Shown here: positions 1-64,000 of the stretch, in pieces
How the letters are laid out: each line of letters starts with the position of its first letter
Position numbering within the stretch: position 1 is the stretch's first letter
From: Escherichia phage PNJ1809-36
DNA length: 64,000 bases
Sequence record: MT944117.1
Direction: 5' to 3' (one strand)
Program-made: the position numbers and the translations under genes
The notes under the pieces: generated by a model
The model's database searches: none
The model's input: only the letters and a program-made list of their open reading frames with translations
What the model was told of the DNA's origin: nothing

Positions 1-160
1 GGAAGTCGCCGTAGGCTGAATCAATCTTACCTGTAATTGGGTTCTCTCGTGAACGAGGATCGTATTCTAATGTGATATGCGTTACACCAGGTAAAGTAAC
101 AAACTGACAACGGATGTTGACACGTGGTGCAATTGACACGCTAAACAGGCTGTTTGACAT
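1..160 (-). CDS. hypothetical protein, N-terminal part (gene runs off window start)
   Basis: ATG at 158-160 preceded by GGAGG on minus strand; open frame to position 1 (MSNSLFSVSIAPRVNIRCQF...). Confidence 0.4.
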   Translation of the reverse strand, partial: MSNSLFSVSIAPRVNIRCQFVTLPGVTHITLEYDPRSRENPITGKIDSAYGDF

Positions 161-307
161 TTAAACCTCCTCGTAGTAAGGCAAAGCTTTAATCAATTGT
201 TCTGAAGTACCATTCTCTATCCACGTAGCCCCGTTGTCAAGAGAAACATACCCTTTCTTATCGATAAATTTACGGAGACAGCCAGTGAACTTGTTTTTGT
301 AGATCAT
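161..307 (-). CDS. small hypothetical protein (48 aa)
   Basis: ATG at 307 overlaps stop of upstream gene (ATGA); stop abuts SD+ATG of next gene; MIYKNKFTGCLRKFIDKKGY... Confidence 0.4.
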   Translation of the reverse strand: MIYKNKFTGCLRKFIDKKGYVSLDNGATWIENGTSEQLIKALPYYEEV

Positions 308-747
308 TTCTTCTTTCCTTTCTTTAATTTGTTGTGACCTTTACCCTTATAAAGCTTGTGATTACGAGCAGACGGGTTATTTTGGTTCTCCAGTCGGCTA
401 ACAGGTGTATTCCAAAGGTTTCCTGCTACAAAAGATGCTGCCACAAGTTCTTCCAGGTATACAAAATCCAAAGCAGGTATCTTTGTTTCCCTCATCTCGC
501 GTTCTACATTAGACAACACGCCTTCTTCCTTACTATCTTCTTTTTCAATTACAGACCAACCCTCTTCCTGCCAAGCTTCCCCTCTGAACCAAGTTTCCAT
601 GTTATAACCTTGTTCGTCGAGAATAACACCATCTCGCATCTCAAACCATTCGCCACCACAAAAATGGCGGTGCTCAACACGTCTACCTTCCTTCATTGCT
701 TCTTTAGCTTCGAGCCAAGTCAGTTTGATGTTTTGGATGTTTTGCAT
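304..747 (-). CDS. DUF2829-like small protein (Tad2-like candidate) with Lys-rich C-terminal tail
   Basis: ORF 147 aa; SD AAGGAG upstream; N-terminal region WLEAKEAMKEGRRVEHRHF..GEWFEM...ETWF..EAWQEEGWSVIE resembles DUF2829 pattern (recalled, not searched). Confidence 0.45.
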   Translation of the reverse strand: MQNIQNIKLTWLEAKEAMKEGRRVEHRHFCGGEWFEMRDGVILDEQGYNMETWFRGEAWQEEGWSVIEKEDSKEEGVLSNVEREMRETKIPALDFVYLEELVAASFVAGNLWNTPVSRLENQNNPSARNHKLYKGKGHNKLKKGKKK

Positions 748-861
748 TTGTTTTCTCCTTTTGTTTGGTAGGAGTTGATCTTAACAAGATTAAAAAGTAT
801 GTCAATACTTGATCTGAAATTATTTTCAGGTATCATGTATGAACATTAACAAGAGAGGTAG

Positions 862-1155
862 ATGATGAACATTACTTTAGCAACTAAGAATATTTCTGAA
901 ACAATTAACGGTTTTGGTGTTATTGTAGCCTTGCACGGTAACAACGAGAAATGGTTGGCTTCTTTTGAAGAGGATCGTCAACACAATATCATTTTAGACG
1001 CTCCTATAAAAGTTATGCATATCCTTGGTGAAAACAAAGTGCTCACTTCCTCCCGTTCAAAGGAACAAATTACAAACGAATTAGTAAAACTGCTTGACAA
1101 TGTTCTTAACATGTTCGATAATGCACCTATCGACACAAAACGTGTCTTAATGTGA
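862..1155 (+). CDS. hypothetical protein (97 aa)
   Basis: ORF with SD AGAGAGG just upstream. Confidence 0.6.
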   Translation: MMNITLATKNISETINGFGVIVALHGNNEKWLASFEEDRQHNIILDAPIKVMHILGENKVLTSSRSKEQITNELVKLLDNVLNMFDNAPIDTKRVLM

Positions 1156-1167
1156 AAGGAGAATATA

Positions 1168-1659
1168 ATGGCTTACCCTGATTACATTGACGAACGTGCT
1201 ATGGGTTTCTTCCGTAACTTCTTGGTTGGTCGTTCTCACGGAGACAACGGTTCCAGTTATAAAACAAGCTGGGATAGTCAATGTGGCGCTAAGGCTACCA
1301 AAACTTTGAAAATGCCAGGTCGTCCGTTGTGCGCGTATTGTGGTAATGAAGCCTTAGCTCTTCAACCTGGTATTGAACATGGTGATTATACTATTAAAGG
1401 TTACACTTGTGTCTGCAAAGGTGCAATGGACGAGGCGGATTGGGTAAAAGAAAAAGCAGAGATGGAGGAACGCCATAAACGAGAAGTTTATGAAATGGAA
1501 AAACGTATGCCTGTTCCAGATTTGCAAGTTAAGAAAAATATTGTTGCGAAAATGATGGAAAAAGTCCAGAAAGCAGAGACGGAAGAAGACCTAAACCGTG
1601 CACTGGAAAACTTGCGTAATTTTAAAGAAGAAAAAGAGTTGCGCGAGATTATGTGGTAA
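1168..1659 (+). CDS. hypothetical protein, Cys-rich N-terminal region and charged helical C-terminus
   Basis: ORF 163 aa; SD AAAGGAG; CAYCGN...CVCKG cysteine pairs. Confidence 0.65.
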   Translation: MAYPDYIDERAMGFFRNFLVGRSHGDNGSSYKTSWDSQCGAKATKTLKMPGRPLCAYCGNEALALQPGIEHGDYTIKGYTCVCKGAMDEADWVKEKAEMEERHKREVYEMEKRMPVPDLQVKKNIVAKMMEKVQKAETEEDLNRALENLRNFKEEKELREIMW

Positions 1660-1696
1660 GGTATACTATTTCCATCAATTAAGAGAGGAGAACCAA

Positions 1697-1984
1697 ATGT
1701 ATTATTCACAAGATGAAGTAGCAAACATTAAACTGGCAGTGGGCGATCTTATTGTGTCACCTAACTACTATTGGGATAACACAGATTTGGTTGAAGTAGT
1801 AACCTATGTTGGAGTTGAAGGTATTGTGCTCTACACACTAGGTGGAGGTGTTGTTGGGGAAATGGAACGTTATACGACAACGAAGAAACTGGTAAGCTCT
1901 TATCACATGTTTTTACACCAAGGTTCGGAAGAGTATACAGCTTTCTTGTTGAAATTAGATGCAGATCGGGAGAAGGCACGATGA
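1697..1984 (+). CDS. hypothetical protein (95 aa)
   Basis: ATG 1697 after SD AGAGAGGAG; listed ORF 1598 start is an upstream alternative. Confidence 0.6.
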   Translation: MYYSQDEVANIKLAVGDLIVSPNYYWDNTDLVEVVTYVGVEGIVLYTLGGGVVGEMERYTTTKKLVSSYHMFLHQGSEEYTAFLLKLDADREKAR

Positions 1985-2337
1985 AAATTGTACACGATGA
2001 AATTCAAATAGAAGAAAGTGACCTGATGGATTTGGATGCAGCTTTGGGGAAGGTAATCTATGCAGGAATTAAAGCCTTCCGTGAGAAGGCAAACAATAGC
2101 ACGTTTGTCATGATCCCCACTAAACTGATGCGTGTTTTGTATCCAAATAGAAGTGCGCCGTATACAGATGAAGAAGAGGAGACAGGTAGAAGAGAGTGGT
2201 TAAATATTTTAGAAAAGATGGAGAATGCTTTTATTGATAGTGGTAATCCAGAAATCGTGTATGCTGAAGATCAAAGGAAGGCACGGTTAGAGGGCCGTCT
2301 TTTATTCGCTAGTTATTTTGATAATCTTTGGAGCTAA
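1981..2337 (+). CDS. hypothetical protein (118 aa)
   Basis: ORF; ATGA overlap with upstream stop. Confidence 0.6.
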   Translation: MKIVHDEIQIEESDLMDLDAALGKVIYAGIKAFREKANNSTFVMIPTKLMRVLYPNRSAPYTDEEEETGRREWLNILEKMENAFIDSGNPEIVYAEDQRKARLEGRLLFASYFDNLWS

Positions 2338-2339
2338 AT

Positions 2340-2516
2340 ATGTCTGAATTCTTCACAATGGCTTTCTTAGGGATCTATCTGATTATTAGTGCTGTTGGCT
2401 TAATCATGTCTCTAATAGAGGAAATGGGGATTAAGTGGAATTGTGCATTCGGTATAGCTCTTATGCTCACTCCAGTTTGGATTTACATTTGCAAATCGGT
2501 TGAACTAATTGGTTAA
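2340..2516 (+). CDS. small membrane protein (58 aa)
   Basis: internal ATG of listed ORF 2328; hydrophobic helix FLGIYLIISAVGLIMSLI. Confidence 0.5.
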   Translation: MSEFFTMAFLGIYLIISAVGLIMSLIEEMGIKWNCAFGIALMLTPVWIYICKSVELIG

Positions 2517-2526
2517 TGGAGGTAAT

Positions 2527-2865
2527 ATGTTTAGTAAAGAAATGAGAGAGGTAATCGCTACTCTGGTAGTTGATCATGGTGTTGAAGTTGAGCGTCACGT
2601 TTGGAAAGACGAGCCTCCTTTCTTTGATTTGGCATCACGGGCTAAAAGTCACATGTATCTCCTTGAAGATGATAAGGATTTTATTCTGCGTATGCGTTAT
2701 GATCGAGAGTTTAGAATTCCTCTTGACACAGATCCTGATGATGTAGTATTGTGGTTGGCAGAGCATTTCGCATTTAACGCTCTACATGGAAGAAGTTTTG
2801 GTAATGAACGTTGGGATACCATTTGTCGTAAACATAATATTGAACCAGAATACGGGAGTATGTAA
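2527..2865 (+). CDS. hypothetical protein (112 aa)
   Basis: ATG 2527 after SD GGAGG. Confidence 0.6.
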   Translation: MFSKEMREVIATLVVDHGVEVERHVWKDEPPFFDLASRAKSHMYLLEDDKDFILRMRYDREFRIPLDTDPDDVVLWLAEHFAFNALHGRSFGNERWDTICRKHNIEPEYGSM

Positions 2866-3116
2866 TGTTAAGTATCAAACCTAAAATGATTACTGAAGAT
2901 CAAAAAGATTACATTTATAAATGTGGTCGGGTGTGGAAAGAATACACTAAAGGTAATGAAGTTATTGTAGTTACGGAACATGCTATTTCTTTATCAGATC
3001 TTTTTGGTGATTATTTGCAAGTCATTAAAATTGGTATTGACAGAGGTTTGGTGCAGGTGTTAACATTATCCCAAGTTGAAGCAGAACACTTAGACAAAAT
3101 CATTGTCGAGTTCTAA
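2865..3116 (+). CDS. hypothetical protein (83 aa)
   Basis: ORF, start overlaps upstream stop. Confidence 0.55.
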   Translation: MLSIKPKMITEDQKDYIYKCGRVWKEYTKGNEVIVVTEHAISLSDLFGDYLQVIKIGIDRGLVQVLTLSQVEAEHLDKIIVEF

Positions 3117-3129
3117 GAGGAGAAAGAAT

Positions 3130-3294
3130 ATGATCTCTTTAGAATCAATAGCTTTTAAGAAAGGGTATACCGCAGGGTTCAAGTTTGGTATGTTTAATAA
3201 AGTAAATCCATATTGTCCAATGACACACAAAAAGGAATTCGAAGAATGGGAAGATGGATTTTCTAAAGGCTATCAGGCAAAAGGTTGGTTGTAA
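3130..3294 (+). CDS. hypothetical protein (54 aa)
   Basis: ATG 3130 after SD AAGAGGAG. Confidence 0.5.
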   Translation: MISLESIAFKKGYTAGFKFGMFNKVNPYCPMTHKKEFEEWEDGFSKGYQAKGWL

Positions 3295-3303
3295 GGAGAG
3301 AAT

Positions 3304-3468
3304 ATGATTTTAAACTTCATCATCAACTTGTGTTTGACATTGGGATTACTCTGTGCAATAGTATCCCCTCTGGTTGGTGAATATTGTTCTGAACTGGCGA
3401 TGTTTATAGTTCTTGGTGCGGCTATTGCTAATATGTTTATCGCTGCGATTTGTATGTTGTGGGAATAG
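3304..3468 (+). CDS. small membrane peptide (54 aa)
   Basis: SD AAGGAG + ATG 3304; two hydrophobic segments; below 60 aa so absent from ORF track. Confidence 0.45.
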   Translation: MILNFIINLCLTLGLLCAIVSPLVGEYCSELAMFIVLGAAIANMFIAAICMLWE

Positions 3469-3479
3469 GAGGGAAGTTT

Positions 3480-3836
3480 ATGAAAAAACTAATCTTAGCC
3501 ACATTGCTGGCTACCGTAAGCTTCACCACTTACGCTCAAAAATTTGTAGCAGTTAAAACGGATATTGGTAAAGATGTTGTGATCACAGGCAACAAATTTT
3601 ACTATACACCTGGGAATGGTGTTCTAGAAGAGTGCCAAGATGTTGAGGCATATACAGGAAAAGAAGATAACACGGAACGTCCTTTTTATTCGATTATAGC
3701 TACTTGCAAAAATGAAATAGTAGCTATTAAACAATACAAAGATGCCCCTGGAGGAGAGTACTTGTTAGTCAAGAATATTAAGAGTGAAAAAACTGCAAAG
3801 TTTACAGTAATTATTTTAAAAGGAGAAACGTTCTAA
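3480..3836 (+). CDS. secreted small protein with N-terminal signal peptide
   Basis: SD AGGAGGG + ATG 3480; MKKLILATLLATVSFTTYAQ signal-like N-terminus. Confidence 0.65.
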   Translation: MKKLILATLLATVSFTTYAQKFVAVKTDIGKDVVITGNKFYYTPGNGVLEECQDVEAYTGKEDNTERPFYSIIATCKNEIVAIKQYKDAPGGEYLLVKNIKSEKTAKFTVIILKGETF

Positions 3837-4975
3837 TGAAATACACTATTTTTGGAGATGTAGCTGTTGTAAATAAGGAATATGGCGTTGAAGCTAATAA
3901 ACTTCCTGCTGGAGTTTGGGTTGTCAACTGCGATCCGCACGGTAACTACTCTTTAGTGCGTGGCGAAAGTTTCTCTCTTCCGAACACTCTTTATGGGGAA
4001 ACTAAAGATCGCGCCGCACATGTTATTAAAACATTTGCTCGTCGTAGTAAAGAAGGTAAAAATACTGGGGTGTTACTGACAGGGACAAAAGGCAGTGGTA
4101 AGACGATGTTAGCTAAACTGATTAGCATGTCTCTAATGTCCACAGAAGGTTTAGGTATTCCAACCATTTTGGTTACACAGCCTTACACAGATGCTGGATT
4201 CTTAGAATTTATGAGTAAAATTACAGATCGTGCTGTTGTTTTATTTGACGAATTTGATAAAGTGTATGCTAAGAAAGAAGATCAGGAAGCACTGTTGACC
4301 TTGTTGGATGGAACAGGAAGTGGGAATAAACTTTACATCCTCACTAAAAATAGTGGTTATATCTCGGAATATTTTGTAAACCGTCCTAGTCGTATCTACT
4401 ACAGTTTCAATTACGATAAACTGTCTAGTGAAACTATGTTAGATTACTTGGATAAGAACTTGGTAAATAAAAAACACGTAGATAACTTCCAACGTTTATG
4501 GGATGTTAGCACAGAGTTGTCTTTCGATGTTATTCAAGGCATTGTAGAAGAATTGAATTTCTATCCAAAAATGACTTTTAAAGAATGTCTTGAAATGATG
4601 GGTATTTCTTTAGGCAATGATGCTAAATGGAATGTGGTTTCTATTGTAGCTAATGGCAAAACCTTGAAGGTGAATTGGATCAATAACTGGCACGACTTTA
4701 CCCCTACTAAGTTTTTGTCGGGTGCTTGTTCCTTGAACATCTATCTACAAAGCTTGAAAGATGATGAAGTGGAAGCAATGGAAACCAATAGTTATGTTAT
4801 CCTAGACGAAGATGGCGACCCACATATTGATCTATGTGCAACTGCTGATGGTCTAACTTGTGATCTGATTGAAGGTGGTAAGATCCTGGTGATGAGCACT
4901 ACACCAGGAAACACTCTGCGAGTGGTGCTGGAGCCTGTAACGCAGCGATCTACCACACTGGGTAGCGTATTCTGA
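3836..4975 (+). CDS. AAA+ family ATPase
   Basis: Walker A GTKGSGKT, Walker B VVLFDEFD, sensor ILTKN; 379 aa. Confidence 0.75.
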   Translation: MKYTIFGDVAVVNKEYGVEANKLPAGVWVVNCDPHGNYSLVRGESFSLPNTLYGETKDRAAHVIKTFARRSKEGKNTGVLLTGTKGSGKTMLAKLISMSLMSTEGLGIPTILVTQPYTDAGFLEFMSKITDRAVVLFDEFDKVYAKKEDQEALLTLLDGTGSGNKLYILTKNSGYISEYFVNRPSRIYYSFNYDKLSSETMLDYLDKNLVNKKHVDNFQRLWDVSTELSFDVIQGIVEELNFYPKMTFKECLEMMGISLGNDAKWNVVSIVANGKTLKVNWINNWHDFTPTKFLSGACSLNIYLQSLKDDEVEAMETNSYVILDEDGDPHIDLCATADGLTCDLIEGGKILVMSTTPGNTLRVVLEPVTQRSTTLGSVF

Positions 4976-4992
4976 TACAGCACAAATAGCTA

Positions 4993-5016
4993 AACCCGCT
5001 TCGGCGGGTTTTGTTA
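4993..5016 (+). terminator. rho-independent terminator (UUCG tetraloop)
   Basis: AACCCGC-TTCG-GCGGGTT followed by TTTGTT. Confidence 0.7.
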
Positions 5017-5044
5017 TATTGATTTCAGTTTAATAGGAAGAGAA

Positions 5045-6052
5045 TTGTTAGATATGCCAGTAAAGAAGAGTATTGAAACATATATGGAAGAATGTAAGCC
5101 GATAGCTGAGGCTAAAGGGATTACCATTCTCGGCACGTATGGAGAAGATAAAGGTGTGCATACGAAGATGATCAATCGTTGTGAGCATGGTCATGAATGG
5201 AATACTACAACGTTTCACAGTTTTAAAGATGGTCGAGGTTGTCCTAAGTGCGCCTACAGGGAACGTTCGAAAAAGAGAAGCAAAGCTATCACTATTCCAG
5301 ACCAGCAACACATACAAGATTTTATGAAGGTAGGTAAATTTAAGGAAGGCACTATTTTCACCAATACAGGAGAACGTAAAGGGTGTGATATAGTATGGAT
5401 GGTTGAATGTCCTGTTTGCTCTCATGATGAATATGTGGAAGCTGGGGTGTGTGATGGTAAATTCTATGCTACCGGAAGTCATCTTAAACGTGGGTGTCTC
5501 CCTTGCCGCTGTTCTACAAGTTACAAATACACAGAGGATCAGACCACCTATAGAACAAGAAAGGAAGTAGAAAGGAGAGGATATATATGGGTAGGATGGA
5601 TCGGTAAACCTTCAACAATGGGTAAGTTTAAATATGGATGTAAGGAGCACGGGGAACAGATAGGGCGTGCAGATGGTTTGCTACATAAGGGGAGTGGGTG
5701 TCCGCAGTGCGGGGGCCAAAACCAACAACAATGTTACATTAATCATATTTATGATGAAGATGGTATTCTTTGTGCACTGAAGTTTGGTATTGCCAATAGT
5801 AGTGATCGCCGTATCAAAGAACAGAATAGCCGCAATGTGTTTACTATGAGACAAGTTCAAGTGTGGCAGTTCCCCACTGTGAAGCAGTGCAAAAATTCAG
5901 AAAAGTATTGCAAAAAGGTGTTAGACACAGAAGCAGTGAGCAAATATGCTATGCCAGACGGCTACACAGAAACAGTGGAGCTATCTTGTCTGGCATCAAT
6001 ACAAAACATTTATAAACTTTATGGTGGAATATTACAGGAGGAAACATGTTAG
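5045..6052 (+). CDS. T5orf172/GIY-YIG-like domain protein with Cys-rich N-terminal repeats (homing-endonuclease-like)
   Basis: three GCPxC-type repeats; C-terminal KFGIANSSDRRIKEQNS resembles T5orf172 core; start may be TTG 5045 or ATG 5054. Confidence 0.55.
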   Translation: MLDMPVKKSIETYMEECKPIAEAKGITILGTYGEDKGVHTKMINRCEHGHEWNTTTFHSFKDGRGCPKCAYRERSKKRSKAITIPDQQHIQDFMKVGKFKEGTIFTNTGERKGCDIVWMVECPVCSHDEYVEAGVCDGKFYATGSHLKRGCLPCRCSTSYKYTEDQTTYRTRKEVERRGYIWVGWIGKPSTMGKFKYGCKEHGEQIGRADGLLHKGSGCPQCGGQNQQQCYINHIYDEDGILCALKFGIANSSDRRIKEQNSRNVFTMRQVQVWQFPTVKQCKNSEKYCKKVLDTEAVSKYAMPDGYTETVELSCLASIQNIYKLYGGILQEETC

Positions 6053-6411
6053 TTGACGTTCAAATTATGCGCAACGAAAGAATGGACTTCTTTGAAGCAG
6101 TAGAGAAACATCTGATCAGATGGGACTATGAATTTGTTCCTGCTGGATGTGGACCAGTAGAGCATTTAGCGGAAGACGATGATGTATACATGATCATTCG
6201 TCAAGTGTACCAGACAGACCAGTGTGAAGAAACTCCCGAACTGATTTTGTTTGAGTGTAAAGATCTTGCAAAATATTTTGACTATGGCGGAAAAGAGGGT
6301 CATAATCTCTCCAGATACAATAAACGTCTACTTATCTTAGACTACATGCGGAACAACAAACACAAACTCATCGACGCAGACGCAGTTTATGGCTACTGGT
6401 GGATGGATTAA
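6046..6411 (+). CDS. hypothetical protein (121 aa)
   Basis: SD CAGGAGG + ATG 6046. Confidence 0.6.
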   Translation: MLVDVQIMRNERMDFFEAVEKHLIRWDYEFVPAGCGPVEHLAEDDDVYMIIRQVYQTDQCEETPELILFECKDLAKYFDYGGKEGHNLSRYNKRLLILDYMRNNKHKLIDADAVYGYWWMD

Positions 6412-6424
6412 CAAAGGAGAAACT

Positions 6425-6613
6425 ATGGCACGTTTAGCAGATAACCCTGTATTCTACCCCGTTCTTGATCTTTATGATGAATTGACATATGTTGTGGAGC
6501 GGTATAATTACAATGAAGACCTCTTGGAGACAAACCTTAAAGTAGTTCTGATGAAAGCCTATCAGCAAGGGCAACGTGAAATTTTGGAGAGTATGAAAAA
6601 TGCGAATAACTGA
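6425..6613 (+). CDS. hypothetical protein (62 aa)
   Basis: ATG 6425 after SD AAAGGAG. Confidence 0.5.
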   Translation: MARLADNPVFYPVLDLYDELTYVVERYNYNEDLLETNLKVVLMKAYQQGQREILESMKNANN

Positions 6614-7142
6614 TGATTATGTATTCTTCTTTTCACATAAAGATGTTTTTAGTAATTGGTATATTGCACCCTTTACAGAAACCGAACCAAGTTACAATCA
6701 GACATTTAATTGTGTCGAACAATACATGATGTGGCGTAAAGCTTTGCTTTTTAATGATCACAACACTGCACAGGCTATTCTGACTCATAGCTTAAAACGA
6801 GAAGATGAGAAGATACAAGCTTATTACAAACGTATGGGTAGGGCAGTAGCAGGTTTCGATAACAAAATATGGGAAGAGAATCGTGAGCGTATTGTTATGC
6901 GAGGTTTATGCTTGAAGTATGTACAGAATCCAGACTTGTATGCCGATTTACGTCTATATCAATACAAAACATTTGTTGAAGCAAGTCCTTACGATAAGGT
7001 ATACGGAATTGGAATGGGGATGTATGAACCAGGGGTGCTAAACCCTGCCACCTGGAAAGGGCAGAATCTTTTAGGCAAATATCATAACAAACTGATCGAA
7101 ATACTTTTCCCAGACAAAATACCGCAAAGACGATATTTGTGA
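6600..7142 (+). CDS. NADAR-domain (YbiA/DUF1768-like) protein
   Basis: FSNWYIAPF, EQYMMWRKALLF, RMGRAV...W..NRE..VMRG...KY, YGIGMG...G.NLLGK blocks match the YbiA-family pattern. Confidence 0.75.
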   Translation: MRITDDYVFFFSHKDVFSNWYIAPFTETEPSYNQTFNCVEQYMMWRKALLFNDHNTAQAILTHSLKREDEKIQAYYKRMGRAVAGFDNKIWEENRERIVMRGLCLKYVQNPDLYADLRLYQYKTFVEASPYDKVYGIGMGMYEPGVLNPATWKGQNLLGKYHNKLIEILFPDKIPQRRYL

Positions 7143-7383
7143 TATTTTAACTTTTTTCATTTTTAGAACAAAGGTGTCACTTTGTAGCACAGAAATAAGG
7201 CTCCTACAGCACCGTAGAGAGCCTGTTATTTTGTCCTATACAAACCCTTATCTTTTTCAGTTTGCATCACTAGGATTCGATCTAAGTGGGTTCCTGAAGG
7301 TTTACCAATAAGATTAAAGGTTATCTCAAATTCCCACTACCTATTATCTCAAAAATCCCTCAAATTATTTAAACTTTTTAAGA

Positions 7384-7570
7384 ATTTACAAAAGTGAAAG
7401 TTGAAAACCAAAATTTAAAGTTTAGGAAAATTATCTTAAAATGTTAGATACAAAACAAAACTCAAAAGTCAAGGAAAATTTTAAAAATTTTGCGCGCCCA
7501 CAGTATTTAAAGTTTTTTTGCTTTTACAAAAATGAAAGTACAAAAGCAAAATTTAAAGTTTACAAAAATT
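7384..7570. repeat. two copies of a ~48-bp direct repeat (iteron-like)
   Basis: tttacaaaagtgaaagttgaaaaccaaaatttaaagtttaggaaaatt at ~7384 and a near-copy at ~7521. Confidence 0.7.
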
Positions 7571-7583
7571 TATGCAGATGGGA

Positions 7584-7698
7584 ATGAGAAGAGTTCTCAT
7601 ATGGAAATGCAAATGATAATGATTCGCATTTAGGTTTATAAATGAGATTGATTCTTATTTGATAAGGTAAATGATAATCATTCTCATTTAGAGAATGA
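7584..7698. promoter_or_regulatory. cluster of dyad-symmetric operator-like sites, Fur-box-like
   Basis: ATGAGAAgagTTCTCAT (7584-7600), AATGATAATGATTCGCATT (~7612), AATGATAATCATTCTCATT (~7669, 13-nt core identical to Fur box core AATGATAATCATT), CATTCTC-N5-GAGAATG (7679-7697). Confidence 0.4.
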
Positions 7699-7946
7699 CG
7701 CGCAGGGGCGGTGTTTGTCTCGCGCTCCCGTGTCCCCTCGCCATGTAATAAGAATAACAGATCCAGCCAGGAAAGCAAGCGATTATTTTATCTTTACATT
7801 TCTTTACAAATATATAGCGCCCAGCCTACCGGCGATCAACCTTCCAACCAGCGCCCTGGTATGTTAGCCCCGCCTTTACGCCGTGGGGTGGCGCTTCCTC
7901 TTCTGTATGTAAAACAGTATAAGCCCGATCCCTGGGCTTGTCAAGA

Positions 7947-8213
7947 TTATTTTTTGTTTTCTTGCCAGGAAAGGACACCTAACCAAAAATGCATATCGCC
8001 CCGCGCCCCTGGTGGGATCTTGCTTTCCCCGCCGCCACTGCAAGCCCATAAATAACCATCAGCAAACGGATCAAAATGGTCTATCTCTTCCACCTTATGA
8101 TCGCCCAGGTTGAGAACGGTTTCAACCTTTAAGCCCGTTGCGCTTGCTACCTGGTGCACCGTGCCGCCTTGCCAGCCCAATGAGTGCATAAGGTGTAATG
8201 TAGTATTTGTCAT
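7947..8213 (-). CDS. hypothetical protein (88 aa) inside a GC-rich island
   Basis: only clean ORF in 7700-8300; weak SD. Confidence 0.35.
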   Translation of the reverse strand: MTNTTLHLMHSLGWQGGTVHQVASATGLKVETVLNLGDHKVEEIDHFDPFADGYLWACSGGGESKIPPGARGDMHFWLGVLSWQENKK

Positions 8214-8322
8214 GGTGTCGCCCTTTCTTTGTTGTGCGCCCTGGTTGGCGCGGTAGAAAGATGATAGCCCTTTCTTTTATATATAGCAAGCAAAAAGAAA
8301 ATAAAAAAGATTGAAAAAGTGA

Positions 8323-8381
8323 TTGACGTTCGCCAGGTGGCGGCATAATATTTACCACGTAGGGCGGCAATGGTGCCGCTC
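8323..8381 (+). promoter_or_regulatory. early cassette promoter E1 with 5'-proximal stem-loop
   Basis: -35 TTGACG 8323-8328, -10 CATAAT/TAATAT ~8344-8351, stem-loop GGCGGCA-ATGG-TGCCGCT 8362-8379. Confidence 0.65.
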
Positions 8382-8400
8382 ATTATTTGGAGTTAAGATC

Positions 8401-8598
8401 ATGGCAACATTGCACATTGTGGCGAAAGCTGGACAAATCAACGTAATAGTAAACGGTTTTACTGAGTTCAGTCATCCCCAGGATGATCATGAAACGGTTT
8501 TATCTTTCATTGATTCACTGTTAGAAATGGGAGTAATTACAGAAGATCAGCATACTGCAAAATGCAAGCGCGTTAAGCAGATTGCAGGAATAGAATAA
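8401..8598 (+). CDS. hypothetical early protein (65 aa)
   Basis: ATG 8401 after SD GGAG; listed ORF 8323 start lies in promoter. Confidence 0.6.
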   Translation: MATLHIVAKAGQINVIVNGFTEFSHPQDDHETVLSFIDSLLEMGVITEDQHTAKCKRVKQIAGIE

Positions 8599-8603
8599 AA
8601 GTC

Positions 8604-8666
8604 TTGACAACAAGCCACAACCTGATAAGATGTATCACATAGGGCGGCGGAATGGTCCAGCCGCTC
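8604..8666 (+). promoter_or_regulatory. early cassette promoter E2 with 5'-proximal stem-loop
   Basis: -35 TTGACA 8604-8609, TGaTAAGAT ext -10 8623-8631, stem-loop GGCGGCGGA-ATGG-TCCAGCCGC 8642-8666. Confidence 0.65.
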
Positions 8667-8689
8667 ACAACAGAAGAGAGATTATAATC

Positions 8690-8962
8690 ATGGCATCATA
8701 TAGCGCAACAATGATCGTAGCTGGCACAACTGGTAAACCTATGAGCGGTGGCGGATCTTTCGCTAATATCAATATTGACGGGCGTTTATCCCTGGACGCA
8801 GCGATTGCCATTGCACGGGAAACATTTAAGAAAGAATGTAATTTCAACAAGCAAGATTATCTCGGTTTCGCTATTGAAAAAACCGCGCGCTTTGTTGATT
8901 ATAAAAGCCCGAAAATGGTTGATACTACACTAAAAGCGCAAGATGTAGCGTTTTTGCTTTAA
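8690..8962 (+). CDS. hypothetical early protein (90 aa)
   Basis: ATG 8690 after AGAAGAGAG SD-like leader. Confidence 0.6.
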   Translation: MASYSATMIVAGTTGKPMSGGGSFANINIDGRLSLDAAIAIARETFKKECNFNKQDYLGFAIEKTARFVDYKSPKMVDTTLKAQDVAFLL

Positions 8963-8965
8963 GGC

Positions 8966-9020
8966 TTGACATTAACGAATAATTTGTTAATATGTTACAT
9001 AAAGCGGGAATAGTTCCCGC
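8966..9020 (+). promoter_or_regulatory. early cassette promoter E3 with 5'-proximal stem-loop
   Basis: -35 TTGACA 8966-8971, TGtTAATAT 8985-8993, stem-loop GCGGGAA-TAG-TTCCCGC 9004-9020. Confidence 0.65.
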
Positions 9021-9038
9021 TATTTGTAAGGTGGTAGA

Positions 9039-9296
9039 ATGTTTTACATCAAATTAAAAGGTCACGTGATCGCGTTCAAAGATAACGCTTTTTACAGATT
9101 AGCAAAATATGCGTTAATACATCCCCACTATGTTTATATAAGGGGGCGTGATGAAATAAATATCTTTGATCAAACAACATGCGAGAACATCGAGATCCGC
9201 AAGGTTGGCGTACGTGATTATCGTACATCTTTCTACCCTTGCAAGGATTCAGCAAGTCTTTTTAAAGTATGCCAATTGTTGAAAAAAGGTGGTTAA
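9039..9296 (+). CDS. hypothetical early protein (85 aa)
   Basis: ORF; SD GGTGG. Confidence 0.6.
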   Translation: MFYIKLKGHVIAFKDNAFYRLAKYALIHPHYVYIRGRDEINIFDQTTCENIEIRKVGVRDYRTSFYPCKDSASLFKVCQLLKKGG

Positions 9297-9297
9297 T

Positions 9298-9855
9298 ATG
9301 GGCCGCGAATATGTGATCCAGTCTTGGGTAAAACATGAAGCAGATGATCCGCGCATCATTCCCGATCATCTTATCGATGAATCCACGGGATATAGCGGTG
9401 AGCAAATAGGTAACAGATTAGCACGTAGTAACGGCAACGTAAAAGCGCGTTATGTGCGCCCTGGCTGGCTGGCAAATGGTAACGCTGATTTATCCAGTGC
9501 GGAAGATGCGAGCGACGGCGCGAAAGATAATCCTTTGTACAAAGTTGATCCGGCTTTTCGTGTCCTGGATGAATACCCCAGCAAGATAGCGGCGCTTGAT
9601 GAAGCATTAGAAAGTAAGCGCATAACCTGGACCGCTTACAACATGGCAAAAAACGTACTTGATGGTAAATTGATTCAAGCCGAAAGAAAATTAGCCAAAA
9701 TTGCAGCCATAGCCCAGGAGGAAGACGAGGAGACAACGGAAGAGGAAGAGTACGAAGAGATCCCGCCGTTGTTGTGTATTGATGCTTTTCCTGATTATCA
9801 GCCGACAGAGGAAGAAAAAAGGATCGCACTAGAAAACTTTGAAAATAGTCTTTGA
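9298..9855 (+). CDS. hypothetical early protein with acidic C-terminus
   Basis: ATG 9298 after SD AAAGGTGG; listed 9289 start is GTG in same frame. Confidence 0.6.
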   Translation: MGREYVIQSWVKHEADDPRIIPDHLIDESTGYSGEQIGNRLARSNGNVKARYVRPGWLANGNADLSSAEDASDGAKDNPLYKVDPAFRVLDEYPSKIAALDEALESKRITWTAYNMAKNVLDGKLIQAERKLAKIAAIAQEEDEETTEEEEYEEIPPLLCIDAFPDYQPTEEEKRIALENFENSL

Positions 9856-9910
9856 CATATCGCCGCCACTGGTATAATATTTACCACGTAGGGCGGCAAT
9901 GGTGCCGCTC
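9852..9910 (+). promoter_or_regulatory. early cassette promoter E4 with 5'-proximal stem-loop
   Basis: -35 TTGACA 9852-9857, TGgTATAAT 9870-9878, stem-loop GGCGGCA-ATGG-TGCCGCT 9892-9909. Confidence 0.65.
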
Positions 9911-9937
9911 ATAGTGAAATTATGCAAGAGGTTTACA

Positions 9938-10033
9938 ATGATTAATAAAGAAAATAGCTTGACGGTTGGAACGATTAACGCTATCATTTTCGCCGTTCCA
10001 TTTTGGGTTGTAGTAGCGGCTATTATTTTCTAA
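9938..10033 (+). CDS. small hydrophobic peptide (31 aa)
   Basis: first ATG after E4 with SD AAGAGG; single hydrophobic helix. Confidence 0.4.
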   Translation: MINKENSLTVGTINAIIFAVPFWVVVAAIIF

Positions 10034-10041
10034 AAATATTC

Positions 10042-10102
10042 TTGACAACGTTTTTTAATCTGATAAGATGTATCACATAGGGCGGCGGAATACTTCCCCG
10101 CC
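10042..10102 (+). promoter_or_regulatory. early cassette promoter E5 with 5'-proximal stem-loop
   Basis: -35 TTGACA 10042-10047, TGaTAAGAT 10061-10069, stem-loop GGCGGCGGAA-TAC-TTCCCCGCC ~10080-10102. Confidence 0.65.
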
Positions 10103-10123
10103 AAAACAAAAAAGGGTAACACA

Positions 10124-10486
10124 ATGAGCAAGCAAATCAATACTATCATGTTTAATCTGGTATCTTTCCGCGATGATATGAAAAATTTACCACGTGAAAC
10201 GGTTGATATTCATGTTTCAGCTTATCGCGCCCTTATTGATATGTTACCGCTAAAACGTGATCAACATGCCGCTAATATGATGCTTAATGCTATGCTTAAA
10301 AAGATGATTCAAACGGATCTTACTCTGGCGTATGAGTATCAAGGGCGCTTATATGCTACTTACAACAAGGCGGTACCTGGTCTGGGAAGTACCGAAGAGT
10401 TGCACGGCTTAAACTTGGATCAGAACACTTGGGATAGTATGCGCCGCGTTATGGTATGGGCCGAAAGCGGTAAAATTTACGAATAA
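10124..10486 (+). CDS. hypothetical early protein (120 aa)
   Basis: ORF; SD AAAGGG. Confidence 0.65.
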   Translation: MSKQINTIMFNLVSFRDDMKNLPRETVDIHVSAYRALIDMLPLKRDQHAANMMLNAMLKKMIQTDLTLAYEYQGRLYATYNKAVPGLGSTEELHGLNLDQNTWDSMRRVMVWAESGKIYE

Positions 10487-10492
10487 AAACGG

Positions 10493-10552
10493 TTGACACT
10501 GTTTAAAATTCCGGTATAGTTTACCACATAGGGCGGGAAGTGGTTTCCCGCC
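10493..10552 (+). promoter_or_regulatory. early cassette promoter E6 with 5'-proximal stem-loop
   Basis: -35 TTGACA 10493-10498, -10 TATAGT 10515-10520, stem-loop GGCGGGAA-GTGGT-TTCCCGCC 10532-10552. Confidence 0.65.
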
Positions 10553-10574
10553 AACAATGAAAAAGGTTATCATC

Positions 10575-10940
10575 ATGGCTATTAATATTAATGTTTCCTC
10601 TTATGCTACCCTGGCTAACACGGCTAAAATTGAATTATCCAGCATTGAGGCGGTGCATATTAGCGCCCGTCGCTGGTTTCAACAGTCCTACGGTAACACA
10701 TATTTTTCTTTAATGGTTGACGTTGAGATCGGCGGTAAACTGATCGAGGTGGTTAACGTTCCGTTTCAATATGGCTATGGTGATCATTTTGATACCGTCG
10801 CCCTGGAAGAATTTAGCAAGGTTATCAACCTTGAGGGCAAGGAATTTTCACGCGGCGCGTATCTTTCCCGTTTTTGCCGTGACAATGGGATCACTGTATA
10901 CAGTCATGCAAGCGATGTTAAACGTAAAAAAGATCTATAA
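10575..10940 (+). CDS. hypothetical early protein (121 aa)
   Basis: ATG 10575 with SD AAAAGG; listed 10557 start abuts the hairpin with no SD. Confidence 0.6.
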   Translation: MAININVSSYATLANTAKIELSSIEAVHISARRWFQQSYGNTYFSLMVDVEIGGKLIEVVNVPFQYGYGDHFDTVALEEFSKVINLEGKEFSRGAYLSRFCRDNGITVYSHASDVKRKKDL

Positions 10941-10946
10941 AAAGCA

Positions 10947-11005
10947 TTGACAGCACGAATAAAAAGAGTAAACTGTATTACATAGAGAGCGGGAACACTT
11001 CCCGC
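10947..11005 (+). promoter_or_regulatory. early cassette promoter E7 with 5'-proximal stem-loop
   Basis: -35 TTGACA 10947-10952, -10 TAAACT 10969-10974, stem-loop GCGGGAA-CAC-TTCCCGC 10989-11005. Confidence 0.65.
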
Positions 11006-11029
11006 CTCACTGAAAAAGAGAGAAAAATC

Positions 11030-11269
11030 ATGGCTAAATCTAAAATGTACAACGGTCACAAAAACAAAACTCATTGGAATGTAAGCCTGTGGATTAATAA
11101 CGATGAGGGATTGTATCGGTTTGCATTGGGATTGATCAATGAGTGCGGTAATAAAGATCAGGCGGCTGATTTAATGTGCTACCGTTTGAAACAGGATGGA
11201 ATCACTACAACGCCAGACGGCTTTAAGTATAGTAAAACTGCAATCCGCGCCGCTATGGTTGGAATGTAA
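11030..11269 (+). CDS. hypothetical early protein (79 aa)
   Basis: ORF; SD AAGAGAG. Confidence 0.6.
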   Translation: MAKSKMYNGHKNKTHWNVSLWINNDEGLYRFALGLINECGNKDQAADLMCYRLKQDGITTTPDGFKYSKTAIRAAMVGM

Positions 11270-11282
11270 AGGAGACATAAAA

Positions 11283-11363
11283 ATGAAACATCGTTCGACC
11301 TATCTCACAAAACGTTTTAGCTTAGATCATAAATTGGGCTATTACGGAAGAAATAGAAAATAA
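11283..11363 (+). CDS. small basic peptide (26 aa)
   Basis: SD AAAGGAG + ATG 11283. Confidence 0.3.
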   Translation: MKHRSTYLTKRFSLDHKLGYYGRNRK

Positions 11364-11364
11364 T

Positions 11365-11424
11365 TTGACAACGTTTAAAATTAGTGTAAGATGTATCACA
11401 TAGGGCGGGAAGTGGTTTCCCGCC
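11365..11424 (+). promoter_or_regulatory. early cassette promoter E8 with 5'-proximal stem-loop
   Basis: -35 TTGACA 11365-11370, -10 TAAGAT 11387-11392, stem-loop GGCGGGAA-GTGGT-TTCCCGCC 11404-11424. Confidence 0.65.
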
Positions 11425-11446
11425 AACAACAGAGAGATTAAAGATT

Positions 11447-11674
11447 ATGGCTATCAATATTGTTCGTGTATCCGGCACCGTTGGCAGTTCCCAGGTTGTA
11501 GCAGTTGTAACAAACAAAAAGATTAATGATGTATGTGAGATCTTGAATAAGTGGGCTATTGCTAATTTTGGAGAATATGCGAGCGTCGAGTACATCGAAT
11601 CCTACCAGGTGCCAACCATCAGCCTAACCGATCTCAACGTTGATCGCCTGTTATGCCTGGATGAATTAATCTGA
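11447..11674 (+). CDS. hypothetical early protein (75 aa)
   Basis: ORF; leader AACAGAGAGATTAAAG. Confidence 0.6.
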   Translation: MAINIVRVSGTVGSSQVVAVVTNKKINDVCEILNKWAIANFGEYASVEYIESYQVPTISLTDLNVDRLLCLDELI

Positions 11675-11683
11675 AAAAGATTG

Positions 11684-11740
11684 TTGACACGGGAAAGAAA
11701 AAGAGTAAACTGTATTACGTAGGGCGGCAATGGTGCCGCT
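11684..11740 (+). promoter_or_regulatory. early cassette promoter E9 with 5'-proximal stem-loop
   Basis: -35 TTGACA 11684-11689, -10 TAAACT 11706-11711, stem-loop GGCGGCA-ATGG-TGCCGCT 11723-11740. Confidence 0.65.
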
Positions 11741-11764
11741 CACAACAGAAGAGAGATTATCACG

Positions 11765-11980
11765 ATGGCTAATATCCGCACACTGTTAAAAAATGCAAGT
11801 CAAGTTTTATTTTCAGATGACGAGTATTTCAATAAAGACATTACGGGCGTAAAAAGTCTTAAAGATGTAAAGGATGTAATAGGTATTCGCGGATCTTTAC
11901 GTAAGGGCGATTACTACGGTAACAAGGTGCAATATAAACTGTCAAAAGATTATGATTTTACTTTGACAATTATCAACTAA
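11765..11980 (+). CDS. hypothetical early protein (71 aa)
   Basis: ORF; leader CACAACAGAAGAGAGATTAT. Confidence 0.6.
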   Translation: MANIRTLLKNASQVLFSDDEYFNKDITGVKSLKDVKDVIGIRGSLRKGDYYGNKVQYKLSKDYDFTLTIIN

Positions 11981-11991
11981 GGGATCACAAA

Positions 11992-12150
11992 ATGAAAACT
12001 TGCCAATGTGGTAAAAAGTCTATCTCTGGTTTAAAACGTGGCGTTGCTCTTTGTCAATACCACTATAACGCTCAAACGTGGGGTAAGCAGTGGGCGGATC
12101 AGGTGGAAGAGGCAAAGAAAGAAAATATAAAAGTAGTTGCAAAGAAATAA
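11992..12150 (+). CDS. small Cys-containing protein (52 aa), possible zinc ribbon
   Basis: SD AAGGGA + ATG 11992; CQCG...LCQYHY. Confidence 0.4.
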   Translation: MKTCQCGKKSISGLKRGVALCQYHYNAQTWGKQWADQVEEAKKENIKVVAKK

Positions 12151-12198
12151 AAATAGAGTAAACTGTATTACATCAAGGCGGCGGAATGGTCCACCGCC
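12137..12198 (+). promoter_or_regulatory. early cassette promoter E10 with 5'-proximal stem-loop
   Basis: -35 TTGCAA 12137-12142, -10 TAAACT 12159-12164, two-helix stem-loop GGCGG-c-GGA-ATGG-TCC-a-CCGCC 12177-12198. Confidence 0.55.
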
Positions 12199-12222
12199 TA
12201 ACAAAGAGAAGAGGAAAATATC

Positions 12223-12390
12223 ATGATCACTTTCGCTACCCGTGAAGCCGCTCGCAACGTTGCACGTAAAGTTAACGCCGCCAACTTGGGCGCTACGCTT
12301 AAAGCCCCTGTAAAAGATGAATCAGGAAAATGGATCTTACCTGGTCTGCGTCATGCTGACAAGTTAGGTACTTTAAGCCTTAAAAAATAA
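12223..12390 (+). CDS. hypothetical early protein (55 aa)
   Basis: ATG 12223 after AGAGAAGAGG leader; N-terminus MITFA shared with next gene. Confidence 0.5.
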   Translation: MITFATREAARNVARKVNAANLGATLKAPVKDESGKWILPGLRHADKLGTLSLKK

Positions 12391-12393
12391 TCG

Positions 12394-12430
12394 TTGACTT
12401 TTCGTTATAGCGCCTTATAATGGGCGCTAT
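12394..12430 (+). promoter_or_regulatory. promoter E11 with perfect 8-bp inverted repeat flanking the -10
   Basis: -35 TTGACT 12394-12399, -10 TATAAT 12416-12421, IR ATAGCGCC (12406-12413) / GGCGCTAT (12423-12430). Confidence 0.6.
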
Positions 12431-12464
12431 AGAGAAGAGAAACCACTATTAACAAGGAAACATC

Positions 12465-12686
12465 ATGATTACTTTTGCTATTGTCGCCGTTGTTGCTGGT
12501 CAGGTTTACGTAAACGAGACATTTACTACAGAAGACAAGGCCGCAGGAGATATAACCGCCGTTTACAATGAGTGCAAGGCAGTAGAAAGGATGTTATCGC
12601 CTTGTATGCTAATGAGTGAACGTCAGGATGGGATAACAGTATTTACTAACATTGAAACAGGGTACCAAATGGTAGTAACAAAATAA
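12465..12686 (+). CDS. hypothetical early protein (73 aa)
   Basis: ORF; SD AAGGAAAC. Confidence 0.6.
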   Translation: MITFAIVAVVAGQVYVNETFTTEDKAAGDITAVYNECKAVERMLSPCMLMSERQDGITVFTNIETGYQMVVTK

Positions 12687-12689
12687 AGC

Positions 12690-12746
12690 TTGACACGTAT
12701 TTAATTTTCAGTAAACTGTTACACGTAGGGCGGGAATAGTTCCCGC
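12690..12746 (+). promoter_or_regulatory. early cassette promoter E12 with 5'-proximal stem-loop
   Basis: -35 TTGACA 12690-12695, -10 TAAACT 12712-12717, stem-loop GCGGGAA-TAG-TTCCCGC 12730-12746. Confidence 0.65.
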
Positions 12747-12764
12747 TAAAAAGAGAGAAAGACC

Positions 12765-13118
12765 ATGAAAGCACAAAATGCAATTAAAGAGTACATCCTT
12801 GCCGCTATCGATTTTAATGATTATGGTATTACAACCGAAAAAGAGAAGATCGCGGAATTGATGCGCCGTTTTAATTCCGAGTACTGGTACCCTGATAACC
12901 AATCACGTTTTAATTATAGTATTGTTAAAGCACTTGCATCATGGTTACAAGGTTTGCCATCAGATATTAATATCGCTTTCGAATATTGGGAAATTGATCG
13001 CTTGTTAACATCCTGGGGATACATTAAAGAGAATAGCAGCGATGATAAAATCCAACGAGAAAGGGAAAATTATTGGCTTTATATTGCAGGCGTGATCCTT
13101 GCTTGCTCTTATGAATGA
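12765..13118 (+). CDS. hypothetical early protein (117 aa)
   Basis: ORF; leader AAAGAGAGAAAGACC. Confidence 0.65.
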   Translation: MKAQNAIKEYILAAIDFNDYGITTEKEKIAELMRRFNSEYWYPDNQSRFNYSIVKALASWLQGLPSDINIAFEYWEIDRLLTSWGYIKENSSDDKIQRERENYWLYIAGVILACSYE

Positions 13119-13124
13119 TAAACC

Positions 13125-13178
13125 TTGACAATTTTACAAAACAGTTTAAATTAATAATATAGCGGCAATGGTGCCGCT
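13125..13178 (+). promoter_or_regulatory. early cassette promoter E13 with 5'-proximal stem-loop
   Basis: -35 TTGACA 13125-13130, -10 TAAATT ~13148-13153, stem-loop AGCGGCA-ATGG-TGCCGCT 13161-13178. Confidence 0.55.
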
Positions 13179-13197
13179 CATATAAAGAGGAAACAAA

Positions 13198-13344
13198 ATG
13201 AATACATCTAATCGCGCAGAAAAAATTCAATCTTCCAAGATCCGCAAGGCCTGGAATGAGGAAGTGATCCGCAAAGGCGACAAGCGCAATAAAACAAAGC
13301 GCGGGAAGAGTGACAAATATAATTGGATGGATTTAGAGAATTAA
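13198..13344 (+). CDS. small basic protein (48 aa), Lys/Arg-rich
   Basis: SD AAAGAGG + ATG 13198; KIRKAWNEEVIRKGDKRNKTKRGK. Confidence 0.45.
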   Translation: MNTSNRAEKIQSSKIRKAWNEEVIRKGDKRNKTKRGKSDKYNWMDLEN

Positions 13345-13352
13345 CATAACAA

Positions 13353-13378
13353 GGGCGCACCAAGCGCCCTTTCTTTTT
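13353..13378 (+). terminator. rho-independent terminator
   Basis: GGGCGC-ACCAA-GCGCCC followed by TTTCTTTTT; identical copy at 18808. Confidence 0.75.
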
Positions 13379-13399
13379 ACATGTAGAGGATAAACAAAA

Positions 13400-13585
13400 A
13401 TGACTTTAAACGAGCTTAAAACAGCCTATAACGCAACATTAAAAATAGCCGTGCGTTACCGTGACGAATACGGTTTTATTGCGCAGGGCGTGATCCTGGG
13501 CTTTTCTGACGATGGTTTGATCTATGTTGATGCACATCACAACAAGGTTAAACTTGAAAACGTCATTAGCATAAAATATCTTTAA
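13400..13585 (+). CDS. hypothetical early protein (61 aa)
   Basis: ORF; SD GAGGA. Confidence 0.55.
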   Translation: MTLNELKTAYNATLKIAVRYRDEYGFIAQGVILGFSDDGLIYVDAHHNKVKLENVISIKYL

Positions 13586-13591
13586 AAGTGG

Positions 13592-13650
13592 TTGACACCA
13601 TAACCGGACCTGTTAAACTGTATTACATCAGGCGGGGAATAGTTCCCCAC
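13592..13650 (+). promoter_or_regulatory. early cassette promoter E14 with 5'-proximal stem-loop
   Basis: -35 TTGACA 13592-13597, TGtTAAACT 13611-13619, stem-loop GGGGAA-TAG-TTCCCC 13634-13648. Confidence 0.65.
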
Positions 13651-13670
13651 CATACAAAAAGGTAAATATT

Positions 13671-13877
13671 ATGATCACCGCAAAACAAGAAAAAATCATT
13701 ATCGACGTTGCAGCCGTTGCCGCTATTGCTATTATCGGTACCTACTATGACACCGCGCGTCCTTCCTCCTTGCATGAGATCGCCGCCGTTGCATCAGTTG
13801 GCGTGCTGTTTTACGTTGGTAAACGTTATTTATCACCAATGATTAACAAGCTGACACCGTGGAAAAATAAAGGTTGA
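13671..13877 (+). CDS. small membrane protein (68 aa)
   Basis: ORF; two hydrophobic segments (VAAVAAIAIIGTYY, IAAVASVGVLFYVG). Confidence 0.6.
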   Translation: MITAKQEKIIIDVAAVAAIAIIGTYYDTARPSSLHEIAAVASVGVLFYVGKRYLSPMINKLTPWKNKG

Positions 13878-13929
13878 TCCTGTTTTATATTGTGTTATAG
13901 TTATCGTGTAGGGCGGCAATGGTGCCGCG
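13874..13929 (+). promoter_or_regulatory. early cassette promoter E15 with 5'-proximal stem-loop
   Basis: -35 TTGATC 13874-13879, TGtTATAGT 13893-13901, stem-loop GGCGGCA-ATGG-TGCCGC 13912-13929. Confidence 0.6.
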
Positions 13930-13948
13930 CCCCTTTGAGGATGCAATC

Positions 13949-14233
13949 ATGAGTAAAGCTAACACCGTGCTAATGTTTTCCCTGATTAATGATCCCGCTT
14001 ACTTGTCCAACATGACGCAGGAGGGTAACACATTAACGGCAACATTCACCAATAAGCTTGACCGAGTGATCATCATCTCACTGAAAACAGTTAGTAAAGG
14101 CTTTTACTCGTTAGCTTATCATTGGATCACTGATACCGATGAGACAAGCCAGGACTATAGCGCCCCTTTCCCTGAATCAATGGCACGGGAGATCATCGCC
14201 GCCGTTGTAAATGATGGTTTGTTTACTGCATAA
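13949..14233 (+). CDS. hypothetical early protein (94 aa)
   Basis: ATG 13949 after SD GAGGA; listed 13919 start lies within the hairpin. Confidence 0.6.
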   Translation: MSKANTVLMFSLINDPAYLSNMTQEGNTLTATFTNKLDRVIIISLKTVSKGFYSLAYHWITDTDETSQDYSAPFPESMAREIIAAVVNDGLFTA

Positions 14234-14251
14234 AATAATTTAGAAAAAGGC

Positions 14252-14308
14252 TTGCAATCATTTTGAGATAGTGTATATTTAATTCATAGGGCGGCGGGAA
14301 TAGTTCCC
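14252..14308 (+). promoter_or_regulatory. early cassette promoter E16 with short 5'-proximal stem-loop
   Basis: -35 TTGCAA 14252-14257, -10 TATATT 14274-14279, stem-loop GGGAA-TAG-TTCCC 14296-14308. Confidence 0.5.
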
Positions 14309-14331
14309 AAAGCAAACGAGAGGATTACACG

Positions 14332-14451
14332 ATGAGCAAGTACACAGTAGAATACACGGTAGAGAATCCGGTAGTATCCGAAGGTAAAAAGATGACATTT
14401 GCCATCAGTATAATCGCTTTCGTTGTCACTATCTTATCAATCATCTTATAA
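14332..14451 (+). CDS. small membrane peptide (39 aa)
   Basis: SD GAGAGGA + ATG 14332; C-terminal hydrophobic helix. Confidence 0.4.
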   Translation: MSKYTVEYTVENPVVSEGKKMTFAISIIAFVVTILSIIL

Positions 14452-14461
14452 GGTGCACACC

Positions 14462-14623
14462 ATGAAAATAACAGACATTATCAAAGAGATCGCCCTTGCC
14501 GCTGGCGTTGAAGTCGAGGAAGTGATCGCGCTCAATCTTACAGAAAACGATCTGCGCAACTATGAAGCGGAAAGCGTGAAAGCAAGCGGCGCGGTCCTGG
14601 TATATGATCCGGCTAACAAGTAA
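14462..14623 (+). CDS. hypothetical early protein (53 aa)
   Basis: ATG 14462 after SD AAGGTG; listed ORF 14423 start is upstream alternative. Confidence 0.5.
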   Translation: MKITDIIKEIALAAGVEVEEVIALNLTENDLRNYEAESVKASGAVLVYDPANK

Positions 14624-14632
14624 GGGGATAAC

Positions 14633-14743
14633 ATGAATCCGAAAGATATGCAAGCATGGAAAGGGTACGACGATCTAAGCGCCTTGCGCAATAAGTCAAG
14701 CCGTAACCTTAGACGGTTGGAAGCAAAGAAAAAGAAAAAATAG
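14633..14743 (+). CDS. small basic peptide (36 aa)
   Basis: SD AAGGGGA + ATG 14633; Lys-rich C-terminus. Confidence 0.35.
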   Translation: MNPKDMQAWKGYDDLSALRNKSSRNLRRLEAKKKKK

Positions 14744-14744
14744 T

Positions 14745-14801
14745 TTGACAAGTCCGCGTAGTCTGATAATATGTATCTTGTAGCGCGGCAATGGTGCCGC
14801 T
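14745..14801 (+). promoter_or_regulatory. early cassette promoter E17 with 5'-proximal stem-loop
   Basis: -35 TTGACA 14745-14750, TGaTAATAT 14764-14772, stem-loop GCGGCA-ATGG-TGCCGC 14785-14800. Confidence 0.65.
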
Positions 14802-14821
14802 CACAAGAAGAGAGAAAAATC

Positions 14822-15106
14822 ATGAAAATTACAAAAAGCCTAACTAATTATGCAGCACGTCGCGGATTATGCTTAACCGTTGAAAACTTAGGGAAAGAAG
14901 ACTTTTTGTGTTTTTGGGAGCTTGAGAATGATTGCGAGTGGATGTTTTCTTATTCTATCTGCGAAGATCAAAACGGTTGTTTGTTAACCTGGCGCGGTAA
15001 TATCTATTTACCGGAAGAAATTAAAGAAGAGTTACCAGGTACGATCATGACAGAGAGACAGCTTAAGGAAGTGATCAATTTTGTAGGGCAAAACATTAAA
15101 AAATAA
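14822..15106 (+). CDS. hypothetical early protein (94 aa)
   Basis: ATG 14822 after leader CACAAGAAGAGAGAAAAATC. Confidence 0.6.
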   Translation: MKITKSLTNYAARRGLCLTVENLGKEDFLCFWELENDCEWMFSYSICEDQNGCLLTWRGNIYLPEEIKEELPGTIMTERQLKEVINFVGQNIKK

Positions 15107-15107
15107 T

Positions 15108-15169
15108 TTGACAGTAGGCAAACAACGTAGTAAAGTTTATTACATAGAGCGGCGGAATGGTCCACCGCT
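15108..15169 (+). promoter_or_regulatory. early cassette promoter E18 with 5'-proximal stem-loop
   Basis: -35 TTGACA 15108-15113, -10 TAAAGT 15131-15136, two-helix stem-loop GCGG-c-GGA-ATGG-TCC-a-CCGC 15148-15169. Confidence 0.6.
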
Positions 15170-15191
15170 CACAACAGAAGAGAAACAAATC

Positions 15192-15362
15192 ATGATCCCG
15201 ACTATGTTTTATGTATCGCGCAAAGGTCACAATATTTTTTGGTCTGAAGATTTAAATGAAGCTATGACGTTTGCCCGTGATCGTGTTGCTATCGGTGGCG
15301 TTAACATCACCGTAACCGATGAAAATGGCATTGAATACTATAACGGCGACGATGAAGAATAA
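15192..15362 (+). CDS. hypothetical early protein (56 aa)
   Basis: ATG 15192 after conserved leader CACAACAGAAGAGAAACAAATC. Confidence 0.5.
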   Translation: MIPTMFYVSRKGHNIFWSEDLNEAMTFARDRVAIGGVNITVTDENGIEYYNGDDEE

Positions 15363-15369
15363 TTAATGA

Positions 15370-15390
15370 GGCGGGGGAGTATTCCCCGCC
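15370..15390 (+). ncRNA. promoter-less intercistronic GC stem-loop (same family as cassette hairpins)
   Basis: GGCGGGGGA-GTA-TTCCCCGCC, no T-run, no upstream -35/-10. Confidence 0.45.
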
Positions 15391-15409
15391 GTCAATAAAG
15401 AGGTAAATC

Positions 15410-15679
15410 ATGAAAATATCATTAGACGTTGCAATCAAGGCCATCGAATCTGGTTACATCCTGGTAAAAGATGATAAGGCTAAAATAGTGCATCATGTTA
15501 ACAAGGAAACAGGTGAAAGCATGATCACATATAAAGCCGCCTACTTTCTCCAATCAGTAGCAGATCCGCGCGTACAACGCCAGGTTACGGCGGCTATTGC
15601 TAAAAAATTATGTGCTTTACAGGGTACAAGTTTTAACGAGATCGCCCCGTGTTTTGAGTGGTCAAGCTTGAAAAAATAA
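15410..15679 (+). CDS. hypothetical early protein (89 aa)
   Basis: ORF; SD AAAGAGG. Confidence 0.6.
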   Translation: MKISLDVAIKAIESGYILVKDDKAKIVHHVNKETGESMITYKAAYFLQSVADPRVQRQVTAAIAKKLCALQGTSFNEIAPCFEWSSLKK

Positions 15680-15680
15680 T

Positions 15681-15742
15681 TTGACAACAATTATAAATCG
15701 GGTAGAATGTATTTCGTAGGGCGGGGCAATAAGGCAACGCCC
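15681..15742 (+). promoter_or_regulatory. early cassette promoter E19 with degenerate 5'-proximal stem-loop
   Basis: -35 TTGACA 15681-15686, -10 TAGAAT 15703-15708, GGGCG...CGCCC 15719-15742. Confidence 0.55.
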
Positions 15743-15760
15743 ATTAATGAGGGTAGAATC

Positions 15761-15865
15761 ATGTTAGAGAAAATTTTCACGGTCGTAGTAGTGGGCCTGG
15801 CGTTATCGGTTGGAGTGGTTGCGACTATGGCTAACATGATCCTATCTTCCCACGGTATCGGCTAA
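15761..15865 (+). CDS. small membrane peptide (34 aa)
   Basis: SD GAGGG + ATG 15761; hydrophobic helix. Confidence 0.4.
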   Translation: MLEKIFTVVVVGLALSVGVVATMANMILSSHGIG

Positions 15866-15879
15866 AAGAGAGACACAAC

Positions 15880-16266
15880 ATGAAAACAGAAATCATTATT
15901 GAAATCATCAACGGCTATAAAGAAGCCTTTATTTTTGCTGAATCAGCAAGGGATCATGAAGGTAATTTTATTGATAACTTAGACGATTATGATTTTTCTC
16001 CTAGCGCGGACGAACGGATCGCCCAGGATGTAACAGCCTTTATTAATGCTAATCTTGCCGCTATCTCTGAGGCAATGAGCGACGGCGCAACAGCCAACCA
16101 GATCGGGAATGATTTACATTTTACCCGTAACAGTCACGGCGTAGGCTTTTGGGATCGCCCTGAAATATACACCACTAACACAGCCAACCGCCTAACCAAT
16201 GCAGCTAAGTTTATGCCGAACGTGTCGGCTTACATTGGTGAAGATAATTTGATTTATATTGAATAA
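15880..16266 (+). CDS. hypothetical early protein (128 aa)
   Basis: ORF; SD AAAAGAGAG. Confidence 0.65.
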   Translation: MKTEIIIEIINGYKEAFIFAESARDHEGNFIDNLDDYDFSPSADERIAQDVTAFINANLAAISEAMSDGATANQIGNDLHFTRNSHGVGFWDRPEIYTTNTANRLTNAAKFMPNVSAYIGEDNLIYIE

Positions 16267-16272
16267 AAAGTA

Positions 16273-16329
16273 TTGACACAGATCGCCAGTGTGCTAATAT
16301 TTACCACGTAGGGCGGCAATGGTGCCGCC
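16273..16329 (+). promoter_or_regulatory. early cassette promoter E20 with 5'-proximal stem-loop
   Basis: -35 TTGACA 16273-16278, TGcTAATAT 16292-16300, perfect stem-loop GGCGGCA-ATGG-TGCCGCC 16312-16329. Confidence 0.65.
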
Positions 16330-16347
16330 GATAATGAGGAAAGTAAA

Positions 16348-16647
16348 ATGGAAACTATCGCTATTGTTACCGTAGAAAAACTGGTTGTTGGTGATGTATT
16401 CGCGTTAATGGTGCCTAACAGCAGCAAGCTGGGCGCTTATGAAGTAATGGATCATAAAAATGAATCATTTGGCGACGGTTGCACAATGGCGGTAAAATCC
16501 TTAAAGGATGGAATCATCCGTCAAGCTAATTGGCACAAAGGGAATCAAGTCGGATTAATATCAGCTAATTTCTTGCCAGAAGAGCAAACGTTAGACCAAC
16601 TATCAGGCGGTAAGACGTTAGCCGAACTACTGGAAACAGCGATCTAA
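16348..16647 (+). CDS. hypothetical early protein (99 aa)
   Basis: ORF; SD GAGGAAAG. Confidence 0.65.
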   Translation: METIAIVTVEKLVVGDVFALMVPNSSKLGAYEVMDHKNESFGDGCTMAVKSLKDGIIRQANWHKGNQVGLISANFLPEEQTLDQLSGGKTLAELLETAI

Positions 16648-16655
16648 TCAACAAA

Positions 16656-16669
16656 GGGCGGCAACGCCC
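16656..16669 (+). ncRNA. promoter-less intercistronic GNRA-tetraloop hairpin
   Basis: GGGCG-GCAA-CGCCC, no T-run. Confidence 0.4.
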
Positions 16670-16690
16670 CACATCAGAAAGGAAAAGATT

Positions 16691-16927
16691 ATGAGTATTG
16701 CAACAGTATTAACCGCCGTTAAAACCGCTGAATCATCCGGCTTGCATGTTGAGCTTATAGATCAACCAGGTGGCGATCTCCTTGTCCAGGTTTACCCGCC
16801 GAAAGTAGGAGATGATTATTATTGGTGCTATTCTGATACGTTCGAACAAGTAGACACGAAAGCGATCACGGCTTTTATTTTAAAAGCTGTTGAAGAAAAT
16901 AACTTTCATTATAACATCAATCAATAA
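16691..16927 (+). CDS. hypothetical early protein (78 aa)
   Basis: ORF; SD AAAGGAAAAG. Confidence 0.6.
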   Translation: MSIATVLTAVKTAESSGLHVELIDQPGGDLLVQVYPPKVGDDYYWCYSDTFEQVDTKAITAFILKAVEENNFHYNINQ

Positions 16928-16936
16928 ACTTTAAGC

Positions 16937-16952
16937 AGGGCGGTAACGCCCT
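16937..16952 (+). ncRNA. promoter-less intercistronic GNRA-tetraloop hairpin
   Basis: AGGGCG-GTAA-CGCCCT, no T-run. Confidence 0.4.
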
Positions 16953-16982
16953 ATTAAACGCAATAGGAAGAGGATAGAAAGC

Positions 16983-17273
16983 ATGAAAAAGATGATCGCA
17001 GTAGTTGCCCTGGTTGTTGGTATTAACGCGCCTGCAATGGCTAATGATTTGCCTGAATCCATCACGTTAACCGATATCAACGCGGTAAACCGGATCGGTG
17101 TTAATTATCGCCTATGCCTTGCCGCTAAAACTTTCCAGGACGGCACGACAGAATACCACGGATTCGAGGGTATCCGCTGCGGTGAGCTTGCACGCGACCT
17201 TAAGGAAGATCCAGACCTTGAGGCCATACCGATGACCGTAAACGGTAAAGCTTACGTAAACCGCCAACAATGA
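16983..17273 (+). CDS. secreted/periplasmic small protein with signal peptide
   Basis: MKKMIAVVALVVGINAPAMA signal-like N-terminus; SD GGAAGAGG. Confidence 0.65.
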   Translation: MKKMIAVVALVVGINAPAMANDLPESITLTDINAVNRIGVNYRLCLAAKTFQDGTTEYHGFEGIRCGELARDLKEDPDLEAIPMTVNGKAYVNRQQ

Positions 17274-17284
17274 GAAAGGTAATC

Positions 17285-17404
17285 ATGACAATGGGGATCA
17301 TAGTAGCAACGCTGGCGCTGATCCCCTTCCTGGTTGAATATGTGCTGATTAGTGTTGTCCTGGTAGTCAGTGACTTATTGGAAACGGTTGGCACCTGGTT
17401 TTAA
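17285..17404 (+). CDS. small membrane peptide (39 aa)
   Basis: SD GAGAAAGG + ATG 17285; hydrophobic throughout. Confidence 0.4.
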   Translation: MTMGIIVATLALIPFLVEYVLISVVLVVSDLLETVGTWF

Positions 17405-17416
17405 GGAGTAATAAAA

Positions 17417-17608
17417 ATGAATGCAGAACAAGTTAGAAAGGTATTAGCAGCGTTGCGGTATCACAACCATAGCAAGGTAAAGAATGATCCTGATTATGTG
17501 GATTCAAGCCTGGAAGAAGACACATTGCAAGCTATAAGCCATATGCAAGAATTGTTTAAGCGTATGACAGAGAAAAACAGATCTGATTATATAGGTGACG
17601 AGATCTAA
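17417..17608 (+). CDS. hypothetical early protein (63 aa)
   Basis: ORF; SD AAGGAG. Confidence 0.6.
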   Translation: MNAEQVRKVLAALRYHNHSKVKNDPDYVDSSLEEDTLQAISHMQELFKRMTEKNRSDYIGDEI

Positions 17609-17620
17609 TCCTTACAAAAA

Positions 17621-17646
17621 CAGGGCTTGCTTTTGTCCTGTTTTTT
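17621..17646 (+). terminator. putative rho-independent terminator
   Basis: CAGGGC-loop-GTCCTG (one G-U) followed by TTTTTT. Confidence 0.45.
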
Positions 17647-17785
17647 GTTATACTTATTGAACGGGCGGCACCTGGTAGCAGGGGAAGATAATCACCGGAC
17701 GACCCCGCTATATATTGATAGCTAACATCTATCAAACAACAAAACATCAAAGAAATAAACTATCAAATCTTTACAATGCTACCTA

Positions 17786-17846
17786 TTGACACCGGATCAC
17801 GCTTACATTATTATTTATCACGTAGGGCGAGCAATACAGCAAGCCC
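17786..17846 (+). promoter_or_regulatory. early cassette promoter E21 with degenerate 5' stem-loop
   Basis: -35 TTGACA 17786-17791, -10 TATTAT 17809-17814, conserved TTATCACGTAGGGCG initial sequence. Confidence 0.55.
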
Positions 17847-17863
17847 ACAAAGAGGAAAATAAA

Positions 17864-18232
17864 ATGAGCAAATCAGCAATTAAAGCACTTGAAAAAGCAC
17901 AAGAAGTGATCGCAACGTCAACCACTGGCGCAAAGGTTAATCTCGTTGGTTATCTGACAGATGAAACTATCCGTAAAAATTGGCGTAATGCTGATTTACT
18001 GGCTTGCTTATTGATTAATAGTGTCGCTAATGCTTTCCAGTGTGAAACAGCCGAGAGCCTGGAGGCAAACTTGTTCGACAGTATGGATCAAGCCATTGAA
18101 ACCTATATTCAATCAAATTTAGATAGCTGGAACAATAAAACATGGCCCGACAACTTACGCGATACAACTGATCAACTGATCCGCCTTGCCGTGATGGTTG
18201 AACGCGATAACGTTCACAACCGCACAAAGTAA
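17864..18232 (+). CDS. hypothetical early protein (122 aa)
   Basis: ATG 17864 after SD AAAGAGGAAAA. Confidence 0.65.
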   Translation: MSKSAIKALEKAQEVIATSTTGAKVNLVGYLTDETIRKNWRNADLLACLLINSVANAFQCETAESLEANLFDSMDQAIETYIQSNLDSWNNKTWPDNLRDTTDQLIRLAVMVERDNVHNRTK

Positions 18233-18243
18233 GATTATACAAG

Positions 18244-18263
18244 GGGCGCACTAAGCGCCCTTT
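18244..18263 (+). terminator. putative terminator hairpin (short T-tract)
   Basis: GGGCGC-ACTAA-GCGCCC followed by TTT. Confidence 0.4.
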
Positions 18264-18290
18264 AACGTAAAGAAATGTAAATAATGCGCT

Positions 18291-18327
18291 ATCCCCTATT
18301 GACAGGGGATCGGCGTTATATTATATT
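18291..18327 (+). promoter_or_regulatory. promoter E22 with 7-bp inverted repeat straddling the -35
   Basis: IR ATCCCCT (18291-18297) / AGGGGAT (18305-18311) around TTGACA 18299-18304; -10 TATATT 18322-18327. Confidence 0.55.
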
Positions 18328-18372
18328 TAACTCACTGGCAGCAAACAACGAAACGAAACAAAGGACAACACC

Positions 18373-18792
18373 ATGAACATTAAATCAAATAATCCAGCTT
18401 ACTCCTTCGATAACGCTTTTTGTCACGGTAGCGCCGCCAAAGGCTTCGAAATCGATGGTAAATTGGTTATCGTGAACGTTGACGGGGAAGAGGTTGCAGT
18501 ATATCCGGTAAACGATGTTAAAAGCCGTTTACAATGCCGCATGGATGTTACCGCATATCAGCTTGATCCGGTCCGTGTAGTTGCCCTGGTATTAGAGGAA
18601 GAGATCAAAGCAATGCATCATAGTAATAAGTTTATTGGTGACGCGCAGGATAATATGAACGTTTGCCGCCATAAAGTTAATGAAGCCTTGAAAGAATGCG
18701 GTTTTAAGGATCTGATGATTAAACGTGATGAAAAATTCCGCTTTCGTAATGACCTGGCAAACCGGATCTACTCAATCTATGAAGCGTTATAA
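18373..18792 (+). CDS. hypothetical protein (139 aa)
   Basis: ORF; SD AAAGGA. Confidence 0.65.
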   Translation: MNIKSNNPAYSFDNAFCHGSAAKGFEIDGKLVIVNVDGEEVAVYPVNDVKSRLQCRMDVTAYQLDPVRVVALVLEEEIKAMHHSNKFIGDAQDNMNVCRHKVNEALKECGFKDLMIKRDEKFRFRNDLANRIYSIYEAL

Positions 18793-18807
18793 TTGACAAC
18801 AAAACAA

Positions 18808-18833
18808 GGGCGCACCAAGCGCCCTTTCTTTTT
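18808..18833 (+). terminator. rho-independent terminator closing the early array
   Basis: GGGCGC-ACCAA-GCGCCC followed by TTTCTTTTT. Confidence 0.75.
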
Positions 18834-20366
18834 GCCCGAATAATGTTGATAGATTCCGCCTATGAAAAACCGACACAGAACAAAACTGAATAGATCGCGG
18901 TATCGAGCTAATCAACCATTAAACGAATAACCATACCTCCCAGGGTAACAGGTTGTTAGAGAGCCATTTAGAGCGGTTAAAATCGATCAACAACCAACAA
19001 CAAACCATCAAAAACACCCTTTTACCTCCTTTCTAGTGCAATGATAACCATTATCATCTATCCATGTTTATCTATGCAATATAAGTGCATAACTATAATG
19101 TTGATAATAGTTCGCAACAACTAACTAACCAACAACCTAAAACAATAAGCAAACTAATCATAATCAAAGGAATAATAGCAAGATGATTGATAACGACAAA
19201 CAATCAAACCATGATGAATACTAAGCAAGATAACGATAACACGACAAAACAACCAACTAACGAACAATAACAAACGAAACCATTAAAATAACAACTATTA
19301 GCAAAATAGTGCCTGAATGAAATCATTACAAAACGAATCATTCACAGGATCATCATTAGCACGCTATGCCGGACACATAGCGAGCTAATAATAAGCCAAC
19401 TACACCCCAACAATCATAACCATCGGTGATGGTTATTTCTTGTTACTGCGTAGCTTGCAATAATTGCAAGCGTAATGACGCTTACACTTATTGCGCTGGC
19501 TTATTATTAGCATTATATGTAATTACCAAGATCATAACATTAGCGCAATAACAATAATCATTGTGGTAATTACAAGATGAAATAATCGCTATCGCTCAAA
19601 GATTATTAGCAAGATGAATAATTGCACGTAGCAACATGAGCGAATAGCGACAGGTTGCATAGTGTGCACATAGATGTACACGCAGTGTATAAACATACAG
19701 GAAAATAAAGGCTAATCTTTTGGGGGCGAATACTATCGCGTAGCGATATGTTGAGCATCTTCTCTTAAACGTAAATAAAATCAGAAAATTCTTGATTTAT
19801 TTTAATTTTTATGTTAATAAACGTTTAAATAATAATCATTCTCATATGAATAATAGTCTGCTTGTCATGAGCGGGATTAGTTGACAATGTTCCGTCATAT
19901 GATGAGGTTGCCAAACCATTGATAAATAAGTGTTTGTGTGATTTATAATCAAGCGGCCCACCTTGTCGCTATGTTGGCATGAGCCTTGCATAAGTCATTG
20001 AATACGAATGATAATTATTCTCATTCGCATGATATTTGGGAATTGTCGCTGCGTGGACCTGACGGCCCGAAAATTCGCGTTAAGCACTTCTTACGTATGT
20101 GCCATGATTTTTGCCATATGATATTGATTCTACTAGATATTCTTGCCATGATTGCCATGAAACAGGGTGTCCCGAAATAATCTCTCCCTGTAGATATTTT
20201 GGGTTACTTTTTATACAAGAGTGGGGTGTCAAAAATAATTGGTATATATGGGATAATTGATAGGAATCCCCTATGATAATTCGATTGTAATTCCCTAAGA
20301 TTGATCGTATGATGTTGGTGATTGATGATTGCCATGAAAGATGGCTAACGATGAGAGGAGATTATC
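18834..20366. other. gene-free 1.5-kb region, strand-skewed A+C-rich (CAA/AAC-rich, G/T-poor on plus strand)
   Basis: no credible ORF; long tracts such as aaccaacaacaaaccatcaaaaacaccc and acaaaacaaccaactaacgaacaataacaaacg. Confidence 0.7.
20100..20337. repeat. five copies of TTGCCATGA-type motif including a perfect tandem pair
   Basis: TGCCATGA at ~20100, TTGCCATATGA ~20111, TTGCCATGATTGCCATGA 20143-20160, TTGCCATGA 20329-20337. Confidence 0.6.
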
Positions 20367-20741
20367 ATGCAAGAGAGTAAAAATGTTCCGTTGAGTAGTG
20401 CAACATTGCTTCGCTTCTATAAAGCATGGATTGCCAACTATCCTGCAATGAATCGCACAACGAGTGGCTTATGTGGTTGTCTGGTAGATTATGTAGATGA
20501 TTTTGTTGGTGAGACAACTAGAGAAGAAGATAGAAGATGGCGTGATCATTTGTTGGACCGTTTGAAATATGAAATGAGGAAACAATTTACATGTGCAGGG
20601 CTGGACTACAATCTTCCGTTCAATGCAGATTGCATGGATTACCTTTCAGAGTGTATAAACTTGGCGTGTCATACCAACACGTTACGTCTTCAATGGGTGA
20701 AAGACAGAATCGAAGATGCAAATAATGCTTGCATTGAATAA
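20367..20741 (+). CDS. paralog family member 1 (GLC...PF...WVKDR family)
   Basis: SD GAGAGGAG; FYKAWIANYP..SGLCGCL...LPFN...LRLQWVKDRIED. Confidence 0.65.
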   Translation: MQESKNVPLSSATLLRFYKAWIANYPAMNRTTSGLCGCLVDYVDDFVGETTREEDRRWRDHLLDRLKYEMRKQFTCAGLDYNLPFNADCMDYLSECINLACHTNTLRLQWVKDRIEDANNACIE

Positions 20742-20812
20742 AAATGTCTGTATGATGGTTTGCATGAGAGGTGCGATATCGCGCATAACAAACAGCTAAT
20801 GAGGAGATTGGA

Positions 20813-21025
20813 ATGCATAGCATGAAACGCATGAAAATTCGTATTGAGAATGATGGTGGTTATAAAGGATTGGCACATGCAAAATTTCCACTTGTGCTGG
20901 AAGCTACGGTGGAATACAGTGGGCTTGCTCATGTGCGATTCTCGAAGATGATGGAAGTGCAGGAGTGGTTTTGGGACGAGATAGATGCACGAGAAGGGGG
21001 AAGATTATGTTTTCTTTCCTCATGA
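20813..21025 (+). CDS. hypothetical protein (70 aa)
   Basis: SD GAGGAG + ATG. Confidence 0.6.
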   Translation: MHSMKRMKIRIENDGGYKGLAHAKFPLVLEATVEYSGLAHVRFSKMMEVQEWFWDEIDAREGGRLCFLSS

Positions 21026-21056
21026 ATATGAAATCGTTTATTAAAGGTTGTGTGCA

Positions 21057-21296
21057 ATGATCACACCACAACAGAATGAAGCAGCAATGGATCTTCTTGA
21101 TAGTTTGTATTTCGATAATTGGTACTCTGAATGTGAATGGATGAATATGCAAACTCTGAAAGAGAAGACAGAAGCGTTGATTACCGTAGATCAATTTCTT
21201 GCAGAGACGGAAAGAATGAATTATGATATGGCATCTCGCGCACGACGCGTTTCCATTTTCAATAAAATGTTAGCATTATGGGGAGGTAGAAAATGA
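21057..21296 (+). CDS. hypothetical protein (79 aa)
   Basis: first ATG in listed ORF 21048 (TTG start). Confidence 0.55.
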   Translation: MITPQQNEAAMDLLDSLYFDNWYSECEWMNMQTLKEKTEALITVDQFLAETERMNYDMASRARRVSIFNKMLALWGGRK

Positions 21297-21754
21297 GACA
21301 ATTCACTATACTGGCAGCTTATGTGCAATGTGTTCACGATTATGTTAGTGCTCATACAGGTTTGCTGGAAGTTAATAGTAAAATTGAAGGCAATATGGGT
21401 ACTGTCTATGTGCAACATACTTTATCTAACGTGCCGTATAAAGTGTTCACTGTTGTAGCTGCCGATTACAATCGTGTAGATGTGCGTTTCTTGGATCATA
21501 ATTTTCGTAACGCACTAGATAATATCGAAGATTATCTTCCCGTGAAACCTTTGTCATTTCCACCGAGTCGTGCAAATAATGTAGTGACAAACCTTAATGA
21601 AAGGAATGTGGCTATGCACAAAAAAGTCCGTCAACTGAAAACGCTGATGGAAATGCAAGAAGAGATTGAAAAAGAACTGAAAGAAGATTTTGGTATGCTT
21701 CCAAAAGACGCTTTGAAATGGTATGATGAACTAGGAGGAGAAAGTTATGAATAA
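21293..21754 (+). CDS. hypothetical protein (153 aa)
   Basis: SD GGGGAGG; ATGA overlap. Confidence 0.65.
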   Translation: MRQFTILAAYVQCVHDYVSAHTGLLEVNSKIEGNMGTVYVQHTLSNVPYKVFTVVAADYNRVDVRFLDHNFRNALDNIEDYLPVKPLSFPPSRANNVVTNLNERNVAMHKKVRQLKTLMEMQEEIEKELKEDFGMLPKDALKWYDELGGESYE

Positions 21755-21777
21755 AGAGACTACTGTATATTTAGTGA

Positions 21778-21921
21778 CTAAGAACACCCCAGGTTGGAAT
21801 CAGTGCTCAACACCTCGAAAAAATTCTCTCCAATGATAGCAGCAATACTGTTATCAAAGGTAGAATATAGTCGCATATAATCTTCATCCTGGAAACGGTA
21901 GACATGACCTTCTTTAAACAT
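21778..21921 (-). CDS. small antisense-oriented hypothetical protein (47 aa)
   Basis: internal ATG of listed ORF with strong SD AAGGAG 6 nt upstream. Confidence 0.45.
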   Translation of the reverse strand: MFKEGHVYRFQDEDYMRLYSTFDNSIAAIIGENFFEVLSTDSNLGCS

Positions 21922-22035
21922 TGTATGCTCCTTCTTGTTCAAGAGTGAAAGGAATGATTTCACCATAGCTGTATCGCATAGCATCAACTTCTGCTTCTGC
22001 ACGTTGTGCTAGTTCTAGTGTTGCACAGATTTTAT

Positions 22036-22389
22036 ATGGGGTTGTTGAGCACTGATGCAAATGGTAATATCTTGTCAATTGTTGTGATAGGGAGAGACGG
22101 TATTATCACTGCTAGTGATGGGGATCGTTACATAATCAATTCTGCTCATATAGATTATTTTGTTGACGGTGGTATTCGTGGTGGTCGTGGAAAACCCCAA
22201 GAAGAACCTGTTGATACAACAAAAGAAGAGTGGTATGTTGTAATGACTGATGACACCTGTATTTCTGGATTTGAAAGTTATGAAGAAGCTTTGAAAGAAG
22301 CAGCAGAGCATAAAATGGCTAATCCTACAGAAGAGGTTGAAGTTTATAAACGTTTGGTTGTTGCTACCATCGGCGTATCTTTTGTTTAA
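22036..22389 (+). CDS. hypothetical protein (117 aa)
   Basis: first ATG in listed ORF 22006; no clear SD, start uncertain. Confidence 0.45.
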   Translation: MGLLSTDANGNILSIVVIGRDGIITASDGDRYIINSAHIDYFVDGGIRGGRGKPQEEPVDTTKEEWYVVMTDDTCISGFESYEEALKEAAEHKMANPTEEVEVYKRLVVATIGVSFV

Positions 22390-22401
22390 AAGGGGAATGT
22401 T

Positions 22402-22839
22402 ATGTTTAAAGTTAATGCTGTTTACTGTTTCAAAACTAAAGCTGCCCGTGAAGCTTTCTCTATGATCTCTGATGAAAATTTCAAAATGGCAGCTTTGATT
22501 GAAGGGTCTTGTTTCCGCGTCGAAGATGTTAGTGAATCAGGCTCTGTTTGCTCATTGACTTTATTGGACAGCGGGGATATTATTGAAGCTGGACAGTATC
22601 CGTTCAGAAGTTGGGGGATATTGTTAGCTCGCGGAGAGCGTAACTTTTTTATGTGCGTGTCTGCGGGGGAAGTTGTGAAAGAAACTAAGGATGTTTCTGT
22701 TTACAATTCTGAATTTATAAGTTATAGTGAGTATCAACATCTGGAAGGCATTGTTGGTCACTTGTTATCTCTGATTAATATTGAATGTGACTTGCCTGAA
22801 TCATTGAAAGAAGAGTTGAAAGCATTAGATCTGCTATAA
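22402..22839 (+). CDS. hypothetical protein (145 aa)
   Basis: SD AAAGGGGA. Confidence 0.65.
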   Translation: MFKVNAVYCFKTKAAREAFSMISDENFKMAALIEGSCFRVEDVSESGSVCSLTLLDSGDIIEAGQYPFRSWGILLARGERNFFMCVSAGEVVKETKDVSVYNSEFISYSEYQHLEGIVGHLLSLINIECDLPESLKEELKALDLL

Positions 22840-22866
22840 TGTTTCACACAACGAAAGGAGAATAAG

Positions 22867-23166
22867 ATGAATCTGACTGAACAGTTACGCCGTATTGCAA
22901 AAGAAGCTTCCTTCAACTTCCCTGTTGAAGAAGTGATCGAGACATGTTTTGCTGAAGCACGAGCGGGAAACTCTTCAAGAAATTTCACGCCATCTGATTT
23001 TGGTTTGGATAATTCTCCTACTCACCCAGGGGAAATCTACAATCAGGTGAAATGGATGGATGAAGCAGTAGCAATTCTTCGTGAGCGTGGGCTTATTGTT
23101 TATAAAGAAATGGATCTGAACGGGGCATACGAGTGGATCACTATTGATTGGTCGGAGGTGAAATAA
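22867..23166 (+). CDS. hypothetical protein (99 aa)
   Basis: SD AAAGGAGA. Confidence 0.65.
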   Translation: MNLTEQLRRIAKEASFNFPVEEVIETCFAEARAGNSSRNFTPSDFGLDNSPTHPGEIYNQVKWMDEAVAILRERGLIVYKEMDLNGAYEWITIDWSEVK

Positions 23167-23375
23167 TGGTTACTATCACGTTGACAGTTACACAAGAGCA
23201 AGCAGAAGAATTACGTGATGCACTGGCATATATGGGACGCGCTTATTATATGCCTCACAAATCTCAAGATGTTTTTGCTACAGCCGTTGAGAAAGCTTTA
23301 AACAAATACCGAGAAACTCATGCCGTTCCTAAAGTATCAGCGGAAGAGTTTGGCACTTGGCACGAAGTTCACTGA
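23166..23375 (+). CDS. hypothetical protein (69 aa)
   Basis: ATG 23166 after GGAGGTG. Confidence 0.55.
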   Translation: MVTITLTVTQEQAEELRDALAYMGRAYYMPHKSQDVFATAVEKALNKYRETHAVPKVSAEEFGTWHEVH

Positions 23376-23385
23376 GGAGGTTTCG

Positions 23386-23619
23386 ATGAAAGGTAACAAG
23401 ATGAAAGTTAATCAAGTGCCGAGCGCATACACTTTGTGGCTTGCGCGAGCGTTACACCAGACGATCAAAAACCCTAAGAAGCCAATGAAGAGCGGGAAGA
23501 AGTTTATGTCTAAGGGCAAAACAACCTTTGGCTTCACTCGTATGTCTGTTAAGATGAAAAGACTGGGGTACAAGCCAAACTACGCTCGTTACCCTTCTGA
23601 ATACAACTGGTTTGACTAA
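23386..23619 (+). CDS. small basic protein (77 aa)
   Basis: ATG 23386 after GAGGAGG; Lys-rich. Confidence 0.55.
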   Translation: MKGNKMKVNQVPSAYTLWLARALHQTIKNPKKPMKSGKKFMSKGKTTFGFTRMSVKMKRLGYKPNYARYPSEYNWFD

Positions 23620-23631
23620 AAGGAGAAAGCA

Positions 23632-24105
23632 ATGGCAGGTTTGAAACTGGAGATGTTGACAAAGCAAGAATTTGTTCCCGAACACGGTGAAACTTACATT
23701 GCTTTCTTGATTAGTGATTTTTATGGGGATTTAGAGTATGTTGAACTGGAGTGTGAGTTTCACTACCAAATGATTGACGCAGAAACTGGTTATTGTTTGG
23801 GTACGTCTGCGGTGTATAATGGTGATAATGGCATTCCTTTTCATACCCCAATGAGGTACGAAGCGAAAAGCCGATTCAAACTTCTCACAGAAGAAGAAAA
23901 AGAGACATATAAATATCACGAAGAGGAGGATCAACGCTTCTGGTGGGAGAAAACTTGGTTCCTGTCTGATCGCCGTAATCTTCAGATTCACCCAGAAGAA
24001 CTGGATGAAATGTCCATCGGGATTATGAAGAAGAAAGACTTCATGTACCAGGTGAGAGAAGCTAATAAGTTCCGTGTTGCAACTAAAGAGGAGAACAAAA
24101 CATGA
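23632..24105 (+). CDS. hypothetical protein (157 aa)
   Basis: SD AAAGGAGAAAG. Confidence 0.65.
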   Translation: MAGLKLEMLTKQEFVPEHGETYIAFLISDFYGDLEYVELECEFHYQMIDAETGYCLGTSAVYNGDNGIPFHTPMRYEAKSRFKLLTEEEKETYKYHEEEDQRFWWEKTWFLSDRRNLQIHPEELDEMSIGIMKKKDFMYQVREANKFRVATKEENKT

Positions 24106-24320
24106 AAACATTTATTCGCGTAAAACATGATCCAAACAGCAGTTACCCATACGCGTATGTTGAACGTCATGAAGGAGCCTATTACACCATAAAACGTAAA
24201 GTCCCAACTGATACAGGGTTTAACTTTGATGTTATTGCGCTGGATGATCAAGGTGTTGATAATCTGGTGAATGCATTACTCGCATTGAAGGAAGTACGAT
24301 ATGAAAATCAGACTAATTGA
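24102..24320 (+). CDS. hypothetical protein (72 aa)
   Basis: SD AGAGGAG; ATGA overlap. Confidence 0.6.
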   Translation: MKTFIRVKHDPNSSYPYAYVERHEGAYYTIKRKVPTDTGFNFDVIALDDQGVDNLVNALLALKEVRYENQTN

Positions 24321-24492
24321 AAAGGGTGATACCATCTTCGAAACCCGTAAAGGTGAAATCACAGAGATTCCAGAAGAAAGATCAACAATCCTTGTCGATG
24401 GTGTTTTGAAATATTGCTGTAGTGTCTATAAATCTTACGAGAAGGATCAGTATGGCGATCCAGAAATCTGGTTTGTAGGAGATGTGTATTAA
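24301..24492 (+). CDS. hypothetical protein (63 aa)
   Basis: ORF overlapping upstream gene end. Confidence 0.5.
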   Translation: MKIRLIEKGDTIFETRKGEITEIPEERSTILVDGVLKYCCSVYKSYEKDQYGDPEIWFVGDVY

Positions 24493-24501
24493 GGGGGTAA
24501 A

Positions 24502-24861
24502 ATGAGCGGAGAATTTCGTAAAGTAAAAGATATCTCCTTGTTTGAAGGAGATGTTGTTAGGATGAACGGAAGATTGTTAAAATTTCACCAGTTGATGCAT
24601 CCAAGCACAACACGTAACGTGATGGTCATCTTCCAGGATGCTTTTGCTGCCAGCGATTACACTCCATATTCAGCAGAAACTGAAGTATATTTTGAAGGAT
24701 ATGTTGATCGACCACTTGCAAAAGAGATGTGGGACAAGTATCATATAAACATTACAGATTCACGGGGTGTCTTCTGGAACTACCCTAGTGAAGGTAAAGT
24801 GGCTTTCGATTCTTGTGATCGTTTAGCCGAAGAGATTGCCGAATGGCGCGATACTCACTAA
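24502..24861 (+). CDS. hypothetical protein (119 aa)
   Basis: SD AAGGGGG. Confidence 0.65.
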   Translation: MSGEFRKVKDISLFEGDVVRMNGRLLKFHQLMHPSTTRNVMVIFQDAFAASDYTPYSAETEVYFEGYVDRPLAKEMWDKYHINITDSRGVFWNYPSEGKVAFDSCDRLAEEIAEWRDTH

Positions 24862-24876
24862 AACAGGAGAAAGATT

Positions 24877-25053
24877 ATGGCTACTTTTCAACAACTGAAA
24901 GATGTTTCACGTTTAGTAAGAAAAATCCGAGAAGCAGACGCTGCTGTGCGGAATGCATTAACGCCAGCAGAGCGTGAAGATCTTGAAGAGGAGGTGAAAA
25001 CAGCCGAGAATGCTTTTGCTGCGTATCTTTCAACACTGTACACAGGAGGTTAA
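24877..25053 (+). CDS. hypothetical protein (58 aa)
   Basis: SD ACAGGAGAAAG + ATG; stop abuts next ATG. Confidence 0.5.
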   Translation: MATFQQLKDVSRLVRKIREADAAVRNALTPAEREDLEEEVKTAENAFAAYLSTLYTGG

Positions 25054-25368
25054 ATGTCAGAAGAACTAAAAGAATTTTATCAGGCATATCATAACTGGCT
25101 GTTAGCTGGCGCTCCAGATAATAATCCTTTCTGGCACGATAAAGGATTATGTAGTTGCCTCTACCTTTGGACTGGTGGTTACGATGATCTAAATTATGAA
25201 ATGCAAATGCAATTTCGAGAAGCAGGGTTGTCTGAAGAATACCCGTTTGATGACGGAGACTGGTTTAAATATGATTTTGCACAAAGAAACGGGCTATTGC
25301 ATTTGAATGCTGCCCGTATAAAATGGGTAAAAGATCATGCTACACAGGAGGATGTGCAATGCCAATAG
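25054..25368 (+). CDS. paralog family member 2 (GLC...PF...WVKDR family)
   Basis: SD CAGGAGG; FYQAYHNWLLAGAP..KGLCSCL...YPFD...ARIKWVKDH. Confidence 0.7.
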   Translation: MSEELKEFYQAYHNWLLAGAPDNNPFWHDKGLCSCLYLWTGGYDDLNYEMQMQFREAGLSEEYPFDDGDWFKYDFAQRNGLLHLNAARIKWVKDHATQEDVQCQ

Positions 25369-25559
25369 TGTTTAGTTTCTTGGTAATTGTTATGGTTGTT
25401 CTTTTCGCGGCATGGCTTTGGGATTTTGACCCAGGAGCAGCGCAGCAAAGAGCTACAGACTGGAAAGAACAGTGTATTGTGCTCAAACATGAACGAAATG
25501 CGGAGAAATTTCTTGACCTGGAGTGTGATCGCCTTGTAAGATACAAGCAAGATAAATAA
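25359..25559 (+). CDS. small membrane protein (66 aa)
   Basis: ATG 25359 after CAGGAGG; N-terminal hydrophobic helix. Confidence 0.55.
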   Translation: MPIVFSFLVIVMVVLFAAWLWDFDPGAAQQRATDWKEQCIVLKHERNAEKFLDLECDRLVRYKQDK

Positions 25560-25573
25560 CCTTGAGGTGCAAA

Positions 25574-25762
25574 ATGGTAATTGAGATTAAACTTGAATAT
25601 GCTGGGGCTGTTGCCCTGATCGCACAAATGTTGGGAGCAAAGATTGAAGAAGTGTATATCAATGCCTGGAGTGTAGAGATTGATGTTCCTATGGATAACA
25701 TTGCTAATCGCTTGCTGGTGGCAGAGTGTGAACGCACCAACATAATCTACAAAGGAGCATAA
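25574..25762 (+). CDS. hypothetical protein (62 aa)
   Basis: ATG 25574 after GAGGTG. Confidence 0.5.
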   Translation: MVIEIKLEYAGAVALIAQMLGAKIEEVYINAWSVEIDVPMDNIANRLLVAECERTNIIYKGA

Positions 25763-25763
25763 T

Positions 25764-25985
25764 ATGAAAATCAGAGTTTGTGATGTATTGGGTTATGTTG
25801 GTTTTAAGAATGTTCAGATTCCTTTTGTTGTTGAAGCACATCTTGTTAGCGATGATATGACAACATTCTTTGTTACGATAGAAGAAATGTCCAAAGTTGA
25901 GGGATGGGAGTGGTTTGAAGAAGATGTTTGGGAAGGTTGTGATTACGTATTTTTCTCTGATGAAGTGAATGTTCTTTCGGAGTAG
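25764..25985 (+). CDS. hypothetical protein (73 aa)
   Basis: SD AAAGGAG. Confidence 0.6.
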   Translation: MKIRVCDVLGYVGFKNVQIPFVVEAHLVSDDMTTFFVTIEEMSKVEGWEWFEEDVWEGCDYVFFSDEVNVLSE

Positions 25986-25987
25986 GT

Positions 25988-26194
25988 ATGTCTTGTTTTA
26001 CAAAAGCAGTATCCATATGTAAGAAACAGTATGAAAGTGATTACGGGATATTTAATATTCCAGCGGATCATACGGAGTATTGTTCATGTGGTGGCAGAAT
26101 GAAGAAAACAGTGATTTATGCGGATAATGAAGATGAACTTGTTCCGGTTATGGTTTGCAAAGCTTGTCATTCTGTTAAAACATTAAAAGCGTAA
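25988..26194 (+). CDS. small zinc-ribbon-like protein (68 aa)
   Basis: CSCGG...CKAC cysteine pairs; SD GGAG. Confidence 0.55.
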   Translation: MSCFTKAVSICKKQYESDYGIFNIPADHTEYCSCGGRMKKTVIYADNEDELVPVMVCKACHSVKTLKA

Positions 26195-26289
26195 GGAGTC
26201 GGGACACCCGACGATTGGAGCTAAAAATTTTGCGTACAACCCTTTCCGCCCAACAGGGGCGCGTCGGGTAAATAAAGAGGAGAGTTTAT
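26195..26289 (+). ncRNA. GC-rich structured intergenic element with alternative helices
   Basis: GTCGGG-ACA-CCCGAC (26198-26212); CCCGACG (26207-26213) can instead pair CGTCGGG (26262-26268); CCGCCC/GGGCG hairpin ~26246-26261. Confidence 0.35.
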
Positions 26290-26688
26290 ATGAAAAAGAT
26301 CATCGTAGGTTTATTGTTACTCATTGCATCACTCGGAACAGCAAATGCGTCTCAAGTTTATGAGTGTGTGTCAGATGTGGTTGTTAAAAATCTGAAAGGT
26401 GAAGTGATTTCTGGTCCTAAGAAAATGGCTTCTGTTGTCATTAATAAAGATAACTCCTTTATCCTTAAAAATTCAGGTGGTGCTTTGATGAGTGGCATTC
26501 TGCAATACACAGGAGAAAAAAGTAAAGATGGTAGTGCTATGTATGGTTCACAACAGTTTATTGGCACTACTGAAGTTGTGATGATGCGCACAGAGTATCG
26601 AGACACTTTAGCTTGGTTTGCATTTCTAAAAAATGATAAAACAATAACGAATGTTCTTACTCTAGAAGCTGATTGTACGCAACGATAA
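26290..26688 (+). CDS. secreted protein with signal peptide (132 aa)
   Basis: MKKIIVGLLLLIASLGTANA signal-like N-terminus; SD AAGAGGAG. Confidence 0.7.
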   Translation: MKKIIVGLLLLIASLGTANASQVYECVSDVVVKNLKGEVISGPKKMASVVINKDNSFILKNSGGALMSGILQYTGEKSKDGSAMYGSQQFIGTTEVVMMRTEYRDTLAWFAFLKNDKTITNVLTLEADCTQR

Positions 26689-26697
26689 GGGGGATTT

Positions 26698-27153
26698 ATG
26701 ACTAAAATGAGACATTACGCTGTAAACTGCAACGATGCTTGGCGTTTGTGTCCTGATGATCCGACAGAAGGTACATTTGTAAGATATGAGGATTATAAAG
26801 AGTTATCGGATGCTGTAATCGCATTGTTAACTGATATCCGTTCACGTTATCCAGGACAAGATTTCACTTGCCCTCACATCAAACTTCTTGCTTGCCTGGT
26901 AGAAGGTGAGAAAGAAGTGGAAGATGGCTTCAAGCGTGTAGAGTATCAAGGTGAAACTTTAGATGTTCCTGAATTTGTTAATTATATTGCAACAGATTCA
27001 AGTGGCGAGCGTTATGGTTACACTCATAAACCGGAGATTCCAGATTTCGCTTATGCGTGGCGTATTCCTTATGAAGTTTTTAATGTTGCAGATTGCTGGT
27101 ATTTAGGAGAAGGAAACAACCTTAATTGGCGTGATTCCTTGGTTCAGGTTTAA
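26698..27153 (+). CDS. hypothetical protein (151 aa)
   Basis: SD AAGGGGG. Confidence 0.65.
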   Translation: MTKMRHYAVNCNDAWRLCPDDPTEGTFVRYEDYKELSDAVIALLTDIRSRYPGQDFTCPHIKLLACLVEGEKEVEDGFKRVEYQGETLDVPEFVNYIATDSSGERYGYTHKPEIPDFAYAWRIPYEVFNVADCWYLGEGNNLNWRDSLVQV

Positions 27154-27157
27154 CAAT

Positions 27158-27421
27158 ATGAAAGAGACATTGCCAGCAGCATACCGTTTGAATGATGAAC
27201 GTATTTGGGAGTGGACCGACGTTTCTTGTTTTTACCCTGAAATAGTTCAATATTGGCGAGCAAAAGGGTGTGTTGTAGTTATCAACCCATGTGGACCAGT
27301 GGATGAAGATTGCTTGTATCTCGATGGAAAGTGGCACAGTTATTGTCGCTGGCCTTTTGAGTGGATGTGTAAAGAAGATCTCCCAGAGGGTTGGGAGTAT
27401 CCAAAAGCAAATAGGAGATAA
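27158..27421 (+). CDS. hypothetical protein (87 aa)
   Basis: first ATG within listed ORF 27131. Confidence 0.5.
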   Translation: MKETLPAAYRLNDERIWEWTDVSCFYPEIVQYWRAKGCVVVINPCGPVDEDCLYLDGKWHSYCRWPFEWMCKEDLPEGWEYPKANRR

Positions 27422-27422
27422 T

Positions 27423-27785
27423 ATGTCTGAAGATTTTGTTGAAGTGTTTGTCAAAGACGAAGAAACTGGTTTAGGCACAGGTTTCATTTGTGAAGAAACC
27501 TTTAAACGTGAACAAGAAAAAGCTATTCTTATGCGAAACTATGATCACGCATTAGAACAATGGAAAAATGCAGAACAAAAATGCAAAAACCTTTATGCAG
27601 AAAATAGAAAACTACAAGATCAAATGGAGTTGTTAGCTATCAGTTTACGATCTCTCATTTTGGCTGTAGAAGATGGTTTTAAAAATCCAGATGGTTTTCC
27701 TGTGAGCGATATTGAACATGATTTGTATCTTGCTCGTGGTGCTTACTTCTATGTTAAACAGAAGTCTGTAGAAGGAGAGAAGTGA
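27423..27785 (+). CDS. hypothetical protein (120 aa), coiled-coil-like
   Basis: ATG 27423 after SD AATAGGAGA; listed 27291 start overlaps upstream gene. Confidence 0.6.
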   Translation: MSEDFVEVFVKDEETGLGTGFICEETFKREQEKAILMRNYDHALEQWKNAEQKCKNLYAENRKLQDQMELLAISLRSLILAVEDGFKNPDGFPVSDIEHDLYLARGAYFYVKQKSVEGEK

Positions 27786-27982
27786 TGGAAGAAAAACTGG
27801 AACGTATTATCGAGTTAGCCATGTCTATTGGCTACGACGATTGTTTTCTCCAAACTATTGGAGAAACAGAGAACGATTACGACTCTTGGGTGAAAGAGTT
27901 GGAAGAACTTAAAACTTCCTTGATTGCTGACTTTGCTGAAGCAGAGGATAAAGCAGATCGTTACAACTATCTGTGTCGATAA
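27782..27982 (+). CDS. hypothetical acidic protein (66 aa)
   Basis: SD GAAGGAGAG; ATGA overlap. Confidence 0.6.
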   Translation: MMEEKLERIIELAMSIGYDDCFLQTIGETENDYDSWVKELEELKTSLIADFAEAEDKADRYNYLCR

Positions 27983-27985
27983 GCC

Positions 27986-28013
27986 TTGACATTTATTTTA
28001 TGTATGGTATACA
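27986..28013 (+). promoter_or_regulatory. sigma70-type promoter
   Basis: TTGACA 27986-27991, 16-nt spacer, TGgTATACA 28005-28013. Confidence 0.6.
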
Positions 28014-28044
28014 TACATTATCAACGTGAGCAAGGTGGTGTAAT

Positions 28045-28317
28045 ATGAATAAAGATCGGTTTCTTTCTTTAGTCGCGGAAGCTCCTTTTGATGTTCTTGG
28101 GGTGAGATTATGGAAAGACAGAAACTATGGGTTAGATGTTCAAACATACTCTCTTTGGTTGGTTGGGGAGCACAGTTTAGATGAAAGCTTGTGCATGGGT
28201 AGGGATTCTCGTTCCCTCTGTTTAAAGTTCAGAAGCTTAGAACGCGCAAACAAAGAGCAAGAAAAACTAACGAGGTGGCTAAATGAAAACAAGCGCAAGG
28301 TTGATGGAGTTTTATAA
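28045..28317 (+). CDS. hypothetical protein (90 aa)
   Basis: SD AAGGTGG. Confidence 0.6.
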   Translation: MNKDRFLSLVAEAPFDVLGVRLWKDRNYGLDVQTYSLWLVGEHSLDESLCMGRDSRSLCLKFRSLERANKEQEKLTRWLNENKRKVDGVL

Positions 28318-28609
28318 AATTTATTTAGCATGGATTGATGTTGGTGCTCCTGATGGTAAACCTTTTCGGCGGGATTGCGGTTTGTGTGCCAACTTATTCG
28401 ACTATGTGCACGCGGATGGCTACAATCCCCTTATAACAACCTTGTCAGATGAAATGCACGCACAGTTTTACCACAAAGGGTTGAGTCAAGAATTACCCTT
28501 CAATGAGAACTACGATGCATATGTCTTAGAATCAGATGCAGAGGTATGTCACCTGAATGTGGACAGGATTAATTGGGTAAGAGATCGTATTGCAGAGGAG
28601 GATGAATAA
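28283..28609 (+). CDS. paralog family member 3 (GLC...PF...WVKDR family)
   Basis: FYKIYLAWIDVGAP..CGLCANL...LPFN...DRINWVRDR; start 28283 or 28304. Confidence 0.65.
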   Translation: MKTSARLMEFYKIYLAWIDVGAPDGKPFRRDCGLCANLFDYVHADGYNPLITTLSDEMHAQFYHKGLSQELPFNENYDAYVLESDAEVCHLNVDRINWVRDRIAEEDE

Positions 28610-28836
28610 TGTCGGATTATAACTGGTATGAACTTGAGGCTGTTTGTCAGTTTTATGACTCAATAGTTCTGCGTGATCCAATCTGTCAAGAATTGAGTCG
28701 CCGTGCAAGTGCATTGGCAATCCGTGTTAAAATAAACGGTTGGAACGCAGATTTGGAAAAAGAGTTGGAATTTCTCTTAGAAAACACGCGGGTCTTCCGC
28801 AAAGTGTTCCCTGAATGGTTTGAGATGGAAGAATGA
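28609..28836 (+). CDS. hypothetical protein (75 aa)
   Basis: SD GAGGAGG; ATGA overlap. Confidence 0.6.
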   Translation: MSDYNWYELEAVCQFYDSIVLRDPICQELSRRASALAIRVKINGWNADLEKELEFLLENTRVFRKVFPEWFEMEE

Positions 28837-29051
28837 TCATGTGGATTGTGCGTCTTAAGTATGATGGCAAGTTTCCGTGGGAGAAAGATGTTTGTGCTTG
28901 TGATTCGGCAGCACATGCCAAAGCAGCGGGTCAGGCAGTAGTTGACATGTATAACAACACTTCCGTTGATCCAGAAATGGCAGGTGTTACAATGAGCATG
29001 TTCACTTACTATTCTTTTGAGGTTTACTATCATGAAGGAGAGTGGAAATGA
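28833..29051 (+). CDS. hypothetical protein (72 aa)
   Basis: ORF; ATGA overlap both ends. Confidence 0.55.
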   Translation: MIMWIVRLKYDGKFPWEKDVCACDSAAHAKAAGQAVVDMYNNTSVDPEMAGVTMSMFTYYSFEVYYHEGEWK

Positions 29052-29368
29052 GCGAAGAACTATTAACATTTTACCGCACGTATTTGGCATGGTTGGAAGC
29101 TGGTGCTCCTGAAGGCGAACCGTTCACCCGTTGCACAGGTTTGTGCTCGAACCTCTATCATTTTTACGATATGGGTGAAAGCGAACGATACGAACCCGTA
29201 CTGGATGAAATGCATGAGCAGTTCTACCGCAAAGGTTTGGTTATGGTGTTGCCTTTCAACAGTAATTTTGGAAAGTACACCTTAGAAGCGGAAAAAAGCC
29301 GCTGTCACTTGAATGTGGATCGTGTGAACTGGGTAAAAGAACGTGTAGCAGAAGAAATAATTGGTTGA
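29048..29368 (+). CDS. paralog family member 4 (GLC...PF...WVKDR family)
   Basis: ATG 29048 after AAGGAGAG; FYRTYLAWLEAGAP..TGLCSNL...LPFN...DRVNWVKER. Confidence 0.7.
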   Translation: MSEELLTFYRTYLAWLEAGAPEGEPFTRCTGLCSNLYHFYDMGESERYEPVLDEMHEQFYRKGLVMVLPFNSNFGKYTLEAEKSRCHLNVDRVNWVKERVAEEIIG

Positions 29369-29422
29369 CAGAGGGATCTGTCTTTGTCATAATCATCTCA
29401 TCGAAACAGAGAGGAGAGAATC

Positions 29423-29836
29423 ATGAAAAAGTTTATTTGCACCCGTTCCACTAACAGTGATATCCTTGTAGGTAAGGTTATCAAAGGAGAACTCTTCCAT
29501 GCAAACGGTAAGAAATATATTCTGCTGAAAGATTCTTTCAACGGGGAATATCCGCGCTGCACTTTCTTCAATTACAACACTCCATTTGCTTTAGAAGGAG
29601 ATGCTTGGGACTGGGCTGAACTCAATCCTTGTTGTGAGGAAGAAGAATCTATGTTCTTAGGTTTAAACGTTTACCGTGTAGATTACACCATGTGCGGAGC
29701 GGAACATTCTGTTCGCGTAGAAGCCGAATCCAAGCTACAAGCACCTTTCAAGGCGGGATTGCCTTTGGGTCATTGTTTGGCAAACATTGAAGATGTTGTG
29801 ATCCAAAGAGTTGTTTTAGAGAAAGGGGCTATTTGA
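29423..29836 (+). CDS. hypothetical protein (137 aa)
   Basis: SD AGAGGAGAG. Confidence 0.65.
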   Translation: MKKFICTRSTNSDILVGKVIKGELFHANGKKYILLKDSFNGEYPRCTFFNYNTPFALEGDAWDWAELNPCCEEEESMFLGLNVYRVDYTMCGAEHSVRVEAESKLQAPFKAGLPLGHCLANIEDVVIQRVVLEKGAI

Positions 29837-29889
29837 CAGAAAACGGTACAATATTTAAAATATAAAGATTAACCACAAAAGGAGAGAAA

Positions 29890-30189
29890 ATGCAAGTTGA
29901 AGACCTGATCCAGATTCTGAATAGAGCCAAAGAGAAGGGTGCTATCAAAGACTGGAAACGTGAAACGAGTGAAGACCTATCTCACTGTTGCCGAGAATTT
30001 TACATCGAAGGTATTGCTGACGATCATTATACTATCGAATGGTATATCAACTTAATGACCCTTAAGCACGGTTCATTTGAGATTTGGTTTGATGACATTG
30101 ATGTAAATGGTTTTCATCCTGGCTATAAAATCGCTATGCAGTTATCTTATCGTAGAGAAGTTGTAGCACATTTGGGTTTACATAACTAA
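29890..30189 (+). CDS. hypothetical protein (99 aa)
   Basis: SD AAAAGGAGAG. Confidence 0.65.
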   Translation: MQVEDLIQILNRAKEKGAIKDWKRETSEDLSHCCREFYIEGIADDHYTIEWYINLMTLKHGSFEIWFDDIDVNGFHPGYKIAMQLSYRREVVAHLGLHN

Positions 30190-30199
30190 GGAGAAAAGA

Positions 30200-30523
30200 A
30201 TGCAAGCAGTTGTTAACGAAGCTATTATGAACTTATCCTTCTTGTTAGCTGGTTTAGGAGGTGTTCTCATAGGTTTGGGTCTTATCTGGTGTATTCGTCG
30301 ATTAATCGGGTACCGACAAAAAGGTGTTTCATGTTTTGTATCTTACAATTTTACAACTGCTTACAGCAATGAAGTTGGATCTGGTAATGCTCAAGCATTT
30401 TTACCAACATATCCTCCTACGGTGGAAGATATTCGAAACTTGGAAGTACAACTTATGGGACTAGGTGATAACTATACATCTCTAGTTATTCAAAATATTT
30501 TTCGACTAAAACAGGGGGCGTGA
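30200..30523 (+). CDS. membrane protein (107 aa)
   Basis: SD AAGGAG; N-terminal hydrophobic helix LAGLGGVLIGLGLIWCI. Confidence 0.6.
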   Translation: MQAVVNEAIMNLSFLLAGLGGVLIGLGLIWCIRRLIGYRQKGVSCFVSYNFTTAYSNEVGSGNAQAFLPTYPPTVEDIRNLEVQLMGLGDNYTSLVIQNIFRLKQGA

Positions 30524-30736
30524 ATGAAGGTACATTACCCTCATCCCTTTGATCCTAAAAACAAAGCCGTAATTCTTCGTCAGTGGCAACGGGTTTGTCG
30601 TACTAAATGTCCAATCAATAGCCCACACAATGTAGACAAGGACTATCTTGGTACATTTGTTGAATACACTTACATAGACAAAAACAAGCGTAAACAACAT
30701 GTCGAGGAATACTGCTTAAGAGTAGAATGGCTGTAA
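30524..30736 (+). CDS. hypothetical protein (70 aa)
   Basis: SD AGGGGG; ATGA overlap. Confidence 0.55.
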   Translation: MKVHYPHPFDPKNKAVILRQWQRVCRTKCPINSPHNVDKDYLGTFVEYTYIDKNKRKQHVEEYCLRVEWL

Positions 30737-30748
30737 ATAATAAATACC

Positions 30749-30777
30749 TTGACAAGTGTTTATTCGTTTTGTAAAGT
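30749..30777 (+). promoter_or_regulatory. sigma70-type promoter upstream of recombinase gene
   Basis: TTGACA 30749-30754, 17-nt spacer, TAAAGT 30772-30777. Confidence 0.55.
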
Positions 30778-30806
30778 GGGAATACAGCAATGGTTTAGGA
30801 GTGGTT

Positions 30807-31478
30807 ATGAAAAAGTTTGTTGTTTACAGTCGTCTTTCTAAACAGAAAAAAGGTGAGGCACAATATGGTATGGAGAGCCAAGAGAATGATATCCGTTACT
30901 TCTTAGACTCTGTGCCTGATGCGGAAGTTATTGGTCAATTTTCTGAATACTATTCGGGTAAGGGCGATTGGAAGCAACGTAAGGAACTGGTTAAAGCGGT
31001 TGAAATGTGTAAAGCTACCGGAGCAACTTTATTGGTAGCTAAAGTTGACCGCTTGGGTCGTAACAACGCCTCTGTAGCAACTCTTCTAGAGATGATCGAT
31101 GTTAAGATAGCCATCATGCCAGACGCAGATAAAATGGTTATACAGCTTCTGTCTGTTCTGGCTGAACAAGAAGTTAGAGGTATTGCTGATCGTATTAAAA
31201 AGGGTCTTGCTGTAGCAAAAAGCAAAGGTGTTTTATTAGGCAGTGCTAATCCTAAAACTGCCGCTGCACGTAGAAAAGGGAAAATGGAATACAACTCTGT
31301 TAAAGCAGACGCTTTTGCAGAGACATTCCGTGAACGCTTGGAGATCCTTAGAGATTTAAATACACCTTACAAAACTATTGCTGAAAAATTCAATAGTAAG
31401 AAAATAGCAACAGCACGTGGTGGTAAATGGGATGCTAAAACTGTTTCTCGTTTGTGTGCCAGACTGAACATTAAATAG
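30807..31478 (+). CDS. serine recombinase (resolvase/invertase family)
   Basis: VVYSRLSKQ (catalytic Ser region), LLVAKVDRLGRN, QLLSVLAEQEVRGIADRIKKGL match resolvase catalytic domain; C-terminal HTH-like tail; ATG 30807 after GGAGTGG. Confidence 0.8.
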   Translation: MKKFVVYSRLSKQKKGEAQYGMESQENDIRYFLDSVPDAEVIGQFSEYYSGKGDWKQRKELVKAVEMCKATGATLLVAKVDRLGRNNASVATLLEMIDVKIAIMPDADKMVIQLLSVLAEQEVRGIADRIKKGLAVAKSKGVLLGSANPKTAAARRKGKMEYNSVKADAFAETFRERLEILRDLNTPYKTIAEKFNSKKIATARGGKWDAKTVSRLCARLNIK

Positions 31479-31486
31479 GAGAGGAT

Positions 31487-31909
31487 ATGAAACAAGAAAA
31501 TGAATCTGTAGATCACTTAATCATGCTGTCAGCCCTTTTTGCCGGATGGGACGTATTTTTTGAAAATTTGTTCAATTCTTCTACAGATGGTTCCGATTTT
31601 ATGCGCCAGTTTAAACGACGAACTGTTGAGGACTATGCTTTCTATTCAGGTCGGATTGAAAAAGGTTACGAAGATACAAATACAACACTCACCATTAAAG
31701 TTTTAGATGTGATGTTTAGTGTTATAGATGCTATCGACGAAAGTCTTCCGATCCTAGACAATTGTAATACGAAAGCCTATGTTTACAAAATAGCTCGTGC
31801 TTATGTGTCTGCAAACAGTTGTCTTCTTTCCACCCAGATTGCCGTGAACAATCTTGCCAACTTGTTTGATGAAGGAGAAACTTTTTATGACAATCGATTT
31901 GAAGTGTAA
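31487..31909 (+). CDS. hypothetical protein (140 aa)
   Basis: SD AATAGGAGAGG. Confidence 0.65.
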   Translation: MKQENESVDHLIMLSALFAGWDVFFENLFNSSTDGSDFMRQFKRRTVEDYAFYSGRIEKGYEDTNTTLTIKVLDVMFSVIDAIDESLPILDNCNTKAYVYKIARAYVSANSCLLSTQIAVNNLANLFDEGETFYDNRFEV

Positions 31910-32252
31910 GAGGATTCTTTTAGATTTCTATAATAATTGGTTAGAACACCTCCGTCTCTTTCCAAGAGAAAGTGGTTACGCTGATGTTGGCTTATGCCGA
32001 GGTCTGCGTATGTATATAAGTGATGAATTTCGGGCAGAGCATTCTTTAGCATATTCTGTTTATGGTATGCAATTAGCCAGTTTTGAAAACGCTGGCTTAG
32101 ATACAACTTTCCCATTTAACACAGCAAAATCTTTTGATCAAGAGTGTAAGGAAAAACGTTGCATGTTTAATGAAAAACGTGTACAGTGGGTTAAGGATCG
32201 AGTTAAACAACTGGAACAAGAGTTGGATTTCTTCTATGATGAGGCAGAATAA
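31887..32252 (+). CDS. paralog family member 5 (GLC...PF...WVKDR family)
   Basis: ATG 31887 after GAAGGAGAAA; FYNNWLEHL..VGLCRGL...FPFN...KRVQWVKDR. Confidence 0.6.
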   Translation: MTIDLKCKRILLDFYNNWLEHLRLFPRESGYADVGLCRGLRMYISDEFRAEHSLAYSVYGMQLASFENAGLDTTFPFNTAKSFDQECKEKRCMFNEKRVQWVKDRVKQLEQELDFFYDEAE

Positions 32253-32524
32253 TGGATAGACAAACCTTAAAAACAATGGCAGATGCCACTAATTCCCCGT
32301 ACTTTGAAAAAGTAAGTAAATTGGTAGCTCAAGCCGCAGAGGAAGGATATTATAACATAAACATCCATAACCCAAGTCTTATACTAGAAATGCCAAGTGA
32401 TAAGAAGATACAAGAGAGTATCTGTGAAGGTATTGTTAGTTACTGGCGCGAGCGTGGGTGTGGTGCAAACATGGCTTTAGACAGTGCAAACATTGTAAGA
32501 TATATAAATATTTCTTGGGGGTGA
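32252..32524 (+). CDS. hypothetical protein (90 aa)
   Basis: SD GAGGCAG. Confidence 0.6.
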   Translation: MDRQTLKTMADATNSPYFEKVSKLVAQAAEEGYYNINIHNPSLILEMPSDKKIQESICEGIVSYWRERGCGANMALDSANIVRYINISWG

Positions 32525-32528
32525 TTTT

Positions 32529-33140
32529 ATGATTCAATGCACTCATATCCAAATTACTTGGAGAGATGAACTTTACCATTTGGGACAATTTACTGTAGGG
32601 GAAACATACCCTGTCATTAAACATAATCCTAACATCGCAAACTTTGATAGGATGGTTCTTGTTGAGGACGATCTGGGTCAAACTTATTCTTTAGATCTAA
32701 AATATCCGTTTTCTTACGGCTACGATTGGATCGTTACTTTTGAAGACGTGGAGGAAAATAAAACAATGAACGAAAAAAATTCTTGGTATTATCGTTGTGA
32801 ACTGCCGCCAGTAGGTGAAAAGGTTATCTTTGTTCCTGATTTGGAAAGATATTCTTGGGACAGTTCTTATTCTATTCCTAAAGAAGGCACCGAAGTTGAA
32901 GTTATTGCACATCGCACAACTTCGCATGGTAACGATGTAGCAGTTGTTTTCTGGGATGATGAAGGCGCTGCTTGTGCAGGTGGCTTTGTTGCAGGTAATT
33001 TTGAACCCCTGCCAGATCCTTTGAAGGAGGCAATTTTAGGCGTAGCTTCTTTTGGACTCTCTTACACATCTGCACAAGAGATCGTAGAAGGTATTTTAAA
33101 CGGTACCGTTCCAAACGAAATTTTTAAACAGATTAAATAA
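32529..33140 (+). CDS. hypothetical protein (203 aa)
   Basis: SD GGGGGTG. Confidence 0.65.
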   Translation: MIQCTHIQITWRDELYHLGQFTVGETYPVIKHNPNIANFDRMVLVEDDLGQTYSLDLKYPFSYGYDWIVTFEDVEENKTMNEKNSWYYRCELPPVGEKVIFVPDLERYSWDSSYSIPKEGTEVEVIAHRTTSHGNDVAVVFWDDEGAACAGGFVAGNFEPLPDPLKEAILGVASFGLSYTSAQEIVEGILNGTVPNEIFKQIK

Positions 33141-33147
33141 TAGTTGC

Positions 33148-33175
33148 ACCCCGTTCTGCGGGGTGTTATTGTATA
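33148..33175 (+). terminator. putative rho-independent terminator
   Basis: CACCCCG-TTCTG-CGGGGTG followed by TTATTGTAT. Confidence 0.55.
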
Positions 33176-33191
33176 TGTAAAGGAGGCGCTA

Positions 33192-33530
33192 ATGTATTAC
33201 ACTGAAGACTACATATTGTATAACTTTTTTAAAGGTTGGTTGAAATGGGCGGAACAAGCTCCTGTCGGAGATTGTGTTTTTCCTTGGGATTCTCGTCAAG
33301 GCTTGTGTCGTTGTTTGGAAGATTGGCTTATAACCACAAACTACAATTCAGAAACTAAGAAATCTACATCAAACAGATTAAAAATGTTGTTTGAAGAAGA
33401 TGGTTTAGATCCAATTTATCCTTTCGGTGAGGAAAGTTTCCACAATGGTCTTTTCCTTGGCACTCAACATTATGATAAAGATCGTGTAGATTGGGTAAAA
33501 GAAAAGGTAGCACAGTATGAATGGGGTTAA
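33192..33530 (+). CDS. paralog family member 6 (GLC...PF...WVKDR family)
   Basis: ATG 33192 after AGGAGG; FFKGWLKWAEQAP..QGLCRCL...YPFG...DRVDWVKEK. Confidence 0.65.
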   Translation: MYYTEDYILYNFFKGWLKWAEQAPVGDCVFPWDSRQGLCRCLEDWLITTNYNSETKKSTSNRLKMLFEEDGLDPIYPFGEESFHNGLFLGTQHYDKDRVDWVKEKVAQYEWG

Positions 33531-33720
33531 GAATTATCACCGCTGGTTAGAAAGCTATCTTAAGAAATGTGAACTTGGTGTTCCAGGTTATACTTACGAC
33601 ACGGACGAGATCCTTGATGAAATGGAAGTTTGGTTTAAAGAGCCTCGTGAACTATTGGAAAACATTCTAATGGCTTGGGATGGTACGGCACAAAGCATTG
33701 AAGGAGGTAGAAATGAGTAA
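33517..33720 (+). CDS. hypothetical protein (67 aa)
   Basis: ORF overlapping upstream gene end. Confidence 0.5.
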   Translation: MNGVKNYHRWLESYLKKCELGVPGYTYDTDEILDEMEVWFKEPRELLENILMAWDGTAQSIEGGRNE

Positions 33721-33847
33721 GAAATTGTTTAATATTCGTGAGAATCGTGATGGATCGTTCTCTGTAGTCAATGAGTTTAATGTTTCGGTTGGGACTTTTA
33801 TTACTAAACGTCAAGCAGAACAAGTAAGAGATACTTTAAACAAGTAA
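33713..33847 (+). CDS. small hypothetical protein (44 aa)
   Basis: strong SD GAAGGAGG + ATG 33713. Confidence 0.45.
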   Translation: MSKKLFNIRENRDGSFSVVNEFNVSVGTFITKRQAEQVRDTLNK

Positions 33848-33864
33848 ATTTTTAAGGGGGACTT

Positions 33865-34284
33865 ATGTTAGGTAAGATCAAAGCTTTTTTCAAACGTATT
33901 GTTGAAGGAAGTCCAACAGAAGGTGCATTAGGAAGATCTCTAACAGGAGAACCGCTTGCCATAATTTCTATCAGTCGGTATGGTGGATATTCAATTAAAC
34001 AAACACCTTTAGGTATAGAAGGTAGTATGCTTTCTTGGACAATATCTCAAGTTGGTGATAACAGGCTTGCAGCTATAGCATTGCTTCGTGGGGAGTATGA
34101 CTATTGTTTATCAGCGCCTTGTAAAAAGCATCTCATAGAGCACATTAGAGACAGAGTAGAAAGAGAAGGCGGATACTTCTTCGAAACTAAGAGAAACGAA
34201 CAAGGAACTCTTGACTTCACTAAGGTTTACTGGGACAATCATACTCGTCAAACTGTTGAACAACTTCTGGAGGAAAGATGTTAA
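33865..34284 (+). CDS. hypothetical protein (139 aa)
   Basis: SD AAGGGGG. Confidence 0.65.
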   Translation: MLGKIKAFFKRIVEGSPTEGALGRSLTGEPLAIISISRYGGYSIKQTPLGIEGSMLSWTISQVGDNRLAAIALLRGEYDYCLSAPCKKHLIEHIRDRVEREGGYFFETKRNEQGTLDFTKVYWDNHTRQTVEQLLEERC

Positions 34285-34487
34285 AAGCTTTTGCTGTATA
34301 CTCTACTGTAGGATTCTTTTATTGGATTATAGTTGTTGTTGGATGTTGGTTGGGTTCTTCTGTTGTGATGGGAGAATGGTTAACATACAATGTATTTGAA
34401 TGGGATGTAGTTTGTAGATCATTACTTGTTATATGGACTGCTATTGTTTGTTGGATAACTGTTAGTCTAACATTAGATCTATATTGA
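34278..34487 (+). CDS. small membrane protein (69 aa)
   Basis: two hydrophobic helices; start overlaps upstream stop. Confidence 0.5.
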   Translation: MLKAFAVYSTVGFFYWIIVVVGCWLGSSVVMGEWLTYNVFEWDVVCRSLLVIWTAIVCWITVSLTLDLY

Positions 34488-34496
34488 TTAATAGAT

Positions 34497-34573
34497 GGTA
34501 GATAGATGATCATAGTTTATCTACCTTCACTTACGTTTCATACCTCACTATCGTGAGTAACATGAAACATTAT
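34497..34573. repeat. nested inverted repeats in 360-bp intergenic gap
   Basis: GGTAGATA-N13-TATCTACC (34497-34525) and GTTTCAT-N15-ATGAAAC (~34545-34573). Confidence 0.5.
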
Positions 34574-34847
34574 TATATAGAAATCTACTACTCGCTATCG
34601 CTCGTAAACATATGTTTAGGGTACCATATTTTTTTGAAAAAGTCAATGCTGATTCACCTATCAATTATCTGTTTAAGATAAATCTTACCTATCAATCTAA
34701 CTCTTAACTAGTATTGCACCTATAGTAAGACTATTCCTATAGTTATTAACCCTCTTCTTCTGTAGAATGTAATTAGATCCTTGACAAACTCACAAAGCTT
34801 GTGTTACATTGTGTCTCACAAGTGAATAATACTGAACAGGAGGAAGA

Positions 34848-35063
34848 ATGAGTTCCAATTTTCTATACAAAGCAAAAGATTCACGAGATGGAGAGAACCA
34901 TTGGTGGTTGATCACAGAAGATGGTGTTATCATCCTACCGTGGGACGGAGAGACGAAAGTTCAAATACTAGAGAAAGTAAAAGGTGTTAGTTTTAATATT
35001 AGTCATGATATAACAACTTTCAAAGCTTTTGCTATGAATCCTAGTCTTGTTGCTGAATGGTAA
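34848..35063 (+). CDS. hypothetical protein (71 aa)
   Basis: SD ACAGGAGGAAG; possible TTGACA promoter ~34781. Confidence 0.6.
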   Translation: MSSNFLYKAKDSRDGENHWWLITEDGVIILPWDGETKVQILEKVKGVSFNISHDITTFKAFAMNPSLVAEW

Positions 35064-35076
35064 TCCAGGAGAAGAT

Positions 35077-35295
35077 ATGACTAAAATGTATGCAGCCGTT
35101 GATAAGCTGGATGGGTCTGATTCTGTTTTTATTTTGAATAAAATGGGTGTCTTAGTTTATGCCCGAACTTCTCAAAACATAGAGCACCAAGTGGAAGCAG
35201 CGCAAATTTTAGAGCAAATAACCCCTCCATACCTATATTCAAATGTTGAGCGTTTTAACGATGCACTTGGTCTGACATTAATAGCGGAGTGGTAA
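35077..35295 (+). CDS. hypothetical protein (72 aa)
   Basis: ATG 35077 after CAGGAGAAG. Confidence 0.55.
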   Translation: MTKMYAAVDKLDGSDSVFILNKMGVLVYARTSQNIEHQVEAAQILEQITPPYLYSNVERFNDALGLTLIAEW

Positions 35296-35297
35296 TA

Positions 35298-35495
35298 ATG
35301 GCGAAAATGTTAGCAATTGATGATGTTGTAACAATTACTACGTCCATACCTTGTCCTCCTATGCCTTGCCCCTATTGTGGTGGTTCAGGGTATGTTATGG
35401 CGGATGTAGGTCAAATCTACGAGTGTAATCCGTGCAAAACCACGGGTTATATCCAAATAGAATCAGAGGAGAAACACTATGAGCCAAAACGCTAA
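35298..35495 (+). CDS. small Cys-rich protein (65 aa)
   Basis: CPPMPCPYCGG...CNPC; ATG 35298. Confidence 0.55.
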   Translation: MAKMLAIDDVVTITTSIPCPPMPCPYCGGSGYVMADVGQIYECNPCKTTGYIQIESEEKHYEPKR

Positions 35496-35928
35496 AGAAA
35501 AAGAAGTAATCACGGTAATCCGTCAGATGGAAGGTGCCGAAAACAATGCTTTTGTTACTAAGATTCTTCTTAATATCTTTGAAGATGTTATTTTAAACAA
35601 TCCTGGTCATAAAGATTATCAGTATGATGTTATGATGGGTGCTTTGCTTGAGATTAACAAAAACACTTTTGCTGAATATGAGCAACACATGCTTTTACCA
35701 GAGGAAGATCAGGATTATTTGTTATCTGGTGCTTTAAGTGCACAAGAAAATTTCTACCACGTTCTTAATATGGCTTATGCAGATGAACTTGCTGTCTCCC
35801 TTGAAGAGCGGATTCAAATGGTTCGTGACGTAATGAATGAACAAATCCAAGAAGTTGAAGATCTGGTAGCAGAGCCTTTAGCAGAAATTCGTGCAGCTAT
35901 TGAAAAACAAAAAGGAACTCAATCATGA
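35479..35928 (+). CDS. hypothetical protein (149 aa)
   Basis: SD CAGAGGAGAAA. Confidence 0.65.
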   Translation: MSQNAKEKEVITVIRQMEGAENNAFVTKILLNIFEDVILNNPGHKDYQYDVMMGALLEINKNTFAEYEQHMLLPEEDQDYLLSGALSAQENFYHVLNMAYADELAVSLEERIQMVRDVMNEQIQEVEDLVAEPLAEIRAAIEKQKGTQS

Positions 35929-36092
35929 TGCAAGTAGGTGATGTGGTTTGTCTTAAAGGTGCAAACAAACAAATGACAGTAATAGAAAGTTATGGTGAAT
36001 CTTGTAAAGTAACTTGGTTTGATGAAAACGGCGAGTTGCAACACGCTATATTCGATCAAAAAGCTTTGAGGAAGGTTGAAGAAAAAGAATGA
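35925..36092 (+). CDS. small protein (55 aa), DUF2158-like
   Basis: VGDVVCLKGANKQMTV motif; ATGA overlaps on both sides. Confidence 0.45.
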   Translation: MMQVGDVVCLKGANKQMTVIESYGESCKVTWFDENGELQHAIFDQKALRKVEEKE

Positions 36093-36352
36093 GCCATCCG
36101 TCAATATTTTTCTGTTTTGTAGATCTTGAAAACGAGTCTTTAATCGTTGATAGTGAGGGTTACTTCACTTATTGGGAATCCGAGCACGAAACTATAAGTG
36201 TAGTGAAAGAAATTATGCAAACCAATCCAAACCTACCAGCACATAAGTACGGTATTGCAAAAGTGTTTGTTACTAAAACAGAGTACACAAAAGAGCGAAG
36301 CACTTTGTACCATAATATTGAAGTGATTCACTATTTCAAAGATGTTATTTAG
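36089..36352 (+). CDS. hypothetical protein (87 aa)
   Basis: ORF; ATGA overlap. Confidence 0.6.
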   Translation: MSHPSIFFCFVDLENESLIVDSEGYFTYWESEHETISVVKEIMQTNPNLPAHKYGIAKVFVTKTEYTKERSTLYHNIEVIHYFKDVI

Positions 36353-36360
36353 GAGGTTAT

Positions 36361-36969
36361 ATGGAAGAGAAGATTTGGGATGGTAAAGATCCTTTAGAAG
36401 TTGGACACGTAGCACGTGTCAAAAAATCTACTACAGGTCCTGGTTTTTCTGGTTTGTATCATATACCAGAAGAAGGTCAGCACGTTACAATTTTGGCTCG
36501 TGACAAACAAAACGGAGCAACGCCTGTGTGGATTGTTCGCTGGTATGACAAAGATCTTAACATTTGCTTGTCACCTATTATGGCTCATTTGCTGGAAGCC
36601 CCTTGCTCTGAAGAAGCTCTAATTTTTGTTTCGGCTTTTCAGAAAGCCACAGGTTTAACATTAGATGCAAAAGATGTGCAAAAAGCATTTGACATTATTC
36701 AGGAAGACAACGATACTACATCTAACGACGAACTGGTTGAAGTTACAATCTTATCTTCAGCAGATATCCGAGAGATTGATAATTGTGATTTTCCAATCAC
36801 ATTTAAAATGTCGCAGAAAGACATGCAGTCATCTGGAAGTTGTTTTGGTATACCTCGTTGGTTTTTTGATTCTATCAAAAATTCTACTACAGAGGGATCA
36901 GACTATGATCAAGATGACATGCTTTGGTTCTTAAAAAACCGAGAGATTGTTCTCTCACCACTTAAATAA
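36361..36969 (+). CDS. hypothetical protein (202 aa)
   Basis: SD AGGAGG. Confidence 0.7.
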   Translation: MEEKIWDGKDPLEVGHVARVKKSTTGPGFSGLYHIPEEGQHVTILARDKQNGATPVWIVRWYDKDLNICLSPIMAHLLEAPCSEEALIFVSAFQKATGLTLDAKDVQKAFDIIQEDNDTTSNDELVEVTILSSADIREIDNCDFPITFKMSQKDMQSSGSCFGIPRWFFDSIKNSTTEGSDYDQDDMLWFLKNREIVLSPLK

Positions 36970-36978
36970 GGAGAAATA

Positions 36979-37080
36979 ATGGTTTCATTTATCGTAGGTG
37001 TAGTTGTAGGCTATCTGATTAACAAATATCAAGACGTTATCACGGCAAAAGTAAAAGACATTTTAGACTCATCTAAATAA
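36979..37080 (+). CDS. small membrane peptide (33 aa)
   Basis: SD AAGGAGAAA + ATG 36979. Confidence 0.4.
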   Translation: MVSFIVGVVVGYLINKYQDVITAKVKDILDSSK

Positions 37081-37132
37081 TCTATCAAAGCTGCATCTTC
37101 AATAGGTGCAGCCTTTTAAAAGGAGATATGGC

Positions 37133-37306
37133 ATGACTAAACGCACTGATTTTAAATGTATGCATTGTGGGAAATCTTTTGGGGATCATCAAGCTCGCAC
37201 ATTCAACTGTCCACGTAAAGGTCGCGGAAATTTTAAAGGTTTTAATCCCGCACATGTTTATTCTCCAGATTACGATAAGCCAGAAGAAGAAAAATTTGTT
37301 ATTTAA
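37133..37306 (+). CDS. small zinc-ribbon-like protein (57 aa)
   Basis: CMHCG...CPRKG; SD AAAGGAG. Confidence 0.5.
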   Translation: MTKRTDFKCMHCGKSFGDHQARTFNCPRKGRGNFKGFNPAHVYSPDYDKPEEEKFVI

Positions 37307-37318
37307 TAAGGAGGTCAT

Positions 37319-37600
37319 ATGGAACTCGTTCAAGAATTGTATAATGCTTTAGGAGCAAAAGGAAAAGATTGGCCCGAACATGCGCTTATTGCTATAAGAG
37401 ACTCCGATGGTGAGATTAAGTTTTCAAGCGTAAGTAAAGAGCACATCGTAGAAACAAAACTGGGTATTTACATGCGTGGAACTTATTGCTTATTCAACAC
37501 CAGAATGGTAGAAGCTCCTGTTATTGAAAATGGGACAAAAGATTGCCCCACAATCGTAACAAAAGCTGAATATGAGAAGTTTTTCTACGCTAAGGCTTGA
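37319..37600 (+). CDS. hypothetical protein (93 aa)
   Basis: SD AAGGAGG. Confidence 0.65.
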   Translation: MELVQELYNALGAKGKDWPEHALIAIRDSDGEIKFSSVSKEHIVETKLGIYMRGTYCLFNTRMVEAPVIENGTKDCPTIVTKAEYEKFFYAKA

Positions 37601-37644
37601 CACAGGAACAATACTATAGGATAGTGATCCTATCGTAGCAATAG

Positions 37645-37667
37645 AACCCGCTTCGGCGGGTTTTTTC
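37645..37667 (+). terminator. rho-independent terminator (UUCG tetraloop)
   Basis: AACCCGC-TTCG-GCGGGTT followed by TTTTTT; same stem as 4993. Confidence 0.75.
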
Positions 37668-37691
37668 ATATCTGTAGCAATAGGAGGTCGT

Positions 37692-37922
37692 GTGTTAAAT
37701 AAAATCGAAGAAGGTTGTATGGCATTTTTGGTAGATAACCCGTTTCCCTTTATGGTTAAGGTCCATGTAGGAGAGTATTTAGGTTATGACGAATGGGATT
37801 GTAGTATCAATAGTGAAATGCACCACTACCAACCAACAATACTTAAGACGGATCAAATGGCGCGTATTACAGTAGAGGATGAATTGATCATCGAGTTATA
37901 CGAGAGAGCACTGCACAAGTAA
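37692..37922 (+). CDS. hypothetical protein (76 aa), GTG start
   Basis: AGGAGG 4 nt upstream of GTG 37692. Confidence 0.55.
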   Translation: MLNKIEEGCMAFLVDNPFPFMVKVHVGEYLGYDEWDCSINSEMHHYQPTILKTDQMARITVEDELIIELYERALHK

Positions 37923-37965
37923 GCTAGAACCCACCTAAATCGAACAGAGACGCTCTAAAATAGAA

Positions 37966-37995
37966 AAGGCACCCACTTGGGTGCCTTTGTTTTAT
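37966..37995. terminator. bidirectional terminator at convergence of plus and minus blocks
   Basis: GGCACCCA-CTT-TGGGTGCC flanked by A-run upstream and T-run downstream. Confidence 0.7.
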
Positions 37996-38264
37996 TCTTC
38001 GTTAGATTGCGTCTCAGACGCGTTAAATTCGGTTTCAGTACAACTTGCTAGGTAACTTATATTTTGCATCACTACAACTACAGGTGTTTGAAGTTTATCT
38101 TCTAGCCCCGCAGCCACTTGAGCCAAGGCATTATCAATATTTGATTTCCTAACGCCTGTTCCATGTCCTGTTGCCAAGTAAAGATTACCTTCCCCTTTTT
38201 GTGTAGCATTAGCAAAGTAGTAAACGTAATGTGCAAGGTAGTAATCACGGATTTCTTCAGTCAT
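37992..38264 (-). CDS. hypothetical protein (90 aa)
   Basis: ORF; last gene of minus-strand block. Confidence 0.6.
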   Translation of the reverse strand: MTEEIRDYYLAHYVYYFANATQKGEGNLYLATGHGTGVRKSNIDNALAQVAAGLEDKLQTPVVVVMQNISYLASCTETEFNASETQSNEE

Positions 38265-38281
38265 TTTATTCTCCTAATAAG

Positions 38282-38300
38282 AAAGGGGCCGAAGCCCCTT
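38282..38300 (-). terminator. UUCG-tetraloop hairpin (partial terminator or mRNA stabiliser)
   Basis: minus strand GGGGC-TTCG-GCCCC followed by TTTCTTATT. Confidence 0.5.
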
Positions 38301-38307
38301 GAGTGGT

Positions 38308-39108
38308 TTATTTGTTTAAGTGGTCTTCGACCATTTTAATGAAACCTTCATTGCTGAAGGCTGTTGCAGCTTTTTCTCGGTAAACAAAAACTCCACGATC
38401 TTCATAGAGAAGTGTTTCTTCGTAATTAACTCCAGGGTTAACTACAACCATTTTTGTCCCGATATTAAGAGCAGGAAAAAGCTCCCAGTTAAAATTGATA
38501 ACTTGATTAGAGCAACCCACTACAATCACCATATCTTGAGCCGTCAAGCCGTCTAAGATGTGGTACATATCGTTATACAATGGGGCAGTCTCCCCAAAGA
38601 ACACTACATTGGGCTTCACATACTTGTAATCATCCACATCGATAGCAGCATAGCCAACATCTTTGATGATTCTATTGTCTACGATCACTTCAGGCAGGAA
38701 GCCGTGAACATGTAGAACATCTTCATGAACAACACCCGCTTGTTCCAGAAGATCATCTACGTTTGTCGTGATGTTGATAACACGATCACAGCCGTACTCT
38801 TGAAACCATTCCGCGATCTGGTAATGCGCAGCGTTAGGAGACACACTATCCATCTCTACGCGACGTTTATTGTAGAAGTCATGAGTTTTACGGTAGAGGT
38901 TGTATCCCTCTGCATCTAATCCACCAACAGCGCCAGGAACACACTGTTCTTGCTGGTAGCCAGCACGGAAATTGAAAATGTCACACACTTCAGAAAGGTC
39001 GTATTCATCCCACAAAGCTTTACCACTTTCTGTGTCAGTGCGGAAAGTACGAATACCGCTATCGGCGCTTAAGCCAGCGCCGCTAATCACTATTAATCGT
39101 CTTGGCAT
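38308..39108 (-). CDS. Sir2-family (sirtuin-like) NAD-dependent protein
   Basis: GAGLSADSGIRTFR, TTNVDDL, HVHG, VVFFGE, GCS motifs; no CxxC zinc-ribbon pairs; SD GAGGAGG. Confidence 0.8.
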   Translation of the reverse strand: MPRRLIVISGAGLSADSGIRTFRTDTESGKALWDEYDLSEVCDIFNFRAGYQQEQCVPGAVGGLDAEGYNLYRKTHDFYNKRRVEMDSVSPNAAHYQIAEWFQEYGCDRVINITTNVDDLLEQAGVVHEDVLHVHGFLPEVIVDNRIIKDVGYAAIDVDDYKYVKPNVVFFGETAPLYNDMYHILDGLTAQDMVIVVGCSNQVINFNWELFPALNIGTKMVVVNPGVNYEETLLYEDRGVFVYREKAATAFSNEGFIKMVEDHLNK

Positions 39109-39578
39109 TCTTCCTCCTCAAATGGATCATAAGAATCGTACTCGTAAGTATCATCTTCTGAAAATTCTACTTCGAAATAAATATCAAACTCTGCAAACAG
39201 ACGTAGGATGTTAGACATGCTGTAATAATTATCGCAGGCAGATTCAGCTTCATAGTAAACATAAAGCAAATGGTTAGCCTTATCATCTTCCAAATATTTC
39301 CCGTCTGCATACGCATAGTCTGCATATGCTTTACCTGCATCTTCCACAAGAGAACGATCAAGCAGAGTAGGAAATGGTTTCTCTTTTTCTTTTAGTTTGC
39401 TCACCAACCAATGTGCAATATCATTCCATTCTGCATCCATACCACTAAAGCAACTTGCTTCTTCTCCAAAAGAAGCTTCTCCTAAATCGCCACTAATACG
39501 AACAACATTAGATGAACTATAGCCACACGTTTCACAATCAGAGTAACTATTATGCACATTGACATTTACTTGAAACAT
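39093..39578 (-). CDS. hypothetical acidic protein (161 aa)
   Basis: SD AGGAGGG; Asp/Glu/Tyr-rich; overlaps Sir2-like start by 16 nt. Confidence 0.65.
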   Translation of the reverse strand: MFQVNVNVHNSYSDCETCGYSSSNVVRISGDLGEASFGEEASCFSGMDAEWNDIAHWLVSKLKEKEKPFPTLLDRSLVEDAGKAYADYAYADGKYLEDDKANHLLYVYYEAESACDNYYSMSNILRLFAEFDIYFEVEFSEDDTYEYDSYDPFEEEECQDD

Positions 39579-39596
39579 ATTCCCTCCTATAAAAGA

Positions 39597-39627
39597 AAAG
39601 CCCCCTGAAACAGGAGGCTTTGTTCAG
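39597..39627 (-). terminator. putative terminator hairpin
   Basis: minus strand GCCTCCTG-TTTC-CAGGGGGC followed by TTTTCTTTT. Confidence 0.45.
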
Positions 39628-39636
39628 ATATCTGCA

Positions 39637-40290
39637 CTATACCAGACTTTGAAGGTATTTGTCAAGTGCTTCTTGATCACCTTGACAAACATAGCAACGG
39701 AAGTCTTGAGCAGAAGGTTCTTTGTCCTCGTCCCAATCCCAATAGACAGTACCTTTATAGCGTGAGCCTGGGAACTCGAAGTATGCCACATGAGTAATAT
39801 GGTGTGGGCCACCCCAAAACTCTGTAAAAGTAAATTGAGGATACGCTGCTTTAACTGTATTTTCAAACCAAGTTTTACGATCTAATGCTTCGTTTATAAA
39901 ATAAGCATGGCGTTCCATTTCATCCCACGTTTTCCAGACACTTCTCTCATCAGGAGAAAAGACAAGCCATTCTGGAAGGTAGAGAGTGTCATAGTAATCA
40001 TCATATTCGATCTCGGAGACGCACGAAGCTGACTCCTCCAGTTTTGAGTAATCAAAAGCAGAATATACCCACCAACCATCTTCCAGTAACGCTTTGATAG
40101 GGACGAAGCCTTTATCAGCATATTGATCGAATTGTTTGACACGGTGGCTTGTGCAGTCTTCAAACTCACATTCTAAACGATATGCACCTTTTCGACGAGC
40201 CTCAAGACCGTGTGCACTGAAAATAACAACACTTCCTTCACCATCATTACGATCTACTTGATAAGCAACTACTTGTTTTGAATTTGACAT
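39637..40290 (-). CDS. hypothetical protein (217 aa)
   Basis: SD AAGGAG; TAATG overlap with upstream gene. Confidence 0.7.
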   Translation of the reverse strand: MSNSKQVVAYQVDRNDGEGSVVIFSAHGLEARRKGAYRLECEFEDCTSHRVKQFDQYADKGFVPIKALLEDGWWVYSAFDYSKLEESASCVSEIEYDDYYDTLYLPEWLVFSPDERSVWKTWDEMERHAYFINEALDRKTWFENTVKAAYPQFTFTEFWGGPHHITHVAYFEFPGSRYKGTVYWDWDEDKEPSAQDFRCYVCQGDQEALDKYLQSLV

Positions 40291-40973
40291 TATTTCTCCT
40301 TATCTAGAAGATTGTTAGACAAAAACACTGCACGAGCAAAACCACGTGCGGTTAAGGATCTAAGTTGTTTTGTTTTTGCACTAGCTCCACCTAAGCTTTT
40401 CCAACCCCAGAAGCAGCCTATATGATCTACTGGTTTCTTCACTGGTTGAACAAAACCATTGCCGTGCCAAATACAAGTTTTCTTTGTATACCCATCACGG
40501 GTAGGCATTTTAGGATGAAAGCTTCCTTCCTCTTCAAACAAATACCCACCATACTCATAAGGATCAAAGTAAAAATCGGGTTTACGCCATAAGGTTGAAA
40601 GTTTACCTACTGGGTTCTCAATCATCCAAGGAACATTATATTTGTTACCCAAAGATTCCACTACACGAATATTAGCTAAAGCTTCATCTAGTTCCTCTGT
40701 GCTACGTTCGTGTTTGCTACCACTACCTGCTAACATAGTGCAAGGTGGAAATCCAAAAATAATATCGGGTTTAGGTATCCCATGATCTTCAGGGTTGAAT
40801 GTAGAATCTATCCAGGCATTCACATAGGTTATGTTTGGGTGCTCCATCCTAACCTCGTATTTACCGTGATCCCCTTCATCAGCGTTTACACAAAAACACT
40901 TGTGACCTGCTTCGGCATAACGTAACACCATAATCCCAGATCCGTCAAACATAGACAAAACTGTTTTACTCAT
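40290..40973 (-). CDS. minimal C5-cytosine methyltransferase-like protein
   Basis: motif I SMFDGSG, motif IV GFPPC, motif VI ENPVG in canonical order and spacing; only 227 aa; ATG 40973 after GGAGGGG. Confidence 0.55.
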   Translation of the reverse strand: MSKTVLSMFDGSGIMVLRYAEAGHKCFCVNADEGDHGKYEVRMEHPNITYVNAWIDSTFNPEDHGIPKPDIIFGFPPCTMLAGSGSKHERSTEELDEALANIRVVESLGNKYNVPWMIENPVGKLSTLWRKPDFYFDPYEYGGYLFEEEGSFHPKMPTRDGYTKKTCIWHGNGFVQPVKKPVDHIGCFWGWKSLGGASAKTKQLRSLTARGFARAVFLSNNLLDKEK

Positions 40974-41361
40974 TACCCCTCCATTCAAGACAAGCCATAA
41001 CTTTACGCCAATCACTTTCTGTAAGAAAAATCTCGTTTGCTTTCTTCCACAAATCTAAATCGTGAAGGGTTGGAATACGATATGTTAGTTCACAGAATCT
41101 ATGCTCTTCTTCTGTAATATAACCAAAATGCAGAGCCACATCGTGAAACCAACACCAACCATGCATCTCTCGAACAACATGGTCATGCTGAGACATTGTT
41201 TTATGCCGTAAACCTAACCAACAAGGAACAGATACTTTAGTAGTCTTTAATCTGTGATCAACAGTATTAGAGTATTCAATAATAGCTGTCAGTTTCAATC
41301 GTGCTTTTTCTAAATCCTCATGGGTCACTTTGAAATAACTTTCTGAAAGATATCCACACAT
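40966..41361 (-). CDS. hypothetical protein (131 aa)
   Basis: ATG 41361 after AAGGAGG; listed 41379 start is TTG. Confidence 0.6.
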   Translation of the reverse strand: MCGYLSESYFKVTHEDLEKARLKLTAIIEYSNTVDHRLKTTKVSVPCWLGLRHKTMSQHDHVVREMHGWCWFHDVALHFGYITEEEHRFCELTYRIPTLHDLDLWKKANEIFLTESDWRKVMACLEWRGNE

Positions 41362-41362
41362 A

Positions 41363-42304
41363 TTAATAACCTCCTTCAAAACGCTTAACTACATGTTGAT
41401 TAGCTTTAAAACGTTCAACATAGTCGTTTTCGCCCATGTTTTCATATAGCTTAGTAACAACATAAAAGTTTTCCCAAGCATATTCCCTAAACCAACCACT
41501 AGTGATGGATGTGCAGACTTTAGATAAAGCCATTATAAAACTTTGCTTAGGGGTTGGACCTCCGATCTCTTCACCGAAAGGAATTTGTGAACGTTCCAAA
41601 GCCAAAACACACGCTTCTTCATAAACACCTAACAGGCGCACATGTTTTGGTTGAGCAAAAAACTTTTCTTTGCTGGTCATAACTTCACTTCCATCTTTCA
41701 TATAAGATTTATATGCTGGAGCATCCATTAACGCGATTGCTTCATGGATAGAATCATGATCATAAACATACGGAACCTCGTCACCTTTAAAGAAGTCTTT
41801 ACTTTTTACGTTTAAGTTCGGATGAGAGTAAGTGTATGTTTCTTTCTCACGTAACTCATAAATACTCTTAAGATTTTCTGGGATCTTTGCGCCCAGTGAC
41901 CGCATGAAATGAATATCTTTCATAGTTTTAAAGAAGTGAGGACTATCCTTTTTAAAACGATGACTCATTTTAAGAAGGTAGAGCACATCTAAAGGAGCAA
42001 CAACATGTCCAGCGTAAGTTCGACGAACATCATCAGAATCTTCACAATAACTAATCAAAGCTTCTGTGCTATCTCCTTGAGAAGCAATATCATATTCCAA
42101 ATGTGCACCAGCTATCATTTTGACGTGGCCTTTGTTCCCTTTACGTTCTACAAGTTCAACAAACTCGTCTTGAGAGAACATTTTTGATAATTCTTCCCAC
42201 TCTTGTTCTGTACACAGGTAATCTAAATCTACACAAGGGCGATACAAGTCTTTTCCCATGTCCATAGCATGAATTTGTAATGCACGGCTACCAATTAACA
42301 CCAT
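41363..42304 (-). CDS. hypothetical protein (313 aa), possible nucleotidyltransferase-like N-terminus
   Basis: SD AGAGGAG; IGSRAL...VDLDY resembles a GS...DxD NTase motif with atypical spacing. Confidence 0.7.
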   Translation of the reverse strand: MVLIGSRALQIHAMDMGKDLYRPCVDLDYLCTEQEWEELSKMFSQDEFVELVERKGNKGHVKMIAGAHLEYDIASQGDSTEALISYCEDSDDVRRTYAGHVVAPLDVLYLLKMSHRFKKDSPHFFKTMKDIHFMRSLGAKIPENLKSIYELREKETYTYSHPNLNVKSKDFFKGDEVPYVYDHDSIHEAIALMDAPAYKSYMKDGSEVMTSKEKFFAQPKHVRLLGVYEEACVLALERSQIPFGEEIGGPTPKQSFIMALSKVCTSITSGWFREYAWENFYVVTKLYENMGENDYVERFKANQHVVKRFEGGY

Positions 42305-42334
42305 AATATTTCTCCTCTATTGGTTGATAGGTTA

Positions 42335-42363
42335 AGTTTATCAAGCTTCCAGATTCCTGTCAA
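42335..42363 (-). promoter_or_regulatory. sigma70-type promoter on minus strand
   Basis: minus strand TTGACA (42358-42363), 17-nt spacer, TAAACT (42335-42340). Confidence 0.6.
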
Positions 42364-42388
42364 TAAAAAACCCGCCGAAGCGGGTTAT
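42364..42388 (-). terminator. rho-independent terminator (UUCG tetraloop)
   Basis: minus strand AACCCGC-TTCG-GCGGGTT followed by TTTTTTATT. Confidence 0.7.
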
Positions 42389-42394
42389 TATTTA

Positions 42395-42667
42395 CTAACA
42401 CATTGAGGAAGAAGAGATCCAAACACCTCTTGTGGTTAAACCATTTTCATCCAACTCTACACCATAATCTTCACAAATGAAATCAATATAGTGATCTGCG
42501 GCTGGCGTTCCTGTAGGGTAATAAGTTTCTCCGTTACCGTAGTCACCTATCCAAGCTTGTTCCTGAAACTGTTCACAGAGTTCTTCAATTTCCTTACGAA
42601 ACTTTCTTTGTGCTTGTTCCATCTCTTTAACTTTCTTTTTTATCAGCAGTTCGCCTTCAGACTCCAC
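42395..42667 (-). CDS. hypothetical protein (90 aa), GTG start
   Basis: AAGGAG 5 nt upstream of GTG. Confidence 0.6.
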   Translation of the reverse strand: MESEGELLIKKKVKEMEQAQRKFRKEIEELCEQFQEQAWIGDYGNGETYYPTGTPAADHYIDFICEDYGVELDENGLTTRGVWISSSSMC

Positions 42668-42676
42668 AATCTCTCC

Positions 42677-42895
42677 TTAACAGCTACTACTGTGCCAAAC
42701 GCCTTGAGAATTAACGACGAAACCATCATCACCTTCACCATAACAAGAAGAGGATTGCCAATCTTCAAAACAGATTGCGTCATCTTCTAAGCTAAGACCA
42801 AAACCAGCATCTTCGGCTTCTTTTGTAAGTTCGTCCACTAAAGCCATAATAGCTTGGGCTTTTTCAGTTAATTCTTCAATGTTACGATAACTCAT
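42677..42895 (-). CDS. hypothetical acidic protein (72 aa)
   Basis: ATG 42895 after GAGGAG; TAATG overlap. Confidence 0.55.
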   Translation of the reverse strand: MSYRNIEELTEKAQAIMALVDELTKEAEDAGFGLSLEDDAICFEDWQSSSCYGEGDDGFVVNSQGVWHSSSC

Positions 42896-43164
42896 TAGTA
42901 TTTCTCCTCTGGTTGGAAAACGGAACGACAGGCCCACATAGAAGCTTCTTTCAACTTAGTCTTTGCTATTGAAATTTGGTCAAGGCGGGTGGATATATTG
43001 GTAGACTCTTCCAAATCTTCACAATCATCCAGTTCAGCCCACAATTCAGACATTAGAGCATCAAAGATTAATCCTAATCGAACTTCAGCATCTTTAATAG
43101 CATTCACTTTACCAATTTTGTCATCGGTATGCGGTTTATAACCTTTGATATCTTCGATTCCCAC
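42895..43164 (-). CDS. hypothetical protein (89 aa), GTG start
   Basis: AGGAGG 4 nt upstream of GTG 43164; listed 43203 TTG start lacks SD. Confidence 0.5.
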   Translation of the reverse strand: MGIEDIKGYKPHTDDKIGKVNAIKDAEVRLGLIFDALMSELWAELDDCEDLEESTNISTRLDQISIAKTKLKEASMWACRSVFQPEEKY

Positions 43165-43175
43165 TTTACCTCCTA

Positions 43176-43373
43176 TTAACAACTTAAAGAAGATGGATGC
43201 CAATTTGTTCCAGTATTCTCATTTTCATCTTCTGGATCATAATAACCACCCATCCCATATTCAGGAGAGAAACTGAAACCTTCACCAGTCTCGTCTGCTA
43301 ACTGTTCTGCTTCCGCTAAAGCCTCATAAGCTGCTTTTACGGCTTCTTCTACTGTTTTAAACTTGGTCGTCAT
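43176..43373 (-). CDS. hypothetical acidic protein (65 aa)
   Basis: SD GGAGAGGAG. Confidence 0.6.
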   Translation of the reverse strand: MTTKFKTVEEAVKAAYEALAEAEQLADETGEGFSFSPEYGMGGYYDPEDENENTGTNWHPSSLSC

Positions 43374-43647
43374 AAAATTTCTCCTCTCCTAAAGACATGT
43401 TGACATGAAATGCGCGGTATGTAAATTCGTTGTCCGTTGTGTTAGAATAAAACTCAAATTGAACAACACCGTCTTGAGAAGACAAATACATGCCAATTTG
43501 AACTGTTCCTTCTGGTACCAGGTAAGCATACTCTGGACGTAGTGTTACATTGTAAAAATAAAGTTCCCCAACACCCATTTCATCCCAAGCTTCCCAAGCG
43601 GTAACGAAGTTACTTTCAAAACTTGTTACTGATCCGAACTCTGCCAT
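43357..43647 (-). CDS. hypothetical protein (96 aa)
   Basis: SD GAGGAGG. Confidence 0.65.
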   Translation of the reverse strand: MAEFGSVTSFESNFVTAWEAWDEMGVGELYFYNVTLRPEYAYLVPEGTVQIGMYLSSQDGVVQFEFYSNTTDNEFTYRAFHVNMSLGEEKFYDDQV

Positions 43648-44138
43648 AAAACCTCCTCAATCTTGTAGTTTGACTCCATCTCCAACACATTTCCACGAAC
43701 ATCTCTCCGAAGAAAGGCATAAGCTTTATTAGGTATTGTAGACTCATATTTAACCATATCTGGCACAGCAAAAGATACTACTACTCCTGCTGGGCTTCTG
43801 TCAAGAGCCTTATTAATATTTCTAAGGATATCGTTAGCCAAGATTTCTGCCAATTCTCCAAGAACAGTTTCGGTTATATCTTTATATCCCATTAAATATT
43901 TGTTGATATCTTTCATCTCTGTATTGTTCAGAGTATAGTCTAAAGGATAAAAATTCAAAGAGGAGTCACTTTTATGTGTCCACATGAAATGCACCCGATC
44001 CGAGCAGAATCGTAACCCTCTACGAAGAATATCTTCTACAACAGGGAGAATTTCTTTTGTCACATCATTAACCATGTTGTAATCTAAGATTTCTGCCAAG
44101 TTTGTTCTTTGTTCACCACGTTTACGTCTAGGAATCAC
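43626..44138 (-). CDS. hypothetical protein (170 aa)
   Basis: ORF; start codon uncertain (GTG 44138 or ATG 44075). Confidence 0.55.
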   Translation of the reverse strand: MIPRRKRGEQRTNLAEILDYNMVNDVTKEILPVVEDILRRGLRFCSDRVHFMWTHKSDSSLNFYPLDYTLNNTEMKDINKYLMGYKDITETVLGELAEILANDILRNINKALDRSPAGVVVSFAVPDMVKYESTIPNKAYAFLRRDVRGNVLEMESNYKIEEVLWQSSDQ

Positions 44139-44709
44139 TTGTTATTGCCCTCATTACCAAAGGTCGTAGAAAATCGTAAATCTCTTGTTTTGTTTTCCCA
44201 CGAATGTTTAAACAAGGAACATTATTGGCTTTAGCTATCTTCCAAGCCGTAGCTGTTCCACCTTTTGCATCTCCATGTTTATCAGTATTAGCACAAGCCA
44301 ACAAGAAACATGATGGAGCAGGATTCTCCAAATCTCTGCCTAACACTTGATGCACATTACGTTGGTGCAATTTTCTAGCACCCTGCTTAAGCTTTTCATA
44401 AGCTGGGTGAACATCTTTGATCCATTGCACAGAGATAGCATAGTTCATTGTATCTGGTTTTGCAAGAACAATAACATCACCTGGAATCTGATTACCTTTG
44501 AAATTTTCCCAAGGAACATAAATTTCCTTGTTAGTAGGATTTTCAGACTCTTGGACACCTGTTTCAAAAGCAGAATCACTACCCTCTGCCTTACCAGACC
44601 GTAATTTAAACCCAAGGTTTGAAAGCCATTTCCCTATGCCTACCATCAAAGCCCACTCTTCTTCAGATATGTCCCTACTTCCAACTCCCGTATAGAACAG
44701 TTCTGCCAT
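44128..44709 (-). CDS. Rossmann-fold protein, SLOG/DprA-like (tentative)
   Basis: YTGVGSR and SGKAEGSDSAFETG motifs; ATG 44709 after GAGGTGA. Confidence 0.4.
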   Translation of the reverse strand: MAELFYTGVGSRDISEEEWALMVGIGKWLSNLGFKLRSGKAEGSDSAFETGVQESENPTNKEIYVPWENFKGNQIPGDVIVLAKPDTMNYAISVQWIKDVHPAYEKLKQGARKLHQRNVHQVLGRDLENPAPSCFLLACANTDKHGDAKGGTATAWKIAKANNVPCLNIRGKTKQEIYDFLRPLVMRAITSDS

Positions 44710-44716
44710 AATCACC

Positions 44717-45025
44717 TCAACAAGTAATTTCAAAAGGTGTATAGGGTTCCGTATTTCTCATAATCCAAGGACTGCTAGGATTGCTCGGATCATAAGGACC
44801 AAAAGGTTTTATGGTAGGTTGTGTTTCTTTCTTCTGAATCTCTTCAAAAATACGACGAAGTTCAGAATATTCTTGATCCACCATAAGATTCGGTGCATCT
44901 GATTCTACAGTTTGCAGGTTATCTTCCTTAAGAACAATCTCACGAACAAGATTAACATCTTCTGTTTCTAAGATAACTTCTTTACGGATATTACCTACAC
45001 TTTGAATAATTGTAATTTTATACAT
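44717..45025 (-). CDS. hypothetical protein (102 aa)
   Basis: SD GAGGAGG. Confidence 0.65.
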   Translation of the reverse strand: MYKITIIQSVGNIRKEVILETEDVNLVREIVLKEDNLQTVESDAPNLMVDQEYSELRRIFEEIQKKETQPTIKPFGPYDPSNPSSPWIMRNTEPYTPFEITC

Positions 45026-45768
45026 TAATCCTCCTCAAGAGTTGAATAAAATTGAAGACCACCATCCATATCGAAATAAGCAAATGTTAAGTTATTATTG
45101 AACACAGATCCAGTATCCATATAAACACGATTCGCATTGATAATAGGTGTTTTTACATAAGAGTGTCCATGAAACACATAATCCACACCCATCACAACAG
45201 GAAGTTTCATTCCCTCTTTAGCACAGTCTACCATATCTCTGTCCCACATAAGTGCTTCAGCAAAACGGTTTTCCTGTGTTTTTGTCATCTTCGAAATGTA
45301 TTCTGGAAGATCTGTTACAGGGAGATATTCCAAAGAAGATGGATACCCACCATGAATAAACGCAAGTTTCATGCCTCTGTAGTTAACAATGAGAACAACA
45401 GGTAAATCTTCTGTCATCATTGCTAAGGCTGTAGCTCCTTCTTCACCACATTCTTCAAATACCGTATATCCTCCATTTTGATACCAACACTCGTAGTAGC
45501 TACGATCTCCTTCCAGCATACCTTTAATCATCATGTCTTCATGATTGCCACGAATAGCGTAGCGATTGTGTTTACGAGTAAATTCTAAAACACAACGAAA
45601 GTTTTGCTTTCCACGATCAGTAAGATCTCCTAAAGATACAACCACATCTGTATCTCGGATACCTAACTTTGCCTTTCCTTTTTCATACAGATTATAACAA
45701 CCATGTAGATCTCCAATTATAAAAAGATCTTGATCGCTTTTAACAGTAATTTCTCTATGTATGATCAC
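45025..45768 (-). CDS. PPP-family metallophosphatase (Ser/Thr protein phosphatase-like)
   Basis: GDLHGCY, GDLTDRG, RGNHE motifs; GTG start after GAGGAGG. Confidence 0.8.
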   Translation of the reverse strand: MIIHREITVKSDQDLFIIGDLHGCYNLYEKGKAKLGIRDTDVVVSLGDLTDRGKQNFRCVLEFTRKHNRYAIRGNHEDMMIKGMLEGDRSYYECWYQNGGYTVFEECGEEGATALAMMTEDLPVVLIVNYRGMKLAFIHGGYPSSLEYLPVTDLPEYISKMTKTQENRFAEALMWDRDMVDCAKEGMKLPVVMGVDYVFHGHSYVKTPIINANRVYMDTGSVFNNNLTFAYFDMDGGLQFYSTLEED

Positions 45769-46094
45769 TTATCCTCCTCAAAATCTAAGAAAATAAAAAT
45801 ATTCACCTTTCCTTCAATCTCTTGTTCTAAAACAAGATCGGCAAATTCTGCATAAGCTTTCTCTTCAACTTTTTCAATATGCTCTGCGGCATCTTTAAAA
45901 GGCGTATCCCCATCCACCTTTACTAATAAGAAAAGAGATCGCATTTCTACGCTTTTACTGTTACGAGGAAGGAAATCTACAGCTTCAACAATTCTCCAAC
46001 CCAAATAGCCAGGGGTTTTATGAATCTCTCCTAAATACTTTTCTAATATTTTACGACCCTCGTCGATAAGGGCTTGTTCTGTAGTAATTTCCAT
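45765..46094 (-). CDS. hypothetical protein (109 aa)
   Basis: SD GAGGAGGAAGG. Confidence 0.65.
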   Translation of the reverse strand: MEITTEQALIDEGRKILEKYLGEIHKTPGYLGWRIVEAVDFLPRNSKSVEMRSLFLLVKVDGDTPFKDAAEHIEKVEEKAYAEFADLVLEQEIEGKVNIFIFLDFEEDK

Positions 46095-46104
46095 TCCTTC
46101 CTCC

Positions 46105-46677
46105 TCAAATTATTAACGAAACCGCATGACTAAATCTTGGTTCAGATATAACCTCTGCTACAGTAACATATGTATCGTGCAGCCAAAAAGATTCTACTCT
46201 ACAAACACAAATACCGTTGATAATGAAATCTACACAGGCTTTATTATTTTCGCACACTTGTTGACTATAAACAACCCCTAAAGAGTCATAAAGTGATCTC
46301 ACTGTTGCTACCATTTCATCTGTTTCGTCTTCCTGTGAAACAAAGAAAACGAATACAGACAAGTTATTAGCGAAAGTATTGCTATTCTCTACCTCAACCG
46401 ACTTACAAGGTAAAAAGGAGTAATATTTACCATTAGGTATCAATTTCGCCTCAACCTGGTTAAGTATGCTTTGAGATGGTTTTGTTACATAAAAAAGATT
46501 TTCTGTTGGGTTTTCAACATTACTCCTTACTATGCAACGAGTGGGGTTCGAAGAATCAAAAACATGATCGAAATCGACACACACAGGTAAGTTAACAACT
46601 TTAAACTTTTTGCTAAGAATGCTTACTGCTGTAAAAATCAAACCAGCATTTATTTTGCCAGTGAAAGTTGAACGCAT
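46105..46677 (-). CDS. hypothetical protein (190 aa)
   Basis: ATG 46677 after GAGGAG; listed 46695 start has no SD. Confidence 0.6.
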   Translation of the reverse strand: MRSTFTGKINAGLIFTAVSILSKKFKVVNLPVCVDFDHVFDSSNPTRCIVRSNVENPTENLFYVTKPSQSILNQVEAKLIPNGKYYSFLPCKSVEVENSNTFANNLSVFVFFVSQEDETDEMVATVRSLYDSLGVVYSQQVCENNKACVDFIINGICVCRVESFWLHDTYVTVAEVISEPRFSHAVSLII

Positions 46678-46691
46678 AACTACTCCTCGGA

Positions 46692-46886
46692 TCATTCTAC
46701 CAAAGAGAATTCCGCCTCTTCCAGGTAGATTACAGACCTTGTTGCATGATATTTAACGCTCCAGAAATTACCTTCGCGCCGTAAAAGTATCTCATTCACA
46801 TCAAGATTGCTTAGAAAAACCATATAACTTAAAGCTTGTTGACGCGTTGAGAATTGTTTCTCTAAAAGTTCTTCTCCGCTCTGCAT
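46692..46886 (-). CDS. hypothetical protein (64 aa)
   Basis: SD AAGGAGGG. Confidence 0.6.
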   Translation of the reverse strand: MQSGEELLEKQFSTRQQALSYMVFLSNLDVNEILLRREGNFWSVKYHATRSVIYLEEAEFSLVE

Positions 46887-46931
46887 AATCCCTCCTTAAA
46901 ATACTCCCTCCGAAAAGGGAGTATAAGTATA

Positions 46932-47135
46932 TCACGTAGTTGTTATGTTGTCTTCTTGGATTCTAGAATCCACTTCTGCAAACATATCTTCTGCACTGTA
47001 ATTATTTCCAGTCCAGCGTGATAAAAGGATAGCACCAATCTCTTTTGCATGAGATTCGGACTCCGCATAAACGTTAGTCCCAGTGTCACCTTTTTTCTTT
47101 TCATGTGCATAAATGCAGTAATAATTGTAAGCCAT
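46932..47135 (-). CDS. hypothetical protein (67 aa)
   Basis: TAATG overlap with upstream gene. Confidence 0.55.
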   Translation of the reverse strand: MAYNYYCIYAHEKKKGDTGTNVYAESESHAKEIGAILLSRWTGNNYSAEDMFAEVDSRIQEDNITTT

Positions 47136-47371
47136 TAGTCTTCCCAGTCATTGCCCTCGGTAGAGTGAACCAAAGCTCGCACGATACCGCCGTAATCTAC
47201 TGCCTGATTTGCAGCATGTTCGGCATAAACTTCAATGGCTTTTTTGAAGAAAAGAGCAGTAGCTGCTTCAATATTATCCATTTCGCCATCTACGTCAGTA
47301 GAAAGTGAAAGGTTGAGGCTTTCATCTACTTCATCAAAATCAATAGCCACTGTCATAATTAGTTTACCCAT
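47135..47371 (-). CDS. hypothetical acidic protein (78 aa)
   Basis: SD AAGGAG. Confidence 0.65.
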   Translation of the reverse strand: MGKLIMTVAIDFDEVDESLNLSLSTDVDGEMDNIEAATALFFKKAIEVYAEHAANQAVDYGGIVRALVHSTEGNDWED

Positions 47372-47383
47372 AGTTCACACTCC

Positions 47384-47893
47384 TTAAACAAAATAAAATG
47401 GTTGAGAGAGGCCCAAACGATTCTTTGGGTCGTATACATACCAAGCGTATGCTGTCTTATCTGTTCCACCTGCAACAAACGAAGGCCGTTCTGAAAGGAC
47501 TATAAGGTTTGTTGGTGGATTCTTTTGATGGAACTCTCGTCGTTTCTTTGACTCCAAGAAGCCCAACCGAAGAAGATAAATACAAACATCCGCCTCTTTT
47601 AAGCTCTTTTCCAAGAACTCCATTGCTAACTTAAATGGAGGATTTGTGATTATAATATCGGGACGATTTTCCCATTTATGACTAAAATAATCTTTACCTT
47701 CTTCAAGTTCGCAATATTCTGAACCTTCAGGAAAATGGCGATAAATCGCTTCAGCTTCACCTCTACAAGGTTCTGCAAAAACCCAACCTTCTTCCTTTAG
47801 ATTTTTGAAATCTATAACACTAAACAAACTATTGATTGCTTTTTGCGGTGTCGGATAATAATCGCTCGTTGGGCGATCATAATCTAATGCCAT
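47384..47893 (-). CDS. small amino-methyltransferase-like protein (NPPF motif), candidate phage Dam-type N6-adenine MTase
   Basis: DYYPTP near N-terminus and IIITNPPF catalytic-like motif; SD AGAGGAG. Confidence 0.5.
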   Translation of the reverse strand: MALDYDRPTSDYYPTPQKAINSLFSVIDFKNLKEEGWVFAEPCRGEAEAIYRHFPEGSEYCELEEGKDYFSHKWENRPDIIITNPPFKLAMEFLEKSLKEADVCIYLLRLGFLESKKRREFHQKNPPTNLIVLSERPSFVAGGTDKTAYAWYVYDPKNRLGLSQPFYFV

Positions 47894-48311
47894 CTAAAAT
47901 CTCCTCTTTTGTAATATTATCCAACTCTTTAAAGGATGAAATCTCGTTTAATAATCCTATTTGATCAGCCTCTAGAGGATAAGTGTTTTTATCTGTTTTT
48001 CTAGACAGAATATCTTCAACAAACTTATCAATAGCCAAAGAAGAATCATAAAATTTTAAAAGTTGGTAATCCATAGGAGATATTTTGTCATCTCTTAGAA
48101 ATATTTCTAACATGTTTTCAGTAGTATCGTGGTTTAGTGTATGTTCACCAAAAATATTAACTTCGTAAACATCTTTGCCAAACCAACGTTTCTTCTTTTC
48201 AACAGTATAGGTTTTTGCCACCAGACCATCTAAACAGTTTCTTGCCCTCTTACATGTTTGACGGTAAGAGTGGATAGCGCCTTCAACAAACTTAGCAGGA
48301 ACTTGTAACAT
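47877..48311 (-). CDS. hypothetical protein (144 aa)
   Basis: SD ATAGGAG. Confidence 0.65.
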   Translation of the reverse strand: MLQVPAKFVEGAIHSYRQTCKRARNCLDGLVAKTYTVEKKKRWFGKDVYEVNIFGEHTLNHDTTENMLEIFLRDDKISPMDYQLLKFYDSSLAIDKFVEDILSRKTDKNTYPLEADQIGLLNEISSFKELDNITKEEILDGIRL

Positions 48312-48329
48312 TATTAATCTCCTATGTTT

Positions 48330-48352
48330 AAGAAATGCCCCCGAAGGGGCAG
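48330..48352 (-). terminator. UUCG-tetraloop hairpin (partial terminator)
   Basis: minus strand GCCCC-TTCG-GGGGC followed by ATTTCTT. Confidence 0.5.
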
Positions 48353-48356
48353 TTTG

Positions 48357-49049
48357 TTAAATAGCGGTTCCTTCGAAATCCGCCACATTTACGAGATTAA
48401 TATTTTCAGATTTAGAAGTCAAGTTGTTTTCTGCAACAGATTTTTCTTCAGTATCCGCCTCGTTACCTGCCACGTTACGAGGTTCTTCTTCACCGTAGGG
48501 ATTACCGAATTTCAAAAGATTGATCAATTCTTCTTTGGAGAAGTTTTCTAAATCATCGTCTGTTAATTCAATAATCTCGTCTTGTTCTTCAATAAATGTT
48601 TCACCACCAGAAAAAGCATCTCGCTTTTTAGCTACTTCCATAGCTTGTTCTGGTGTTGCCCCTGCGTCAAGAGCAGCTAAAGCAAAGTCTGACCCACTTC
48701 CTACTGCATAATATTCTTCATCAATCGGATATGCACGTGTTGGGTTGTTACCTTCGTGCAAGAAAATACGTCCGTCTGGATGAACAACAAGTGCAATAAA
48801 CTCTTCATCTTCTTTATCTGGATCAGAGTGAATCATCAAACCAGGGACAGCATCACGTGCTGCTTCGCACTGTAGATTTTGTTCAAACCATTGAAAGAAA
48901 GAAAGCACGGAGGTCAGACGACCAGCACCACCTACAAGGTAATCTCCAATTTTTCGGACCTTTTTGAAATTAATAGAATCTACACGTCCACCAAAAGTTA
49001 CCTTACCGTCACTCAAAATCTTATTTTTGGTTGCAATAATTGTCGTCAC
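48357..49049 (-). CDS. HslV-like Ntn-hydrolase peptidase with acidic C-terminal extension
   Basis: MTTII N-terminus (Thr after Met), GGRVDS...KKVRKIGDYLVGGAG, AVGSGS; C-terminal 90 aa Glu/Asp-rich; GTG start after GAGGAGG. Confidence 0.7.
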   Translation of the reverse strand: MTTIIATKNKILSDGKVTFGGRVDSINFKKVRKIGDYLVGGAGRLTSVLSFFQWFEQNLQCEAARDAVPGLMIHSDPDKEDEEFIALVVHPDGRIFLHEGNNPTRAYPIDEEYYAVGSGSDFALAALDAGATPEQAMEVAKKRDAFSGGETFIEEQDEIIELTDDDLENFSKEELINLLKFGNPYGEEEPRNVAGNEADTEEKSVAENNLTSKSENINLVNVADFEGTAI

Positions 49050-49549
49050 TATTCTTCCTCCTCTGTTAATGTTTTAAGAACCGCTTTCCCGCCATTCACA
49101 TATTTGCAGATGTATTCTATCGCACGTAGTGTCTCTTTGTCAACAAAAATTTGATCAGACGTTGCGAGCGGGTTATTAAGAAGATCACTGCAATCACGAA
49201 CAAGCAGTGCTTTCTTATTAAACAAATTACTTAAGAACAGTAACTTCGCCTCTTCTTCTGTTATGTGCAGAAGGCTAGGATCGGAGCCAGCTATTCCTAT
49301 TATACAATCAAACAAGCTTTCTTTACTATCAGAAAGTTCTTGAAAATGGTTTAAAAGCCAATCTTCTCCTAGACACCAACATTTAAACATTTCCAGTTTA
49401 TCTCGGAGGGTCATATTCTCTAAAGTAAGAGCAATCTCTTTTTCAATATGGTTTACACAAATTTGACGAAATTCGTTAGGTTTTACGAGTCCCGTTTGAT
49501 AGCACTCATCTATACCGCTTCTTCCGATAGCTATTGTTGCTACACCCAT
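49049..49549 (-). CDS. hypothetical protein (166 aa)
   Basis: ATG 49549 after AAGGAGG. Confidence 0.65.
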   Translation of the reverse strand: MGVATIAIGRSGIDECYQTGLVKPNEFRQICVNHIEKEIALTLENMTLRDKLEMFKCWCLGEDWLLNHFQELSDSKESLFDCIIGIAGSDPSLLHITEEEAKLLFLSNLFNKKALLVRDCSDLLNNPLATSDQIFVDKETLRAIEYICKYVNGGKAVLKTLTEEEE

Positions 49550-49584
49550 CAATCCTCCTTATAAATGGCTTCCCTGCCATGTCA

Positions 49585-50343
49585 TTAAATAAACACTTCA
49601 GTAATCAGTTTAGACAAACGTCCACGTTTATTATCGTCCGTTGTCAGTTCAACGTATCCAATAAAATCTACAATTGGCTCACGAACACCTTCTTCATTTT
49701 CTGGATATAAAAGTTCCAAAATTTGATGCAGACCATTGCTACGTTTTTTAATTGCATATGTCTGGCGAACATCGCCTAATACAATAACATGCGTATTAAT
49801 ACCTGCACGTTCAATAAGAAGTTTAAGTGTTTCTGTTGACATAAGTTGTGCTTCGTCAATAATGACGATTGTATTATCCAGGGTGGCCCCCAACAAATAG
49901 TTAGGAATATTCAATTCGATCTTACCTGATCCAATATCGTTTTCCAATTTGTTGGCTGTCATGAATTGCTGGAAAATACGTTTTGTAGATTCATAGTGTG
50001 CTGCTAGTTTATCTGTTTTATCTCCAGACAAGAAACCAATCTGGTCATCTCCGACTTCAGTAGGGTTCTTGATAAAAAGTAGTTTACGGAAGTCTCCTGA
50101 ACGAAGCATCTGCAAAGCTTTCCATAAAGCAACAGAGGTTTTACCAGTCCCTGCCGGAGCATTTACAACAGTCAGATCATTCCAAATCATGCTTTGAACA
50201 ATCTTATTTTGGTCCCCTTCAGGCATAAATTCATCTAAACGGTAATCGTCATTACCTACCGCTTTTGCTGCATAACGGCTTTCAATCTTTGCTGAATTAG
50301 CCAGTTTCTGCCGTTGTGTTTTAGCTGCGGTTTTATTTCCCAT
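49585..50343 (-). CDS. phoH: PhoH-like ATPase
   Basis: Walker A APAGTGKT; PhoH-like body; ATG 50343 after AAGGAG. Confidence 0.85.
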   Translation of the reverse strand: MGNKTAAKTQRQKLANSAKIESRYAAKAVGNDDYRLDEFMPEGDQNKIVQSMIWNDLTVVNAPAGTGKTSVALWKALQMLRSGDFRKLLFIKNPTEVGDDQIGFLSGDKTDKLAAHYESTKRIFQQFMTANKLENDIGSGKIELNIPNYLLGATLDNTIVIIDEAQLMSTETLKLLIERAGINTHVIVLGDVRQTYAIKKRSNGLHQILELLYPENEEGVREPIVDFIGYVELTTDDNKRGRLSKLITEVFI

Positions 50344-50360
50344 AGTAGCACTCCTTTTAG

Positions 50361-50378
50361 AAGGGGCCGAAGCCCCTT
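50361..50378 (-). other. intercistronic UUCG-tetraloop hairpin without T-run
   Basis: minus strand GGGGC-TTCG-GCCCC between lysozyme stop and phoH SD. Confidence 0.5.
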
Positions 50379-50380
50379 TA

Positions 50381-50881
50381 TTAGTTGTAAGCATCTAAAG
50401 TTCCAGAAGTCAGAACTTTAATTACTCGTTCAGCACGGTTTGGCGTCTGGCTATACCATCGGCTTTTACGCATGTTTTTACCTGCTTGAGTATAATATGC
50501 ATTGCTGATTAAAGTCAAGCTATTTTGAAACCCTTCAGCACCTTTTAACCCCAACTGGAAAACCATGTTGATTATTCCCAATTTACGAGTATCACTAACC
50601 TTATCATAGATTGGTGATAAGATAGCACTGTTTTTTATGTCTCTCTTCACTTTTGCAACATCGTCAGCAAAGATTTGACGGGCTTCTTTTTCTGTGATAA
50701 CTCCATTAGTCTTACGACCAAGAAGATTATCTAAGATTTGAATAGCCTTTGCTTTATCTTTTATTTTAGTCAGAAGGTGTCCTATGCCGACTGTCCAATA
50801 ACCAAGATGGTCTTGATAAACAGTAAGCTTCAGTCCTTCATCGACTCGTAGCATATCAAACTCATCTACTACTTTAGCCAT
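50381..50881 (-). CDS. T4-type lysozyme (endolysin, muramidase)
   Basis: MLRVDEGLKLTVYQDHLGYWTVGIGHLL closely parallels T4 lysozyme N-terminus incl. catalytic Glu/Asp/Thr region. Confidence 0.9.
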   Translation of the reverse strand: MAKVVDEFDMLRVDEGLKLTVYQDHLGYWTVGIGHLLTKIKDKAKAIQILDNLLGRKTNGVITEKEARQIFADDVAKVKRDIKNSAILSPIYDKVSDTRKLGIINMVFQLGLKGAEGFQNSLTLISNAYYTQAGKNMRKSRWYSQTPNRAERVIKVLTSGTLDAYN

Positions 50882-50888
50882 TTACTTC

Positions 50889-51038
50889 CTATTCGTCGTC
50901 TCCTACTCCGTGATCCAACTCGTTAAACAACAGATGTTCTGGAGAAGTTTCACGTTTTGGTTTCGTTTTCTTTATGTTGGACTTCAGCTCATTTGCCAAA
51001 GCACGAGAAAAGATCTTACGTTTCTGTTTACTTTTCAT
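50889..51038 (-). CDS. small hypothetical protein (49 aa), basic N-term and acidic C-term
   Basis: ORF between glutaredoxin and lysozyme genes, stop 4 nt before lysozyme SD. Confidence 0.4.
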   Translation of the reverse strand: MKSKQKRKIFSRALANELKSNIKKTKPKRETSPEHLLFNELDHGVGDDE

Positions 51039-51043
51039 AATTG

Positions 51044-51304
51044 TTACTCCGCAATTTGAGCCATGAGATCACGCAGTTCGGTAAAACCGCCTACGTATGT
51101 TACCTCCCCGTTCACTTCGGACAGAATTTGTGGAAATGTGCGTGGAGGAACTCCGGTAAGATCAACAACTGTTTTAGTCATTGATTCTAAATCATAGTCT
51201 TGATCAAGACTTAAATATTCAAACTGTTTATTGCGCATGGTTAATAGTTGTTTTGACATTTCACAAAATTGACAGTTAGGTTTACCAAAAATTACAAATT
51301 CCAT
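51044..51304 (-). CDS. glutaredoxin/NrdH-like redoxin
   Basis: 86 aa with CQFC (CxxC) active site near N-terminus; adjacent to nrd genes. Confidence 0.7.
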   Translation of the reverse strand: MEFVIFGKPNCQFCEMSKQLLTMRNKQFEYLSLDQDYDLESMTKTVVDLTGVPPRTFPQILSEVNGEVTYVGGFTELRDLMAQIAE

Positions 51305-52146
51305 TACCTCTCCTTATTAAGTAATACTGCTAAAGACTGTTCAATACCTTTATTTAAATCTGATTTTGTAAGATAGTGACTGGTTACTAGTTGTGACTTC
51401 ACCGGACGTGCTGCTGGAGCATTATAGGTTGAAGCTGATACCGCCGATATCTTAACAGGTTCTGGCATCTGTGTCAAGATCTTTTCCGCAAACTCCGCCC
51501 AAGAAATAAGATGGCTTCCTGCAAAATGGTAAGTCTTAACAGACCTTGACCAACCTGTTTTTAATACTTCAAAAATAGCTTCTGCTAAATCTGGAGCATA
51601 TGTTGGACAAGAGAACTGATCAGCAACAATAATAAAATCACGTTGTCCATCATTATAGCGAGACAACATGGTTTTTAGAAAGTTATTTCCAAATTCGCTA
51701 TATACCGAGGCTGTTCGAATAATATATGCATTTGGGTTAACTCCTCGCACCATTTTTTCACCAAGTTCTTTCGTATACCCATAATTGTTTATTGGGTTAG
51801 GTGTAGTATCTTCAAAAATAGGATGAGAATAATTAAAAATATAGTCTGTAGAAATATGCACAAAATCAATTTTAAGTTTGCTGCACACTGCCGCAATATT
51901 TGCAGGTCCATACGCATTAACAGCCAAAGCAGTAGCAAAATCATGTTCTGCTTTATCTACAGCCGTATAAGCGGCGCAATTAATAACACCATCTACATAA
52001 TCTTCAATAATAGCGTTTCGCACAGCTTCAAAATTTGTAATATCTACACGTTCTTTAGGATAAATTAAAGATACATTTGAAGGAGCCACTTTACGTAAAG
52101 CTTGTCCCAGTTGTCCATTACCGCCCAATACCAGATATGTTAGCAT
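51304..52146 (-). CDS. rmlD: dTDP-4-dehydrorhamnose reductase
   Basis: N-terminal GGNGQLG Rossmann motif; 280 aa; operon with rmlC/A/B. Confidence 0.85.
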   Translation of the reverse strand: MLTYLVLGGNGQLGQALRKVAPSNVSLIYPKERVDITNFEAVRNAIIEDYVDGVINCAAYTAVDKAEHDFATALAVNAYGPANIAAVCSKLKIDFVHISTDYIFNYSHPIFEDTTPNPINNYGYTKELGEKMVRGVNPNAYIIRTASVYSEFGNNFLKTMLSRYNDGQRDFIIVADQFSCPTYAPDLAEAIFEVLKTGWSRSVKTYHFAGSHLISWAEFAEKILTQMPEPVKISAVSASTYNAPAARPVKSQLVTSHYLTKSDLNKGIEQSLAVLLNKER

Positions 52147-52706
52147 ACACCCTCGCTACGTAACTGTTGAAAAGATTTAGCCATTGCATCTTTTGTTGAT
52201 AGAATAGGTTTAAAACCTTCGTCAAAAATCATATCGAAGCCCCAATCGATCCCTATATCAGGATCATCCCAACGTAAACTTTGTTCACTAGAAGGGTCGT
52301 ATGGAGTTGTGCATTTGTATTCAAAGATAGCATCCATACTCAAAACTATAAAACCATGAGCCAAACCAGGCGGAAGCCAAAACTGCGTATGGTGTCGTGC
52401 ACGAAGAACAACACCGTCCCAAGCACCGTAAGTTGGACTATCTTTACGTAAATCTACAGCGAAATCCAATACTTCCCCACTTACACAACGAACTAGCTTA
52501 CCTTGCGGGTTATTTGTTTGAAAGTGCATTCCTCGCAAAACACCGAAGTTTGATTTAGACATGTTATCTTGAACGAAAGTTTGTCTACCAATAATATCTT
52601 CGTATTTTTGTTCATTATATGTTTCTAGAAAGAAACCACGATCATCTTTATAAACGTCTGGTTTGATAATTACCGCACCTTCAATTTTTGTTTTTTCTAC
52701 TTTCAT
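52140..52706 (-). CDS. rmlC: dTDP-4-dehydrorhamnose 3,5-epimerase
   Basis: RGMHFQ motif region; ATG 52706 forms ATGA overlap with rmlA stop. Confidence 0.85.
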
Positions 52707-53581
52707 TTTCTCTCCGCTAATTTGAGTAGGTATTGCCCGTACTCTGTTTTCTTCAGTGAGTTTCCATGATACACCAAAGTCTCTAAAGAAATCCACCCTT
52801 TTTTGAAAGCAATTTCTTCCAGGCACGCAATCTTCAATCCTTGACAGTTCTCAATAGTCTGCACGAATTGACCGGCTTCCATCAGACTGGCGTGTGTTCC
52901 TGTGTCAAGCCAAGTAAATCCTCGTCCGAGAACTTCCACTTGTAACTTCCTGTCTTCTAGGTAGCTGCGATTGATATCAGTGATCTCCAGTTCTCCACGC
53001 GCGGAAGGGGTTACTTCTAATGCACGTTGAATAACAGAGTTATCATAGAAATACAAACCTGTGACAGCATAATCTGATTTAGGATTTTCAGGTTTCTCTT
53101 CAATAGAAATAGCTTGACGATTACTCCCAAATTCAACCACACCGAATCGTTCAGGATCTTTCACCAAATACCCGAAAATACAAGCTCCGCCCCAAACATC
53201 TACCATCTCACTGGCGTTAATCAGTAGTTTACCAAAGCTTTGTCCGAAGAATAGGTTGTCACCTAAAATAAGAGCAACAGAGTCTTCTCCGATAAAATCT
53301 TTACCTATGATGAAAGCTTCCGCAAGACCTCGTGGCTCGGATTGGATTGCGTAAGTGAGTTTTATCCCAAACATAGACCCATCTCCGAGAAGATACTCAA
53401 AGTCTTCCTGATCACCTGGTGTGGTGATGATTAAAATATCCTTAATGTCAGCCAACATCAATACCGATAAAGGGTAGTAGATCATGGGTTTGTCATACAC
53501 AGGGAGCAATTGCTTGCTCACACTGCGTGTTACCGGATGAAGGCGGGTTCCACTTCCTCCCGCCAAAATAATACCTTTCAT
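52703..53581 (-). CDS. rmlA: glucose-1-phosphate thymidylyltransferase
   Basis: [19 protein letters not shown]-terminus; SD AAGGAGGG. Confidence 0.9.
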
Positions 53582-53589
53582 AACCCTCC

Positions 53590-54582
53590 TTAAATTTTCT
53601 CACTCCACCATTGAGGGTTGTTTAAGTACCATTCAATCGTTGAGTAGAGATCTTGTTCAAATGTAGAGTTTGCACTCCAGCCCAGTTCAGACTCTATCTT
53701 AGAAGGATTGATTTCATAACGCAAGTCATGTCCTTTACGATCTTCAACAAAAGTTATCAAGTTGGAAGAAGGGTAGGTTACTGCTTCTGGATGTACAGTA
53801 TCCATATAGTCACAAACCATATAGATGATCTCCATATTGGTTTTGGGATTACGTGTTCCAACATTATACGTTTGACCTGGTTCTCCACCTGTTGCCACTT
53901 GAAGAATAGCTCGCGCATGATCCTCAACAAAAAGCCAGTCTCGCACCTGGTCGCCTTTACCATACACCGGAATCTCTTTATTCGTCAAGATACTTGTGAT
54001 GATTTTTGGGATCAGCTTTTCTGGATGTTGATAAGGCCCAAAGTTATTGGAGCAGTTGGTTATCACAACAGGCAAATCGTAGGTGCGGTGCCAAGCTTTC
54101 ACAAGATGGTCAGATGCCGCCTTAGACGCACTGTATGGGCTTGAAGGGGCATAAGCTGTCTCTTCGGTAAAAGGAACGCCAGAGTCTGCCATATCGCCGT
54201 ACACTTCGTCTGTGGAGACGTGTACGAACATCTTCAGTTTATTTTTTGGGAGGAGCCTTGCAGCTTCCAATAAATTGTATGTACCAATAATATTGGAGTC
54301 AATGAAAACTCGTGGATTCTTGATAGAATTATCCACATGACTCTCTGCCGCTAAGTGAATGATGAAATCGGGATTGCACTCTACTACTAAACTTTTGACC
54401 TGGGTTTCGTTTGCCAAATCTGTCATGCTTAGTTTAATGTGAGTGATATCGCCTACATTCTCAATATCTGCTGCATAGCCCATCTTATCAACGACAAAAA
54501 CTTCGTTATTAGGATCTTGACAAAGAGAGCGCACCACGGCACTCCCAATAAAACCAAGACCACCTGTTACCAGATAGCGCAT
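53590..54582 (-). CDS. rmlB: dTDP-glucose 4,6-dehydratase
   Basis: [17 protein letters not shown] Rossmann N-terminus; SDR dehydratase length; SD AAGGAG. Confidence 0.9.
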
Positions 54583-54591
54583 CAGTTCTCC

Positions 54592-54918
54592 TTACCAGAC
54601 ATGTTGAGAAATAATAGTTTCCGTTTTAATGTTATATTTTTCAAGTAGTTTTGCATAGGCTTCTTTTGCATTCTCATTCAATTGCTCAAGATCTACAGCT
54701 ATGCTTCCTTCTCCGCCTTCTAAATCAAGGCCATATATGCAATAAGACTCATCCGCATCGTAGAAAGGAGAGATGCGGCTTAAGTCAAGACCTTCTTGTA
54801 AGAACCAGTTAAAATCTCCGTCAAATTCTTCTTCAATTCTAGGGTCTTCTCCTACAGCCTCTTCCCACTTATTAAAAGGTGCACCCTGTAACATACGCCA
54901 TTCGATATCAATACCCAT
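54592..54918 (-). CDS. hypothetical acidic protein (108 aa)
   Basis: ORF; overlaps upstream small gene. Confidence 0.6.
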   Translation of the reverse strand: MGIDIEWRMLQGAPFNKWEEAVGEDPRIEEEFDGDFNWFLQEGLDLSRISPFYDADESYCIYGLDLEGGEGSIAVDLEQLNENAKEAYAKLLEKYNIKTETIISQHVW

Positions 54919-55072
54919 TTTTCATCTCCTCCTCTTCTTGAGCAGCTTTAATAATTGCTTCATAAATATCGTAAGCAATGCCTCCACAACATCTAGCTTC
55001 GAAAGCTATTGCTTCTGCAATGTGATCTGTTAATTCTCGTGGAATGCGGACATATTCTTTTTCACTCTCCAT
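54908..55072 (-). CDS. small hypothetical protein (54 aa)
   Basis: SD GGAGG + ATG 55072. Confidence 0.4.
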   Translation of the reverse strand: MESEKEYVRIPRELTDHIAEAIAFEARCCGGIAYDIYEAIIKAAQEEEEMKNGY

Positions 55073-55214
55073 CTTCTACCTCCAACCCTTCTTTTTCAAA
55101 GATTACTACTCGTCCCTCACCATGACAATTCAGGCAAGGAAATGTTACCATAATTTCCACTTCCATCTGTCCAGTCCCACCGCACACAGGACAAAAAATA
55201 AGTTTTTCAGCCAT
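55062..55214 (-). CDS. small zinc-ribbon protein (50 aa)
   Basis: CPVCGG...CLNCHG; TAATG overlap with upstream stop. Confidence 0.45.
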   Translation of the reverse strand: MAEKLIFCPVCGGTGQMEVEIMVTFPCLNCHGEGRVVIFEKEGLEVEDGE

Positions 55215-55423
55215 TATTCCTCCTTAATTATTTCAAACTTGGCAACACCATTTACAATAATATGACCACAAGACATAACTCCTAGCCAAGGATCGCCGTT
55301 TTTCTTCAGGCGTTTACCGAATACATCACAAAAACCATTCTTCATTTCGGAGGCTTCATAAGAAGCCCCTTTGTCAAAAACGTCTTTGAATGTGTCGATT
55401 ATACCAACACATCTCAAAATCAT
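55214..55423 (-). CDS. hypothetical protein (69 aa)
   Basis: TAATG overlap with nrdB stop. Confidence 0.55.
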   Translation of the reverse strand: MILRCVGIIDTFKDVFDKGASYEASEMKNGFCDVFGKRLKKNGDPWLGVMSCGHIIVNGVAKFEIIKEE

Positions 55424-56508
55424 TAGAAGTCAAGCTCCTCATCATCAGAGAGATCTTTGTTAGCTGAATTCAATTTGTAATTAGTTAACTGAATCTCTTG
55501 GGCTGCTGACTGAATCAAATCAGGATTCAACCATTTTTCCATCCAAGCTAAAGGACTATGTTTAGGTGCTTTAAACTTGGCTTTCATTTTCAATCGACGA
55601 TAAATAGGAGCAGCATTGAAATAAACCCACTGTTTAGACAATTCAGCGTTAAGACCTACAATAAAACGACCTTCACTAAACAGGTAGTCACACCACTGTT
55701 CCTCTTGTTCAACAACAGTGTCGAGGATCAAAGTCAACTCTTCAATATTGTCTTCGTAAATTTTACGCCAAATTGGGTCATGCATCAATGCATCAATTAC
55801 AGCATAATCCATCTTAACATGCAAGATTTCATCTAGCATAATTTTCTGGATCAGTTTACAAGCCCCAACAAACAGTTGTTGTTCTGCCATAGCAAAAGTA
55901 GCAGAGAAGGAAGATATAAACTGAATACCTTCTAATCCAATCAGGGCTACCATCCCTTTAAGAATCAGCAGTCGAAGTTCATCGTTAGCTTCAATCAATC
56001 CTAGAGCATACTTATGACCAGCTTCTTCCAACTGACCCATGATATCAGCAATGATACCCATACGATTGAAAATTTTATCATTAATCATAATCTGATTGAT
56101 GACTTCAATTGGATCTGGAGTACATTGACGGATTATTTCAGAATACGTTAACGCATGGAGAACTTCCATTTCACTCTGCTTCATCATCATAGCACAGGCT
56201 TCATTGTTACTCAAGAATGGAGAGAACAAAGTGATGATTGATTTTGCAAGAGAATCATTTTCCCATTGGAACGATAAGTTTTTAATCATAACATCATAGT
56301 TGTTTTTAGAACAAGCTACGAAATCTTTACGTGTCTGATCCAGATTAACTTCGTTTTCATCCCAATCTTGTGCTTTTTGAAGTTTGTAGAGTTTGTGCAT
56401 TTCAGGGTAAGTCACGTTGATAGAATCAAAAATCCCCAACTGTTCCCCCATGAAAACTGGATATTTACCTGTTTTGTAAGTCTCGTTATGTAAATTAATT
56501 GCTGCCAT
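55423..56508 (-). CDS. nrdB: ribonucleotide reductase class Ia beta subunit
   Basis: 361 aa; NrdB-like ferritin-fold protein next to nrdA; SD GGAGG. Confidence 0.9.
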   Translation of the reverse strand: MAAINLHNETYKTGKYPVFMGEQLGIFDSINVTYPEMHKLYKLQKAQDWDENEVNLDQTRKDFVACSKNNYDVMIKNLSFQWENDSLAKSIITLFSPFLSNNEACAMMMKQSEMEVLHALTYSEIIRQCTPDPIEVINQIMINDKIFNRMGIIADIMGQLEEAGHKYALGLIEANDELRLLILKGMVALIGLEGIQFISSFSATFAMAEQQLFVGACKLIQKIMLDEILHVKMDYAVIDALMHDPIWRKIYEDNIEELTLILDTVVEQEEQWCDYLFSEGRFIVGLNAELSKQWVYFNAAPIYRRLKMKAKFKAPKHSPLAWMEKWLNPDLIQSAAQEIQLTNYKLNSANKDLSDDEELDF

Positions 56509-56833
56509 TTAAATCCTCCACTATTTCACAAAAACCTCTTAAGCTTAAAATATCTTCTTCCTCAAAATCATTGCTCCGGTAGAAAGCTTCCAGTGCTTCC
56601 CATACGCTTCTACCAAGTATAACAGTCACTGTTTCTTCACTTCTTGCCCTTGTTATTGCGTAAGCCGTGGCTTCTGGATAAAAAGATTCCCAAATCTGCA
56701 TGTTAGCTATTTCAAGACCGCCAAGATAATGGTGACACCAAGTAGGGGTAAAATCTTCAGGGCGAATCAACAGAGGCTTAAACCCAGGTCGGTAGATTGG
56801 GGTTACTCCAGGTAAAACTATAAGTGTGCTCAT
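56495..56833 (-). CDS. hypothetical protein (112 aa) between nrdA and nrdB
   Basis: internal ATG of listed ORF (avoids overlap with nrdA and terminator hairpin). Confidence 0.5.
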   Translation of the reverse strand: MSTLIVLPGVTPIYRPGFKPLLIRPEDFTPTWCHHYLGGLEIANMQIWESFYPEATAYAITRARSEETVTVILGRSVWEALEAFYRSNDFEEEDILSLRGFCEIVEDLNGSN

Positions 56834-56846
56834 AATCCTCCTCAAT

Positions 56847-56872
56847 AAAAAGGGGCTGAAGCCCCTAGTTTC
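56847..56872 (-). terminator. hairpin terminator/attenuator after nrdA
   Basis: minus strand GGGGC-TTCA-GCCCC followed by TTTTTATT. Confidence 0.55.
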
Positions 56873-56873
56873 A

Positions 56874-59114
56874 TCACATTTTGCAAGCTTCACAACCACC
56901 ATCAGAATCTTCTTGTGCTAAAGAGTCTGCTGATTTTGTTCTACTGTTAAGGTAATACAATGACTTGCCACCCAGTCTAGCAAAATTCAGAATAAACTGC
57001 ATCTCAGCTTTCACTGATAAACGTCCACCTACCAATTTAGAATAATCTAGCCAAGAATCACAAGAAATTCCTTGGTCCGTAAACTTGGTAAAGATACCAT
57101 ACATTTCTGCAAGATCTTTAGCCGGAGTGTCCCAGGCAGACTGGTAGAACATTTTCAGTTTTTCATAGTCTGGAACAATAAATAATACACTACCTTTCTG
57201 ACTTTGTTTATACATAATAGTATCACGAACAGGATACAGAGAGTTAGTAGTATTGCTTACCAAACTGCTGGACTCATTAGGTGCAATAGCAGCCAAGACA
57301 CTGTTACGGATACCACCTTGTTCAATGATTTCAGCACGTAAGCCTTCCCAGTCCATTTTAAGATCAAAATTACCGATACTATCTACTGTTTTAGCATAAG
57401 TGTCAATTGGTAGCCAACCTTGAGGCCATTTGGTCTTATCGATCCATTCTGCATTACCTTTTTCCTTAGCCAGACGCAGAGAGGCTTTTGCCAACCAAAA
57501 GTAATGACGTTCTGCAAGTTCATGCATTAATTTTTTAGCATAAGCGTCTGAATAATTTACAAAATTACTTGCCAAATAATGCGCTAAGTTTGTAATGCCT
57601 ACACCAATAGATCTACGTGCTTTAGCAGTTATTTCGTTATGTTTAAATGGATAATCCATTGTTTCAATAACGTTGTCAATTGTCAATACAGTGTAGTATG
57701 CAACATCCTCATATTCTTCAGGTAAGACACGACCAGCAACAATAGAAGATAAGAAGCATAAAGCCAATTCTTGATTTTCTGTATTCTCACCAGTAAAGAG
57801 ATCCGGCATACTGTGGAAAGCTTTAGTTGGTAAGAAGATCTCTTGACACAGGTTTGATTGATACACCGTATCCAGGAAAGGTGTATGGTTGTTAACGTTG
57901 TCAGCAAAGAACATGTAAATACGTCCTGTTTCTGCACGTTGAACAATAATCTCTGTCAGAAGATCACGAGCCTTAACAAATTTTTTCTTAATGCGACGAC
58001 GGCTTACTTTGTCATAAACTGCATCAAACTCTTCTTCACTTTTATACAAAGCTTCATAAAGTTCAGGAGCATCATCACAACTAACTAACATCCAATCTTC
58101 GTTTTTTGCTGCTCGACGCAAGAACGAACGGTTAACAACAATAGAATAATCCAGTTTGTCTACTCGTTTATCTATAGGTGTTGTTGGATTCTTCAGTCGA
58201 ATCAGATCGTCGAAGTCTGGTTCAAGTATGGTAAAGGTAACTGTAGCACTACCTCCACGGCTTGCTTGCTTCGAAGCTCCAACACTATCTTCCATCCATT
58301 TCAGATACGGAAGAAGACCACCATGAATAATACGATTATTCTTAACACCTTGACCTGTGGCACGAGTTTGAAGATTAACACCAATACCTGCGTTATTCAA
58401 CGTATACTCATGAGCTAAGTAATTAGCAATGGCTAAAGACTCTGCCGTATCGTCTGCACGGAACAAACAACAAGACGCACTTCCTTTGATTGGAGTTCGT
58501 AGAGTTGTCAGATACGGCGATGGCAGATTAATCTTAAGATCGCTAACATAAGTATAAAGTTTTTTAATATCTTCTATACGGCGTTCTTTTGGTTGGATCT
58601 CCATAACCTTCATTGCGATACCAATGAAAAGAAACTGTGGAGACTCATGCACCACATCGTTTACTGCATCTCGAATAAGATATTTATCTACCATCTGACG
58701 TAAAACAGAATAACCATAAGTTAGATTTTTATTATGCTTTACAATCTTACCGATTTCTTTGATCTCTTCATCAGTATAATCCATTTTAGCCCAATGTCCA
58801 CGTTCTACCATATCATGATAAAAGGTATTCAGTGAAGGGATACTGTGGTATCCCCCATGAGCCTGTTTGTAAATCATACCCAGAAGAAGTCTTCCTGCCA
58901 TATCACTGTAAGCTTGTGTTTTCTTGTCAATACACGCTGCAATCATTGCTTTATGCAGATCACGTGTAGACACACCGTCATAACACCGCTTCACAGCTTC
59001 TAATTCAATTTCAGACCAGTTTAGTTTACCTGCTGCAAATTCAGACCACTTGCGAAGTTTTTCTGGATTAAACTCCTCTGTCTTACCGTTAGATTTAGTT
59101 ACAAAACGAATCAA
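56874..59114 (-). CDS. nrdA: ribonucleotide reductase class Ia alpha subunit
   Basis: 746 aa; ATP-cone N-terminus similar to T4 NrdA; C-terminal Cys pair CEACKM; TTG start after GGAGGAG. Confidence 0.95.
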   Translation of the reverse strand: MIRFVTKSNGKTEEFNPEKLRKWSEFAAGKLNWSEIELEAVKRCYDGVSTRDLHKAMIAACIDKKTQAYSDMAGRLLLGMIYKQAHGGYHSIPSLNTFYHDMVERGHWAKMDYTDEEIKEIGKIVKHNKNLTYGYSVLRQMVDKYLIRDAVNDVVHESPQFLFIGIAMKVMEIQPKERRIEDIKKLYTYVSDLKINLPSPYLTTLRTPIKGSASCCLFRADDTAESLAIANYLAHEYTLNNAGIGVNLQTRATGQGVKNNRIIHGGLLPYLKWMEDSVGASKQASRGGSATVTFTILEPDFDDLIRLKNPTTPIDKRVDKLDYSIVVNRSFLRRAAKNEDWMLVSCDDAPELYEALYKSEEEFDAVYDKVSRRRIKKKFVKARDLLTEIIVQRAETGRIYMFFADNVNNHTPFLDTVYQSNLCQEIFLPTKAFHSMPDLFTGENTENQELALCFLSSIVAGRVLPEEYEDVAYYTVLTIDNVIETMDYPFKHNEITAKARRSIGVGITNLAHYLASNFVNYSDAYAKKLMHELAERHYFWLAKASLRLAKEKGNAEWIDKTKWPQGWLPIDTYAKTVDSIGNFDLKMDWEGLRAEIIEQGGIRNSVLAAIAPNESSSLVSNTTNSLYPVRDTIMYKQSQKGSVLFIVPDYEKLKMFYQSAWDTPAKDLAEMYGIFTKFTDQGISCDSWLDYSKLVGGRLSVKAEMQFILNFARLGGKSLYYLNSRTKSADSLAQEDSDGGCEACKM

Positions 59115-59130
59115 CTTCTCCTCCCTATTA

Positions 59131-59373
59131 TTAATGCATATTCAAAACATCTACATCATAACCGAACTTCATTTCATTAAAAAGTCCATTAGCATATAGA
59201 AAACCTTCAAAATGAGTTATGTCATCAAACCCTTTTGCTTTTGCTCGACGGTCTGCTTCTTGTCTTTTAGGAGATAAACGTTTTGAAGTGTCTAGAATTA
59301 CAGTTACATTACAACCAACAGTTTCATCAAAATAGACTTCGATTTCACAGCCTTCATATTTATTATCAGTCAT
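59131..59373 (-). CDS. hypothetical protein (80 aa)
   Basis: ORF; ATG 59373 preferred over 59385. Confidence 0.55.
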   Translation of the reverse strand: MTDNKYEGCEIEVYFDETVGCNVTVILDTSKRLSPKRQEADRRAKAKGFDDITHFEGFLYANGLFNEMKFGYDVDVLNMH

Positions 59374-59381
59374 TGTCCCTC

Positions 59382-59792
59382 TCATTGATTAGTATCATCT
59401 GCTTTCGCAGGATCATAAGAGTTACCGAAATCATCCATCTTAATATGTGACGCACCCCAACCTGTAAATTCTTCATCACCAAAATGAAAAATATCATTTT
59501 CTTGATAGATTCGTTTAAAACCACAATTAGGTGAAACAGGGAAAGTGAAAAGCGTTGTATTTGAAAACACTACTCGCTTATCGTTATTGCTTCGGATATT
59601 CACATTACGCTCAACAGAATAGTGTGAATCTTCAGCCATACCCAGCATTACAAGCGACGCTCTAATAACAGCATTTTGTTTCTCGTGTGGGATATTGCCA
59701 TTGTGTTTATTTGATTCTAGTTTCCAGATAGGGGTAGACATTACAGTAGACATGCTTACGGTAGCCCAAGTTGTAGTATTTACTAATGACAT
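59382..59792 (-). CDS. hypothetical protein (136 aa)
   Basis: ATG 59792 after AAGGAG; listed 59825 start falls in upstream hairpin. Confidence 0.6.
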   Translation of the reverse strand: MSLVNTTTWATVSMSTVMSTPIWKLESNKHNGNIPHEKQNAVIRASLVMLGMAEDSHYSVERNVNIRSNNDKRVVFSNTTLFTFPVSPNCGFKRIYQENDIFHFGDEEFTGWGASHIKMDDFGNSYDPAKADDTNQ

Positions 59793-59813
59793 ATTTTCTC
59801 CTTCATTTTGAAT

Positions 59814-59874
59814 GGGAGGACTCACCTCCTCCCAGTATTGTGCTATATTATACTAAAACTAATACTAAAGTCAA
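59814..59874 (-). promoter_or_regulatory. sigma70-type promoter with 5'-UTR hairpin (minus strand)
   Basis: minus strand TTGACT (59869-59874), 16-nt spacer, TATAAT (59847-59852), then GGGAGGA-loop-TCCTCCC hairpin 59814-59833. Confidence 0.6.
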
Positions 59875-59890
59875 TAACTATTTAAACAGA

Positions 59891-60889
59891 TCACCATTTA
59901 GTATGATTTGTTAAAAGTTGACGATGTTGAATCCAGCCTTTGAAATTGCCAGACCAAAACTTACCATTACGATCTACATGGGTAATACCTGGTTCCCAAG
60001 AGTTAAAATCCCAAGGAGCATTGATAAACAAATCTTCAAAACAGTTCTCTCCATATTGTTCGCATGTTTCTTGAATTGGAGTGGCTTGATGTTCAAACGG
60101 AGAAGCATGAACCTTGCGCCCAGTCAGCAAACGACCATAGATATCTAAAGCTTTATCTTTAGTTGCATTTAAACGACGATAGCTAACCTGTGCACAACAT
60201 GAAGCTGAAATAGCTTTAGCTTCTTCCAAAGTAAGCACAACAACTTCTCCAGATTCATCTTGAACGTAGTATCCACCAAAAACAAAATGATCGTCACCTT
60301 CTGTGCCAATATTATCGTAGAAATGGTCTACATAAGGTGTGTGCCATTGCCCTGGTTTCAGCACTTCTGGTGTAGATCCTTCATACTCTTTGTGCATCTC
60401 TTTAGCCAAAGCTTCGATAGTAGGATCGGCTTCTTTGTCATCACGTAGCCACCAGAAATTTTCATATTCTGTTGCTGTCAGAACTGTTTTAATTCGTTGG
60501 AAAGGTTCCAGAAGACGGTTTGCAACTTGTTTGTGGTACCCTGCCAAAGAGAATTCTTCTGCAAAACGTGCTGCACTAAGCGCGGCAAGATCCCACCACT
60601 CTTGAGCAGTATAACCTGCATCAATAAGAGCGTCATGATCAACACCTTTATCCTGCATACCAGGTTGGTTAGCCCCAAAACGATAAGGACGAGCAGGTTG
60701 ATTTCGCACCATTTCAATCAGTGTTTTAACAGGTATAGCACGGCTAGAAGCAGCATTACGACTGAACAGGCGGTGAGTCATCAATTCTGAATGAATAATA
60801 CGTGGATATTCTAGTTCAAAAGTTACAATCTCTTTTCCGTCTTCAGTGATGGAATGCGCAATAATACTAGCCGAAATCTGTTTTGTCAT
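59891..60889 (-). CDS. thyX: flavin-dependent thymidylate synthase-like protein (ThyX family, divergent)
   Basis: THRLFSRNAASSRAIP resembles the ThyX RHR-x7-S signature with Thr for first Arg; 332 aa, longer than typical ThyX. Confidence 0.7.
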   Translation of the reverse strand: MTKQISASIIAHSITEDGKEIVTFELEYPRIIHSELMTHRLFSRNAASSRAIPVKTLIEMVRNQPARPYRFGANQPGMQDKGVDHDALIDAGYTAQEWWDLAALSAARFAEEFSLAGYHKQVANRLLEPFQRIKTVLTATEYENFWWLRDDKEADPTIEALAKEMHKEYEGSTPEVLKPGQWHTPYVDHFYDNIGTEGDDHFVFGGYYVQDESGEVVVLTLEEAKAISASCCAQVSYRRLNATKDKALDIYGRLLTGRKVHASPFEHQATPIQETCEQYGENCFEDLFINAPWDFNSWEPGITHVDRNGKFWSGNFKGWIQHRQLLTNHTKW

Positions 60890-60898
60890 TTTTTCTCC

Positions 60899-61507
60899 TT
60901 AGTTTTTAAAATTGTTCAAAGTGTTAAAAACATCCAAACATGTTAGCCACTGATCTTCTAAACCTGTGATCACAACATTTGGTTTTTTCTTTAGTTCTTC
61001 TAGATGGTTATCTTTATAAGGCGTATTAAAATATATTTTAACCACTTCATCTGGAAAATATAGTAGGTTATCAGCCCTGTCATCTATTGCTATATCACAA
61101 GGCAATAAGTATTTTTCTTTCGTAGCAAAAAAGCCGTTACCAGATCCTTTGCTAAAATCAATCGTATCTAACGTTCTTAAAACATGCTTATGTTTAGAAC
61201 TTAAGTGACCACCTTTTGTCACACTTGCGATCAAAAGATTGCTACCTTTCCTTGAAACATACTTTAAGAAATCTGGCATACCTGGAACAAAACCCATTGT
61301 ATCATAGAGATGAGGATTATCCAGAAATCCGTAAGGATCTATATTGAACTCCTCCCTGAAACCAGGAAAGTAGTTGGTAAGATCATAGTCTGCATTTTTT
61401 GTGAATGTGTCTATCTTAACACCAAGTCCACTAATCTTATTCAACCATTCTAACCAAGCAACATCTAATGGAGCCACAACTAAATCCCAATCACATACTA
61501 TCTGCAT
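60899..61507 (-). CDS. HAD-family 5'-deoxyribonucleotidase (T5 Dmp-like)
   Basis: N-terminal IVCDWDLV (DxD), later SVTKGG and AIDDRADN. Confidence 0.65.
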   Translation of the reverse strand: MQIVCDWDLVVAPLDVAWLEWLNKISGLGVKIDTFTKNADYDLTNYFPGFREEFNIDPYGFLDNPHLYDTMGFVPGMPDFLKYVSRKGSNLLIASVTKGGHLSSKHKHVLRTLDTIDFSKGSGNGFFATKEKYLLPCDIAIDDRADNLLYFPDEVVKIYFNTPYKDNHLEELKKKPNVVITGLEDQWLTCLDVFNTLNNFKN

Positions 61508-61526
61508 AAAACCTCCTCTCTCTTTT

Positions 61527-61554
61527 AGTATAGTTATCTTATACTAACTTTCAA
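61527..61554 (-). promoter_or_regulatory. putative sigma70-type promoter for nucleotidase-thyX unit
   Basis: minus strand TTGAAA-N16-TATACT; overlaps 3' end of HNH ORF. Confidence 0.45.
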
Positions 61555-62119
61555 TTTCCTGCAATAGGATTTTGACTATTTGTTTGCGGCGTTTCGCTAC
61601 TGTGCTTTCAGGTTCTATTTTACGCTTCTTCAACCAAGCTTTATCTTTCTTAGCTCTACACAAAGCTATTGCTTCTTTTTCAGCTTTCGCTTCTTCAAAA
61701 GATATACCTTGTTTATCTGCATAAGCAAGAATAGAGTTGCACAATTTACAAACCATTCGCAAATCTTCTTCTTTCACATAGATCAAACGGAAAACAAAAA
61801 GGGGAATATCCTCAAAACATTGAAGTTGTTTTGCTGCGTGAATATGATCCACTTGGAAGTCTTTCATTCCTCCTCTGTGTCCACATATTTCGCACTCACA
61901 ATTCCAAACTTGTTTTGGTTTTCCAGTTTTCTTGTCTATCATCACATTGCCGTCTTTATCTACACGATCAACTTTAAAACGCCTTGCATTGATAACCTTA
62001 ATTTTATTAGGGTGTCTCATCCATGCTTTTCTAAAACATCCCCTAAGATAAGTATAAAATTCAGCTTGTGTTTTCCAGGGTGTTCCTTCACCCCACATTA
62101 TTTTTGGTTCACCTGCCAA
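61544..62119 (-). CDS. HNH homing endonuclease
   Basis: CECEICGH...FQVDHIHA...CKLCN (HNH-type His/Cys/Asn motif); basic C-terminus. Confidence 0.7.
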   Translation of the reverse strand: MAGEPKIMWGEGTPWKTQAEFYTYLRGCFRKAWMRHPNKIKVINARRFKVDRVDKDGNVMIDKKTGKPKQVWNCECEICGHRGGMKDFQVDHIHAAKQLQCFEDIPLFVFRLIYVKEEDLRMVCKLCNSILAYADKQGISFEEAKAEKEAIALCRAKKDKAWLKKRKIEPESTVAKRRKQIVKILLQEIES

Positions 62120-62164
62120 TATTGCTCACCTTTTTAGCTGTATATTCCCCTGGTGGGATATTGT

Positions 62165-62198
62165 GTTTAAAAAACAAAAGGCGGTCTAACCCCGCCTT
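62165..62198 (-). terminator. rho-independent terminator upstream of HNH gene
   Basis: minus strand AAGGCGG-loop-CCGCCTT followed by TTTTGTTTTTT. Confidence 0.6.
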
Positions 62199-62286
62199 GC
62201 ACATTGTTTCTGGAATAGTCAAAGTTAGTAAAAGTTTATCACCTTTTCGGTTGAATATTTTATAAACTTCTCCTGCTCCATATTGT

Positions 62287-62688
62287 TTAGTATTGCTCGC
62301 CACTAATACGTTCCTTAAGTTGTTTAATAGCTTCGATTGCATCTACATAAGAAGAGTTATACATGTGTTTCAGTGCTACTCGTACTAAAGGATCTTTTGT
62401 GAAGAAATCAATAAGAAGCATAGCTTGATCATGTTTAGCTGCATTTGTCATAGATGGATAATTTTCACGAACCATATACGTGCTATTTTGCATAAGGGTT
62501 CTTTCTAGTTCAATACAATGAATAGCTTTATCTAGGTTAATCTGACGTTCACCTTTAATACGTGTTGCGTATTTTGCCAATTTGCAAAAACAAGGTGTGC
62601 CACCAACCAAATAAGCTAGTTCAATAGGTTGCATTGCCATTTTTGTGTAGTGATCACCGTCAACCTGATTATCAAAAGCATTAGACAT
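62287..62688 (-). CDS. hypothetical protein, DUF3310-like (tentative)
   Basis: 133 aa; N-terminal VDGDHY motif; next to nucleotide-metabolism genes. Confidence 0.35.
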   Translation of the reverse strand: MSNAFDNQVDGDHYTKMAMQPIELAYLVGGTPCFCKLAKYATRIKGERQINLDKAIHCIELERTLMQNSTYMVRENYPSMTNAAKHDQAMLLIDFFTKDPLVRVALKHMYNSSYVDAIEAIKQLKERISGEQY

Positions 62689-62908
62689 AATTTTCCTCCT
62701 GAATTCCTACTGCACCTTCTTCTGGGTAGTCTGCATAATAAGCTACCCTACCTTGATAGATAACATCACCATCATTATTGTAGATTGCTGTATCTTCTTG
62801 AATTGTTATTTCAACATCAAGTAAATCTGGGTCTTTCTCGATGGTATAGTTCAAACCTAACATTTCAAACAGTTCGAAAATTTCGTTACCTGTTAATGTA
62901 ATGCTCAT
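62681..62908 (-). CDS. hypothetical protein (75 aa)
   Basis: ATG 62908 after AAAAGGAGG; listed 62944 GTG start lies in promoter. Confidence 0.6.
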   Translation of the reverse strand: MSITLTGNEIFELFEMLGLNYTIEKDPDLLDVEITIQEDTAIYNNDGDVIYQGRVAYYADYPEEGAVGIQEENYV

Positions 62909-62935
62909 ATTTCCTCCTTTTATTGTGGTTAGCAG

Positions 62936-62964
62936 AGTATACACTAATATAAAATTTTTGTCAA
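62936..62964 (-). promoter_or_regulatory. sigma70-type promoter (minus strand)
   Basis: minus strand TTGACA (62959-62964), 17-nt spacer, TATACT (62936-62941). Confidence 0.7.
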
Positions 62965-62990
62965 TAAAAAAGGGAGCAATAAGCTCCCTG
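62963..62990 (-). terminator. rho-independent terminator after exonuclease gene
   Basis: minus strand AGGGAGC-TTATT-GCTCCCT followed by TTTTTTATT. Confidence 0.7.
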
Positions 62991-62994
62991 ATTA

Positions 62995-63954
62995 TTAGAT
63001 TCCAATAATAGTTGCTGCTCGTTTATCCTTGGATCTGGTGTTTGCTCTACTACGTGACAAACCGCCGCAAGATTCACAACGAATGATATCGAAAGAACTT
63101 ACCGCAGTGTGGTATTGTTTACCAGTAACAACGTGAACGTGATCACTGCCACAACGAGAACAACGGACCTTCTCATCTGGGTAATAAGCGGATAAGTTAG
63201 GATGCTGTGGAATCCACGGAAGGATTTTCATATACAAATCACGGAGTGAAACAACATCACCATCATTGTAAATCTGCATACGTTCAAAAGCATCACGATC
63301 ACCTTCACAACATGCTTTCCATAAAGGGAATCCCTCGTTATCCAGTTTTTCACTTTCTGTTTCGAAATATGCTCCCATTTCTTTAAGGGAGTTGGAAGGA
63401 AGTGCAAATTGTTTCTTAGCTGCCTTCAATGTATCAACAACTACATAATTAGAAGGAGGAGCCATATCGTGATATGCAAATCGTTGGTTAATGTATGCAC
63501 GGTCAAACTTATACCCGTTGTGTGCCACAACTACATCTGCCTCATTCAGAAGGTTCCAAAGATCTTGGCAAAGCTCCCAATCATCTGTATGATCAATATC
63601 AAAAAGAGGATAAGAAGACAAGTTCTTACCTTCCACTTCACCAGTATACAGGTCAGCAGAAGAGTAAGATAACAAATAACCCCTACGAATTACTTGATCT
63701 GGAGAAATGAAGGCTTTGAATCGACGGAAAGTATATGCAATCTCTGGTGCAGTTTCAACATCAATAATTTTAATAACGGGTTGTTTCTTTTTAACTGGCT
63801 CTTGTTTACTTGCTCCAAATCGTGCAAGGAAATCGTTCACTGTGCTTTTTCTTGTTGGACTACCTAAAACAATTGCTGCAATATTACGAGAAGACATACC
63901 CTCTGCACTCATACTAAGGATATCTGCTTTCTGCTCTTCTGTTAATCTGCTCAC
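62995..63954 (-). CDS. DnaQ-like 3'-5' exonuclease (DEDD family) with N-terminal HTH and C-terminal Cys pairs
   Basis: IDVETAPE (Exo I), VVAHNGYKFD (Exo II), YNDGD (Exo III-like); N-terminal HTH-like segment; CSRCG...CESCGG. Confidence 0.65.
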   Translation of the reverse strand: MSRLTEEQKADILSMSAEGMSSRNIAAIVLGSPTRKSTVNDFLARFGASKQEPVKKKQPVIKIIDVETAPEIAYTFRRFKAFISPDQVIRRGYLLSYSSADLYTGEVEGKNLSSYPLFDIDHTDDWELCQDLWNLLNEADVVVAHNGYKFDRAYINQRFAYHDMAPPSNYVVVDTLKAAKKQFALPSNSLKEMGAYFETESEKLDNEGFPLWKACCEGDRDAFERMQIYNDGDVVSLRDLYMKILPWIPQHPNLSAYYPDEKVRCSRCGSDHVHVVTGKQYHTAVSSFDIIRCESCGGLSRSRANTRSKDKRAATIIGI

Positions 63955-64000
63955 TCTGCCTCCTGTTGTGAGATGTATGACTGAAGCATACTCTCAAATG

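What the first reader, a model, noticed from the sequence alone, without database searches (positions are those of the whole stretch)
304..747. DUF2829-like protein: possible Tad2-type sponge for immune signalling nucleotides
The N-terminal ~90 aa resemble the DUF2829 pattern (A.EAMKEG..V ... W ... EAWQEEGWSVIE). DUF2829 proteins include Tad2, which has been reported to sequester Thoeris signalling molecules. This copy has an unusual ~50-aa Lys-rich tail. The identification is from memory of the family pattern and is tentative.
Basis: inference. Interest (0 to 1): 0.5.

Follow-up and report, generated by a model that had tools for sequence, protein, structure and literature searches.

The report
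Short Tad2-like phage protein, basic tail
An early gene of a phAPEC8-like E. coli phage encodes a shrunken, highly diverged relative of the Tad2 immune-signal "sponge" fold joined to a strictly conserved lysine-rich tail, so it is a plausible but untested anti-defence protein that standard annotation tools miss.

Summary
The ORF is real: 304-747, minus strand, 147 aa. It is the first gene of a leftward early operon in a Phapecoctavirus.

Direct Pfam, NCBIfam and PDB sequence searches find nothing.
- 38 of 94 distant relatives give sub-threshold PF11195 (Tad2-like) hits, 14-21 bits against a cutoff of 25.
- Profile-profile comparison with canonical Tad2 gives 92-95% probability.

The domain covers only about 60 aa (residues 8-68), not about 90. 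It lacks Tad2's α2 insert and the GWNGK, KTAD and SQTD motifs. Both ligand-stacking tryptophans align to conserved aromatics (F29, W53), but the polar contacts are replaced.

The domain family is large (369 clusters, 469 phage genomes) and uncharacterised.

The Lys-rich part is only the last 19 aa. It is the most conserved segment, is under purifying selection, and recurs after unrelated linkers. Sister lineages carry SEC-C motifs in its place.

Best reading: an oligomeric small-molecule sponge with a polyanion-binding tether. Ligand, oligomeric state and tail target are all untested, and specific anti-Thoeris activity is unsupported.

The parts
304..747 (-). Complete gene, 147 codons plus stop. 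It is equivalent to ASO2A_246 and to a phAPEC8 hypothetical protein, and belongs to PHROG 22208.
   Evidence: ORF list. 99.5% DNA identity to Escherichia phage vB_EcoM_ASO2A, where it is annotated as hypothetical. PHROG 22208 match at E 1.9e-101.
544..726 (-). Residues 8-68: a short Tad2-like domain (alpha1 11-19, beta 23-26, beta 35-38, beta 41-44, short helix 58-61, beta 64-67). Family-conserved residues are A14, G21, H26, F29, E33, G40, E45, G47, Y48, W53, R55, G63 and W64.
466..543 (-). Residues 69-94: an acidic linker of variable length (net charge -3). It is predicted as a low-confidence helix at 76-87.
   Evidence: Indels and substitutions in the family alignment. pLDDT of about 47-50. 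Charge calculation.
415..465 (-). Residues 95-111: a conserved hydrophobic helix, 'LDF..LE.LVAAS'. The related form D[FY]s.LE recurs in divergent tail-bearing relatives.
   Evidence: Invariant L98, E99, L101, A103, A104, S105. Helix 95-107 in the model. The same motif appears in FBKp34, P0027, P0029, P0031, P0051 and P0172.
364..414 (-). Residues 112-128: the conserved, probably disordered segment 'W.TPVSR..NQN.PSAR'.
   Evidence: Invariant W112, P115, V116, S117, R118, P125, S126, R128. pLDDT below 50.
307..363 (-). Residues 129-147: the polybasic C-terminal tail NHKLYKGKGHNKLKKGKKK (net +9, pI 10.6). The core motif is K-G-[KR]-G-H-N-[KR]-L-[KQ]-K-[GR]-K-K-K at the C-terminus.
   Evidence: Invariant across 22 homologs. 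Each pairwise comparison shows 3-6 synonymous and 0-2 replacement changes; against FBKp34 the core YKGKGHNKL.K.KKK is kept although the preceding residues differ. The tail is retained after unrelated linkers in FBKp34, P0029, P0031, P0042 and P0051. Searches found the motif only within this family.
778..805 (-). Sigma70-type promoter: TTGACA, 16 nt, TAAGAT, with an extended-10 TG.
   Evidence: Promoter scan, 10 of 12 matches. The equivalent site is annotated as a promoter in ASO2A.
755..760 (-). Shine-Dalgarno AAGGAG, 7 nt upstream of the ATG at 747.
   Evidence: Read directly from the sequence.
161..307 (-). Downstream 48-aa ORF. Its ATG overlaps the stop codon of the gene (ATGA), so it appears translationally coupled and belongs to the same operon.
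   Evidence: ORF list. Sequence. Annotated as ASO2A_245. Conserved in L011.

Best explanation
This is an early gene of a phAPEC8-like myophage, transcribed by host RNA polymerase. It encodes a two-module accessory protein.

Module 1 (residues 8-68) is a minimal, highly diverged member of the Tad2/DUF2829 fold superfamily. By analogy with Tad2, I infer that it self-associates and binds a host nucleotide-derived signalling molecule in an aromatic-lined pocket (F29, W53), which would blunt a signalling-based abortive-infection defence. The polar pocket residues differ from SPO1 Tad2, and the Tad2 family is already known to bind many different signals. The ligand is therefore probably not the canonical 3'cADPR and cannot be named.

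Module 2 (residues 69-147) is an acidic linker, a conserved helix and an invariant polybasic C-terminal peptide. I infer that this peptide tethers the domain to a polyanionic cell component (nucleic acid, ribosome or acidic membrane). It would play the same role as the SEC-C motif found at this position in sister lineages.

Shown: the gene, its early-type signals, the fold and distant homology, and the selective constraint on the tail. Inferred: oligomerisation, ligand binding, anti-defence role and tail target.
For: Gene and context:
- It is the first gene after a divergent sigma70-like promoter, in a run of small unknown ORFs.
- Homologs in other phage groups also lie in early or accessory clusters, including the pre-early left terminal repeat of a T5-like phage.

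Fold and homology:
- 38 of 94 relatives touch PF11195.
- All ten relatives scanned individually hit PF11195 at 14-21 bits against a cutoff of 25 (their top Pfam match in nine of ten), several over the full model.
- The family profile ranks three Tad2 chains among its six best PDB matches.
- hhalign gives Prob 94%, E 1e-7.
- PHROG 2709 is shared with SPO1 Tad2.
- BFVD Foldseek lists proteins annotated DUF2829 or Tad2-like immediately after the family's own members.

Pocket: W25<->F29 (F in 93% of the family), W73<->W53 (W in 79%) and W85<->W64. The SPO1 Tad2 ligand residues come from 10.1101/2023.05.01.538930.

Versatility of Tad2 ligands: PMC12393519. Tad2 is often fused to second modules: 10.1101/2025.07.12.664507.

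Tail:
- It is invariant in the family.
- It is under purifying selection with synonymous turnover.
- It is kept after unrelated linkers.
- Sister lineages carry SEC-C motifs above the Pfam cutoff. The SecA SEC-C/MBD binds SecB and ribosomes (10.1101/613315, PMC6620043).

This phage group is already known to carry an anti-TIR gene, Atd1, which is a different gene.
Against: - There is no direct Pfam, NCBIfam or PDB sequence hit.
- The canonical motifs GWNGK, KTAD and SQTD are absent, and the polar contacts N26, S76, T78 and D79 are replaced by C/T, R, E and A.
- The beta2-beta3 insert with helix alpha2, which forms the Tad2 V-shaped dimer, is missing. The oligomer, and hence the inter-subunit pocket, may not form in the same way.
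- The middle of the sequence alignment is unreliable.
- The family's own invariant residues (H26, E33, E45, R55) have no Tad2 counterpart and could serve another function.
- Oligomeric state and ligand docking could not be computed here.
- Genomic context is non-specific, since all neighbours are unknown.
- A free sponge has no obvious need for a tether.
Confidence: 0.4

Rival explanations
1. The protein is a classical Tad2: a homotetrameric sponge that sequesters Thoeris gcADPR (3'cADPR/2'cADPR), exactly.
For: The fold matches Tad2 structures. The aromatic positions equivalent to W25 and W73 are conserved. The gene is in an early position.
Against: The polar ligand contacts and signature motifs are not conserved, and the alpha2 dimerisation insert is missing. 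The protein scores below the Pfam cutoff. Within bona fide Tad2 proteins, specificity already varies widely, so a family this divergent is unlikely to keep the founder's ligand.
Confidence: 0.12
2. The effector is the polybasic tail, and the Tad2-like domain is only an oligomerising or solubilising scaffold. The protein would coat or bind a host polyanion or an acidic host protein (nucleoid DNA, rRNA/ribosome, SecB-like acidic surfaces, anionic lipids) to disturb a host process during takeover.
For: The tail is the most conserved segment and is under purifying selection. It is retained across unrelated linkers. Different lineages append SEC-C motifs, Cys-rich knuckles or other basic tails to the same domain. 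The protein's charge is strongly segregated, about -11 for residues 1-111 and +9 for the tail.
Against: Most family members (about 60-70 aa) are standalone domains with no tail. The domain therefore has an autonomous, conserved function with its own invariant polar and aromatic residues. No target of the tail can be inferred, because no other protein shares the motif.
Confidence: 0.2
3. The N-domain binds a protein or a non-immune small molecule, or is a tiny metal-dependent enzyme that uses the invariant H26, E33 and E45. The Tad2 fold would be shared ancestry only. One example is an AcrIIA7-style inhibitor or a modulator of a metabolic or stress signal such as (p)ppGpp.
For: The family-specific invariant residues H26, E33, E45 and R55 are absent from Tad2. 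DUF2829 proteins were also reported as AcrIIA7. Phapecoctaviruses already target (p)ppGpp via Atd1.
Confidence: 0.18
4. The similarity to Tad2 is a chance or convergent small alpha+beta fold, and the ORF is an ordinary phage ORFan with no relation to sponges.
For: Direct HMM searches fail. Small folds recur easily. The first full-length model gave only non-significant Foldseek hits.
Confidence: 0.05

Closest known systems
Tad2 / DUF2829 (Pfam PF11195, 'Thoeris anti-defense 2-like'); SPO1 Gp34.65, ModTad2, SptTad2
   Same: Same fold order: N-terminal helix, antiparallel sheet, short helix, final strand. The motifs '(F/t).EA..a(L/M)K.GkkV.(R/H)' and the terminal '(D/G)W.I' are shared. Conserved aromatics sit at the positions of the ligand-stacking W25 and W73. 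Both are small, acidic, phage-encoded early or accessory proteins.
   Different: This domain is about 25-40 residues shorter: the beta2-beta3 insert with the alpha2 dimer helix is absent. It has no GWNGK, KTAD or SQTD motifs. N26, S76, T78 and D79 are replaced. It has its own invariant set (H26, E33, E45, G47, Y48, R55). It scores below the Pfam gathering score. It carries a 79-aa C-terminal extension with a polybasic tail.
HgmTad2 / AcrIIA7 (PDB 8kbi, 9kzr)
   Different: Sequence identity is 19%. HgmTad2 is 104 aa and contains the insert. It binds gcADPR and cyclic dinucleotides (10.1101/2023.11.15.567273), and nothing of that kind has been tested here.
PHROG 3474 / PHROG 22208 (unknown function): short standalone homologs in T5-like, T4-like, FelixO1-like, rV5/PVP-SE1-like and Stephanstirmvirinae phages
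   Same: This is the actual family of the protein: E 1e-29 and 2e-101, 369 50%-identity clusters and 469 phage records.
   Different: Most members are only the 60-70 aa domain. Only the Stephanstirmvirinae-type members and a few metagenomic lineages add the helix and polybasic tail.
Tad2 fusion proteins (Tad2-Acb4, Tad2-Sequestin PF21825)
   Same: A Tad2-type domain is joined to a second module in one polypeptide.
   Different: The C-terminal half here has no match to PF21825, PF13876 or any other Pfam family. It ends in a disordered basic peptide rather than a second folded sponge.
SEC-C motif (PF02810), the C-terminal metal-binding peptide of SecA
   Same: It occupies the same C-terminal position behind the same short Tad2-like domain in sister lineages P0106 and P0113. 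It is also a short basic G/K-rich peptide. There is a loose local resemblance (KG..[HR]N.L ... KK) in one MAFFT alignment.
   Different: The tail here has no cysteines and gives no Pfam SEC-C hit. The resemblance has no statistical support. SEC-C binds SecB and ribosomes, whereas the target of this tail is unknown.

Membership tests
Tad2 / DUF2829 (Pfam PF11195) | Scores above the Pfam gathering threshold (25 bits) for PF11195. | tested here: not met
   There is no hit at E<=1 for this protein and none at E<=10 for its 22 close homologs. More distant relatives of the same domain family score 14-21 bits.
Tad2 / DUF2829 (Pfam PF11195) | Tad2 fold: N-terminal helix alpha1 packed on an antiparallel beta-sheet, followed by a short helix and a final strand. 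| tested here: met
Tad2 / DUF2829 (Pfam PF11195) | Detectable sequence homology to canonical members by profile-profile comparison. | tested here: met
   hhalign of A3 against A4 gives Prob 94.1%, E 1.3e-7 over 37 columns. The extended and global alignments cover 58 columns at Prob 92-95%. PHROG 2709 is shared.
Tad2 / DUF2829 (Pfam PF11195) | Signature motifs and ligand residues of SPO1 Tad2: GW25N26GK, I63-K-T65-A-D67, H71, W73, S76-Q-T78-D79. | tested here: not met
   Only the aromatics are kept: W25->F29, W73->W53 and W85->W64. N26 becomes C (T/S in the family), S76 becomes R55, T78 becomes E57 and D79 becomes A58. The KTAD region has no reliable counterpart.
Tad2 / DUF2829 (Pfam PF11195) | beta2-beta3 insert with helix alpha2, which forms the V-shaped dimer, and homotetramer assembly. 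| tested here: not met
   The insert is absent: beta2 (35-38) connects to beta3 (41-44) by a tight RDG turn, and only 57 of 86-104 Tad2 residues align. The oligomeric state itself could not be tested with these tools.
Tad2 / DUF2829 (Pfam PF11195) | Binds and sequesters gcADPR or another immune nucleotide, and rescues phage from Thoeris or another signalling defence. | not testable with these tools
   This needs binding assays and infection assays. No experimental data for this family were found in the literature searches.
Sequestin (PF21825) / Acb4 (PF13876) as identity of the C-terminal half | A Pfam match in residues 69-147. | tested here: not met
   There is no Pfam family at E<=1 for the full protein, nor at E<=10 for the 22 homologs apart from two chance hits.
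SEC-C motif (PF02810) as identity of the tail | CxCxSGx8C[HC] zinc-binding cysteines and a PF02810 match. | tested here: not met
   There are no cysteines in residues 69-147 and no PF02810 hit. The sister proteins P0106 and P0113 do meet it.

The most novel reading that the evidence does not exclude
The short Tad2-like domain family (PHROG 3474/22208) would be a distinct, unrecognised sponge clade spread through the major lytic phages of Enterobacteria. It would bind a signal different from those known for Tad2, for example an alarmone or a not-yet-described immune nucleotide. In Stephanstirmvirinae it would be deliberately localised by a conserved C-terminal address peptide, functionally equivalent to the SEC-C motif of sister lineages, to the ribosome, nucleoid or membrane. 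That would be spatially targeted signal sequestration, which has not been described for any phage sponge.
Probability: 0.1. Interest if true: 0.8.

Novelty: new variant of a known kind. Interest (0 to 1): 0.45.

Why it matters
If the short domain is a working sponge, a family present in at least 469 sequenced phages of E. coli, Klebsiella, Salmonella and relatives is currently invisible to Pfam-threshold annotation. Many of these phages are therapy candidates. The family would add to the repertoire of anti-signalling counter-defences, probably with a new ligand specificity.

The invariant polybasic tail, and the SEC-C motifs in sister lineages, raise a testable question. Are some phage sponges tethered to a cellular structure rather than diffusing freely? 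An answer would say something about where immune signals are made or sensed in the cell.

If the domain is not a sponge, it would be the first functional departure from sequestration within the Tad2 fold.

Tried and rejected
- Direct Pfam, NCBIfam and PDB sequence searches of the protein, and a profile of its 22 close homologs, gave nothing.
- The first full-length AF2 model was poor (pLDDT 64). Foldseek against the PDB with it put Tad2 on top but without significance (E 0.26). I treated this only as a lead and replaced it with a domain model built from a 94-sequence alignment.
- The afdb50 fold library was unavailable.
- Searches for the C-terminal half or tail in other proteins found only fragments of the same family and one chance internal match. 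The idea that the tail mimics a host protein therefore has no support.
- Tail conservation as a by-product of DNA identity, or of the overlapping downstream start and SD, is rejected. Synonymous changes occur in the tail, and FBKp34 and Mt1B1_P17 keep it without a gene overlap.
- Atd1, the anti-TIR gene reported in Phapecoctavirus, is a different gene encoding a MazG-like enzyme.
- There is no second copy and no canonical DUF2829 gene in the 64-kb window.
- Supplementary tables of the Tad2 diversity study were not available, so I could not check whether short forms were tested.
- The antisense ORF 334-771 (+) is a shadow ORF with no supporting evidence.

Full report
THE OBSERVATION

The ORF reported at 304-747 is real. 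It lies on the minus strand and encodes 147 aa. An AAGGAG Shine-Dalgarno sits at 755-760, 7 nt upstream of the ATG. A sigma70-type promoter (TTGACA, 16 nt, TAAGAT, with an extended-10 TG) lies at 805->778.

The window is a phAPEC8-like myophage of the genus Phapecoctavirus, subfamily Stephanstirmvirinae. It is 99.5% identical over 3 kb to Escherichia phage vB_EcoM_ASO2A, where the gene is ASO2A_246, 'hypothetical protein'. The gene is the first of a leftward run of small unknown ORFs that starts at a divergent promoter region. Its stop codon overlaps the start of the next 48-aa ORF as ATGA.

IS IT DUF2829/TAD2-LIKE?

Direct tests fail:
- Pfam gives no family at E<=1 for the protein, and no PF11195 hit for any of its 22 close homologs at E<=10.
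- NCBIfam gives nothing.
- phmmer and a family profile against all PDB sequences give nothing relevant.
- PHROGs places the protein in two families of unknown function: 22208 (full length) and 3474 (a 64-aa family matching residues 7-68).

An exhaustive HMMER search with a profile of the N-terminal 70 aa found 369 cluster representatives at E<=1e-3. Most are standalone proteins of 60-70 aa. These relatives bridge to Tad2 in several independent ways:
- 38 of 94 relatives touch PF11195 'Tad2-like' (best E 5.8e-4).
- All ten scanned individually hit PF11195 at 14-21 bits against a curated cutoff of 25; it is their top Pfam match in nine of ten. Several cover the whole model. One of them, P0026, is about 50% identical to our domain.
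- The 94-sequence profile ranks SptTad2, ModTad2 and another Tad2 chain among its six best PDB matches, all sub-significant at E 0.17-1.2.
- PHROG 2709 is hit both by SPO1 Tad2 (E 2.3e-9) and by our protein (E 1.9e-4).
- A profile-profile comparison against nine canonical DUF2829/Tad2 sequences gives 94% probability, E 1.3e-7. I fetched those sequences from phage records and PDB alignments. The extended and global alignments cover 58 columns at 92-95%.

Structure agrees. With the 94-sequence alignment, and without templates, AlphaFold2 models residues 8-68 at mean pLDDT 87.6 and pTM 0.71. The order is helix 11-19, strands 23-26, 35-38 and 41-44, short helix 58-61, strand 64-67.

I conclude that the N-terminal domain is a genuine but very divergent and shortened relative of the Tad2 fold. 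It falls outside Pfam's family boundary.

HOW IT DIFFERS FROM TAD2

I reconstructed the SPO1 Tad2 numbering from the PDB chain. It reproduces the published ligand residues W25, N26, I63, T65, D67, H71, W73, S76, T78 and D79.

In the profile alignment, W25 falls on F29 (F in 93% of the family), W73 on W53 (W in 79%) and W85 on W64. N26, S76, T78 and D79 fall on C30 (T/S in the family), R55, E57 and A58. The canonical motifs GWNGK, KTAD and SQTD are absent.

The 25-40-residue insert between beta2 and beta3 is replaced by a tight turn. In Tad2 this insert carries helix alpha2, which builds the V-shaped dimer.

The family has its own near-invariant set: A14, G21, H26, F29, E33, G40, E45, G47, Y48, W53, R55, G63 and W64.

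The aromatic core of a Tad2-like pocket may therefore persist. The polar chemistry, and possibly the oligomer, differ. The middle of the sequence alignment is unreliable, and I could not superpose coordinates or model oligomers.

THE C-TERMINAL EXTENSION

- an acidic, length-variable linker (69-94);
- a conserved hydrophobic helix (95-111, 'LDF..LE.LVAAS');
- a conserved, probably disordered stretch (112-128);
- a 19-aa polybasic end, NHKLYKGKGHNKLKKGKKK (net +9). Residues 1-111 carry a net charge of about -11.

The tail is the most conserved part of the protein. It is invariant across homologs whose N-domains are only about 60% identical. Codon comparison shows 3-6 synonymous changes per pair in the tail and almost no replacements. 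In Klebsiella phage FBKp34 the motif YKGKGHNKLQKRKKK survives although residues 69-128 are unrelated. The same motif closes the divergent metagenomic proteins P0029, P0031, P0042 and P0051, and the fragments P0171 and P0172.

The last codons also form the ribosome-binding site of the overlapping downstream ORF. That does not explain the conservation, because FBKp34 and Mt1B1_P17 keep the tail without any overlap.

Searches for the motif elsewhere found only this family and one chance internal match. There is therefore no evidence that it mimics a host protein.

Other lineages of the same domain carry different short C-terminal appendages:
- bona fide SEC-C motifs in P0106 and P0113 (22.3 and 33.9 bits against a cutoff of 20.4);
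- Cys-rich knuckles;
- basic tails sharing a loose 'YN..G[HN]NK[RL]..KKK' theme.

The SecA SEC-C/metal-binding domain binds SecB and ribosomes (10.1101/613315; PMC6620043). By analogy, I read the tail as an address or tether peptide for a polyanionic or acidic partner. This is an inference.

DISTRIBUTION AND CONTEXT

tblastn finds the N-domain in 469 phage records of Escherichia, Klebsiella, Salmonella, Citrobacter, Erwinia and others. About 70 of them cover at least 80% of the query, which the low-complexity filter truncates before the tail.

Standalone homologs sit in clusters of tiny early or accessory ORFs, and each carries the family signature:
- inside the left terminal repeat (pre-early region) of a T5-like phage, next to A2;
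- in an early cluster of a T4-like Jiaodavirus;
- between the DNA polymerase and ligase genes of a FelixO1-like phage.

This fits host-takeover or anti-defence genes but is not specific. The neighbours in the window carry only DUF-type or no Pfam labels. The window has no second copy and no canonical DUF2829 gene.

Phapecoctaviruses are reported to carry Atd1, an anti-TIR MazG-like (p)ppGpp pyrophosphatase. That is a different gene.

MECHANISM

Tad2 proteins are homotetrameric sponges. As a family they sequester 3'cADPR, 2'cADPR, His-ADPR, cyclic dinucleotides, cUMP/cCMP or N7-cADPR (10.1101/2023.05.01.538930; 10.1101/2023.11.15.567273; PMC12393519). They are often fused to a second module (10.1101/2025.07.12.664507).

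The best-supported reading is that this early protein uses its minimal Tad2-like domain to bind a host nucleotide-type signal in an aromatic-lined pocket, and that the tail localises it. I give this 0.4. Rival readings:
- The narrower claim of canonical gcADPR and anti-Thoeris specificity: about 0.12.
- The tail is the effector and the domain is a scaffold: 0.2. This is weakened by the many tail-less standalone members.
- The domain has a different ligand, a protein partner or a catalytic role through H26, E33 and E45: 0.18.
- The similarity is chance: 0.05.

VERDICT

This is a new variant of a known kind: a sub-threshold, shortened Tad2-fold family with a conserved polybasic C-terminal peptide. 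Interest is moderate (0.45). The fold assignment is solid and the family is large and unannotated. The function, ligand and role of the tail remain untested.

Noticed in passing
Proteins P0106 (res 91-106) and P0113 (res 119-135), relatives of window 544-726: Sister lineages of the short Tad2-like domain end in genuine SEC-C motifs, above the Pfam cutoff. Others end in Cys-rich knuckles (P0082, P0099, P0120, P0132) or in basic tails sharing a loose 'YN..G[HN]NK[RL]..KKK' theme (P0063, P0166). The domain appears to be repeatedly coupled to short C-terminal targeting-type peptides.
   Followed up: partly
window 304-330 (minus strand): The stop codon of the gene overlaps the ATG of the next 48-aa ORF (161-307) as ATGA. 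The tail codons AAA GGA AAG double as that ORF's Shine-Dalgarno. This implies translational coupling, but homologs without the overlap keep the tail.
   Followed up: yes
window 727-744 (minus strand, codons 2-7): A 9-bp tandem duplication, CAAAACATC x2, gives 'QNIQNI' at the N-terminus. It is shared only with P0001 and P0007; other homologs start MQNIKL or MQN(M/L)TW.
   Followed up: partly
window 334-771 (+): A 145-aa antisense ORF covers the whole gene and is also open in a related contig (L012 4445-4882). It has no homology or signals and is most likely a shadow ORF produced by the Lys/Glu-rich codon composition.
   Followed up: partly
window 862-4975 (+): The divergent rightward operon holds small ORFs with only DUF-type labels in the syntenic contig L011 (DUF7325, Phage_tudor). 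It also contains a Cys-rich 163-aa ORF (1168-1659) and ends in a 379-aa AAA ATPase (3836-4975). None is a known anti-defence gene.
   Followed up: no
L014 3489-3686 (T5-like phage chee130_1): A standalone 65-aa homolog of the domain lies inside the left terminal repeat, the pre-early first-step-transfer region, near the A2 gene. That is the region injected and expressed first.
   Followed up: partly
Proteins P0028 (2489 aa, 16 stretches), P0052, P0081, P0156: Very large repeat proteins match the central part of the N-domain profile many times, through a 'E.GY..W'-like unit. P0156 looks like Listeria-Bacteroides (Flg_new) repeats. These are probably unrelated repeat similarity.
   Followed up: no
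PDB 9xqs_A residues 661-702 (phiKZ gp087, baseplate complex): The N-domain family profile gives a weak match (E 0.73) to a segment, '[28 protein letters not shown]', that resembles the family's central motif. Its significance is unknown.
   Followed up: no
L002 401-643 and 643-854+ (Bacillus phage BMBtp3); L006 96-703 (Vibrio phage CZ01): Canonical DUF2829 genes occur as an adjacent tandem pair in BMBtp3. In a Vibrio T4-like phage, one lies directly after the AsiA anti-sigma gene.
   Followed up: no
Literature: Phapecoctavirus genomes in general: AntiDefenseFinder reports Atd1, a MazG-like (p)ppGpp pyrophosphatase with anti-TIR activity, in Phapecoctavirus and Justusliebigvirus. I did not locate it in this 64-kb window.
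   Followed up: no

What the first reader, a model, noticed from the sequence alone, without database searches (positions are those of the whole stretch)
3836..4975. AAA+ ATPase in the early small-gene region
A 379-aa AAA+ protein with intact Walker A/B, sensor and Arg-finger-like residues and a C-terminal domain of unknown function sits among small early genes rather than in a replication or packaging module. Its role (remodelling of a host complex, anti-defence, or replication initiation) is not evident.
Basis: partly seen in the sequence, partly recalled or inferred. Interest (0 to 1): 0.4.

Follow-up and report, generated by a model that had tools for sequence, protein, structure and literature searches.

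The report
Uncharacterised classic-type AAA ATPase of large phages
This is a real, intact gene for an ATP-driven machine of the type that usually forms rings and remodels proteins; it belongs to a very large family found in big bacteriophages, none of whose members has been studied, so its target is unknown.

Summary
Window 3836-4975 (+) encodes a 379-aa protein with every AAA+ catalytic motif intact. The window is a phAPEC8-like Escherichia myovirus (Phapecoctavirus).

Sequence, profile and fold comparisons place the ATPase in the classic AAA clade (p97/Cdc48, Rix7/NVL, AFG2, Bcs1, Trip13). It is not in the clamp-loader, DnaA/DnaC/ORC or HslU/ClpX clades. Its N-terminal beta domain and C-terminal domain match no solved structure.

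The family is large: about 2,900 clusters at 50% identity, nearly all 345-415 aa, in large phages of Gram-negative, Gram-positive, actinobacterial and Bacteroidota hosts. I found no characterised member.

Three family-wide features are new here:
- The C-terminal domain is hypervariable but ends in a conserved hydrophobic/aromatic tail.
- The gene often sits inside tRNA gene arrays, though not in this phage.
- Two distant members lie immediately upstream of a canonical ClpP gene. This phage subfamily always also carries an HslV-like peptidase.

Most likely it is a standalone protein unfoldase or remodeller (confidence 0.6). The substrate is unknown. Coupling to a peptidase is the most interesting reading not excluded. 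Interest is moderate.

The parts
3836..4975 (+). ATPase coding sequence, 379 aa, 42.2 kDa, pI 5.15
   Evidence: ORF list; PHROG 2376 E = 2.6e-111; Pfam AAA PF00004 E = 8.7e-7; mass and pI
3820..3838 (+). Ribosome-binding site AAGGAG (3820-3825) and TAATG stop/start overlap with the upstream gene (3834-3838)
   Evidence: Sequence read directly
3836..4000 (+). N-terminal beta-rich domain (residues 1-55, five strands), conserved across the whole family with the pattern G...LPxGTYxV...L...P.K.YG
   Evidence: AF2 model, strands 3-6, 9-12, 18-20, 27-32, 38-42; alignments A1, A3, A4; no PDB sequence relative, best E = 0.59
4082..4105 (+). Walker A / P-loop GTKGSGKT (residues 83-90)
   Evidence: Invariant G83, K85, G86, G88, K89, T90 in A1; coordinates
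4175..4192 (+). Pore-loop-1 position between strand beta2 and helix alpha2 (TQPYTD, residues 114-119, aromatic Y117)
   Evidence: AF2 secondary structure. An aromatic is present here in 134/135 family representatives; canonical Ar-x-Gly in 89/135; this protein has Y-T-D
4235..4252 (+). Walker B VVLFDE (residues 134-139)
   Evidence: Invariant D138, E139
4301..4318 (+). LLDGTG motif (residues 156-161), aligned with LTEMDG of classic AAA proteins
   Evidence: Invariant D158, G159, G161; aligned to p97 'LTEMDG'; L[LFM]DG in 125/138 representatives
4337..4393 (+). Second region of homology: sensor-1 strand ILTKN (168-172) to the arginine pair RPSR (183-186)
   Evidence: Invariant T170, N172, R183, P184, R186; aligned to RPGR of Rix7, AFG2 and p97; family has RPGR 113/138 and RPSR 19/138
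4421..4609 (+). Four-helix lid (small AAA subdomain, residues 196-258), with SFDVIQ at the sensor-2 position and no conserved arginine
   Evidence: AF2 helices 198-208, 212-224, 230-242, 248-255; invariant F230, D231, Q234, E238, E239, L240, N241, Y243 and no invariant R/K
4610..4942 (+). C-terminal beta-rich domain (residues 259-369), acidic (net charge -9), hypervariable across the family, orphan fold
4943..4972 (+). Disordered C-terminal tail QRSTTLGSVF ending in hydrophobic-Phe
   Evidence: pLDDT < 50 for residues 370-379. Family-wide: last residue hydrophobic in 107/138; F/Y/W/L within the last four residues in 132/138; aromatic content 23% in the last 8 residues against 10% in the preceding 100
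4992..5021 (+). Terminator-like hairpin AAACCCGC-TTCG-GCGGGTTT followed by a T-rich tail, 17 nt after the stop codon
   Evidence: Consensus scan; sequence. Function as a terminator is inferred, not shown
3480..3836 (+). Upstream, translationally coupled gene for a small secreted protein (signal peptide MKKLILATLLATVSFTTYA|Q). Conserved next to the ATPase only within the genus
   Evidence: ORF list; neighbour comparison: same gene in L001 and L011, a different membrane protein in L012 and L014
48357..49049 (-). HslV-like / phage proteasome-homologue peptidase (230 aa, N-terminal M-TTIIAT). A candidate partner only; no interaction has been shown
   Evidence: ORF; annotated 'peptidase HslV family' in ETEC-TG; present in the same 106 Escherichia-phage records as the ATPase, but otherwise largely non-overlapping in distribution

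Best explanation
The gene encodes a standalone ATPase of the classic AAA clade.

Inferred mechanism, by analogy with solved classic AAA proteins:
- It assembles into a ring, probably a hexamer.
- ATP binds at subunit interfaces (Walker A/B) and is hydrolysed with the help of the neighbouring subunit's arginines R183 and R186.
- The energy is used to pull on or unfold a protein substrate through the central pore, using the loop that carries Y117.
- The conserved N-terminal beta domain would sit on the entry face and select the substrate or an adaptor.
- The acidic, lineage-specific C-terminal domain and the conserved hydrophobic/aromatic tail would contact a partner or the neighbouring subunit.

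In this phage it is the last gene of a rightward block of small genes, ahead of a terminator-like hairpin. That position suggests expression with the takeover genes.

Shown here: gene integrity, clade assignment, domain architecture, family size and conservation pattern.
Inferred only: ring formation, threading, a protein (not nucleic-acid) substrate, and timing of expression.
For: Clade assignment:
- Single-sequence search of solved structures: the best hits are Rix7, AFG2/SPATA5 and p97 D2, aligned from Walker A through RPSR/RPGR.
- Family-profile search: all 63 hits at E <= 1e-3 are classic-clade proteins (p97, NVL, Rix7, AFG2, VAT, PEX1); none is a clamp loader or initiator.
- Pfam: the best family is PF00004, above its cut-off.

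Motifs:
- Invariant Walker A/B, LDG, sensor-1 Asn, R183-P-x-R186, and no conserved arginine at the sensor-2 position.
- Across 138 representatives: RPGR 82%, RPSR 14%, L[LFM]DG 91%, pore-loop aromatic 99%, canonical Ar-x-Gly 66%.

Protein rather than nucleic-acid substrate:
- The protein is acidic (pI 5.15). The C-domain has net charge -9 and the N-domain -2. The family median for the C-region is -6.

Standalone:
- No protein neighbour is conserved; the best family occurs in 7 of 35 ATPase clusters.

Selection:
- About 2,946 clusters at E <= 1e-30 with uniform length.
- 99.7% identity among Phapecoctavirus isolates.
Against: - No experiment exists for any family member that I could find (literature searches).
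- In this protein and its enterobacterial relatives the pore loop keeps the aromatic residue but has lost the canonical glycine (Y-T-D), so threading may be weakened or altered.
- The short extra helix between beta2 and alpha2 that structurally defines the classic clade is not resolved in the model; the loop is about 7 residues shorter than in p97.
- Several smaller phages place the gene inside replication modules.
- One depositor reports an HHpred match to the T4 gp44 clamp loader.
- Oligomeric state was not modelled, because no multimer tool was available.
Confidence: 0.6

Rival explanations
1. Peptidase-coupled unfoldase (a special case of the best explanation). The ring docks through its conserved C-terminal tail onto a self-compartmentalised peptidase and feeds it unfolded substrates. 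The peptidase would be the phage's own HslV-like protein here, a phage ClpP in some jumbo phages, or the host's ClpP/HslV elsewhere. The phage would then own an ATP-dependent protease.
For: - Two family members only 35% identical to each other lie directly upstream of a canonical ClpP with an intact Ser-His-Asp triad: Atu_ph07 with a 72-nt gap and IMG/VR locus L061 with a 19-nt gap.
- This window encodes an HslV-like peptidase with an N-terminal Thr (48357-49049).
- The 106 Escherichia-phage records with the ATPase match in number the 106 with the peptidase.
- A conserved, disordered hydrophobic/aromatic extreme C-terminus on an otherwise hypervariable domain. From established knowledge, this is how proteasomal ATPases (HbYX) and HslU dock.
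- Fuchs et al. 2021 (PMC8665760) report that no AAA+ partner is known for the phage proteasome homologues.
Against: - Outside Stephanstirmvirinae the two distributions hardly overlap. The ATPase is in Enterococcus, Bacillus, Staphylococcus, Lactobacillus and Lactococcus phages; the HslV-like gene is in Vibrio, Caulobacter and Rhizobium phages.
- In this phage the two genes are about 44 kb apart on opposite strands.
- The reciprocal test is weak. Of the four loci fetched around ClpP, three are genuine phage loci (PA5oct, SCTP-2, Phosso) and none has the ATPase within 5 kb. The fourth record is bacterial contamination.
- Phosso lacks the pair although it is a relative of Atu_ph07.
- Known ClpP partners dock by IGF loops, not by C-termini.
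- The tail is not HbYX: the penultimate residue is mostly Ala, not Tyr.
Confidence: 0.15
2. Part of a translation / tRNA-maintenance module. The family acts on a protein of the translation or tRNA-processing apparatus, or on a host defence that attacks tRNAs, and is co-expressed with phage tRNAs.
For: - The gene is embedded in or next to tRNA arrays in unrelated isolates: Enterococcus A2 (24 tRNAs plus a tmRNA, gaps of 40 and 26 nt), Microbacterium Pumpernickel, Lactococcus phiL47 and GAP32.
- In 80 IMG/VR loci, 41 have tRNAs within 10 kb, all on the ATPase strand.
- After dereplication, 9 of 47 clusters are <= 60 nt from a tRNA.
- Within-locus control: 11/20 against 44/199 ORFs lie within 500 nt of a tRNA, Fisher p = 0.0026.
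- Adjacency occurs in 3 of the 5 deepest ATPase clades.
- The gene lies inside the array span in 9 of 12 clusters that have arrays of at least 5 tRNAs.
- RtcB ends 5 nt upstream in Corynebacterium PSonyx; RNase Z, peptidyl-tRNA hydrolase or RNA ligase lie nearby in other lineages.
Against: - This window has no tRNA gene at all in 64 kb, and neither paralogue clade of Stephanstirmvirinae shows the linkage.
- The accessory domains are acidic, so direct RNA binding is unlikely.
- tRNA arrays lie in the same accessory-gene regions of large phages, so part of the signal may be regional.
- The lineages are not fully independent, so the p-values are optimistic.
Confidence: 0.12
3. Replication or recombination accessory factor, for example a helicase loader, a clamp-loader-like protein, or a remodeller of replisome or recombinase complexes.
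For: - The gene sits inside replication modules in smaller phages: crAss cr113_1 (primase, RuvC, ATPase, exonuclease); Staphylococcus S-CoN_Ph15 (helicase, primase, RNase H, RecJ, ATPase, then two small ORFs, then resolvase); Acinetobacter nACB1 (ATPase, helicase, DNA polymerase); Bestia (primase/helicase, polymerase, ATPase).
- Weak profile hits to clamp-loader and DnaC-like PHROGs (E about 1e-4) and to Hda.
- A depositor's HHpred-based 'clamp loader small subunit' label.
Against: - The loader hits lie far below curated cut-offs (Hda 19 bits against 194.8) and cover only the P-loop core.
- No loader or initiator reaches E <= 1e-3 with the family profile.
- The SRC motif, the sensor-2 arginine, the collar domain and the initiator-specific insertion are all absent.
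- The protein is acidic, with no basic DNA-binding surface in the accessory domains.
- In this phage the gene is not in the replication module.
Confidence: 0.1
4. Trip13/Pch2-like anti-defence remodeller that dismantles HORMA-dependent CBASS signalling complexes of the host.
Against: - Only the AAA module aligns (212 of 379 residues); the N-domain is unrelated.
- No defence-system model matches convincingly (PADLOC best E = 5.5e-5, to mad8).
- The family spans phages of many phyla, which sits uneasily with a target as sporadic as HORMA-type CBASS (distribution; the sporadic occurrence of that system is my own knowledge, not tested here).
Confidence: 0.03

Closest known systems
Classic-clade AAA unfoldases/segregases (p97/Cdc48 D2, Rix7/NVL, AFG2/SPATA5, VAT, PEX1)
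   Same: They are the best sequence and profile matches. They share Walker A/B, the LDG motif, the sensor-1 Asn, the RPGR/RPSR arginine pair, the lack of a sensor-2 arginine, and an aromatic residue at pore loop 1.
   Different: This protein has a single AAA module of 379 aa rather than tandem D1-D2. The N-domain is a 55-residue beta domain unrelated to the double-psi barrel. There is an extra orphan C-terminal domain. The beta2-alpha2 region is shorter. In this protein the pore-loop glycine is lost.
Bcs1 and bacterial CBASS-associated Trip13 (single-ring classic AAA proteins with an N-terminal domain)
   Different: Only about 207-212 residues, the AAA module, superpose. There is no transmembrane anchor or Bcs1-specific domain, no HORMA partner gene, and sequence identity is 15-17%.
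Proteasomal ATPases PAN/Mpa/Rpt and HslU (peptidase-docking unfoldases)
   Same: All are ring unfoldases. This family also has a conserved hydrophobic/aromatic extreme C-terminus. Two members lie next to ClpP, and a phage HslV-like gene is in the same genome.
   Different: There is no coiled-coil/OB N-domain. The tail is mostly x-A-F rather than Hb-Y-X. HslU belongs to a different AAA+ clade, with a pre-sensor-1 hairpin and an I-domain that are absent here. No interaction has been shown.
T4 gp44 / RFC / gamma clamp-loader subunits and DnaC-type helicase loaders
   Same: They share the minimal AAA+ core, give weak profile hits (E about 1e-4), and the ATPase has a replication-module context in some small phages.
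   Different: There is no SRC motif, no sensor-2 arginine, no collar domain and no initiator-specific motif. All scores lie far below family cut-offs.
PHROG 2376 ('ATPase', category other)
   Same: Full-length match at E = 2.6e-111. This is the existing catalogue entry for the enterobacterial branch of the family.
   Different: The entry carries no function, and it covers only part of the roughly 2,900-cluster family found here.

Membership tests
Classic AAA clade (Pfam PF00004 type) | Walker A GxxxxGK[TS] and Walker B hhhhDE | tested here: met
   GTKGSGKT (83-90) and VVLFDE (134-139), invariant in A1. PF00004 scores 29.9 bits against a cut-off of 21.2.
Classic AAA clade (Pfam PF00004 type) | Second region of homology: sensor-1 Asn followed by two arginines (RPGR type) | tested here: met
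   T170-x-N172 and R183-P-S-R186 are invariant and align to RPGR of Rix7, AFG2 and p97. Across the family RPGR occurs in 113/138 and RPSR in 19/138.
Classic AAA clade (Pfam PF00004 type) | No sensor-2 arginine; a GAD-like motif at the start of lid helix 3 | tested here: met
   The sequence there is S229-F-D231-V-I-Q. There is no invariant Arg or Lys in the lid.
Classic AAA clade (Pfam PF00004 type) | Inter-subunit signalling 'DGF'-type motif after helix alpha3 | tested here: met
   LLDGTG (156-161) with D158 and G159 invariant. L[LFM]DG occurs in 125/138 representatives. It aligns to p97 'LTEMDG'.
Classic AAA clade (Pfam PF00004 type) | Pore loop 1 with aromatic-hydrophobic-Gly | tested here: inconclusive
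   The family has Ar-x-Gly in 89/135 and an aromatic only in 45/135. This protein has Y117-T-D, so the aromatic is kept and the glycine lost.
Classic AAA clade (Pfam PF00004 type) | Short helical insertion between beta2 and alpha2 | tested here: inconclusive
   The AF2 model shows beta2 at 110-113, then a 6-residue loop, then alpha2 at 120-128. No separate short helix is resolved.
Classic AAA clade (Pfam PF00004 type) | Closed ring, usually a hexamer, with ATP-dependent substrate remodelling | not testable with these tools
   No multimer prediction or biochemistry was available.
Clamp loaders (RFC / gamma / T4 gp44) | SRC arginine-finger motif, sensor-2 GDxR, and a C-terminal collar domain | tested here: not met
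Initiator / helicase-loader clade (DnaA, DnaC, Hda, Orc/Cdc6) | Initiator-specific helical insertion in alpha2, a sensor-2 arginine, and a profile score above the family cut-off | tested here: not met
HslU/ClpX-type (HCLR clade) unfoldases | Pre-sensor-1 beta-hairpin, a sensor-2 arginine, and an IGF loop or I-domain | tested here: not met
Proteasomal ATPases (PAN/Mpa/Rpt) | N-terminal coiled coil plus OB ring; C-terminal HbYX (penultimate Tyr) | tested here: not met
   The N-domain is about 55 residues of beta strands with no coiled coil. At position -2 Ala occurs in 42/138 and Leu in 26/138; Tyr is not among the six commonest residues there. PAN models score 15 bits against cut-offs of 500-750.
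Trip13/Pch2 | Trip13-type N-terminal domain and a HORMA-domain partner | tested here: not met
PHROG 2376 (phage 'ATPase') | Full-length profile match | tested here: met
   E = 2.6e-111, residues 1-372 on profile positions 1-358 of 363.

The most novel reading that the evidence does not exclude
The family is the missing AAA+ unfoldase partner of self-compartmentalised peptidases in phage infection. Its conserved C-terminal hydrophobic/aromatic tail docks onto a peptidase ring. In this phage that would be the phage-encoded HslV-like proteasome homologue at 48357-49049. In Atu_ph07 and locus L061 it would be the phage ClpP. Elsewhere it would be the host's ClpP or HslV. Large phages would then run their own ATP-dependent protease to clear chosen host proteins.
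Probability: 0.13. Interest if true: 0.75.

Novelty: new variant of a known kind. Interest (0 to 1): 0.42.

Why it matters
AAA+ unfoldases are central regulators of protein fate, yet almost nothing is known about phage-encoded ones outside replication and packaging.

This gene represents a family of about 2,900 sequence clusters, conserved in large phages that infect at least four bacterial phyla, and no member has been studied. A function assigned to one member would annotate thousands of genes.

Three leads found here make the question testable:
- a conserved C-terminal tail;
- embedding in tRNA arrays;
- occasional pairing with ClpP, and co-occurrence with a phage proteasome homologue for which the literature reports no AAA+ partner.

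If the peptidase link were true, it would be a virus-owned ATP-dependent protease. If the tRNA link were true, it would point to an unknown protein-remodelling step in phage control of translation.

Tried and rejected
- **HslV partnership as a family-wide rule.** Rejected. tblastn distributions overlap only in Stephanstirmvirinae. A phiKZ-like phage with HslV lacks this ATPase.
- **A conserved protein partner by neighbour clustering.** None found; the best family is in 7 of 35 clusters. Recurrent neighbours are generic auxiliary genes: metallophosphoesterase, NadR-like, 5'-3' exonuclease, SPFH, HNH, PhoH, DUF2828/DUF7788.
- **Reciprocal ClpP test.** PA5oct, SCTP-2 and Phosso have ClpP without the ATPase within 5 kb. 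The 'Acinetobacter phage MD-2021a' record is a bacterial tig-clpP-clpX fragment.
- **N-domain profile against PDB.** Nothing significant.
- **Defence-system models (PADLOC).** Only weak P-loop-level hits.
- **Coupling to the upstream signal-peptide gene.** Conserved only within the genus.
- **Literature.** Seven searches found no functional study. The Avs2 paper concerns an unrelated small protein, Ksap2.
- **Structured RNA near the gene.** Rfam gave no hit in 1-14000, and there is no tRNA in the window.
- **AFDB50 fold search.** Unavailable.
Full report
**1. The observation**

The window is a phAPEC8-like Escherichia myovirus (Phapecoctavirus, Stephanstirmvirinae). It is 99% identical to phage ETEC-TG over 3000-6100.

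The ORF is exactly as described: 3836..4975, + strand, ATG start, 379 aa. It has an AAGGAG ribosome-binding site at 3820-3825. Its start overlaps the stop of the upstream gene by one base (TAATG). A terminator-like hairpin (AAACCCGC-TTCG-GCGGGTTT plus a T-rich tail) begins 17 nt after the stop codon.

The gene is real. It matches PHROG 2376 over its full length (E = 2.6e-111). It has 736 homologues in the word-indexed search. It is 99.7% identical among sister phages. Depositors call it 'ATPase', 'FtsH-like protease', 'regulatory inactivator' or 'hypothetical protein'.

**2. Anatomy**

An AlphaFold2 model built from a 39-sequence alignment has mean pLDDT 85. It shows four regions:
- an N-terminal five-stranded beta domain (residues 1-55);
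- an AAA+ alpha/beta subdomain (56-195) with a four-helix lid (196-258);
- a beta-rich C-terminal domain (259-369);
- a disordered tail (370-379).

The invariant residues in the alignment are the catalytic set:
- Walker A: G83, K85, G86, G88, K89, T90.
- Walker B: D138, E139.
- D158, G159, G161 in LLDGTG.
- Sensor-1: T170, N172.
- R183-P184-x-R186.
- A lid motif F230, D231, Q234, E238, E239, L240, N241, Y243, with no conserved arginine.

The loop between strand beta2 and helix alpha2, the pore-loop-1 position, carries Y117.

**3. Which AAA+ clade**

Four independent comparisons agree on the classic AAA clade.
- Single-sequence search of solved structures: the best hits are Rix7, AFG2/SPATA5 and p97 D2. 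The alignments run from Walker A to RPSR/RPGR.
- Family-profile search: all 63 sequences at E <= 1e-3 are classic-clade proteins. No clamp loader, DnaA/DnaC or ORC protein is among them.
- Motifs: distant family members read literally RPGR(F/I), which is the classic SRH signature. They also have pore loops such as WFG, WCG, YPG and YFG.

Across 138 representatives:

| Feature | Frequency |
|---|---|
| RPGR | 82% |
| RPSR | 14% |
| L[LFM]DG | 91% |
| Aromatic at the pore loop | 99% |
| Canonical Ar-x-Gly | 66% |

Weak hits to clamp-loader and DnaC-like PHROGs and to Hda lie far below curated cut-offs. They cover only the P-loop core.

There are three caveats:
- The short beta2-alpha2 helix typical of the clade is not resolved in the model.
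- This protein has lost the pore-loop glycine.

**4. The accessory domains**

The N-domain profile finds nothing in the PDB.

The protein is acidic: pI 5.15, C-domain net charge -9, N-domain -2. The family median for the C-region is -6. This argues against direct DNA or RNA binding by these domains.

**5. The family**

An exhaustive profile search of 1.84 billion representatives gives 2,946 clusters at E <= 1e-30 and 3,785 at E <= 1e-10. Nearly all are 345-415 aa.

Among sequenced phages the family occurs in the following groups:
- Stephanstirmvirinae, with two paralogues in Justusliebigvirus.
- GAP32-like jumbo phages.
- Grimontviridae.
- Herelleviridae of Bacillus, Enterococcus and Lactobacillus.
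- Staphylococcus 6ec-like phages.
- Lactococcus 949-group phages.
- Actinophages.
- Agrobacterium Atu_ph07.
- N4-like Acinetobacter phages.
- crAss-like phages, which carry a short form without the C-domain.

I found no functional study of any member.

**6. A conserved C-terminal tail**

The C-domain is hypervariable in sequence and length, yet the extreme C-terminus is conserved in character. Examples are ...LGSVF...SRIF...YNYFDAF...FFDRDAF...DYSALAL and ...MFDGK.

In 138 representatives:
- the last residue is hydrophobic in 78% (F 47, L 28, V 14);
- F/Y/W/L occurs within the last four residues in 96%;
- aromatic content is 23% in the last eight residues, against 10% in the preceding hundred.

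The tail is disordered in the model. From established knowledge, such tails serve as docking peptides (HbYX of proteasomal ATPases, the HslU C-terminus), as inter-subunit latches, or as degrons. Which applies here was not tested.

**7. Genomic context**

No protein neighbour is conserved; the best family occurs in 7 of 35 clusters. Three context classes recur.

*(a) tRNA arrays.*
- The gene is embedded in arrays in Enterococcus phage A2: 24 tRNAs plus a tmRNA, with gaps of 40 and 26 nt.
- The same holds in Microbacterium Pumpernickel and Lactococcus phiL47, and it lies near tRNAs in GAP32.
- In 80 IMG/VR loci, 41 carry tRNAs within 10 kb, all on the ATPase strand.
- After dereplication, 9 of 47 clusters are <= 60 nt from a tRNA.
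- Against other ORFs of the same loci the enrichment is 11/20 against 44/199 within 500 nt (p = 0.0026).
- Adjacency occurs in 3 of the 5 deepest clades.
- RtcB, RNase Z, peptidyl-tRNA hydrolase or RNA ligase lie nearby in several lineages.
- This window, however, has no tRNA gene. Its clade shows no such linkage.

*(b) Replication modules.* This is the context in smaller phages: crAss, Staphylococcus, and Acinetobacter nACB1 and Bestia.

*(c) Peptidases.*
- Two members only 35% identical to each other lie 72 and 19 nt upstream of canonical ClpP genes.
- This window encodes an HslV-like peptidase at 48357-49049. The 106 Escherichia-phage records that carry it match in number the 106 that carry the ATPase.
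- The peptidase link is not general. The HslV-like and ATPase distributions otherwise barely overlap.
- Three other phage ClpP loci lack the ATPase.
- Fuchs et al. 2021 found no AAA+ partner for phage proteasome homologues.

**8. Interpretation**

The best-supported reading is a standalone classic-clade AAA protein remodeller or unfoldase. Its substrate would be selected by the conserved N-domain. Its lineage-specific C-domain and tail would contact a partner. My confidence is 0.6.

Peptidase coupling (0.15) and a role in the translation/tRNA module (0.12) are special cases, each with some support. A replication-loader role (0.1) is disfavoured by motifs, profiles and charge, although the context in small phages keeps it alive. 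A Trip13-like anti-CBASS role (0.03) rests on generic fold similarity only.

**9. Novelty and score**

The AAA module is a known kind, and the gene is already catalogued as 'ATPase'. The family's architecture is what is new: orphan N- and C-domains plus a conserved tail. So are its size, its contexts and the lack of any characterised member. Together these make it a new variant of a known kind.

The finding is sound and moderately interesting. It is a good experimental target but not a surprise in itself.

Noticed in passing
window 48357-49049 (-): HslV-like / phage proteasome-homologue peptidase: 230 aa, N-terminal M-TTIIAT, with an acidic C-terminal extension. The literature reports no AAA+ partner for such phage homologues (PMC8665760).
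   Followed up: partly
window 8342-13932 (+): At least seven copies of a promoter-plus-hairpin cassette (TTGACA-N17-TAAGAT/TAAACT...GGGCGG-loop-CCGCC), each in front of a small ORF. The ATPase block upstream of 8.3 kb lacks them.
   Followed up: partly
window 5045-6052 (+): The gene annotated 'endonuclease' has a CapR-homology domain and a treble-clef zinc finger. It is present downstream of the ATPase in some relatives and absent in others, so it looks like a mobile insertion.
   Followed up: partly
window 6600-7142 (+): NADAR-domain protein (Pfam E = 4e-36), two genes downstream of the ATPase. From my own knowledge it may be a counter-defence gene against DNA ADP-ribosylation; this was not tested.
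   Followed up: no
window 7361-7570 (+): Two tandem copies of an AT-rich 72-nt repeat, 138 nt apart and 82% identical, in an ORF-poor stretch (about 7.15-8.3 kb). There is no Rfam hit.
   Followed up: no
L008 (Enterococcus phage vB_EfaM_A2) 3409-12328: An unannotated array of 24 tRNAs plus a phage tmRNA (tag peptide AKNEELLAVA). The ATPase homologue is the only large ORF inside it.
   Followed up: partly
L091 (Agrobacterium phage Atu_ph07) 3529-6739; L061 9929-11620: ATPase-ClpP gene pairs with gaps of 72 and 19 nt in two distant family members. In Atu_ph07 a peptidyl-tRNA hydrolase lies just upstream.
   Followed up: partly
L094 (Corynebacterium phage PSonyx) 3784-6053; L009 (Pumpernickel) 8715-9953: An RtcB-like RNA ligase ends 5 nt before the ATPase in PSonyx. 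RtcB also lies in the same tRNA array as the ATPase in Pumpernickel.
   Followed up: partly
L021/L022 (Justusliebigvirus) 7681-11158: The second ATPase paralogue of the sister genus sits directly downstream of ORFs that look like the anaerobic ribonucleotide reductase genes nrdD and nrdG. I identified them by eye from sequence motifs, not with a tool.
   Followed up: no
L099 (Pseudomonas phage PA5oct) 1-5636: The jumbo-phage ClpP lies about 3.5 kb downstream of a phage FtsH-like AAA protein. This is a different possible phage unfoldase-peptidase pairing.
   Followed up: no
L101 (record 'Acinetobacter phage MD-2021a', CAKLQH020000005.1): This contig carries tig-clpP-clpX and a TonB-dependent receptor gene. 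It looks like bacterial chromosome, not phage.
   Followed up: no
one search hit list (MG065650, MG065645 and others): Several records named 'Campylobacter phage' and one named 'Acinetobacter phage' are about 91-92% identical to this E. coli phage over the 3.1-kb query (window 3000-6100). The host labels are probably unreliable.
   Followed up: no
L080 5058-6473, L031, L046: A DUF2828/DUF7788 protein of about 465 aa recurs just downstream of the ATPase in four ATPase clusters, inside the tRNA-array span in the three loci cited here.
   Followed up: partly
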